Assembly (NCBI GenBank): GCA_030614245.1
Contig: JAUWKK010000002.1
Coordinates: 1-32,597, forward strand
From: Planctomycetota bacterium
Lineage (GTDB): Bacteria; Planctomycetota; PUPC01; JABMSA01; JAUWKK01
Direction: 5' to 3'
DNA length: 32,597 bases
Each line of letters starts with the position of its first letter. Within the stretch, counting starts at the first letter, position 1. The notes under the pieces are model-generated. The model was not told the DNA's origin, ran no database searches, and worked only from the letters and a program-made list of their open reading frames with translations. The translations under genes were made by a program, and so were the position numbers. Below, piece by piece: positions 1 to 32,597 of this stretch.

Positions 1-596
<596 letters not shown>

Positions 597-609
597 CGCC
601 CGTCATCTC

Positions 610-810
610 CTACCGTCCGCTCCTATCAGCGTTCATCCGCGGTTCCCGATTCTTTTCCGCCAATCCCTCCAGCTTCGCCTCGCACCCCGTGCAGATCTTC
701 CGATGCCGCTCCATGCACAGCTTCCGACCGCACATCGGGCAATCGATCAATCCCATCCGCCTGAATATCCGCCGCTGCCGCCCGTTCACGTCCCACATCC
801 TCCTTCGCAA
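610..810 (-). CDS. small Zn-finger hypothetical protein (true start probably GTG 789 or ATG 798)
   Basis: CPMCG...CTGC motifs. GTGA overlap with the upstream stop, GGAGG upstream. Confidence 0.5.
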   Translation of the reverse strand: MRRRMWDVNGRQRRIFRRMGLIDCPMCGRKLCMERHRKICTGCEAKLEGLAEKNREPRMNADRSGR

Positions 811-1619
811 TCCTCGCGGAATTCGTCGAAGAGCTGCAGCTGGGCGTCGCCCAGGTCAGCCTCATGTAATGGCTGACAGCTTCGGTGCACATAAAGTTTC
901 TGGTCGAGTTTGCGGTTGCAGATGGCGCCGGGCCGCCGCAGCCCTTCGTCGACTTGACGGGCACGCTGCCAGCCGTTCGGATCGCCAGCCCGCAGGCATC
1001 GCCATTCCCGTTGCGATTTGAACGGGCAAAACACGCACGCGGAACGACCAACCGGATGGGGTACGCGTCGCTGGAGGGCTTCTATGGAATCTCGTCGCCT
1101 GATCTCCCGATCGATCAGTGGGAAAGATGCCTCGCTCCACGGCTCCCGAGCGAAGCGGGCTAGCGTGCGGCAGGCCCGCCCCTGCTCCTCGAACGAGAAA
1201 CCGAAGTATTGCACGACGGTCGTGCCCTTCGGCACTCGCTGCCGCGGCTGCATGCCCAACAGCCGTCGACGAATGATCTGTTTGACGACATTGATCTTGT
1301 AGTCTTTGGTGCATTGTCGACGCGTGCGGCCGATAGGCCCGCCCTCGACGGCCCTGGTGTAGGCCGGTATGCTCGCGAACCGGCCGCCTCGGGAGTTTAC
1401 CCCGCGCAGCAGGTCATCCCCGAGCTTCCCCGCTGTACCGGTGAGGATTGGGGGGCCGCCAAGCGTCTGCAGCCACTCAAGGTGCTGATAGACTGCTGCC
1501 GGCTCCTCTTGGGTGTCCGCGAAGATGGCGGCATCTATTTGCAGCCGGTCATCGTAGGCCAGCAGATACAGATGGGTGGAGTTGATGCCGGCGCCGAGGT
1601 TCAAAACGTGCAGGATCAT
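786..1619 (-). CDS. phosphoadenosine-phosphosulfate reductase-like / PP-loop adenine nucleotide alpha-hydrolase, phage type
   Basis: VLNLGAGINST (PP-loop-like), IFADTQEEP, RQCTKDYKI, FPLI, RSACVFCPF and C-terminal CEGGCG. Start trimmed to MILHVL (ATG 1619). Confidence 0.8.
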   Translation of the reverse strand: MILHVLNLGAGINSTHLYLLAYDDRLQIDAAIFADTQEEPAAVYQHLEWLQTLGGPPILTGTAGKLGDDLLRGVNSRGGRFASIPAYTRAVEGGPIGRTRRQCTKDYKINVVKQIIRRRLLGMQPRQRVPKGTTVVQYFGFSFEEQGRACRTLARFAREPWSEASFPLIDREIRRRDSIEALQRRVPHPVGRSACVFCPFKSQREWRCLRAGDPNGWQRARQVDEGLRRPGAICNRKLDQKLYVHRSCQPLHEADLGDAQLQLFDEFREDCEGGCGT

Positions 1620-1620
1620 A

Positions 1621-1824
1621 TTAAAGCATCTCCCGACCGGGACCATCGCGAATCTCTCGGAACATCTGTCTGACTTCGGCCCGCCCGGCGTAACGCAGTC
1701 CGCGCCGATAGTGGTTCTTGGCGAAGCGCGCCATCCCCCTGCGTGCCCGAAAAAGTCTCCGAAATCTCGTGAGGATATCCTGCTCGTCGCCCCCGCAAAG
1801 TGCAATGCGTCCCTCGCGGCTCAT
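1621..1824 (-). CDS. hypothetical Arg-rich protein (currently read in frame with DUF4031)
   Basis: ATG 1824 overlaps the TGA of the alternative DUF4031 frame (ATGA coupling). Begins MSREGRIALCGGDEQD. Confidence 0.5.
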   Translation of the reverse strand: MSREGRIALCGGDEQDILTRFRRLFRARRGMARFAKNHYRRGLRYAGRAEVRQMFREIRDGPGREML

Positions 1825-2091
1825 GATGTCGCCCCCCGCTCCTGCCGCAGCCGCACGAGGGTCGGGGCCGTCACCTCGTGCGGCCCCGTGCAACACCGCC
1901 AGGCGGCGTTTATTGGCCGTCAAGTCGTAGCGATCGGTCTGCAGCCACGATCGTCGCAGCCCGATCGCTTTCCGCATCATCTCCAACTTCTCGTCCGTAT
2001 CCGCCATCATGTGACAGCATTCGCGGCATCCCTCCGGGAACCTCCCAACCCAGTCTCGGCTAAGGAAGAGTTTGTCGACATAGACAGCCAT
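1821..2091 (-). CDS. DUF4031 family protein (apparent 1-nt frameshift near 1882)
   Basis: MAVYVD...CHMMADT.E.L......IGLRRSWLQ..RYDLT..KR..AV..GA. Start overlaps the upstream stop (TGATG). Confidence 0.75.
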
Positions 2092-2477
2092 CAATGCTGT
2101 CCTCCACTGTAGCGAGTGCCCCGGTTCCAGAAAATGTGGTGATTGGAATTGATGGCCATTTCGTGTCCGCATCTGCAACAGCGCATGATCGGCTGGTGCG
2201 TTTCTGCAGACCATCGGAGGCGAAGGTTATAAGCCTTGGGCGCATTGGGCTCGGCGGCCAATCCGCAGAAGGGGCAGGGATCCGGGTAACGGCCTATGAC
2301 CGGCACCAACCCATGTTCGTCCAGGCATTCCCGCCGGCCGACGACGCCGCAGACGGGGCATGGCCGGCAAATGCACCCAAACGTCCCATCCGCGGGATCG
2401 CGGCCACACAGCTCGCAAAGTCCTTCGGTAATCCGCGGCGAGAGGGCGGCACCGCCTCGTAGATCATACGTCCCCAT
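2091..2477 (-). CDS. Cys-rich multi Zn-finger hypothetical protein
   Basis: CELCG, CICRPCPVCG, CPFCG, CCRCG. AAGGAG SD before ATG 2477. Confidence 0.65.
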   Translation of the reverse strand: MGTYDLRGGAALSPRITEGLCELCGRDPADGTFGCICRPCPVCGVVGRRECLDEHGLVPVIGRYPDPCPFCGLAAEPNAPKAYNLRLRWSAETHQPIMRCCRCGHEMAINSNHHIFWNRGTRYSGGQH

Positions 2478-2487
2478 GATTTGCTCC

Positions 2488-2751
2488 TTATGGTATCCTC
2501 CTGCCTTCCAGAATTTCCTTGACACTATTTTGAAGCTGTCTCGTATATTCCTGGCGCACGCCAGAGTGCTCGGGCTGAACGATGCGGCGCGCTAGTTCAA
2601 CCAACTTCTCCAAAGCCCGCCACTCCGCCGCGCAGCAGCACACGACAGGCTCCGTGATTGTGACTATGTCGATGATGGGCTCGCCAGCTCCATTCAGGCT
2701 GCGGCAGGCGATCTCACTGCTCGAGGCCTCGATCGGCTTTATCCACGTCAT
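2488..2751 (-). CDS. hypothetical protein
   Basis: GAAAGGA SD and ATGA overlap with the upstream gene. Begins MTWIKPIE. Confidence 0.6.
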   Translation of the reverse strand: MTWIKPIEASSSEIACRSLNGAGEPIIDIVTITEPVVCCCAAEWRALEKLVELARRIVQPEHSGVRQEYTRQLQNSVKEILEGRRIP

Positions 2752-3050
2752 GTGTCTGTCCTTTCGGTAATTTCCTGGATGAGATGGTGAAACTTGCGAC
2801 ACTTTTCTCCGTCTGCGTCTCCCAGCAACAGATCCGCATCGATCTCGGCGGCCAATTTCACTAATCGCAAGAGCGCGAGGAAGTGGTCGAGTTCGCAATA
2901 TACCCCTTCGTATTGTGCCCAGAATACCGGGCACGATGAGGCCCCGCTGTATCGCATGGCGGCCTCGAGGATAGGATTTTTCATGCGCTCGGGCACGTAG
3001 ATGTCGGCTCTCACGCCCCGTAGCGCGGGTTTCCATTTTTGCAGGCTCAT
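2748..3050 (-). CDS. hypothetical protein
   Basis: ATGA overlaps at both ends. Begins MSLQKWKP. Confidence 0.6.
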   Translation of the reverse strand: MSLQKWKPALRGVRADIYVPERMKNPILEAAMRYSGASSCPVFWAQYEGVYCELDHFLALLRLVKLAAEIDADLLLGDADGEKCRKFHHLIQEITERTDT

Positions 3051-3616
3051 TTGGGATCTGGCTCCGTTTCTCCCGCAGACGGGTCGGCACCACCGCAAAG
3101 ATCGTCCCGCCCACATTGGCCCCTCAATGCCGCCTCGAGGGCGAGGTGGAAGGCCTCGCCACCGTGGATCAAGCGCAGCGCGTCGACGCGTAGGGCGGCC
3201 CCGGTCGCCACCAACCGCCGCCAAGCCTGCCACTCCGCTCGGCAGCATATCGTGCACGAGCCGCCAAGATACACCTGCGGCCACGGCTCGGGCACATCGG
3301 GTGCCGGAGAAGGCGGCGTGCAACCAGTCGGCAGGAAGTGACCCTCCCGCTTGCAGCCCGCGCTCAGTCGGTCCGTCGGGTCAACATTCAGCAATATTTC
3401 GCAATCGCAGAAGGCGTTGTAACAGTGCTGGAAGTGCTGGAACGTTCGTGCGATAGAGATGTCATCGAGCGAGCGCAAGACACTGGCCGCAACCTCATAG
3501 GTCCCAGTGCACTTCAAGGTAACACGGCCATCGGGATGTTTCCGGCATAGCCGTGCGGCGAGTTGGTCTGTGAAACACTCAAATTTCGGATGGTCTCGGT
3601 CCATGCGTAGCATCAT
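3047..3616 (-). CDS. DUF2695-like domain protein with C-terminal extension
   Basis: AFCDCEILLNV resembles the DUF2695 GxCDCEVLxN signature. GAAAGGA SD. Confidence 0.6.
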   Translation of the reverse strand: MMLRMDRDHPKFECFTDQLAARLCRKHPDGRVTLKCTGTYEVAASVLRSLDDISIARTFQHFQHCYNAFCDCEILLNVDPTDRLSAGCKREGHFLPTGCTPPSPAPDVPEPWPQVYLGGSCTICCRAEWQAWRRLVATGAALRVDALRLIHGGEAFHLALEAALRGQCGRDDLCGGADPSAGETEPDPK

Positions 3617-3663
3617 AACATCCTTTCAAACAGTATCGATTCAAAACATCCTGGATTGAACTG

Positions 3664-4041
3664 TTATCCAGCAAGCTCCTTCTCTAGCAGGCACTCGGGA
3701 CAATACGGCCCAAAGCCCTCGGCGGCGAAGAATCTCTTTCCGCAAGAGCAGCTTCGTTCCGTTATGCCGTAGTGGACAGTAATTCCTGCCGCGACACACT
3801 CGGGGCAGAACGGCTCATAGCCAGGCAGCGGCTGTTCCTTTTCGGGGAATCGTCGGTGGCAGTGCTTGCATTCATAGGTGGTTTGATGATTCGCCGGAAG
3901 AGGATTATCCTGACTTTCCTTACTCGAGAACTCCGCCCAGTACTCAGACATGCCTTTGATGGTCAACGCACGCCGACGGACGGTGGTCGCCAGATCCAAT
4001 GCGAGCGTGTGCCGTGGCACCCTAATCGTCGGCCGATCCAT
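3664..4041 (-). CDS. double Zn-ribbon protein
   Basis: CKHC..CPEC and CSCG..CPEC. CAGGAG SD before ATG 4041. Confidence 0.65.
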   Translation of the reverse strand: MDRPTIRVPRHTLALDLATTVRRRALTIKGMSEYWAEFSSKESQDNPLPANHQTTYECKHCHRRFPEKEQPLPGYEPFCPECVAAGITVHYGITERSCSCGKRFFAAEGFGPYCPECLLEKELAG

Positions 4042-4450
4042 CGTTTTGATCTCCTGACGAGTGCCACGTGACGGCACTCGCGGCCATAGTTGCCGGCGTG
4101 CCGGCCACCGATGTCGGCGGGCATACCGTACCAGCCGCAACGCCTGGCGGCATGATGGCCAACACCGTCGCTGTGGGCTTCTGCAAACTGCGGACAACCG
4201 TGCTGATGATGTTGGCCGCAGCTATTTCCAGATGCTTCTGCGACCAGTTATCGTTCCAACGCTCATTGTACTGCCGGATCATGATAGGCAAATCCGTCCC
4301 CTCATCGAGCTTGAATAGCAGCTTATGTTCGGTGCGGCGCATGAGAAAGCGGAAATCGCATACACGCTGCAGCCCCCAGGCCTCGCATTGGAGGTACTCC
4401 TCATCCGACGGCTCACGCGGGCAGTGCCACGCGTAATCATCAGTCAGCAT
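4022..4450 (-). CDS. hypothetical protein
   Basis: AAGGGG SD before MLTDDY. Tight packing with neighbours. Confidence 0.55.
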   Translation of the reverse strand: MLTDDYAWHCPREPSDEEYLQCEAWGLQRVCDFRFLMRRTEHKLLFKLDEGTDLPIMIRQYNERWNDNWSQKHLEIAAANIISTVVRSLQKPTATVLAIMPPGVAAGTVCPPTSVAGTPATMAASAVTWHSSGDQNDGSADD

Positions 4451-4844
4451 GGCCGTCCCCCTTCGGAGCATCCGCATCATGTGGCACCATCGAGAGCCGC
4501 AGCGGGCCGGACGGGCTCCGATGCTCTTCCTGTAATCGCTTGAACTCGACCTGCGTCTCGGCCTCGACCTGAATCGCTTCGGTGCGTTGGCCGAGCTTCA
4601 TCGCCTCCCTCGCGTGCTCGTCCAGCCGGCATGCCAGGCCGAAAATAATATGCTGGAATTTCGCCCGCATCTGCCGCGTCCGCCGCTCCAGCACTATCCC
4701 TTTGGCCCGCGAGCGGAAGATGGCATTTTGCTGCTCCACGTCGAGCTGGTTGCTCGTATCGAGTAGATTCCGCTCATGCTGCTCGATGGAGGCCTGTGCT
4801 TCCGTCAATTGTTGCCGAAGTGTTTGCTTTTTCGCCACGATCAT
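4440..4844 (-). CDS. coiled-coil hypothetical protein (start may be GTG 4838)
   Basis: Heptad-rich Q/E/L sequence. AAGGAG SD. Confidence 0.65.
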   Translation of the reverse strand: MIVAKKQTLRQQLTEAQASIEQHERNLLDTSNQLDVEQQNAIFRSRAKGIVLERRTRQMRAKFQHIIFGLACRLDEHAREAMKLGQRTEAIQVEAETQVEFKRLQEEHRSPSGPLRLSMVPHDADAPKGDGHAD

Positions 4845-4940
4845 TCTCCTTCTGTTGTTCGATGCCAGGCGACGAGGCGGGCGCCCAGTACGGGCAAAAG
4901 TGATGTGGCATCCGCCTGCCGCCGGCTTTCCCCCGGAAAT

Positions 4941-5282
4941 CTATGCTTGCTGCTCCTCACTGGATGCCGACTGCAAACGCAATTCCATGTCCGCCAATGC
5001 CAAGTTGCTCTTGATCTCGTTGAGCGTCGTGGAACCAGCGTTCCTATGGCGGAGGATGTCGTTTTCGGATAGCCTCGCCAGCTCCTCCATGCTGCTGATG
5101 GCATGATGACTCAATACATTGCGGGCCCTGACGCTCCATCCGAACTCCGATACCGGCGTGAACCCGGATCGCTTTTCGTCGGGCGACTTCCCGAGATAAA
5201 CCGCGCGCCGCAGGCGTTCAATCTCCAAAGCCGCGGCGATAAGTAGCTGGGCCTCTTCACGCAGTTTTTTCACAATATCCAT
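4941..5282 (-). CDS. RNA polymerase alpha-subunit C-terminal domain-like protein
   Basis: PVSEFGWSVRARNVL...ISSMEELARLSENDILRHRNAGSTTLNEIKSNL aligns by eye to alpha-CTD PVDDLELTVRSANCL...[30 protein letters not shown]. Confidence 0.85.
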   Translation of the reverse strand: MDIVKKLREEAQLLIAAALEIERLRRAVYLGKSPDEKRSGFTPVSEFGWSVRARNVLSHHAISSMEELARLSENDILRHRNAGSTTLNEIKSNLALADMELRLQSASSEEQQA

Positions 5283-5301
5283 GATGCCCCTTTCAAGAAG
5301 C

Positions 5302-5422
5302 GCGGGGCCTGTCCGACGGCCTGGTCTTCGACCCCAGCCCGGGCGTCGAGCGCCTCTATCGGCCCAGGCCCCGCATTGCTCCGTGGAACGTTGTTAGTTC
5401 GATGATGCATCTCGACACCGCG
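5302..5422 (-). ncRNA. candidate structured cis-regulatory RNA, copy 1
   Basis: Ungapped 104/121 identity to 6621-6741, with compensatory changes in predicted stems. Intergenic, just upstream of an RBS. Confidence 0.6.
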
Positions 5423-6220
5423 TTATCGCACGCGTCGGGGTTTCAGTTTTTTCCGTGTGACTATCCGCCCCGTGCCGCCACAGTATTTACACTTCGCTTT
5501 CCGATACTTGCCGTCGTAATTACTTCTCGTTCCTCGCACGACCCCATCGCCGCCACAGCGAGGACAACGAATCTTTATCAGGCGAAATCTTGGCTTTGAT
5601 GTTTTCTGACTGAATGGCTTGGAGCCAATCGATTTGTTCCGGTGCGGCGCCTGCAGATCATCTGGAATCGTCTCCTCGAGGACGTCTGTATTTTCCGCTT
5701 CGTCTTTCCCGATAATTCTGCCCCGACGGTCTACGGCAAAGCGACAGATGAGTTTGAATTCATAAATCTCATACGTCCCGAACTTGGGGCCTTTGGGAGC
5801 AAACCGCCGAATGGCGGCTTTTGCTTTCCGGTAAGATGGAAAGAACATCAACCGATGACCAAGAGTGACCGGGGCTCGTCCAGGCGTTGAGAAGAAGAGT
5901 TGTTGACGTATTTCCGGTTTCTTCGCCGAGGCCGCAGCATCATTCATTGTCTGCAGCGCCCTGCCAGAGAGAGGCTGGAGGGTATCATCGCCATCACGGA
6001 TTGCCCCACACTCCGCTCCATCGACGTTGTAAAAGCGAAGGCCAAAGACAGATACAATCTTTTGGTCCCGTTCCTTAATCGCGGCACGTGGTACAGCCTG
6101 GCCGATTCGCTGGCCCGGGGCCGGTCGTTCCTGGGGCTGGTCGAGGTCGGGGGCCGCAGCTGCATCGCCGGCATCGGCGCCGGCGATGAGTCCCAGCAAG
6201 AACATAATAAACACATTCAT
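5423..6220 (-). CDS. putative exported protein with C-terminal DnaJ-type CxxCxGxG Zn finger
   Basis: Hydrophobic N-terminus (VFIMFLLGLIAGADA), CPRCGGDG and CKYCGGTG. AAGGAG SD. Confidence 0.7.
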   Translation of the reverse strand: MNVFIMFLLGLIAGADAGDAAAAPDLDQPQERPAPGQRIGQAVPRAAIKERDQKIVSVFGLRFYNVDGAECGAIRDGDDTLQPLSGRALQTMNDAAASAKKPEIRQQLFFSTPGRAPVTLGHRLMFFPSYRKAKAAIRRFAPKGPKFGTYEIYEFKLICRFAVDRRGRIIGKDEAENTDVLEETIPDDLQAPHRNKSIGSKPFSQKTSKPRFRLIKIRCPRCGGDGVVRGTRSNYDGKYRKAKCKYCGGTGRIVTRKKLKPRRVR

Positions 6221-6320
6221 TTCGTTCTCCTTTTTCGCCCCTCGATAAAGCCCCGTTCCCCCGGCGAGGGGTTTGATCGCTGACCCCGAGGCCAGCGAAC
6301 CGGGAAGGGCATTGCGTCAT

Positions 6321-6605
6321 TTACCGACTATCCTCCAGCGCCCGCACCGCGTTGTCGAGAGCCGGATCATTGTGGAATGCCCCCGAGCTCCCGCCCGTGC
6401 GGCCGGCGTTCTCGTCCAGAATCTGCTCGATGTTGTCGTGGATATCGCCGCCGAGCACCTCGTTCGCACAATCAGGACAATACGCCGTCGTCCCGACCAT
6501 CAGCATTGCCCTATCGCCGCACCCGCACCAGCGCGGCCGCGCCTGCTCGGACAGCATATATATCTCCCCGCGCCGCCCTGCCCGTCTTTTACGTCGTGGC
6601 CTCAA
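6321..6605 (-). CDS. small Zn-finger hypothetical protein
   Basis: AGGAGG SD plus TTG start. CGCG..CPDC. Confidence 0.6.
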   Translation of the reverse strand: MRPRRKRRAGRRGEIYMLSEQARPRWCGCGDRAMLMVGTTAYCPDCANEVLGGDIHDNIEQILDENAGRTGGSSGAFHNDPALDNAVRALEDSR

Positions 6606-6620
6606 CCCAACCTCCTATCT

Positions 6621-6741
6621 GCGGAGCTCATCCGACGGCCTGGCGTTCGGCCCCAGCCCGGGCGTCAAGCGCCTCTACCGGCACGAGCCCTGCATTGCTC
6701 CGTGGAGCGTTGTTAGTTCCATGATGCATCTCGACTCTGCG
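6621..6741 (-). ncRNA. candidate structured cis-regulatory RNA, copy 2
   Basis: Repeat of 5302-5422. Lies in the leader downstream of the promoter at 6862-6890 and just upstream of an AGGAGG SD. Confidence 0.6.
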
Positions 6742-6861
6742 CGACATGTCGTACGATTGTCGGGTGCGGGCGCACGCATCGATGTCACGCGGTATGAAGG
6801 CGTGTGCGTGCACCCGCTGGAGCTCTGCATTTGTAACTATCTCGCGTGACATCGTGCGGTC

Positions 6862-6890
6862 ACCTTATCTCGGTTGGTTCCGTCAATCAA
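6862..6890 (-). promoter_or_regulatory. sigma70-type promoter of early operon
   Basis: TTGATT-N17-TAAGGT with an upstream A-tract, next to palindrome TTTCGCC-N4-GGCGAAA (6897-6914). Confidence 0.55.
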
Positions 6891-6922
6891 GGGTTTTTTC
6901 GCCGAGGGGCGAAAGTTTTATA

Positions 6923-7204
6923 TTATCTCTCATGGTTGAGGAGCTTCTTGATATCGAGTAGGTGATTGGCGATGACGCCGAGTCCGCCGATTATGAATGC
7001 GATGCCAACACTTAAGATACCGCAGCCCAAGATGATACACCCCGGAATTGATCGAGTCGCCGCTTGAGTTCCTCGTAAAATCTCGCCGCGACTATGCCAA
7101 AAACTCTCATGCCTTATATCGTATCCGACCGGCGTTGCCATCATGAACCCGATGAAGACGAGAAAAGCGGCCAGCAGTCCCAGGCCGACCGCACCCACTA
7201 TCAT
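6923..7204 (-). CDS. two-TM membrane protein (possible superinfection exclusion/immunity)
   Basis: Two hydrophobic segments (MIVGAVGLGLLAAFLVFIGFMM; IILGCGILSVGIAFIIGGLGVIA), directly downstream of the HTH gene. Function is inferred. Confidence 0.6.
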   Translation of the reverse strand: MIVGAVGLGLLAAFLVFIGFMMATPVGYDIRHESFWHSRGEILRGTQAATRSIPGCIILGCGILSVGIAFIIGGLGVIANHLLDIKKLLNHER

Positions 7205-7263
7205 ATCAGACCCGCGTTGTCGCTTCTTCTCGGTTCCCGGTATCGGTCCTTTGTGTCCCATCA

Positions 7264-7611
7264 TCAAACTCCTTGCTTGTTGGTTGGAACGAGCGAGCGC
7301 GCCACTTGCATCGAGGCCCACGGGATCGGCCGCTCGCCCCGCTCATACCTGGCGATGTTGTTGCCCGTTGTGTGCAGCAGCTCCGCCAGGCGGGCCTGAG
7401 TGAGGCCGAGCCGCTTGCGGATGGTCCGCAGCTCTACACCCGAGGCCCAGCGGCGGTCGACGGTGCGCACAGATGCGTCTATGCCGATCATCGCATAGCT
7501 ATCCGGCTCGGCGAACCGCACGAGCGCGTAGACGTGAAGTCCGCCGCGTTCCTCATCGGCAGGGTGGCGGAGGAACTCGGCTATCAGTATGGCGTTCTGT
7601 GGTAGATTCAT
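7264..7611 (-). CDS. XRE-family helix-turn-helix transcriptional regulator
   Basis: LRTIRKRLGLTQARLAELLHTTGNNIARYERGERPIP. Confidence 0.9.
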   Translation of the reverse strand: MNLPQNAILIAEFLRHPADEERGGLHVYALVRFAEPDSYAMIGIDASVRTVDRRWASGVELRTIRKRLGLTQARLAELLHTTGNNIARYERGERPIPWASMQVARSLVPTNKQGV

Positions 7612-7913
7612 TGTCTGCCTCCTCGCCGTACGAATTCATCGATCACCGGATCGTAATCGCCGCCGCGGGGATTGTCCGGCAGCATCTCGTCGGCGAGGCT
7701 GCGCAGGGCGCGGCGCGTCCTCGGGCCATTGTGTATGCCCGCGGCATCGGCCAGCATATCAAGGATGTTGCATTCGCACCGATCGGCCTCATACTCGACG
7801 CCGATGTCAGTGATCTCGCCATCCACAAGCACAACCGGCAACCCGTAGCTGCTCGTTGCGTGCTCGTTGGTGATGATTACTTGTCGGCCATCGATCATTA
7901 GTTTCGCATTCAT
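7608..7913 (-). CDS. phage hypothetical protein
   Basis: GAGGAG SD, TNEHATSSYGLPVVLVDG motif, ATGA overlap with the HTH gene. Confidence 0.7.
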   Translation of the reverse strand: MNAKLMIDGRQVIITNEHATSSYGLPVVLVDGEITDIGVEYEADRCECNILDMLADAAGIHNGPRTRRALRSLADEMLPDNPRGGDYDPVIDEFVRRGGRQ

Positions 7914-7960
7914 TTCGCTCCTCCTCGTCCGTGGGGGGCCTGGCGGCGACCCGGGTGGCG

Positions 7961-8368
7961 TTAGTCTCTCATTGCCGCCTCGTGGCAGTATGCGTGCCAC
8001 TCGGCCTCCATATCACCGATCACTTGGATGTAATCCTCACCGGCATCAAGCCGGGCAAGTGCCTTGCGGCCTGCAGCGCCCTTGACATAGTTGGCCGCAT
8101 CGCTGTAGCCGCGAGCATCCGAGCGTGCTGCGATAGCGGGATAGGTTTCTCGCCATTCGGCCAGCCGCCGTGCTGCATTGTCGCGAGCGCGGCGGCTCTC
8201 ATCCGGGTCAGTATCCGCAAGTGCCTCAGCACGGTCCCGCAGCCGTCCGATAATCTCCATGTCCCGCTCGTGGGCGAGGCGGTCATCGCCGTGGGCGGCT
8301 CGCTCGGCGTCGACCTTCTGCTGCGCTGCCCTCAGTTTCCGGTTGATGTCTTTGCCCCATCTCATCAT
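7961..8368 (-). CDS. hypothetical protein, first gene after strong promoter
   Basis: AAAGGAG SD before ATG 8368. Confidence 0.65.
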   Translation of the reverse strand: MMRWGKDINRKLRAAQQKVDAERAAHGDDRLAHERDMEIIGRLRDRAEALADTDPDESRRARDNAARRLAEWRETYPAIAARSDARGYSDAANYVKGAAGRKALARLDAGEDYIQVIGDMEAEWHAYCHEAAMRD

Positions 8369-8425
8369 CTCGCTCCTTTGTCCCGTGTTTGCCTTTGTTT
8401 CGTGCATGTCTCTCATTCCACCCAT

Positions 8426-8454
8426 ATTATACCACGGGCATAGGCCGAAGTCAA
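8426..8454 (-). promoter_or_regulatory. near-consensus sigma70 promoter with extended -10 and A/T-rich UP-like tract
   Basis: TTGACT-N17-TATAAT, TGG preceding -10, TTTTTTATTTTT upstream. Confidence 0.85.
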
Positions 8455-8557
8455 AGGAAAAATAAAAAACTTTCGCCCTTTTTTCGAAGTTTTTTTCGGC
8501 CCGGGATGCCCTGGATACCATATGTTGTATTCCAATTCCGCATGGCTACAAGAGCAG

Positions 8558-8592
8558 AAAAAAAGCCCGGGGCCGCTGGTGCAACCTCGGGC
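8558..8592 (-). terminator. intrinsic terminator ending the late operon
   Basis: GCCCGAGGTTGC-ACCA-GCGGCCCCGGGC followed by T7. Confidence 0.8.
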
Positions 8593-8668
8593 TGGGTGCG
8601 GGGATATAGGACCCGGCCATTGGGCCGGCCCTCACGGCATGGAGCCGAATTTAATCCCCATCAAATGC

Positions 8669-9163
8669 TCATGCTGTGCCGTTGCCGGCTTTGAGCTCCT
8701 TGATTTTGCCGTTCTTGCGGATATTGTCGGTGAACGTGCCCAGGCCGGCTCCGGCGCTCAATAACAGGAGCGCGGAGGTGACGAGGCCGCCGGGGTCGAT
8801 AGTGCCGGCCGCTGCGTCGGCGAGGGCGCCGCCGACGAACTTGACTATCGAGCCGCGAAACTCGTCCTGCCTGTCGAGGTGCGATCTGCCGGCCTCGATA
8901 TCCGCGTTCGCTGCTGCGATCTCGGTATTGAGCGTATCAATCTGGGCCTGCAACGCCACATTGCGGGCCGCGAAGCTCTGCTCGACGGATATGACCTGCC
9001 GCTCGAAGGCGGGCCGCGTGACGGCTTCCTGGGCGATGAGTCCCGTCGTCCTGGCCTGGCAGCCGACGAGCCAGGCGGTGGCGGCCAGGGCTAGCACCAG
9101 GCCGATCGCTAGATATCGGTTATAATCGATCCATTTCAATGCTCCGTGCAACACATCATTCAT
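8669..9163 (-). CDS. membrane lipoprotein, candidate unimolecular spanin/lysis protein
   Basis: Hydrophobic helix ending in lipobox LVGC, central coiled coil, C-terminal hydrophobic helix plus basic tail. Last gene of the late operon. Confidence 0.6.
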   Translation of the reverse strand: MNDVLHGALKWIDYNRYLAIGLVLALAATAWLVGCQARTTGLIAQEAVTRPAFERQVISVEQSFAARNVALQAQIDTLNTEIAAANADIEAGRSHLDRQDEFRGSIVKFVGGALADAAAGTIDPGGLVTSALLLLSAGAGLGTFTDNIRKNGKIKELKAGNGTA

Positions 9164-9356
9164 CAGCGTCTCCTCCTATTGGCCCCGGTGATTCTCGTAT
9201 TCGGCGGAGCGCTTCGGCGGGACCTATTCCGAGCACTCTGCATAACTCGACGAAACGCGGAGAATCTGCCAGCCGCCGAGCCTCGACTATGTCGCCGGCA
9301 GCGAGCGCCCTCTGGATTCTCCGCGTAATCTCTTCGGCTGCCTCTTGGTCGAACAT
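9156..9356 (-). CDS. hypothetical protein
   Basis: Fills the gap between GT and lipoprotein genes. Overlaps the GT 3' end by 70 nt. Confidence 0.45.
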   Translation of the reverse strand: MFDQEAAEEITRRIQRALAAGDIVEARRLADSPRFVELCRVLGIGPAEALRRIRESPGPIGGDADE

Positions 9357-9919
9357 TTTATCGGCGGCCCCCGCCAGCCGTCCCGGAATTCGTGGATTAT
9401 GTGTCCCCCGGCGGGCGCGAGATGCAGCGTCTCCGGGATGTTATGTTGGATAGCCCGCAACATCTTGGCTCCGTATCTCGCTATCCGGTGGTCGCCCGTC
9501 ATCTGTCCCGGCAATATGGCGTTGATCGTTTTCCAGGCCCCGCACTCGGGCGTCGCCGCCATGCACCACACGTCGGGATATTTCGTTCTGCCCCCCTGGA
9601 CGAGTAGCTCGGTGGTAATCGGATGCAACTCAGCCAACTTTGTGAGACAGAAAGGAAATTTCGGCCGCGTATCGCAGTGAAGCATCCAGCCTGCTGGAGC
9701 CTGCCGGAGGATGCTGTATTGGAGGAGTTCCGCCTGGTCCCCGATGCAGCCGGCGGCGTCGAACATCTCAAAGTATTCGGGCAGCAGCATAGACGCATCC
9801 CGGTGCAGGGAGATATCCCAGCCGAGGTGCGCCAGACGCCACCGTGCGATGTTGTCAGCGGCCCAGATCGGTATCTTCTCGCCGAGCCAGACGAAGTGGA
9901 TGTGTTTGGGGATTCCCAT
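9287..9919 (-). CDS. GT32/OCH1-like glycosyltransferase (DXD sugar-binding family), degenerate motifs
   Basis: IPKHIHFVWLG..IP......IARW...H.GW is the GT32 N-terminal signature. AELLQYSIL and GWMLHCD occupy the SDxxRY and GGIYxDxD positions. Confidence 0.7.
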   Translation of the reverse strand: MGIPKHIHFVWLGEKIPIWAADNIARWRLAHLGWDISLHRDASMLLPEYFEMFDAAGCIGDQAELLQYSILRQAPAGWMLHCDTRPKFPFCLTKLAELHPITTELLVQGGRTKYPDVWCMAATPECGAWKTINAILPGQMTGDHRIARYGAKMLRAIQHNIPETLHLAPAGGHIIHEFRDGWRGPPIKCSTKRQPKRLRGESRGRSLPAT

Positions 9920-12636
9920 CAGTTGACCCTCTGGATGAAGCCGAGCACCATGAACGGCATAGGATCGTCATAACCGGCACTGATAATATCGAGGTCGCCG
10001 CCGCTGCCGACGTCGTTATCATAATCAGGAAGGGTTTCGGTCGTGTCGTGTGCGACGACGAGTTTGCCATCCATGTTGATCGTACCCGTGCCGTCGCAGA
10101 CGTGCCAGCCGTCGGGTACTTCGTCGGGCGTGCCGTAAGTGTGGATAGCCCACATCTTGATCGTGCCGATCTTATCGTCGCCGAAATCATCGAGCGTCAC
10201 CAAGCGTCCGGTCTTGGATACGGTATATGGGACAACCATGCCGACGCGGATGTTCGGATCCTCGCTCGTGGGATGGTAGCAATAGACGGAGAATGCGTCA
10301 CCCGTTACGTCGCCGCCGTCCTCGCCGCAGAACTTGATCTTGACCTCGGCGATGCCGGCGACTTCGGTCTCCTTCCAGGCGACTTCCGCGTGCTCGTCGG
10401 CATAATGCTGACCCTTGCCGAATTGGATGCTCGATGCCGTAACCCCCGGCCACCGCACCGGCAGCATGCCGACGTGGCGGCGGAGTTCGACGAGATCGTT
10501 CTGCATCCCATGGACGGTGCGCGCGACTGCCCGCAGGTTGCTCATCCCGGGCACATCGGCCATCCGCACGGCATCGAGCTCCCAAAAGCTTGTCTGGTAA
10601 CTGCTCCGGCCATGCACGAAATCCCAGCTGATCGCGCTGATGGGCGTGCCGACGGTGGTGTGATTGGTTTCGTCGCCGATGGCCGTAACGATGGTGCCGA
10701 GGCGGAATCCGGGGCGCAGGTTGTTCAGTTGTATCTCGATGGCCGTGCGCTCCTGGCGATACCATTCCATTGCGAGCGCGGCGATCAACCGCAGCCGCGG
10801 GCCGTCGTCGCGGAGCGTGTTGTAGCCGCCGGCCCAGAACTCGCGGGCGCCCTCGGAGATACTGATGGTTGTCATTAGCGGGATATACCAGAGCTCGGCA
10901 TCGGGCACGTTCAATGTCAGGGTCCGGGGCCGCGCCAGTTCAGCAAAGTTCGGCACGCTCCGGATCACCTTCAGCCGCTCGTCGGTCTCGGCGAATACTG
11001 TTGCAATCATCTCCTTCCAGTCGAACGCCGGCTGAACTTTCGACGGCCCATCCACGGTGGGATCGAAGCTGTTGAGGCCCAGTACATGGCCGATGGCGGA
11101 CACGACCGAGAACGCCATCTCGCCATCGAGCATGCGCACGCGGGCCGGCGGCTTCTCGATGGCCTTGAGGCCCTCGACCTGATAATACTTGCCATCATCG
11201 GGGTTCACGACGATCACCAGGGGCATGAGAGCTTCCGGCTCCGTGTCGGCAGCACCCGGCCTCATCATAATGGGCAATGCGCGCAGCAGCGCCCTGTTTG
11301 CGTTCCAGTACTTGGCCGTGGTCTGGGAATCGACCCTGCCATCGTCTTTGACAGCCGGATGTGCTATGTAATAGTTGCTTTTGCCGCGACCGTTCCGCAC
11401 CATCCACCCAAAATCGCGGGGGATGCGGTAGACTTGATACACTCGAGACCTGGCATCCTCCTGGCGGAAGGCGTCATTCAGATCGGGATCGGTCCCCAGG
11501 GCGGCATTGTAATCGTTCTCCTCGGTGGCCGTCCAGCCGGCCTCGAGCGTCCCATCCGCGAATGAAACACTAAAACACGACTTGACCCTGGCCCCCTGAA
11601 CGACGATGCGGTCATACCGCGCGGAAGTGCTGTGCTTGATCAGAGCACGTTTCGTGTCCAGATGGTCGAACGATGGCGCCGCGTTTTGCCTGTTGCCCCG
11701 CATCGTCGTGCCGTCTACTGTGATGTCCTTCTCGAAGATGCCGAAAATGTGCAGCGTCACCTTGCCGGGTGTCGCCAATAGCGTGTCACCGTTCATGTCG
11801 CCGGGGGCATCGACGTACCAGCCGATGCCGCGATGCCGGGCGATCAGATGGTTGACGGCCTGCAAGACCGTAAAGCCCTCGAGCTTATGCAAGGTCACAA
11901 TATTATGGAGTAGCGCCGGCTGGCCGGCAATCTCGAATTTCAGGTCGTCCTCCGCCTCGCCCCATTGCTCCATGTGATAGTGCAGGAGGTACTCGAGGAT
12001 GTCCTCGTTGGTCCAGACGGCACCGCCCTCGGAGAACACGTGTGTACCGGCTTCCGTCGGGCTGGTCGATCGATTGCCGGATAAGCCCATGCCGTAACGC
12101 CGGCGCTCGTTGAAGATCGGCAGGTGCGCGATCTTATCCACCTCACTCGTTTTTGCGTTCCAAATGTGCCCGCCGCGTATGGTCACCAGGTCCAGCAGAT
12201 GCTCGAGGCCGTAGGCTATTATCGTCTGCCTGCCGGAGCGCACGGGCTCCTCGTCCAATGCCTCCGGATCATCGAAACTGCTATCGACGTCATACACGCG
12301 GTCCGTGATCACCCCCGTCCAGACCACGCTCGTACCGCGATCGTTCACGAGCACGATCTGAATGAACTGATCTTTGAGGTCGAGCGGCGGTTGGACTTTG
12401 AATGCAGGCGCGTCCTCACGGGTGTTCTCCCCGTACTCATACTGGAAGGCCGCCCGCGATACGCTTGGCCCGACGGATGATCGCGCCGATAAGGGCGTGA
12501 GATACGGCACAGCCTTCCACTTCGCATCCTTGTCGCTCCCGCCCCACAGCTTCTTGGTGCGGACGATGAATGAGTCGGTACCGTGTATTTCCGGCGCTGC
12601 CCCGTCCGGGATGATGTTGGGTTGCACTCTGGCCAT
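9919..12636 (-). CDS. large tail tip/hub protein with C-terminal tail-collar-like domain
   Basis: 905 aa at the end of the tail module. C-terminal IGTIKMWA...VPDGWHVCDG...PFMVLGFIQR collar-like motif. Confidence 0.75.
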   Translation of the reverse strand: MARVQPNIIPDGAAPEIHGTDSFIVRTKKLWGGSDKDAKWKAVPYLTPLSARSSVGPSVSRAAFQYEYGENTREDAPAFKVQPPLDLKDQFIQIVLVNDRGTSVVWTGVITDRVYDVDSSFDDPEALDEEPVRSGRQTIIAYGLEHLLDLVTIRGGHIWNAKTSEVDKIAHLPIFNERRRYGMGLSGNRSTSPTEAGTHVFSEGGAVWTNEDILEYLLHYHMEQWGEAEDDLKFEIAGQPALLHNIVTLHKLEGFTVLQAVNHLIARHRGIGWYVDAPGDMNGDTLLATPGKVTLHIFGIFEKDITVDGTTMRGNRQNAAPSFDHLDTKRALIKHSTSARYDRIVVQGARVKSCFSVSFADGTLEAGWTATEENDYNAALGTDPDLNDAFRQEDARSRVYQVYRIPRDFGWMVRNGRGKSNYYIAHPAVKDDGRVDSQTTAKYWNANRALLRALPIMMRPGAADTEPEALMPLVIVVNPDDGKYYQVEGLKAIEKPPARVRMLDGEMAFSVVSAIGHVLGLNSFDPTVDGPSKVQPAFDWKEMIATVFAETDERLKVIRSVPNFAELARPRTLTLNVPDAELWYIPLMTTISISEGAREFWAGGYNTLRDDGPRLRLIAALAMEWYRQERTAIEIQLNNLRPGFRLGTIVTAIGDETNHTTVGTPISAISWDFVHGRSSYQTSFWELDAVRMADVPGMSNLRAVARTVHGMQNDLVELRRHVGMLPVRWPGVTASSIQFGKGQHYADEHAEVAWKETEVAGIAEVKIKFCGEDGGDVTGDAFSVYCYHPTSEDPNIRVGMVVPYTVSKTGRLVTLDDFGDDKIGTIKMWAIHTYGTPDEVPDGWHVCDGTGTINMDGKLVVAHDTTETLPDYDNDVGSGGDLDIISAGYDDPMPFMVLGFIQRVN

Positions 12637-12646
12637 CTTTTGAGTC

Positions 12647-12802
12647 CTCAGACTTCAGACTTCAGGCTTCAGGTACGGATTTCGGTCGGTCTTTCTTACC
12701 CTGCAGCCTGTAGCCTGCAGCCTGTAGCCTTCTTCTCATGGATTTCGGTCGGTCTTTCTTACCCTGCAGCCTGTAGCCTGCAGCCTGTAGCCTTCTTCTC
12801 AT
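12647..12802. repeat. perfect 63-bp tandem duplication with heptamer arrays
   Basis: 12677-12739 = 12740-12802. Each copy holds (CTGYAGC)x4, with adjacent (YTCAGRY)x4 at 12647-12674. Confidence 0.95.
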
Positions 12803-13515
12803 TGGGCCTGCTCCATATCGATGCGGATGAAGATGCCGCCGTTAATCAGGTCGGGGCCATCGGTGTTGGCCGTAATTGTGTGGATGGTCGTGCCAATGCT
12901 GTCGATGTTCACCGGGCCGGCATCGACGCGCCGGGTTCGGACGAGTATTTTAATGACGGTCTCGTCATCTTCGGCGCCGGACAGCCAGTCGAGAATGGCG
13001 ATCCCGCCCCGGAATATCATCGCTTCCGTTTCCGGCTCGTCAACGCCGGGTTCCGGATCACCGCCGTCGTTGGTCAGATAGATCAACCAGGTATCGGCCG
13101 CGTTATCGCCGTCAGCCACGTTGGAGTACATGGCCTCGACGGCGGCCTTGCCGCCGGCCGCGGGCGCCACGGTAACAGCCTGCGGGTCCGAGGGCCTGAC
13201 GGCCACCTGGTCGCCGCCGGCGTCGATCTCGATAAGCGTTTCAGCGATGTTCTGGCTGAGCAAGTTATAGGCATGGCGTTTGCGGAGCACGAGGTGATAT
13301 GCGTGGTCTGCGGCCAAAGTCGCCGCGGTTTCGTGCGGCAGACCCGCGAAGGTCTCCAATGGTGCCCCGCTGAAATCCGGGCTCGCATCCGTGCCCTTGT
13401 ACAACTCATAGCGAGCCAGGGCATCGTTGGCGGCCCGGTAAAATCCGCCCACCGCACCCGATATGCTGCGAAGTGCCCCATATAATCCAGCCGATGTCCC
13501 GATGTAACTCGCCAT
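12799..13515 (-). CDS. tail structural protein (beta-rich, FnIII/Ig-like)
   Basis: Position in tail module, acidic Ala/Gly/Thr-rich composition. Confidence 0.65.
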   Translation of the reverse strand: MASYIGTSAGLYGALRSISGAVGGFYRAANDALARYELYKGTDASPDFSGAPLETFAGLPHETAATLAADHAYHLVLRKRHAYNLLSQNIAETLIEIDAGGDQVAVRPSDPQAVTVAPAAGGKAAVEAMYSNVADGDNAADTWLIYLTNDGGDPEPGVDEPETEAMIFRGGIAILDWLSGAEDDETVIKILVRTRRVDAGPVNIDSIGTTIHTITANTDGPDLINGGIFIRIDMEQAQ

Positions 13516-13585
13516 TTCAGCAACCAGTTCTTATTGCAGAATGCCTGACATGATCCCTGTCGACGCCCCGGTGCAGTTCGCCATT

Positions 13586-14620
13586 TCAAACATCAAACGA
13601 GAAGTTGATGGCGTTCTCGATAGCTGCCGATGCCACATAATCCGCCGGCGTCTCCCGCTCTATCCACAGGCCGTATATCTCGCCGGCCGCCAGCGTGCCG
13701 ATGCTGATGCCGTCGGCGGCGATGATGCCGGATGCCCAGTTTCCGACGCCTGGATCGACCTCGTCGGACGCGGTTTCATCCTCGAATACTCCGTCGGGCT
13801 GTGCGTCGGGCGCGTCCTTCGCGATTCGGATGCCGGGCACTGCATCGACGGTATCGTCGGCCTCGCCGGCTGCGGCTGTCGTGCCGAGCAGTTCGCGGCC
13901 CGTAGCCGCCACGGTGAGTACGATAGATGAGCGCGACGCATAATAGACGATTTCCCGTTCGGTGCCATCGGCCTCCTGGATGCGGCAATAGCCCGTCGTC
14001 GGCCAGTCGTCGAACGAGCCGGCCGCGATAGCTATCGTACCCGCGCCCGAGGCCTCAAGCTGCGCGGAGGCTGATACGCGCTGCGTGCCGAGCGTGTTGA
14101 GCCAGACCTTGAGCAGCGTAACATCGTTGGCCGCGTGGTCGTTTTTGAATGCAATGCACCGATATTTGGTGACGCCCGCGGAGGCCTCGGCGCTGCTGAT
14201 GTCGCCGGAACCGGGGACATTGTTCATCACATTCGCGAGCGCGACGGTCGCCGTACCCAACATAGGATCGGCGGACGTACGCTTCAGGCGCACATATTTG
14301 CCCGGCGTCTCGCTTTCGGCGATCTTGGTCTCTCCGTTGGCGATGGTTGCATATTGGCCGTTCGACTCATCGGGCGCGTACCAGAATACGGTATCGCCTC
14401 CCCCCTGAAGCGTGCCCGAGCCAACGCCGTTGGCGCCGCTGATGTAATCGATGGTCACGTTATCGATGGGATTCGTTACCGTCGCCCCGAGTTGCTCGAC
14501 CTCCGTGGATGACCGATATTTGCCGAGCGATTGGTCGGGATCGGTCTGCGCCCCACCATCAGAGTCGGCACCGGTCAAATACAGCCGCAATGCATCGCCA
14601 CGCGTTTTCTCGTCAGGCAT
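13586..14620 (-). CDS. tail structural protein
   Basis: GGAG SD before MPDEKTR. Contains GGAQTDPDQSLGKYRSS and ISSAEASAGVTKYRCIAFKN motifs seen in siphophage tail proteins. Confidence 0.7.
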   Translation of the reverse strand: MPDEKTRGDALRLYLTGADSDGGAQTDPDQSLGKYRSSTEVEQLGATVTNPIDNVTIDYISGANGVGSGTLQGGGDTVFWYAPDESNGQYATIANGETKIAESETPGKYVRLKRTSADPMLGTATVALANVMNNVPGSGDISSAEASAGVTKYRCIAFKNDHAANDVTLLKVWLNTLGTQRVSASAQLEASGAGTIAIAAGSFDDWPTTGYCRIQEADGTEREIVYYASRSSIVLTVAATGRELLGTTAAAGEADDTVDAVPGIRIAKDAPDAQPDGVFEDETASDEVDPGVGNWASGIIAADGISIGTLAAGEIYGLWIERETPADYVASAAIENAINFSFDV

Positions 14621-14621
14621 A

Positions 14622-15146
14622 TCAAGTCTCCGATATCGTAACCTTTGTCGTGCCGCTGTCGTAGGCGTAGGCCACATCCGGCGGATCGGGATGGCGAACC
14701 ATCAAGCTCGTCAGATTGATAGCGCCGCCCTCGTTGCCATCGATGCCCACAGGAACGATGCGGAACTGGTGCGAGGTCACGTCCGCCAGGAAACGCGTGC
14801 GCCAGGTAAAGAACCCCTCGCCGTGGTCTTGCACGCGCACGCGCTCTAGCCAGGCGGAGTTGTAATACTCATCGATGCGGTAGTAGTCGACGTCGGGACT
14901 GGGCCACCAGCCGAGAAGCAGCCGGCCGGGATAGGCCGCTGCTGGTTCGGCGGCGGCGGCGTCGAACACGTCGATAATCACCGCCGCGCCGGCCGCCATT
15001 GTGAATACGCCTTGTGTCAGTGCAGTCTTGTATGCGTAGACGCCGTCGATCCACACATAGAACGTGGGGTCGCCCAGGCCTGACGACCAGAGCACACGGA
15101 CGCTCCTCGCATCAATCTGCTGCACGGTTTCGATAGTCACGGTCAT
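14622..15146 (-). CDS. tail protein, FnIII-like
   Basis: W/Y-patterned beta strands (LLLGWWPS..DYYRI; HQFRIVPVGIDGNEG). ATGA overlap. Confidence 0.65.
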   Translation of the reverse strand: MTVTIETVQQIDARSVRVLWSSGLGDPTFYVWIDGVYAYKTALTQGVFTMAAGAAVIIDVFDAAAAEPAAAYPGRLLLGWWPSPDVDYYRIDEYYNSAWLERVRVQDHGEGFFTWRTRFLADVTSHQFRIVPVGIDGNEGGAINLTSLMVRHPDPPDVAYAYDSGTTKVTISET

Positions 15147-15496
15147 GTGTAGGTCTGGTCCTGCTGAATCGTTAGCGGGCCGGAAACGGGTGTAATGACA
15201 TGGCCCGAGGCCAGCGTGACCTCCAAATCCCAGTTGTAGTTTTTGCGGCCGACCGTCATCGCAGCCGTATCGGCCGCGGTTATCGTTACCGTTGCGATGT
15301 TGTCGGATGCGCCGCTGACGACAATCTCGCCGGCTGTCGACGTCTTCTGGAACGCGAGCGTATCGTCGGCCGCGAGGCGGACTGTGAACTTGATCGTCGC
15401 CGCCGATACATCGATGGCCGCACCATCACCATCGAGGATGGTAATCTTGGGGTTGCGGGAATCACCCCGCGGCCATTTCAGATGAATGAATTTCAC
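15143..15496 (-). CDS. BppU N-terminal-like baseplate/tail protein
   Basis: RGDS...I.I.D.DG.AIDVS.ATIKFTVR...TVTITAADT......YNWDLEV...G.V.T...G.LTI pattern. GTGA overlap start. Confidence 0.65.
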   Translation of the reverse strand: MKFIHLKWPRGDSRNPKITILDGDGAAIDVSAATIKFTVRLAADDTLAFQKTSTAGEIVVSGASDNIATVTITAADTAAMTVGRKNYNWDLEVTLASGHVITPVSGPLTIQQDQTYT

Positions 15497-15708
15497 GAAA
15501 TTAACCCCCAAAAGAAGGAAGCAATGGATTTCAGCAGCCGCCTTCTGGCCTTGAGCTCCGCGACGTCGATCCGGATCAGCGTGATTTCTTTACCTTGCTC
15601 GACGAGTACCACATCGTGCTTTTCCTGACCTCTTTCGAGGCGCTCGAGCGATTTCTCCACATGAAGGCGATGCTCGGACCAGCCGTCGCCATCGTCGTGT
15701 TGTTCCAT
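15493..15708 (-). CDS. small coiled-coil protein with C-terminal hydrophobic end (XhlA/holin-like)
   Basis: TAATG coupling. Coiled coil followed by IASFFWGLIS. Confidence 0.5.
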   Translation of the reverse strand: MEQHDDGDGWSEHRLHVEKSLERLERGQEKHDVVLVEQGKEITLIRIDVAELKARRRLLKSIASFFWGLIS

Positions 15709-16097
15709 TACTGCGCGTCCTCGGATAGCTGCAGCTGCCACGTCACGAATACGGCGTGCGTCATGTCGGCAGTGCCGCCCGCGGGCGTTGAAATCTTCCG
15801 GATCGCCGCCTGGGTGATCCTCAGGACGACAACGTTGTTCCAGGTGATATTGTGATCGTCGACGAGGACGACGAGTGTCCCTACCAAGTCGCGATAGCCC
15901 TCGATCAGCGTGTTAGCCGCGGCCGCCGAGGCCGCGCCCGACATCGTCCTGATCTCGAACCACTCGGCGCGCTTGCCGAGTTTCTTGAACGCACTGCCAT
16001 CCACGCCCGGGCGCGTGATATCCCGCAGCCGCTCCTCGAGCAGTCGGGGCGTGCCCGTCATTGTAATCATCGGGTTTCCGCCGACGGTTCTGGCCAT
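15708..16097 (-). CDS. distal tail-like protein
   Basis: Immediately after tape measure. RPGVDG...LG motif. Confidence 0.6.
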   Translation of the reverse strand: MARTVGGNPMITMTGTPRLLEERLRDITRPGVDGSAFKKLGKRAEWFEIRTMSGAASAAAANTLIEGYRDLVGTLVVLVDDHNITWNNVVVLRITQAAIRKISTPAGGTADMTHAVFVTWQLQLSEDAQ

Positions 16098-16098
16098 G

Positions 16099-17463
16099 TC
16101 ACTCGCTCTGGTTCCCTATTTTTGACGTGTGGACGTCGCCGCGGAGTGCCTTCGTATTGTCTTTGAGTGCCTCGATGTATTCAGGGGCTACGTCTATCGG
16201 TTTCTCCCTTGCACGCGGCCACGTTCGCGACTCTAATATTGGCCGCCCCCACTCGGGCCCCGCCCCGGCCCACTCTGCCGCCCCTAATAGCTGCTGCTCC
16301 ATCCATCTATCCCAAGGTGAGTGACCAAGGTCGCGGCCGCGCGTCGTAGCCCTGATACGAAATGTCTCCCATTCCATAGCACGTAAGGCCTCGCCGCTGG
16401 TCATCGCGGATACAGCCTCGCTGCCTCTCGCCCTCAGCAATCTCCGCATAGCCCCCACTCTCGGATGTGCCTCGGCCATCGCCTCCATTCTTGCAGCTTC
16501 CCCCGTGCCGGGCGTGGCCATGCCCCCCGCTATTACCCGCGCCACCCCCCCGCTGACATGTGCGATATTGACGGCGTACATGCCGAAGGCCCGGGCGGCT
16601 CTTTTCTCCCCTATATAGGTTTGCAACTCCTGCGCCGAAAGCCCCCGACCAAGGGTCTCCGTCAGGAATTCCATACCACGCCCCTCAAAACCCTTCGCGC
16701 TCCCGACGGTGAAAAGGGTGTTAAGGGCCGTGCCGGCTCGCTCCGGGCCCATCGAGCGCGATACTATCGCCACAAGTGTCTGCAATTGCGCGGGCGAAAT
16801 GCCGAGTTGGCTGGCCGTGGCAGCGGCTCGTGATGCGCCCATCAGCACCTCGGGGGCGCCCGCCTTTGTCGATAATTGCTGGGCGATCGCAGCCTGGTTG
16901 TATACTTGACGCGCTGTACCCGCCGCGGGCATGCTTGCCTGCAGCCCAGCGATAGACCGTGCTAGCTCGGGGATATCATCGACGATCCCCGCCATGCCCG
17001 CAAACATGCCTCGCGAGCGCTCCATGCCGCCACTGCGCAGCACATATTGGAGATTGGCCGCCTGCTCCGCGACCATCCCCTGCCGCATACTCTTGAACGC
17101 CTCGCTCTCCAACTTGCTGTATACCCTGGGATCGCCGCCGGCCATTTCCGCCATGCGGGCAAATGGGCGAAAGGCTTCCTTGACTAATTCCGCGCCCTTC
17201 TTGCGCTCCTCGTTCGCGCCGGCCATCGCCCTGGTCATTATGCCGATGGCTGCGGCTACGGACAGATACTGCAGCGCCATGCTTCCGAGCGCCTTGACCG
17301 CCTTGTCCGAAGAGCTCTCTACCTGCCGGATGTTCCTAGAGCCGCTGCGGACGCCTTTGGCAAACCCCTTGTCCATCCTCGCCGACGCCGCCGTCACATT
17401 CATGATTTTCATCACCGCCTTCGCGGTGTCGGCGTCCATGTGGAATACCACGTCCTTGGCCAT
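16099..17463 (-). CDS. tail tape measure protein
   Basis: 454 aa, Ala/Gly/Met-rich and helical. Follows the frameshifted chaperone, TAATG coupling. Confidence 0.8.
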   Translation of the reverse strand: MAKDVVFHMDADTAKAVMKIMNVTAASARMDKGFAKGVRSGSRNIRQVESSSDKAVKALGSMALQYLSVAAAIGIMTRAMAGANEERKKGAELVKEAFRPFARMAEMAGGDPRVYSKLESEAFKSMRQGMVAEQAANLQYVLRSGGMERSRGMFAGMAGIVDDIPELARSIAGLQASMPAAGTARQVYNQAAIAQQLSTKAGAPEVLMGASRAAATASQLGISPAQLQTLVAIVSRSMGPERAGTALNTLFTVGSAKGFEGRGMEFLTETLGRGLSAQELQTYIGEKRAARAFGMYAVNIAHVSGGVARVIAGGMATPGTGEAARMEAMAEAHPRVGAMRRLLRARGSEAVSAMTSGEALRAMEWETFRIRATTRGRDLGHSPWDRWMEQQLLGAAEWAGAGPEWGRPILESRTWPRAREKPIDVAPEYIEALKDNTKALRGDVHTSKIGNQSE

Positions 17464-17590
17464 TACATTCCCTCACTCAACCAGTAGAGGTCGGCATACG
17501 TCGGGTAGTAATTACCGGGCATCAACCCGTTGCGCCACTGGATGTAGATGAGGCGTCGGGCGGTGAAACCGGTGCGTTCTTTTTTTTTTC
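17463..17590 (-). CDS. tail assembly chaperone -1 frameshift extension (gpT-like)
   Basis: GAA AAA AAA AAG slippery run. The -1 frame reads ERTGFTARRLIYIQWRNGLMPGNYYPTYADLYWLSEGM and stops at a TAA overlapping the tape measure ATG. Confidence 0.75.
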
Positions 17591-18334
17591 GTCGGCCGCC
17601 AGCGCTGCGGCTTCCGCCATTATCGTCGGCACGTCGATGATCGCCTGAAGGATCGCCCACAGCACGGGCGTTCCGATGCTGATCAGCCCCAGCATGGACA
17701 TCCCGACCGCATCGATGCGGTAGTTGATAGCAAGCGCCTCGGCCGCGATATCCCACTGCTCCTGCACTTCCATATCTGGTTTCGGATCCTCGCCGGCTGC
17801 AATGGCTTTCGATTCGGCGTTCATCACGTCCCACAGCCGTTCCGCCCGCTTCGAGAAGGCGATATATTTCGGGAGCGTTTCGCCCACGAGCTCGCCGGCG
17901 GGGCCCAGTCGGAGCGTCTGCGGGAGGACGATGCCATGAGGGAATGCCCGGGCCACGGGAATCAGCCATTGATTATCGTCAGCCAGGTTCACCAGGTGCC
18001 CGCCCAGCATCTCCGGCCTTGCCAGGTCAGCGGGCAGCACGGGTTCAGCAGTTTCCCGCCCGAGCCAGTATTTACCGCCCGGAGCCTCCTGCCATTCTTG
18101 TTTGTCTTTGAAGTATCCGGTTCGCGGTGCGGTGCCGGTTCGCTGGCCTGGGGCCAGTCGATCATGCGATGGCTTCGGCGCGATTATGATGCCCGAGCCC
18201 CCGCCTGGCCCGCCGCCGGTCACTCCCCGGGTCTCGGGGGCACCTCCGGCCAACACCTCTGCTATGCCGGCCTTGGCCAGCACTTCAGCGTTCGCCGAGG
18301 CCGCCCCCGGCAGAAAATACAGAAACCCTGCCAT
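17522..18334 (-). CDS. tail assembly chaperone (gpG-like)
   Basis: Between major tail and tape measure genes. Slippery site near the C-terminus. Confidence 0.75.
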   Translation of the reverse strand: MAGFLYFLPGAASANAEVLAKAGIAEVLAGGAPETRGVTGGGPGGGSGIIIAPKPSHDRLAPGQRTGTAPRTGYFKDKQEWQEAPGGKYWLGRETAEPVLPADLARPEMLGGHLVNLADDNQWLIPVARAFPHGIVLPQTLRLGPAGELVGETLPKYIAFSKRAERLWDVMNAESKAIAAGEDPKPDMEVQEQWDIAAEALAINYRIDAVGMSMLGLISIGTPVLWAILQAIIDVPTIMAEAAALAADEKKKNAPVSPPDASSTSSGATG

Positions 18335-18346
18335 GTCGCCCTCCTC

Positions 18347-19285
18347 TCATGGCGCCACAATCGCTGCAGTCGTATCGATCGCAAGCGGCGCATTGCTGCC
18401 GTCATACGTTGGCGTGATCTGCACAATGGCCATCAGCGGCACCCCGTGAGATCCCCCCACCGTCCGCGTGGTGATCCTGCCCTCATCGACGATAAAACTG
18501 ATGTGCTGTTCCGTCGCGTCGGCTACTCTCGTACCGCCCTTGGCGATCTTACGCAGATATATCACGCTATCATGGATCTCATCCTGTGCCGAACCCTCCA
18601 GACCAAACGTATTGAGCGCGAGCACATCGAGTGTCGTGATTGTAACGATGGGCTGGATGTTCTGGATGGCGACGAAGCTGGGCCAGACCTCGCCGTCTCC
18701 GGCGACCACCATTTCGCTGATGCCGAACCCGATGCTGATGTTCTGGATCGCTGTCAATGCGGCATTGTTGATCTTGACCGGGCCGGCGGTGAATACCTCA
18801 TCGACGGCCGGTGTGCCCGGCAGCGACTGACCCGCCAAGAGCACGATGGGATCGTGCGTGCCGTCCCATGTGGCGATGCCTTCATAGGTCAGCACCGCGC
18901 GATCACCGTGCGGGGCCTCGATGCTGCGGGGTACCAGGAGGCCCTCGTTGATGGATAGCTTGAGGTGGCTGCCGGCGCCCTCTCGCGTCCCACCCTCGGC
19001 CACCGCCTGGAAGTACATTTCGAGGACGTTTGCAGGGTCGGCGCCTAGCGCCAGGCCGACCGCGCCGCACTTATCGAGCGCGGTCTTGATCTTCGTCGTC
19101 GTAAAGCCAACGCAAGGCGCCTGGCCCTGGACCGCGACGAAGCGATTATAGACCTCGCCGGCGCCGCCCAGGATCATCTCGGCTATGCCGGCATCGACGC
19201 TCTGGTCGGTGATCTGGTCGATCAGGACGTCAGAGATCGCGTTGATGTTCACCGCGTATAACACGTGTGCTGCTGCTACACTCAT
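18347..19285 (-). CDS. major tail (tube) protein
   Basis: Synteny. 312 aa beta-rich acidic protein with two similar halves (AEGGTR / AKGGTR). Confidence 0.7.
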   Translation of the reverse strand: MSVAAAHVLYAVNINAISDVLIDQITDQSVDAGIAEMILGGAGEVYNRFVAVQGQAPCVGFTTTKIKTALDKCGAVGLALGADPANVLEMYFQAVAEGGTREGAGSHLKLSINEGLLVPRSIEAPHGDRAVLTYEGIATWDGTHDPIVLLAGQSLPGTPAVDEVFTAGPVKINNAALTAIQNISIGFGISEMVVAGDGEVWPSFVAIQNIQPIVTITTLDVLALNTFGLEGSAQDEIHDSVIYLRKIAKGGTRVADATEQHISFIVDEGRITTRTVGGSHGVPLMAIVQITPTYDGSNAPLAIDTTAAIVAP

Positions 19286-19770
19286 CGGATTACCCTCGTT
19301 TCTCGTTTTCGTGCATGATTCATTCGCCTGGTCAGTTCCCTATGCACCCACTTGGCCATCTTATCGATCTCGGTCTGCGACACCGCGACAACCTCATCCG
19401 CTTTGATAATGGGCGTTATATGCTGGGTTTTCGGATACTTCCACAAATAGTGGGGCGGCTTCATCTTGAGTCGCATGCCCCGCCTCGTCGTCGTAATGAC
19501 GTAGGCGCCGGTCAGTGCTCGCATCAGCCGGCCGGTGTAGACCAGCGGTCGATTATGTCCGAGCTTCTTCCGCTTCGCCTTGCTGTATTTCAGCGTGCGC
19601 CGGTGGTAGCCATATTCCCTGGCCCCCCGTGCTGTAAAGTGCTTCGGCAAGGTACCGCGGTGCCATAGCCGCCCCAGCTTTGTCAACGCCGGCGGCACGC
19701 CCTGCTTGAACGCCTTGAGCGTGGTGCCCGGGCTCCGGGTGTACTCGATGCGGCCTGTCATCCCGCCCAT
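19282..19770 (-). CDS. neck/tail completion protein (virion morphogenesis family)
   Basis: Basic protein with PLVYTGRL motif, synteny. Confidence 0.65.
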   Translation of the reverse strand: MGGMTGRIEYTRSPGTTLKAFKQGVPPALTKLGRLWHRGTLPKHFTARGAREYGYHRRTLKYSKAKRKKLGHNRPLVYTGRLMRALTGAYVITTTRRGMRLKMKPPHYLWKYPKTQHITPIIKADEVVAVSQTEIDKMAKWVHRELTRRMNHARKRETRVIR

Positions 19771-19771
19771 T

Positions 19772-20287
19772 TCACAGCCCCCAGGTAATGCGGAAGGTAA
19801 TCCCATGCAGATCCCCTTCGATGGGAACCTCGTCGTCATCGTTCCGCCACGCGGGATCGACCATGCGGATGGCGTTGATGGCTACATAGCCCGCCTGCCC
19901 GGCCAGGGCCAGCATGTCCTCGAGGATCGCCCCCATGTGATTGAGGAAATCCAGCATCGCATCATCGGCGTTATCCGCCAATTCCGGGGGGATCGGGCCC
20001 TGGAAACATACGTCGAGAGACCGGGTGGTTTCGAACCACTCGGCCGCCCCGCCGGCGATGGACACGGTTTCCCAATCGTCGGTCATATAGACATGGGCGA
20101 ATGGCAGATCCTTGGTTTGAGGATCGAAGGCGACTATGTGCACGCGAGTCTTTGCCCGTTGCGCCGTCTCCTCGTTGACCCAGGTCTGGAACGCCGAGCA
20201 CGACGCGATGTGATCGCGCAGCATAGCCATCGGTATCGACAAGATGCTCGAGGGGGTAATGACACCCATTGAAGGCAGAACGCCCAT
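19772..20287 (-). CDS. tail terminator-like protein
   Basis: Acidic, synteny, TAATG coupling. Confidence 0.6.
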   Translation of the reverse strand: MGVLPSMGVITPSSILSIPMAMLRDHIASCSAFQTWVNEETAQRAKTRVHIVAFDPQTKDLPFAHVYMTDDWETVSIAGGAAEWFETTRSLDVCFQGPIPPELADNADDAMLDFLNHMGAILEDMLALAGQAGYVAINAIRMVDPAWRNDDDEVPIEGDLHGITFRITWGL

Positions 20288-20634
20288 TATTGTCGCCTCC
20301 GTCGATAGCCAGGCCGACTGCGCTCGATGGATATCGCGCGTTTGACACCAAGCATCCAAGCGTCGCCGTCGCACGTTCGCTCGATGTCGCAGACCGACCA
20401 CTCCTCGCCGTCGAAGGTCGTGCGATCTCTCCGATCGGGCTCGCCTACAACTATGCTCTGGACGGTCACCGTTGCCCGCTTGATAATGACCGTGCCGTCC
20501 TCCGCATCCTCTTCGCGATATTCATCCCGCTTGATGATGGCAGTGATTTCAGACGCTTCACCATCGTGCGGAGAGTACGTAATAGTCCCCCCGAACGTCT
20601 CGGCATTCGCGGCAGTCAGATCGGCGCAATCCAT
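20287..20634 (-). CDS. head-tail joining protein (gpFII-like)
   Basis: FGGTITY...ITAII.R...P...D..TFDGEEW.V pattern. Follows the capsid gene. Confidence 0.7.
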   Translation of the reverse strand: MDCADLTAANAETFGGTITYSPHDGEASEITAIIKRDEYREEDAEDGTVIIKRATVTVQSIVVGEPDRRDRTTFDGEEWSVCDIERTCDGDAWMLGVKRAISIERSRPGYRRRRQ

Positions 20635-20710
20635 GTTGTGCTGCTCCCGTCAGCGGGAGGGGCCCACCCCCCAGCCCGTGTGCGGTCGGGATGGGGGGCA
20701 GGCGTGGCGA

Positions 20711-21682
20711 CTAGTTGTCGACCCTCACTAGGTGCCCCATGTACTTGTCGATGATTTTCTCATCGGTGTACATGTCGGCCTGGGTGATGTTCGACTTGGT
20801 CTGATTCTCGTAATACTGGGCCATCTCCACGAGATTCTTGACCATCTGCTTCCAGTAGATGATCCGACCGATGCAGGGCTCGAGAGGATTGCTGGTGACG
20901 GCGACCTTGGCGACCATCACGTAGTCGTCGCCCCAAATCTCGCCGCCGGTGAAATCCTGACCATCACTCGCGGTGTTGTAGACCGCCTGGCCCTCGATAA
21001 CCCGGTCGATGCCCAGCACTTGCGCGAGGTTATCGAGCTTCAGCTTCCGTGTAACGATCGCGCTCGCGGCAAACTTCGCCTGGATGGCCGTGTTGGTGTT
21101 GATCATCCTGTCGATGTTCGTGGTGTTGCAGATGAGCGCGTTGGGCATTACCCCAGTGACCATCAGCACTTTGAGCATGGCTGCCCGGATGTGACCGATG
21201 ATGTCCGAGGCGGCCGCGTCCCACGGCTTGTTGCCGTCGGCCGCGCTCCAGTCCGTGAACAGGGCGGCGCCCGACCACGTGCTGATGTTCATCACGGCAA
21301 GTGACACGCGGTACTCCAGCGAGCGGATCAAATCCGCAAACGCCTGCTCCGCGGCGACCATGTCCGCGTTGAACACGGTATCGTAGTTCTTCAAGTGCTC
21401 GACGGGCATCGGTATCTCCTGACCGTACCCCTCGCACTTGTAGGTCTGACTGTCGGCCGCGATATCGCGCCTCGGGTAAGTCGTCCCCGGAGCCCGCGTC
21501 AGCTGACGCAAACGAGTCATCGCCTCGCGCGTAAGCATCGTTATCGTGCCTTGCTGTTTCGGCAGCCCGATCGGTCCCAGCACCTGACTGGCGATCATCT
21601 TCTGGCCCTGGAGGTCAAACTCCCTGAACGCGCCGGCCAATTCCGGCTTCGGCCTCGAGGCCACATCTCCATGCTGGATCAT
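20711..21682 (-). CDS. major capsid protein (lambda gpE-like)
   Basis: 323 aa with IA..V.....PKQQG, RAPG, E.RV...VM, W.....DII..I, G..PNAL motifs. Synteny. Confidence 0.85.
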   Translation of the reverse strand: MIQHGDVASRPKPELAGAFREFDLQGQKMIASQVLGPIGLPKQQGTITMLTREAMTRLRQLTRAPGTTYPRRDIAADSQTYKCEGYGQEIPMPVEHLKNYDTVFNADMVAAEQAFADLIRSLEYRVSLAVMNISTWSGAALFTDWSAADGNKPWDAAASDIIGHIRAAMLKVLMVTGVMPNALICNTTNIDRMINTNTAIQAKFAASAIVTRKLKLDNLAQVLGIDRVIEGQAVYNTASDGQDFTGGEIWGDDYVMVAKVAVTSNPLEPCIGRIIYWKQMVKNLVEMAQYYENQTKSNITQADMYTDEKIIDKYMGHLVRVDN

Positions 21683-21749
21683 GTCGTTTTCCCCTTTCAG
21701 TTAGGGTCTGCGTTGCGGTCAATTCTCAAGCTCCGCGGCGGATCGTGGC

Positions 21750-22715
21750 CTACGTCGCGACGATTTCACTCGTGTACGCGGCCTTGATCTGCGAGACATA
21801 GAGCGCATCACTGCCGTGCGCTGCGGGCGTCAGTTCGAAGGTCGCAGTCTTCGCCCCAGCCGGGATGTCACCGTGCGCGATCGTGATGGTGTAATCGGCG
21901 TACGATGTGCCGGTAACGGCCGCCGAGGCATCCTCGACCTTCGTATCGAGTTCATCGAAGTACGAGTCGCAGTCGATGACCGGCGTGTCGTTCGTGTTGC
22001 TCATTGCCGCCCGGACGTGAATGACCAGGTCAGCCCCGTCGTTCATGTCATCGGGAAGGGAGACACTACGAACGATGGGCGTGACATCGGCGGCCACCCA
22101 GCTCAAGCGCAAACAGCTGTTCGTATCGCCGTTTATGTACTCGAGGATGGGTTCGCTGGAAGCACCCAAAATCCCGCCGTCGGCGGCGATGGCATCACCA
22201 TCGTTCTCCCGCCAGCTGCCGATATCCATCGGGATGTGCCCGGGCAACACCGCGATCTCTTCGATGGCGGCCTCGACCGTGCCGGCGAGCACGAGCGCCG
22301 TTGCTACGGACACGGTGCCCGCGGTCGTGCTCAGCACGTTGAACGGCAGCATCTCGATGATGTCGTGCGCTGCAGTCGAGGCCTCTATCGCGATACCGAT
22401 GGCGGAGCCGACCGCTGCGTCGTCGACCTCGCCGTCAGCAGCCGCGTAGAGTATTGCCCCCGCGGCAAAACCGTCCGCGAGCTCTGCCACGACCTTTACC
22501 GTGCCGGGAGCGGTCGTGAGCCGTATCGGCACCGCCAGGTTGCCGGCGGCGAACTCGGTCGCGGTCACCGGAGCGAGGGTGGTGCCGATGGCTTGTTCGC
22601 CCGCATCAGCGTATTCCACGAGGCTACCGCTTCCCGCGTGCAGCTTCACGCGCCTATGCAGCGCCAGCGCTTCATAGGCTTGAAATGTCATCGTCGGTCC
22701 ATGAGTCTCAGCCAT
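21750..22715 (-). CDS. capsid cement/decoration protein (DUF2190-like N-domain) with C-terminal appended domain
   Basis: AGAILYAAADGEV...AIGIAIEASTAAHDIIEML signature. Located between protease and capsid. Confidence 0.75.
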   Translation of the reverse strand: MAETHGPTMTFQAYEALALHRRVKLHAGSGSLVEYADAGEQAIGTTLAPVTATEFAAGNLAVPIRLTTAPGTVKVVAELADGFAAGAILYAAADGEVDDAAVGSAIGIAIEASTAAHDIIEMLPFNVLSTTAGTVSVATALVLAGTVEAAIEEIAVLPGHIPMDIGSWRENDGDAIAADGGILGASSEPILEYINGDTNSCLRLSWVAADVTPIVRSVSLPDDMNDGADLVIHVRAAMSNTNDTPVIDCDSYFDELDTKVEDASAAVTGTSYADYTITIAHGDIPAGAKTATFELTPAAHGSDALYVSQIKAAYTSEIVAT

Positions 22716-22777
22716 GTCTGTTCTCCTCTTCGTAACATGCTTACTATTTCAACATCCACCCGACTCGCGTACGGCGC

Positions 22778-23998
22778 CTATGCGCCGTCGAGGGTCGGCC
22801 TCTTCGCGATCTCCACCTTGTACGCCTCGGCGTACGCGTCCTGATAGCGGATGCCCGGCTCCGCCCTGACCCGCGCTTCCGCGACCTTCTCCGCGGCGGC
22901 TATAGCCGCCTCTTTCGTCACCGCATCGGGCTCGGGCACGTGCTGCACGCCATCGGAACCAGCCAGCAGTTCTTTCCTGATCCCGGCGTTCTCCTCGGTG
23001 AGCCTCGCCACCTCTACTGTCTGGACCTTCAGGGCCTCGGCTCCTGCGGTTTTGACCCTGGCCAGTTCTGCCTGCAGCTTGTCGCAGTATGCCGCCTTGG
23101 CCTCCATGACGCTCAGATCGCCGATCGCCGAAGCCAGCGCGAAGTCGGCATCCTCCGGAAACGCCTGCTGCATCGCGACCAATATCTCCTTCAAGCTCTT
23201 CTTGTCAGCCATGTCCTCATCTCCTGAAAAAGCCGTGGGGGTGTCCCCCGAAATCGTCAATCCGTTTCTGATCAAGAACTCCGTTATAAACTTTCGCACC
23301 CGCTGCGGCTTCAGACCGCCGAATATATCGGCCGGCGGTTCGGCGTCCCGCAGCCCGAATACGTATCGGCAGGCGAGCTCGCCCAACGCCGTCAATTCTT
23401 GGGGTTGGCTCAAGAATCCTCCTGGATTCGCCGCCGGATCGTCCACAACATCAGTCGATGCCAGACTATCCAAGCGTGCGTGCATCAGGTCATCCTCATT
23501 CGCCTCGTCCGGACTCACGAAATCACCATCGTCATCCTCGTTCTCTTCGGCGAATTCCTTCTCGGCATCCGGGTCGTGGTAAAAGACGATGCTGGCGCCG
23601 AACATATCCGGCTCTTTATCGGCCATGCGCAATATGTACGAGCCGAGCTTGCCGTCGGGCGATTCGTCCGCCAACTCTGAGACATGGAGATCCGCCCGGA
23701 CGATATTCCCATCCAGACGATAATCCTTCGCCCGCCCGAGGAACTTGCCCAGGCCGTCGTTGCAAAGCCCCGGGTGCGTGAACCGCACCTTAACCCCCAG
23801 CTTCTTGGCATTGCCTCCCTCGACCACCTGTGCCAGGAAGGCGCGGTCAATCCAGAAGTCATGGCCCAGGGCCTCGCCCTCGGTTATCACCGCGAAGTCG
23901 CGGATGAGCTGCCGGTCAGCGTCCACCCGCGCATCCTTCATGCTCCCGGCAAAACTAAGGCGTTCCCGGTTCGGTCTACTTATCGTCGCTGTCGTCAT
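22778..23998 (-). CDS. prohead protease/scaffold
   Basis: AVITEGEALGH, KVRFTHP, FGASIVF, DVVDDPAANPGG and a C-terminal coiled coil. Located between portal and capsid. Confidence 0.75.
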   Translation of the reverse strand: MTTATISRPNRERLSFAGSMKDARVDADRQLIRDFAVITEGEALGHDFWIDRAFLAQVVEGGNAKKLGVKVRFTHPGLCNDGLGKFLGRAKDYRLDGNIVRADLHVSELADESPDGKLGSYILRMADKEPDMFGASIVFYHDPDAEKEFAEENEDDDGDFVSPDEANEDDLMHARLDSLASTDVVDDPAANPGGFLSQPQELTALGELACRYVFGLRDAEPPADIFGGLKPQRVRKFITEFLIRNGLTISGDTPTAFSGDEDMADKKSLKEILVAMQQAFPEDADFALASAIGDLSVMEAKAAYCDKLQAELARVKTAGAEALKVQTVEVARLTEENAGIRKELLAGSDGVQHVPEPDAVTKEAAIAAAEKVAEARVRAEPGIRYQDAYAEAYKVEIAKRPTLDGA

Positions 23999-25598
23999 CT
24001 TCTTTCCTCTCTTTGGGCGGCGTGCCTCCTGCTAGCACAGCCTGCAATGTCTTCCCCTGGTCTACGCCGGCCAGGAGGGGCCAGAGTTCTTTCGCCGTAG
24101 CAAGACCCGCAGCGCCTTCCTCGACCTCCTGCGCCCTCTGTATGGCATCGAGGATCTCTTGACCCCGCGTCTCCAGGAACTCTCCCCGGTCCTGCGAGAG
24201 CGCGCCCAATGCATCCGTCTGCGTCGCCAGACCGCGGTCCATCTTCTTCGCCCAGGCCGAGACCTCTTTATCCTCGTCCACCCACGGCCAACTTGGGACC
24301 ACCCATTTGTGCTCGAGGATGCTAGACCGCCATGCCAATTTGCCCTCGGCCACCCAGCGCGCGACCTGCCAGCGATAGAGCCGCGAATAGAAACTCCGGA
24401 TCAGCAGCTGCTGCCACGCCCGGAACACGATGAATGCCTGCAGCAGCACGGCGCGCGAGCTCGAGTAATTCAGTTTGCCCCAGTCCAGCAGGATCAACTC
24501 GAGGGGAAGGCCGACGGGGATGGCGAAAAGCCTGATGAACAGCTTGACCGCTCCCTCGAAGTTCTGAGCGGGCCGCGTCTGGCGGATGCCCTTGATTTCC
24601 TGGCCCTTATCGCCGAAGAACGCCGTCGCCATGCCGACATTCATCACCTTCATATCCAGGTCGGGTATCTTCGCGACCGTCCGGTCTTCCGAGCCCGTTA
24701 CCCTGACTGGTTCCCCGCCCTCGGATGTCGTGACCGACAAGGCCAGCCGCGACAGCACCTGCCATGAAATGGCCTCGCTCGTCAGGATATCCTCGAGACG
24801 GTGAGCGATGGCCATTGAGGATACGAGTACCGGCACCCCGCGCGTCTGCGAGGACCGCTTGACGCGATTCAGGATATAAATTGCGTGCTCCGCCTCGATC
24901 GTCGTGGTATCGGCGTGTTCCGGATAGCCCCGGCCGCTGTCCGCGCCCGTTATTTCGAAGCCGACGATCCTGCCCCGCTTATCGAGCCGCACGCCCTGCT
25001 CGACCCTGATGCCCCGATCGTCCTCGCCCGCGGGCATCCTATTCGATCCGATGCGCTCTGCCTCGACGTGCTGCATTTGACCGTCCGCCAATTTCAGCAG
25101 CAACGTATCGCCGACTACCATCAACTCGCGCAGAACGATCTCCTCCATCTTCTTCCCGGGGTGGATTTCCCGCGCCTCGGGATTTTTCCACCACTCGTGC
25201 CATAATTTCTCGATCTTATCGTTCACGCTCGGGATGCTGGATTGGGCCTGCAAGCTGAATCCCGTCGGCCCGAGGATGTAATCGCACGCGCGGTTGATCA
25301 CCGCCTCATACAACCAGTTGTTGCGGTCGAGCCCGCGCGAGGCATCCACGAGCAGACCCCGGTCGTAGCGCATGTGGCTGTCCGCACTGCCCCCCACCTC
25401 CCAGCTGCCGGTCGACCGCAGGTAATCCGTGGCCTTATAGCCGAGTGCCGTATATTTGCCCACAGGCTGAAATTCCAGCGTATCGTCGGATTGAGAGGCA
25501 GTCCGCTTTCCCGGTTGGACGCCATCATTCACCTCGGCGGCCCCGGACCGCCCTCGACCAAATAGGCGTTGGAATTGGTTGCGAGCGGATTCAGTCAC
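23976..25598 (-). CDS. portal protein, lambda family
   Basis: SR.LDRNN, QGVRLD..GR, QTRGVP, GLPLEL...D....NYSSSR, WPWVD..KE. Confidence 0.92.
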   Translation of the reverse strand: MTESARNQFQRLFGRGRSGAAEVNDGVQPGKRTASQSDDTLEFQPVGKYTALGYKATDYLRSTGSWEVGGSADSHMRYDRGLLVDASRGLDRNNWLYEAVINRACDYILGPTGFSLQAQSSIPSVNDKIEKLWHEWWKNPEAREIHPGKKMEEIVLRELMVVGDTLLLKLADGQMQHVEAERIGSNRMPAGEDDRGIRVEQGVRLDKRGRIVGFEITGADSGRGYPEHADTTTIEAEHAIYILNRVKRSSQTRGVPVLVSSMAIAHRLEDILTSEAISWQVLSRLALSVTTSEGGEPVRVTGSEDRTVAKIPDLDMKVMNVGMATAFFGDKGQEIKGIRQTRPAQNFEGAVKLFIRLFAIPVGLPLELILLDWGKLNYSSSRAVLLQAFIVFRAWQQLLIRSFYSRLYRWQVARWVAEGKLAWRSSILEHKWVVPSWPWVDEDKEVSAWAKKMDRGLATQTDALGALSQDRGEFLETRGQEILDAIQRAQEVEEGAAGLATAKELWPLLAGVDQGKTLQAVLAGGTPPKERKEDDDSDDK

Positions 25599-25863
25599 GG
25601 CGGGGCACCATTCCTACAAATTGCGGCGAGGCGGATCGCACGGTCGCATTGAGCGCATCCATTAATTTGGCGAGATGCACCTCGAGGTCTCGGCGGTATT
25701 CGCTAAGCACATACCGGTCTGCAGATTGCTCTCCTGCAGCCTGCGATTTGAAGCCGGCGAGACGCTGCTCGACCTCCTCGATATGCAGCTGCAGTTCCAG
25801 GCGCTGGGCATCGAGCCCTTCCTCGCGTCGCCATCCACCATGCTCCCAAACCGGAACTGCCAT
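25591..25863 (-). CDS. gpW-like head completion protein
   Basis: Small protein directly upstream of and overlapping portal. CAGGAG SD before ATG 25863. Confidence 0.55.
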   Translation of the reverse strand: MAVPVWEHGGWRREEGLDAQRLELQLHIEEVEQRLAGFKSQAAGEQSADRYVLSEYRRDLEVHLAKLMDALNATVRSASPQFVGMVPRRD

Positions 25864-25920
25864 CGATACTCTCCTGATTCCCGATCTGTCATCCGAGGCG
25901 GGCGCGGCCGGGCGATCATG

Positions 25921-25965
25921 AAAAAAAGCGAGCCGCGTGATTGTGTGGCCCCACACGGCTCGCTT
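25921..25965 (-). terminator. intrinsic terminator downstream of tRNA
   Basis: GCGAGCCGTGTGG...TCACGCGGCTCGC followed by T7. Confidence 0.8.
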
Positions 25966-26036
25966 CAATATCGACCGCTCCGGCCCGCAGCGGGGGATCG
26001 GCCCGGCGCGTGCCCGCGGAAGTTCAAATTATCGGA

Positions 26037-26112
26037 TGGAGGCGGGAGCTGGATTCGAACCAGCGACCTTCAGGTTATGGGCCTGACAAGCTACCTACTG
26101 CTCCATCCCGCC
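26037..26112 (-). tRNA. tRNA with CAT anticodon (Met-type), CCA encoded
   Basis: GGCGGGA/TCCCGCC acceptor, GAGC/GCTT D-stem, TCAGG-CCCATAA-CCTGA anticodon arm, GCTGG-TTCGAAT-CCAGC T-arm, 3' TCCA, 76 nt. Confidence 0.92.
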
Positions 26113-26151
26113 ATCGCTGGCCTCGGGGTCAGCGAGCTCTTCGCGGCCATA

Positions 26152-26179
26152 ATAATACCACCCGGTATGAAGCATGCAA
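26152..26179 (-). promoter_or_regulatory. putative promoter for tRNA
   Basis: TTGCAT-N16-TATTAT with extended TG. Confidence 0.55.
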
Positions 26180-26193
26180 CAATAAACTCCCAC

Positions 26194-26550
26194 TCAGTGG
26201 GGAATTTCATCATCGCCTGGACGAGACAGTTTCCGCCGTTCCTCGGTGGTCACCGGCTTGGTGTATGTGCATCCCTGATCCCGCGCCAAGCAATAGTAAA
26301 GCCTGGTGACGATATCGATAAAAGGACGCACGCGGGATGGTTCGCGGTTATCCGTCTTGCCAATCCGCATGTCGCTGCCGCATTTCGGGCATTGCGGGCC
26401 GGGCCCCGGTGCAGACCGCTCCCGGTATACCGGCACGATCTTTTTAGCCGTCTCCGGTACCGTCCCCGCCGGTTTCTTGCGGGCTGAGCCGCCGCTCTTT
26501 CGCCTGGCCCCCGCCTTCTTGCTATGCGATCTCTTCTTCGCCTTTGGCAT
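26194..26550 (-). CDS. Ogr/Delta-like Zn-finger protein with basic N-terminal tail
   Basis: CPKCG..MRI.KT...TRLYYC....GCTY. Confidence 0.6.
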   Translation of the reverse strand: MPKAKKRSHSKKAGARRKSGGSARKKPAGTVPETAKKIVPVYRERSAPGPGPQCPKCGSDMRIGKTDNREPSRVRPFIDIVTRLYYCLARDQGCTYTKPVTTEERRKLSRPGDDEIPH

Positions 26551-26593
26551 TTGTTTCTCCTGATTTTGCGCTCAGCCGCGCTTGATATAATCA

Positions 26594-27052
26594 CTAGGCG
26601 GTCGATGCGGCACCGGCGCCACCATCGCAGTCGGCGCGCCCCGTGCCCCCCCCTTCTTCGGCCGAATCTTTTTCGCTCTCTGCTTCTTCTCGTTTTTGCG
26701 CATCTAATGCTACTCCTATGTCATGCCAGGCGCGGTCGATACCCGCCTGAACGATGCCCCGTTGTTCATCCTCCAGCTCGACTATCGCCTCCATCCCTCC
26801 AATCTGCTCCCCGTGGAACTCCGCCGCTTGTTTGCAGGATTGCTTCTTGAGGTTTTCCAGACTCGCCTGCACGTTCCCCTCACGGGCAGCGAGCAGTACC
26901 AGCTCTTTCTCAAGCAGGATGATGGACTGCAGGCTTTGAATCTGCTCCCCATAGAACTTCGCCGCTTTTATGCAGGATTGCTTCCTGAGCTCTTCCTGCT
27001 GAATCCAGACTTTCATCTCCGCCACGTAGGTCTCGGTCTCCGCTTTCGTCAT
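26594..27052 (-). CDS. hypothetical coiled-coil protein with internal duplication
   Basis: AAGGAG SD. LRKQSCIKAAKFYGEQI / LKKQSCKQAAEFHGEQI repeat. Confidence 0.65.
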   Translation of the reverse strand: MTKAETETYVAEMKVWIQQEELRKQSCIKAAKFYGEQIQSLQSIILLEKELVLLAAREGNVQASLENLKKQSCKQAAEFHGEQIGGMEAIVELEDEQRGIVQAGIDRAWHDIGVALDAQKREEAESEKDSAEEGGGTGRADCDGGAGAASTA

Positions 27053-27093
27053 CGGCATCTCCTTACAGTATCGCCGGCGCCGAGGCCAGCGAG

Positions 27094-29184
27094 CTAGTAC
27101 TCCGTCGTTATGTCCTTGGGCACGATTACCCGCCCAGCCCGCCTGGCGAGACGCGATCCCCGCGGCCCGCCCGGTTCTACCCATCCCCTCGGCTGTTTGC
27201 TGGCCGCCGCGGAGGCAGCGGCCACCTGCAACTTTTCGGCCTCGACCTCGAGAACCGTCATCATGGCCCCGCCCAGAGAATAGCAGGCACAGTCCCAGAC
27301 GTGGTAGCTCCCCTTTTCCACCCATACCCGCTTTTCCCTGCCTTTCACCATCGTTACCTCGCGCTTCGCGCGCATGAAGTGTGCGAATATCCATCCCTGA
27401 TTGCCGGGGCCTTTGCCGCGACCAGACCTGTCGCTGTTCGCCGCGTCCCGGGGGAAGTAATGATAGCCCGGACTCCCGGCTTCCCGAAATAGGCGGAACA
27501 GCACCTCGTCCTTGATGCGATCCACATCGAAGAACCACAATATCGAGTTATCGGGTTGCCTTCGGGCCTGCACCATATCCGGCGCGCCATCGATGAGCTG
27601 CAGTTGTTTGCCCGATGCCTTCATCTTGTTGAGCTGGCCTTCGGAGCGCCCGACGAGAGCATGCACCGCCCCACCCTGTTCTTTGCACCAGGTTCGTACC
27701 GTGTGGCCGAGAATGCCCTCGTGCTTGTAGCCAGTGTCGATCCATATCGATACGCAGTTGTAGATCGCCATTTGGGCCCGCACGGCGTCCAGAGCACGTC
27801 GCACGTCAGCTTTGGTCGGATCGCGCTCCAGACCCTCAGGGATGATCTCTTGCACGCCATAGTGCAACGTCCGGCGTGTCAGTGCCGCGTTGTAGCCATC
27901 GATGAGCCAGTATAGATTGATCTTCTGCACGTCGACCGCTCCCACGCAGAAATCCACGCCCTCGGGCAGGTCGCCCCCATCACCCAAGGGATCGAACCGG
28001 TAATCCGCAGCGTGTCTGGCGAGCAGGGCGTATGTAAGCGGCACTCCCTGCACATCGTCTTTCCACGGGATCGCCCAAGTGAACTGGCAGAGGGCTTTCT
28101 CTGCCGAGGTGCCCTCGGTTCTCTCGCCCGCCCATTCTTCTTCGGCGATGTCCGCCATCTTGCGCATCGTGCTATGCAGGGCATTCCAGCGGAAGCCGAA
28201 GGTACGCGTGGGCGGCGACGGGCCCACCACCTCGCCGTCGGGTTCCACGTGTTGGCCCCGGTGGACGATGCGAGGGTTGACTAAGGCGTTGCGCCGATCC
28301 AACTCACACCACACCGTGCCGCAATCAGCGCAGGCGTATGCACCACTAGCACGCGCCGCGAATTCATTTTCGGCATCCTCCCAGCCCCCGAACTGCTCCC
28401 GTTCGGGGCATTGCCAGGTACCGCAATGCGGGCATGCTACCATCACACGAGAATCCGAGCCGTTCTTGATCTCGGTATACACCCGACCCTTCTCTATGGA
28501 CATGGTACATTCGCCATAGAACACGGCGTCCTCGCTGAACGAGGCGGATCGGGCTTCAAATTGCTTGACCGGATCGGTCTCGCGAGAGACCGCGCCCGGC
28601 TGATCCATCTTATCCAGCTCCGTAGCTAATATGACCCGGGCCGTGTAGGAGGATCGCTGGGCATCGCTGCCGCCCGCGCCCATGAACCGCACCCTCGCGT
28701 CGTTCAGCAGCAGCAGCGATTTCGCCTTGCCGCCCCGACTGCCCGTCCCCGTCTCGGGCAGCAGATGCTTGTATCGGGTCATTTCCAGCGCCGGCAGTAT
28801 CCGCTCGATCCACACGGACTGCGCCAGCTCGATCACCGGCGCGCAGATTATGATATCCTCGGCCACCTCGAAGAGGTGATACGCGGCCGGGATCACGAGA
28901 AAGATGAAGGTCTTGCCGCCCTGCACTGGCCCGCTGCCGATGAACCGGCGAAAGACCCCGCCGTCCATAATCTGCAGCACCTGGCGCGTCCAGGGCATAA
29001 ATGACGTCTTGAACCGCAGGCCCCGCCTCGGCCCGGTGGGCAGGATCATCTCGGTCTCGGCGAACTCCAGGCGCGAACGCAACTTCCGCGGGCTGATGGC
29101 CCTGTAGAACGCCGTGATCGGCGCCAGCCAGTCCATCGCGGCACCTTGTTTAGCGGCCTTAGATAGTTGCGTCCGCTTCACCAT
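27094..29184 (-). CDS. terminase large subunit, lambda GpA family
   Basis: Walker A GPVQGGKT, Walker B VILATELD, CPHCG/CADCG Zn site, nuclease motifs GAVDVQ, IDTGY, HVWDC. Confidence 0.93.
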   Translation of the reverse strand: MVKRTQLSKAAKQGAAMDWLAPITAFYRAISPRKLRSRLEFAETEMILPTGPRRGLRFKTSFMPWTRQVLQIMDGGVFRRFIGSGPVQGGKTFIFLVIPAAYHLFEVAEDIIICAPVIELAQSVWIERILPALEMTRYKHLLPETGTGSRGGKAKSLLLLNDARVRFMGAGGSDAQRSSYTARVILATELDKMDQPGAVSRETDPVKQFEARSASFSEDAVFYGECTMSIEKGRVYTEIKNGSDSRVMVACPHCGTWQCPEREQFGGWEDAENEFAARASGAYACADCGTVWCELDRRNALVNPRIVHRGQHVEPDGEVVGPSPPTRTFGFRWNALHSTMRKMADIAEEEWAGERTEGTSAEKALCQFTWAIPWKDDVQGVPLTYALLARHAADYRFDPLGDGGDLPEGVDFCVGAVDVQKINLYWLIDGYNAALTRRTLHYGVQEIIPEGLERDPTKADVRRALDAVRAQMAIYNCVSIWIDTGYKHEGILGHTVRTWCKEQGGAVHALVGRSEGQLNKMKASGKQLQLIDGAPDMVQARRQPDNSILWFFDVDRIKDEVLFRLFREAGSPGYHYFPRDAANSDRSGRGKGPGNQGWIFAHFMRAKREVTMVKGREKRVWVEKGSYHVWDCACYSLGGAMMTVLEVEAEKLQVAAASAAASKQPRGWVEPGGPRGSRLARRAGRVIVPKDITTEY

Positions 29185-29210
29185 CAGATGCTTTCCTTCC
29201 CGCGAATCAT

Positions 29211-30002
29211 CTACATTCCCAACTCCCGGACGACCTCGTTGATCGCGTCCCTGATGGCCTCGCCAACATCCGCACCGTGCTCTCGCGCGATGCCTTCGAA
29301 TGCCGTGCGCAGTCTGTGGCCGGCCACGCGGAATTGCGACGTTATCTCGAGGGCGTTAACCAACTCGCCGGATTCCCGATCAAGCTCGATGCGCATCAGC
29401 TGCGACCGCAGGTCTTTAATCTCCCGTTCGAAGAAGGCTATCGATTCCGGTCTCGGATCGGCGGCCTTCTTCAGCCGCTTGTCCATGTACTCCCGGAGGT
29501 ATGCGCACAACGAGCGGAGGTCGATACGCGCCTTACCACCCGCTTCGATCTTGCCGGCCCGCCGCATTTCCTTCACGTTGCGTTCCGTGCAGCCCAGGAG
29601 TTCAGCGGCCAAGCTCAGCGTTACGTCTGGCACATCCTTCGGGCCCTGCAGGCTCTGCCACTCGCGGAGCTGCCGGTACTCGCTGATGGTCAGGCTGTGC
29701 GCGTTTTTCCGGTACTTGGCGAGCAGCTGCCCGAGCGATGGTTCAAATACATTGCCAAAGACATCCTTCGCCGGCGGCTTCTCGCCGGCGGGTGCGGGCT
29801 CCGGTTGGCGCGGTTCAGCTCTTGCAGCAGCTTTTCGGCGGGGCTCTGGGCGACGGCTTCGAGCCGCCTTTTTCCGCACTCGCTTCTTCGCTGATGGCTT
29901 TTTGCTCCCGGACTTCGACGGACCTTTTACCCCCGCCTTTTTCCGCCTCGCTGGCGCCGGGGCCAGTGATACTCTCTTCCGCGTCGCCTTAGCCACATTC
30001 AA
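29211..30002 (-). CDS. terminase small subunit (Nu1-like) with long Lys/Arg/Ala-rich N-terminus
   Basis: HTH LAAELLGCTERNV, later IELDRESGELV. Directly upstream of TerL. Confidence 0.75.
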   Translation of the reverse strand: MNVAKATRKRVSLAPAPARRKKAGVKGPSKSGSKKPSAKKRVRKKAARSRRPEPRRKAAARAEPRQPEPAPAGEKPPAKDVFGNVFEPSLGQLLAKYRKNAHSLTISEYRQLREWQSLQGPKDVPDVTLSLAAELLGCTERNVKEMRRAGKIEAGGKARIDLRSLCAYLREYMDKRLKKAADPRPESIAFFEREIKDLRSQLMRIELDRESGELVNALEITSQFRVAGHRLRTAFEGIAREHGADVGEAIRDAINEVVRELGM

Positions 30003-30296
30003 TTGCCCTCATGCGGCATCCGCACTTTCATCAATGGTACATAATATCGACAGCCGCTGCAACTCACAGCCAGCCGGGGCCCACAGAAGAGGATGCCGCA
30101 TGGTGGTGTGCCCCATTCCGGTTTCCATGCGCATCCGGCAGGCTGGTTTGCCCGCTGTCGGGGCGCACGTGGTCGCCTCATTCTGGGCGCCGCGCAGGCT
30201 GTTCTGCCCTCCGCCGGCCACATTACGAGAGGCTTCGGGGAGATCCATCTAGCAGCCGCCCCAGTCCTATCATTTGGATGCCCTCCGCAAAAACCC

Positions 30297-30325
30297 TTGA
30301 CTGCTAATATCGGAGTCTCGATAAT
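30297..30325 (+). promoter_or_regulatory. sigma70 promoter for DUF523 gene
   Basis: TTGACT-N17-GATAAT. Shares AAAAACCCTTGA with the 6862-6890 promoter. Confidence 0.6.
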
Positions 30326-30372
30326 TCCGATAGAATGTTATAGCTATGGCACACTTGTTAGGATGTGTTCCG

Positions 30373-30729
30373 ATGTCGGCCATCATCGTTTCAGCGTGTT
30401 TATTAGGCGTACCCTGCCGCTGGCATGGCCGCGCCGTCAGCCCGTCCAGCGTTTTGCGGAGATTCCGTCTGGCACATCCCGATATCCGGCTCATCGCCGT
30501 CTGCCCGGAAGAGATCGGCGGATTGCCGACGCCCAGGCCGCCGGTAAAGCGGCGACGCGGCCGTGTATTCGAGACCTGTGCCGAGAAGCCAAATCGGCGT
30601 GATGTTACCGGACGCGATGTCACTGATGCTTTCCGGGCGGGAGCCGCCGGCACGCTTGCTATTGCCCGCGAGAATGGCTGCCATGCCGCCATTCTTTGTA
30701 AGTGGAGCCCGTCTTGCGATCTAATATGA
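30373..30729 (+). CDS. DUF523/YbbK (2-thiouracil desulfidase-like) protein, probably C-terminally truncated
   Basis: VSACLLGVPCRWHG, VCPEEIGGLPTPRPP, GRDVTDAFRAGA, SPSC. Stops three residues after SPSC. Confidence 0.85.
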   Translation: MSAIIVSACLLGVPCRWHGRAVSPSSVLRRFRLAHPDIRLIAVCPEEIGGLPTPRPPVKRRRGRVFETCAEKPNRRDVTGRDVTDAFRAGAAGTLAIARENGCHAAILCKWSPSCDLI

Positions 30730-31159
30730 TTCTGCCCGCGGGATTGTCAAGCCGGAAGCCGGCACCTGGTCCTCGACTACCTCGCCGTATGCTTCACCCA
30801 GCAACTCGGTCAGTGCATCCTCATCGAACCCGAGCAGCTCGATGTCGAAGTCCAATTCCTGCAACTCGCCGATCTCCAGCTTCAGCAGCGCCTCATCCCA
30901 ACCCGCGTTCGCAGCCAGCTTGTTGTCCGAGATTATCACCGCACGCTGCCATCACCCGGCCGTGGCCCGCGATGATGCCCCCTTCCGGGTCAATCAACAC
31001 CGGGTTCGTCCAGCCGAATTCCCGGATGCTGGCGACGATCTGAGCCACCTGCTCTTCGCTATGTGTCCGGGCGTTCCCAGCGTAGGGTTCCAGCACGTCC
31101 ACCGAACGATATATCACGCTCAGCTTTTTGCCGGCGACTTTCTTTTTCCTTTTCGACAT
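30721..31159 (-). pseudogene. ParB/Srx N-terminal part of a ParB-methyltransferase, internal frameshifting deletion and 3' truncation
   Basis: LEPYAGNARTHSEEQVAQIVASIREFGWTNPVLID...IIAGHGRVMAA jumps frame to RAVIISDNKLAANAGWDEALL and ends soon after VEDQVP. Confidence 0.85.
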
Positions 31160-32439
31160 ATCGGCTTCTGTCTCTTTGCCTTCTGTCCTGTCATCATCTG
31201 CCATCGGTCCACGATCACATCGCAATACCTCGGCTCGATCTCCATCCCATAGCAAACACGCCCGAGCTGCTCGGCGGCGATCAGCGTCGTGCCCGAGCCG
31301 AGGAAGGGGTCGTAGACGAGTTCGCCGGGCTTTGTGCTGTCGCCCATCTGCTCTGCTACCAACTCCATCGGCTTGATTGTTGGGTGCGCTTCGCTTTGCG
31401 TAGGGCGCTTGTATTCGAAGATGGTGTCGCGTGTCCTCTCCTTTGTGAAGTAGTGACCGGCACCCGGAGTCCAACCATAGAAGATCGGCTCGTGCCTGTA
31501 GTGATAGTCACTACGCCCCATCACGAAACTACTCTTCACCCATATCAATGAACGACGCCATATCTTCAAGTCGATGAGCACGGCACCAAAGACGTTATGT
31601 AGCGGCCCCGGCGGGGCCGCTACATACCACGCGGCTCCCTTCTCGCAGACCGCCACTGCAAGCGTGAACGCATTGGTCAGCAACGATTGCAGACCAACCT
31701 CGTCCAGGTTGTCTCCGGCGACCTCCATTCCGCCCATTCGCTTTCGTTCGGCGGGGCTGTATTGATGGCTGAACCCATCAACATACCCAACTCCGTACGG
31801 CGGATCAGTCCAAACCAATCGAGCCTTCTCGCCCGCCATTAGCATCGCAACGTCTTCCTTCTTCGTGCTGTCTCCGCACATCACGCGGTGCGGTCCCATC
31901 GTAATCAGATCGCCGGTTTTCGTCCTGGCCTTCTTCGGGGGCTGTGGCACCGCGTCCTCTTCCACCTCCGGCTCATCGACCGGGAAGTCCACCAGCAGCA
32001 GATCGAGGTTCAGTCGCTCGAATTGTTCCGGGTCGATATCCTGGAGGCCGTCCAGCAGCCCGGTCACGTCGATCGTGAAGTCGCCCGCGATGTGCGAATT
32101 GTTCGCCGTGAGGTTCGCCGCCTGCTCCGTCGCCAGGTCCCAGTCCACCACCCGCACATCGAACCGGTCACCCCCACACACCACATAGACTTTGCCTTGC
32201 CTCTTGTGGAACTTGCCCCCTGCCGCCTGCAACTGTGCCACGCGCTGATGCCCGCAGACCAGATTCCCGGTCTGAGAGTTCCAAACGATGCCGCTTATGT
32301 CCCCAAACTCGACCAGACTGTGGCGGAGGCCCTCCGCGGCTTCTTGTGTGATATCCCGCGGGTTGTAATGCGCGGGCCGCAAGTCGTCGAACGACCCCGG
32401 TATTTTGGGGTATGTTGTCATTTTTTTCCGCCGCGCCAT
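31120..32439 (-). CDS. ParB-like domain + N6/N4 DNA methyltransferase (beta class)
   Basis: YNPR.I, GHQRV, HRVMCGDST, TDPPY, HPTIKP, DPFLGSGTT, EIEPRYCDVIV.RW. Confidence 0.93.
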   Translation of the reverse strand: MARRKKMTTYPKIPGSFDDLRPAHYNPRDITQEAAEGLRHSLVEFGDISGIVWNSQTGNLVCGHQRVAQLQAAGGKFHKRQGKVYVVCGGDRFDVRVVDWDLATEQAANLTANNSHIAGDFTIDVTGLLDGLQDIDPEQFERLNLDLLLVDFPVDEPEVEEDAVPQPPKKARTKTGDLITMGPHRVMCGDSTKKEDVAMLMAGEKARLVWTDPPYGVGYVDGFSHQYSPAERKRMGGMEVAGDNLDEVGLQSLLTNAFTLAVAVCEKGAAWYVAAPPGPLHNVFGAVLIDLKIWRRSLIWVKSSFVMGRSDYHYRHEPIFYGWTPGAGHYFTKERTRDTIFEYKRPTQSEAHPTIKPMELVAEQMGDSTKPGELVYDPFLGSGTTLIAAEQLGRVCYGMEIEPRYCDVIVDRWQMMTGQKAKRQKPICRKGKRKSPAKS

Positions 32440-32597
32440 GCTTTGCGCCTCCGGGCCGTTTACATCCTAACTCTATGCTCTGGCCTGCTTTACGCATGAA
32501 TTCCTTATCATGCGATAAGCGTCAAAAGCGTTTGGGATACAACATAGTCCTTTTTTTCGCCTTAGTGCGTAAAAATGCCGACATATGCGTCGCTGAC

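Follow-up and report, generated by a model that had tools for sequence, protein, structure and literature searches.

The question raised by this locus is what a 121-nt sequence does when it occurs twice in the probable early region of a phage, each time shortly before the start signals of a gene. The window analysed here is the whole stretch of 32,597 nt of contig JAUWKK010000002.1, from an assembly assigned to Planctomycetota. The original prediction, which was made from the sequence alone, described the repeat as a candidate cis-regulatory RNA read from the minus strand. The repeat and the genes around it, all on the minus strand, are as follows.

nt 6621–6741 (minus): copy 2 of the 121-nt repeat, with ORF94 directly downstream; 148.8 bits with covariance model R1.
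nt 6321–6605 (minus): ORF94, 94 aa; Arg-rich at the N-terminus, with a CxC...CxxC zinc ribbon and a C-terminal part that is conserved and helical; proposed trans-acting partner.
nt 5423–6220 (minus): 265-aa ORF between the copies, with C-terminal CxxCxGxG zinc-finger motifs and weak matches only; its 3' end overlaps an ORF94-type relic.
nt 5302–5422 (minus): copy 1 of the 121-nt repeat, with the stop codon of the 265-aa ORF on one side and the alpha-CTD gene on the other; 152.8 bits with R1.
nt 4941–5282 (minus): 113-aa protein consisting of little more than an RNA polymerase alpha C-terminal domain (alpha-CTD; PF03118, E 9.4e-12), directly downstream of copy 1.

The ungapped alignment reported earlier was reproduced, with 104 of 121 positions identical between nt 5302–5422 and 6621–6741, and the 17 differences comprise 13 transitions and 4 transversions. 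The 200 nt flanking the two copies on each side do not align (best local scores 17 and 17, shuffle means 16.3 ± 2.2 and 16.9 ± 2.3), so the repeat unit is sharply bounded; its 3' end coincides exactly with the base of the predicted outer stem described below. A BLAST search of the phage's own genome returned 15 matches, the significant ones being the two known copies only, and model R1 found these copies and one further match of 16.5 bits. Within the window, R1 and R2 run with filters off detected nothing above 14.4 bits beyond the known copies. The stretch is present in three sequencing runs of one study, one of them possibly the source, with identical sequence and with neither variants nor joints at the level of contigs; no RNA run is among those listed for it. 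Copies 1 and 2 stand as direct repeats on either side of a two-gene cassette.

Protein coding does not account for the conservation of the unit as a whole. Values of pN/pS were 0.73, 1.42 and 0.86 in the minus-strand frames and 0.73, 0.70 and 0.76 in the plus-strand frames, and none of the six frames tested in this way (range 0.70–1.42) is under protein-level constraint. Codon-type conservation of the overlapping peptide, which had been named as the sign of a duplicated coding fragment, is thus lacking in 6 of 6 frames, and the peptide of the 'MHH' frame is not conserved in the third copy (see below), where it has an unrelated continuation. The idea of a duplicated coding fragment does hold for the first ~29 nt of the repeat, which match a gene end in another frame, but not for the rest of the unit. 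Two ORFs, of 74 aa (nt 6628–6852) and 46 aa (nt 5270–5410), cover the copies in the same frame, with an ambiguous codon score of -0.05 (real genes 0.39 ± 0.20, wrong frames -0.43 ± 0.37).

The predicted RNA elements of the two window copies are listed here; all are on the minus strand.

nt 5302–5374 (minus): structured core of copy 1; predicted fold -45.2 kcal/mol, z -2.76.
nt 5365–5374 with 5302–5311 (minus): outer stem of copy 1, part of the core.
nt 5358–5362 with 5313–5317 (minus): inner stem of copy 1, part of the core.
nt 5342–5354 (minus): arm P2 of copy 1, part of the core, window-specific.
nt 5318–5339 (minus): arm P3 of copy 1, part of the core, conserved.
nt 5378–5389 (minus): mini-hairpin GUUC-CACG-GAGC of copy 1, equivalent to nt 6697–6708 of copy 2; window copies only.
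nt 5402–5412 (minus): motif AGAUGCAUCAU in copy 1 (nt 6721–6731 in copy 2), identical in all three copies.
nt 6621–6693 (minus): structured core of copy 2, with the helices of copy 1 and one A-C in the outer stem; predicted fold -36.1 kcal/mol, z -0.73.
nt 6661–6673 (minus): arm P2 of copy 2, part of the core.

All of the minus-strand pairs listed in the original prediction are present. Between the copies, both sides have changed in three pairs (56/114, 57/113, 92/98), four pairs are Watson-Crick in one copy and G-U in the other (35/44, 53/117, 58/112, 64/107), and two are interrupted, outer-stem pair 51/119 by an A-C and pair 93/97 by a C-C. The three-way junction that had been proposed is recovered when copy 1 is folded as a single sequence, but in the fold of copy 2 the third helix lies in a shifted register, and copy 2 taken alone is thermodynamically not unusual. 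The plus strand of copy 1 folds better than the minus strand (z -4.44 vs -2.76). The minus-strand model keeps 30/30 and 29/30 pairs in the two copies; the corresponding values are 27/30 and 25/30 for a mirror model of the plus strand, and 28/28 and 24/28 for a rod-like plus-strand fold. Retention of 29/30 pairs after 17 substitutions was matched by 521 of 20000 random mutants, and by 4264 of 100000 when the simulation was conditioned on 11 stem changes. Structural support from the two window copies alone is modest (P about 0.03–0.04). Two of the three compensatory pairs are adjacent, and a single event, or templated correction of a DNA inverted repeat, could explain them.

At gathering thresholds Rfam 15 places no family on either copy, the sole match in the whole window being a tRNA at nt 26040–26112, and at E up to 10 the region 5000–7100 gave three weak matches, none of them on either copy. 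The view that the element lies outside known Rfam classes is thereby borne out.

The decisive comparison is with a third copy in another phage (L087:10263–10352; 29.9 bits, E 9e-7 in 20 kb). This phage has 46% GC and is otherwise unrelated to the window phage, which has about 60% GC; only 3 of the 41 window proteins match it, ORF94 with E 2e-35 and the other two with 5e-9 and 0.004. The third copy is oriented on the sense strand of its own operon. Folded alone, it forms the same helices with the exception of P2 (-40.6 kcal/mol, z -5.28, none of 200 shuffles as good), and its antisense strand reaches -26.6 kcal/mol (z -1.91). Copy 1 and the third copy share 56 aligned core columns with 73% identity. 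Of their 15 differences, 12 fall in stems, yet 23/23 core pairs are kept, five of them changed on both sides, a retention equalled by 1 of 200000 simulated random mutants. The three-copy alignment (A3), fitted to the model, represents three copies from two phages in all; in it both sides have changed in 8 pairs (7 in the core), and 97.6% of 85 cells are paired, which none of 500 shuffles reached and which compares with 27–45% in slid-alignment controls. Since the third copy keeps its base pairs through compensating changes, the element is a real candidate for a regulatory RNA.

The hairpin core has 77% GC within a stretch of 48–49% GC. Its identity of 64–73% is on par with that of the neighbouring gene (177/282, 63%), of which the four-fold degenerate sites are identical in only 10 of 24 cases. 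Selection had been proposed to act on the structure of the transcribed-strand RNA; pair retention agrees with this, the third copy strengthens it considerably, and a selected sense-strand RNA structure is very probably present.

The comparison also redefines the element. The second arm GGCG-CUYGA-CGCC (P2), the mini-hairpin GYUC-CACG-GAGC and the AACUAACAAC run are all absent from the third copy, so that the window copies alone have the 5' mini-hairpin with its CsrA-like loop and the three-way junction. The conserved unit is, as predicted from the aligned sequences, an interrupted 23-bp hairpin made up of the outer stem, the inner stem and one arm; these parts of the original three-way-junction element stand, but the junction arm P2 does not. 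Its 23 bp are arranged as 10 + 5 + 4 + 4 and interrupted by small bulges; two of the pairs are conserved U-G, and the loop is of the form purine-AA. The order of parts is likewise conserved, namely the 11-nt motif AGAUGCAUCAU, a short spacer ending in CAAU, the hairpin, and the ribosome-binding site of the next gene 4–16 nt further on. The invariant motif includes the 8-bp palindrome GATGCATC, and in the L087 phage it spans the final codons of an ORF94 homologue and the beginning of its stop codon. The genes that follow the element there are recombination genes (a PDDEXK-like nuclease and a DUF669 protein).

In both phages the hairpin adjoins a gene of the ORF94 family, and in L087 it starts 11 nt past the stop codon. 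ORF94 begins with TTG at nt 6605, and is 59% identical to its homologue P0004 across 99% of its length; a basic N-terminus precedes the zinc ribbon in both proteins. The window contains a further trace of such a gene beside copy 1.

nt 5394–5499 (minus): degraded 3' part of an ORF94-type gene, disrupted by in-frame stops and a frame shift and ending at TAA 5394–5396.

This relic overlaps the end of the 265-aa ORF, runs into copy 1 and is collinear with the hairpin match. Its Smith-Waterman score is 48 against P0004 (null 25.9 ± 4.2, reached by 1 of 500 shuffles) and 43 against ORF94 (null 26.9 ± 4.3, reached by none of 500). The first ~29 nt of the repeat therefore represent the end and stop codon of an ORF94-type gene rather than a free leader, and in copy 1 the relic continues for about 80 nt further upstream.

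Outside these loci the family is very small. An ORF94 profile run against 1.84 billion representatives (E ≤ 0.001) found five proteins: ORF94 itself, P0006 (81 aa, encoded on a 656-nt contig) and three long proteins, two of which have several matched stretches; the other (1477 aa, from a mollusc assembly) is without a single matched stretch. With the same profile no locus was found in the genome collection, and tblastn with P0004 against GenBank phages gave nothing relevant. Pfam searches at E up to 10 with three family members returned only DUF3797 (E 0.6–1.1) and TTC7_N (E 0.083), no recognisable RNA-binding family appeared among the family searches with ORF94, and all PDB sequence matches had E ≥ 0.5. 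Feature look-alikes of ORF94 in the Atlas were unnamed clusters only, at 0.90. Assigning a function from structural look-alikes was dropped, the AlphaFold model (pLDDT 62.8) being too low for searching. The basic tail and zinc ribbon of ORF94 would fit DNA binding equally well, and the association of the gene with the hairpin could be a simple co-transfer of neighbouring DNA.

Both copies are shortly followed by a Shine-Dalgarno sequence, as described before. In copy 2 this is AGGAGG (nt 6611–6616), 4 nt past the stem and followed by the TTG of ORF94; in copy 1 it is AAGGGG (nt 5287–5292), followed by ATG at nt 5282. The latter codon starts the alpha-CTD gene, the identity of which was confirmed. 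The promoter that had been placed at nt 6862–6890 is not seen in a sigma-70 scan of nt 4700–8700, which lists only 8454–8426 (minus) and 5961–5988 (plus), neither beside either copy; the former is the only strong promoter-like site in the scan. On the transcribed strand no terminator was detected after either copy except for two weak matches inside coding regions, and none convincing was detected after the third copy. An intrinsic terminator formed by the element itself was rejected, as the scans list no core on the sense strand and the bases past the stems are not T-rich in any of the three copies. A plus-strand terminator or sRNA (hairpin plus TTGTTAGTT, nt 6696–6709, listed as terminator-like) was also rejected, its stem having 4–5 bp and being mismatched in copy 1. 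So was a switch based on pairing of the 3' arm with the Shine-Dalgarno sequence: the complementary runs past the 3' arm are 5, 4 and 6 nt in the three copies, of which 4–5 nt is near chance. Predicted exposure of the Shine-Dalgarno sequence with vs without the 5' arm is inconsistent between copies.

Searches for further copies were largely blank. Among 150 related genomes, R1 matched 26 at E ≤ 1 (best 26.4 bits), and the best four alignments shown had neither motif nor helices; R2 matched one of the 150 at E ≤ 0.01, a partial match to the inner junction of 26.2 bits without outer stem, which was judged to be chance. In exact-pattern scans, pattern 1 gave no match in the viral or genome sets, pattern 2 none in the metagenome or viral sets, and pattern 4 (the three-copy consensus) none in the genome set. 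The matches to pattern 3 (13 metagenome, 14 genome, 0 viral) were discarded, all 27 scoring no more than 17.9 bits with R1 and coming from unrelated taxa. Neither copy 1 nor the third copy gave a relevant blastn match among GenBank phages. Viral contigs held no relatives of the alpha-CTD protein, the 265-aa ORF or the 905-aa tail protein, and a word-indexed search found no homologues of the first two. Five viral contigs are related to the window phage by terminase (34–51% identity). The genome-search route gave 0/5 on these contigs, and because this route had missed a true match in genome G156, they were searched again directly (three whole records, two partial); nothing exceeded 17.6 bits, and the five contain no alpha-CTD gene and none of the window's early genes.

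These observations are best explained by a cis-acting RNA module in the phage early mRNA which serves as the binding site of ORF94 and sets expression of the downstream cistron, a statement that we prefer tentatively and that, taken whole, falls somewhat short of an even chance. The module would sit in a polycistronic early mRNA and belong with the ORF94 gene family, with its Arg-rich N-terminus and zinc ribbon. The window copies may be remains of two further units, each an 'ORF94-type gene end plus hairpin', in which the gene part decayed and the hairpin was kept. On the mRNA the hairpin would set, in cis, the expression of the cistron just downstream: copy 2 may be an autoregulatory site of ORF94, and copy 1 may control the alpha-CTD gene. 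ORF94 is the putative ligand of the hairpin, an assignment held slightly more tentatively than the general scheme. Among the mechanisms listed in the original prediction, a protein-binding translational switch and a processing site remain the two best.

By analogy only, binding of the hairpin by ORF94 would resemble that by Com of phage Mu. This small zinc-finger protein is described as recognising a short hairpin close to the start region of the following gene, whose translation it activates, the target hairpin adjoining a larger 'translation inhibition structure' (PMC6483171). The likeness lies in a small zinc-binding phage protein encoded beside a structured RNA just 5' of the start signals of the next gene. 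Unlike Com, ORF94 matches no Com family in Pfam at E up to 10, and the large helix of the present element does not itself hold the Shine-Dalgarno sequence. The window mini-hairpin contains CC-ACG-GAG, which fits the Com motif CC(N)2-3GAG as given in PMC6483171; this match may be chance, because the third copy lacks that mini-hairpin. The CsrA-like loop of the original prediction was located in this mini-hairpin as well. CsrA typically recognises GGA exposed in the loop of a hairpin, as a rule together with another site at the Shine-Dalgarno sequence, and such sites are conserved among homologues; in the present case the GGA spans loop and stem, the Shine-Dalgarno sequence of copy 1 has no GGA, and the genome bin of the phage contig does encode CsrA (92 bits).

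A bolder extension, which is somewhat doubtful, is that ORF94 and hairpin form a portable two-part switch of a new kind, set before chosen cistrons and turning their translation or read-through on or off. It is similarly doubtful that the pair, unrelated in sequence to N-nut, Com-mom and put, moves between unrelated phages as a unit. If so, a phage-made RNA polymerase alpha-CTD protein would be under the control of the switch. To our knowledge, hardly any work exists on phages of Planctomycetota or of cold-seep communities, and the timing of their early genes is undescribed. The present locus adds a structured RNA that is as conserved as the adjacent protein gene, falls outside Rfam, and is linked to a protein family with three known members. 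Should the protein bind the hairpin, the two would make a compact and self-contained post-transcriptional switch, similar in concept to N-nut or Com-mom and of independent origin, and simple enough to test and possibly to reuse. The locus also illustrates the spread and persistence of such a module, as the gene ends of the two extra copies decayed and the RNA structure was kept.

The best-surviving alternative, an unlikely one, is a processing or stability site of RNase III type that acts independently of ORF94, in which the host enzyme would cut the helix and so split the mRNA between the cistrons; the upstream message would keep a hairpin protecting its 3' end, and the start region downstream would be freed or activated. 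Early mRNAs of the T7 type carry intercistronic RNase III sites in several similar copies with interrupted helices. The element resembles these in being intercistronic and on the sense strand, with an interrupted helix that spans about two turns and closely precedes the next ribosome-binding site, and all three copies lie in this position, 4–16 nt before that site. The idealised substrate of E. coli RNase III is given as 22 bp, or two helical turns, and loops or bulges are said to limit the enzyme to one-strand cuts that yield stabilising 3' ends (PMC3867540); the 23 conserved pairs, with their bulges and internal loops, agree with this size of about 22 bp. The bin of the phage contig also encodes an RNase III (93 bits). 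Unlike T7 sites, however, the element occurs along with one particular gene in each of two phages that differ widely in base composition, and sites for a host nuclease need no conservation between phages of 46% and about 60% GC. The conserved single-stranded 11-nt motif upstream, which sets the element apart from T7 sites, and the conserved U-G pairs suggest a more specific ligand. Cleavage by RNase III would be compatible with binding of ORF94. If the element is only a nuclease site, the finding is more ordinary, yet no earlier description of one in these phages would precede it.

An element acting at the level of transcription, either nut/put-like antitermination or an attenuator, is improbable; in this reading the nascent hairpin, with or without ORF94 in the role of an N-like Arg-rich factor, would alter RNA polymerase such that transcription continues into the early genes downstream. 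In lambda, nutL precedes the N gene, and copy 2 is likewise followed directly by a gene for a short protein with an Arg-rich N-terminus, ORF94. Lambda N binds the boxB hairpin through its Arg-rich motif (PMC11480772). In addition to its Arg-rich N-terminus, and unlike N, ORF94 carries a zinc ribbon and a helical, conserved C-terminus and falls into no known family, and the only hairpin of boxB size (4-bp stem, tetraloop) is missing from the third copy. Neighbouring genes point to RNA polymerase, namely the alpha-CTD protein and the 265-aa ORF, whose weak Q-like matches (E about 5e-4) are limited to its zinc finger. The presence of two similar structured copies in one early region recalls putL and putR of HK022, which are described as cis-acting, similar to each other, about 70 nt long and known from covarying stems; they form two side-by-side stem-loops in a V shape, lie downstream of two early promoters in divergent operons, and are protein-independent (PMC9378689). 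The present element is instead one hairpin closed by a 10-bp stem (plus the window arm), and both copies belong to one transcription unit, far from the only strong promoter-like site. R2 run on the HK022 genome with filters off gave at best 10.2 bits (E 0.54), at nt 15567–15679 inside a tail gene. The nut/put reading of the original prediction is left without direct support because no convincing terminator follows either copy on the transcribed strand.

A feature of the DNA is more improbable still, whether a single-stranded hairpin for priming or replication, a recombination 'boundary', or a promoter or operator that takes in the palindromic GATGCATC. The palindrome lies within the invariant motif, the direct repeats enclose two genes, the element precedes recombination genes in the other phage, and DNA hairpins tolerate G-T pairs. 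Against this, an 8-bp palindrome in 121 nt would be close to chance expectation, the transcribed strand has in its favour all of the seven covarying pairs as well as four to six G-U pairs, and the position relative to ribosome-binding sites is constant. Scans found no sigma-70-like promoter within the unit, and no contig in any of the three runs (contigs only) joins the copies across the cassette. Least credible of all is a lack of present function, with two decaying leftovers of a duplicated gene end and a terminator-like hairpin, or a small protein encoded across the repeat, since although a gene relic forms the 5' end of the unit and ORFs of ambiguous codon score cover both copies in the same frame, pairing is kept far beyond neutral expectation (1/200000 with the third copy, 521/20000 between the window copies), the flanks have diverged past alignment and the unit has not, pN/pS lies near 1 in all frames, the third copy does not preserve the peptide, and the stems have no following U-run.

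One further part of the operon bears on the preferred reading.

nt 6221–6320 (minus): spacer between ORF94 and the 265-aa ORF, with GCAAUGC (nt 6309–6315) followed by a branched fold.

A degenerate copy in this spacer was considered and rejected, there being no R1 or R2 match and a fold z of 0.0 to 0.16, and the lack of a recognisable copy just 3' of the window's own ORF94 weighs against ORF94 as the ligand; the position of the spacer matches that of the third copy in L087.

The window forms one whole 32.6-kb contig in a genome bin of 2.85 Mb and is a tailed-phage genome or a piece of a prophage. Nearly all of its genes lie on the minus strand, and both copies of the 121-nt repeat sit in the leftward operon of the early/regulatory region.

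Features of the contig referred to in the text (positions in the window)
4941-5282 (-), 113-aa alpha-CTD protein
5302-5422 (-), repeat copy 1 (structured core 5302-5374)
5423-6220 (-), 265-aa ORF
6321-6605 (-), ORF94, a 94-aa protein
6621-6741 (-), repeat copy 2 (structured core 6621-6693)
7264-7611, HTH protein, in the early or regulatory region left of the tail genes
20711-21682, major head protein
23976-25598, lambda-type portal
27094-29184, large terminase
within the window, 905-aa tail protein

The two copies align without gaps and differ at 17 of 121 positions (13 transitions, 4 transversions). The flanking 200 nt on either side resemble each other no better than shuffled sequence does, so the repeat unit has sharp limits; at the 3' end it stops with the final base of the outer stem. 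DNA and covariance-model searches of the rest of the window and of the bin found no third copy. The minus strand has every base pair listed in the original prediction: three altered at both positions, four alternating between Watson-Crick and G-U, one A-C, and a C-C at the small loop. Rfam gave no match at gathering thresholds, nor any around the copies at E values up to 10. The minus-strand model keeps 30/30 and 29/30 pairs, as against 27/30 and 25/30 for its plus-strand mirror and 28/28 and 24/28 for a rod-like plus-strand fold, and these counts favour it over both. Random mutation of copy 1, matched to the observed changes in number and type, left at least 29 of the 30 pairs intact in 521 of 20000 trials, and in 4264 of 100000 if the simulation was conditioned on 11 stem hits; a column-shuffle control (67/500) is powerless with two rows. 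Predicted thermodynamics do not help, the minus-strand cores having fold z-scores of -2.76 (copy 1) and -0.73 (copy 2) and the plus-strand cores -4.44 and -0.83. The two window copies alone are thus suggestive of RNA structure but do not prove it.

Codon-type conservation of the overlapping peptide had been named as the observation that would argue for a duplicated coding fragment. This test does not refute the RNA reading, because pN/pS between the copies lies between 0.70 and 1.42 across all six frames and a codon-usage score, trained on the long genes of the phage, is ambiguous for the repeat whichever frame is read (the 'MHH' frame scores -0.05, true frames 0.39+-0.20 and wrong frames -0.43+-0.37).

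Direct DNA and covariance-model searches for the element among relatives and public collections returned nothing credible, and the 265-aa and alpha-CTD neighbour proteins have no detectable homologues. ORF94 has one close homologue (94 aa, 59% identity over 99% of its length), encoded by a phage genome from IMG/VR that is complete (59.9 kb, with terminal repeats) and has a G+C content of 46% (L087, record G156). Only three of the 41 window proteins match this phage: ORF94 (E 2e-35) and two weakly (5e-9 and 0.004). A third copy of the element was found there on the gene strand (L087:10263-10352; 29.9 bits with covariance model R1, E 9e-7 in 20 kb), the sole match of the covariance models in that genome. 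Its start falls among the terminal codons of the ORF94 homologue, where the invariant AGAUGCAUCAU specifies the C-terminal residues as well as the stop codon's first base; the helix starts 11 nt past the stop codon, and AAGGAG follows 16 nt past the helix, then ATG codons at 10381 and 10409. Upstream of the ORF94 homologue, L087 7160-9964 (+) includes genes for a ThiF/E1-like protein (PF00899, E 7e-23) and, as a weak match below the cut-off, for a JAB-like one (E 7.5e-4); ahead of these come two ORFs, one of 72 aa and a Cys-rich one of 350 aa. This set may be a ubiquitin-like conjugation cassette.

Folded alone, the 56-nt core of the third copy gives the helix order of copy 1 (helices of 10-11, 5, 4 and 4 bp, then a triloop) at -40.6 kcal/mol (z -5.28, 0/200 shuffles as good), while its antisense strand folds less stably, at -26.6 kcal/mol (z -1.91). 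It is 73% identical to copy 1 over 56 aligned core columns. Twelve of the 15 differences fall in stems, and none of the 23 pairs is lost, five of them being changed on both sides; only one in 200000 random copy 1 mutants matches this. The comparison with copy 2 shows 20 differences, with 21/23 pairs kept in both and again five changed on both sides. In the three-copy alignment, which was fitted to the model and has a core ungapped save for one block, 97.6% of 85 cells are paired; none of 500 shuffles reaches this, and slid partners are 27-45% paired. Eight pairs changed on both sides, seven in the core and the eighth in a mini-hairpin where the third copy is merely force-aligned, counts that come from three sequences and statistics that are not phylogeny-aware. 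The core has a G+C content of 77% in surroundings of 48-49%, and is as conserved as the ORF94 gene (63% nucleotide identity), in which four-fold degenerate sites are identical at only 10/24. Sequence comparison and folding thus provide good evidence for purifying selection on sense-strand secondary structure.

Common to all three copies are the invariant 11-nt motif, CAAU directly in front of the helix, an outer and an inner stem with bulges of two bases (5' side) and one base (3' side), the P3 arm including an internal loop, the U-G pairs 65/106 and 87/102 (repeat positions), and a purine-AA loop. The AACUAACAAC run, the P2 arm and the mini-hairpin GYUC-CACG-GAGC occur in the window copies only. 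The predicted three-way junction therefore applies to the window copies and not to the third, which has no P2 to make it, and the proposal of a CsrA-like site in the mini-hairpin is weakened, even though the bin encodes CsrA. The mini-hairpin (5378-5389 and 6697-6708, minus strand) also holds CC-ACG-GAG, in keeping with the CC(N)2-3GAG motif reported for the Com binding site of Mu (PMC6483171); as the third copy lacks the mini-hairpin, this may be chance.

The 5' end of the repeat resembles coding sequence of another kind. In a frame other than 'MHH', translation of the initial 29 nt gives R-C/S-R-D-A-S-S/W-N-stop in both copies, and ORF94-family proteins end in ...RALEDAS-stop and ...RALEDSR-stop. 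Upstream of copy 1 a further 28 residues, in a broken frame and overlapping the end of the 265-aa ORF, resemble the family C-terminus and are collinear with it (score 48, null 25.9+-4.2, reached by 1/500 shuffles; score 43, null 26.9+-4.3, reached by 0/500); nothing comparable was found upstream of copy 2, where 442/500 and 199/500 shuffles score as high. These likenesses point to an ancestral unit consisting of an ORF94-type gene followed by the hairpin, an arrangement still seen in the L087 phage, and the window copies are remnants in which the gene part has decayed and the hairpin has been kept. The spacer after the ORF94 gene of the window (6221-6320) retains GCAAUGC and a branched fold, and neither the covariance models (R1, R2) nor folding revealed a recognisable copy of the element in it. 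As the relic overlaps the 3' end of the 265-aa ORF in another frame, the true C-terminus of that ORF is uncertain; it has no homologue among 5.8 billion proteins, and its family signals are solely at the zinc-finger level, including Q-like antiterminator PHROGs (E about 5e-4).

Structure is selected at the RNA level, on the sense strand and between cistrons, and the element is probably an intercistronic regulatory hairpin of phages, with ORF94 as the candidate protein partner. In all three cases a ribosome-binding site follows its end at a distance of 4-16 nt, and the element is linked to ORF94 in both phages. ORF94 belongs to no known family (protein-family and PDB sequence searches); it has a CxC...CxxC zinc ribbon, a well-conserved helical C-terminal half and, in two of three family members, a basic N-terminus. 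One intact regulator gene together with several hairpin copies ahead of other cistrons is the arrangement of a protein that acts on RNA operators, and for this reason binding by ORF94, which would recognise the hairpins before cistrons, is tentatively preferred as the most likely mechanism. The main rival, a site for RNase III processing and stability, is somewhat less probable and would be compatible with ORF94 binding. A helix of 23 pairs with loops and bulges fits the two-turn rule (PMC3867540), and the bin encodes RNase III (best relatives in Planctomycetota, at no more than 54% identity). A nut/put-type role in transcription is less likely, since the architecture differs from that of HK022 put (PMC9378689), covariance model R2 finds no match in HK022, no terminators follow the copies, and the promoter predicted at 6862-6890 was not supported by a sigma-70 scan, in which the sole strong site within 4700-8700 was 8454-8426 (11/12 matches). 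The strand specificity of the G-U pairs and the retained pairing speak against both a role at the DNA level and decay without function.

The element and its protein family currently comprise three RNA copies and three proteins, with no described relative in Rfam, GenBank phages, the GTDB genome collection, IMG/VR and JGI metagenome contigs, or protein libraries; the literature on related systems (supplementary files being outside its scope) gave known analogues only. An IMG/VR relative by terminase (G153) carries another family of long hairpins, unrelated in sequence to the element; these have purine and pyrimidine runs, are about 75 nt in size (-47 to -57 kcal/mol) and recur between structural genes (around 19732, 20355, 21716, 22652 and 28396).

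Several further features of the contig were noted. The 113-aa protein after copy 1 consists essentially of an RNA polymerase alpha C-terminal domain standing alone (PF03118, E 9.4e-12). It has no close relative in a word-indexed protein search and might bind host transcription factors or UP elements as a decoy or adaptor. Between the 132-aa ORF and copy 2, on the strand opposite to all genes, a terminator-like hairpin and T-run (6896-6915, plus strand) would end an antisense transcript crossing copy 2. A tRNA-Met gene (anticodon CAT, 26037-26112, minus strand) lies within the packaging and head region, and a perfect 63-nt tandem duplication (12677-12802, copies 100% identical) just upstream of the start region of the 905-aa tail gene. 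Near the ParB-like/methylase end of the contig, a 25-nt unit carrying the perfect palindrome GGTGACAAATTGTCACC occurs twice, 45 nt apart (238-262 and 283-307), and a separate 25-nt exact direct repeat lies at the very end (1-25 and 32-56); these could be operator-like or partition-site-like sequences.
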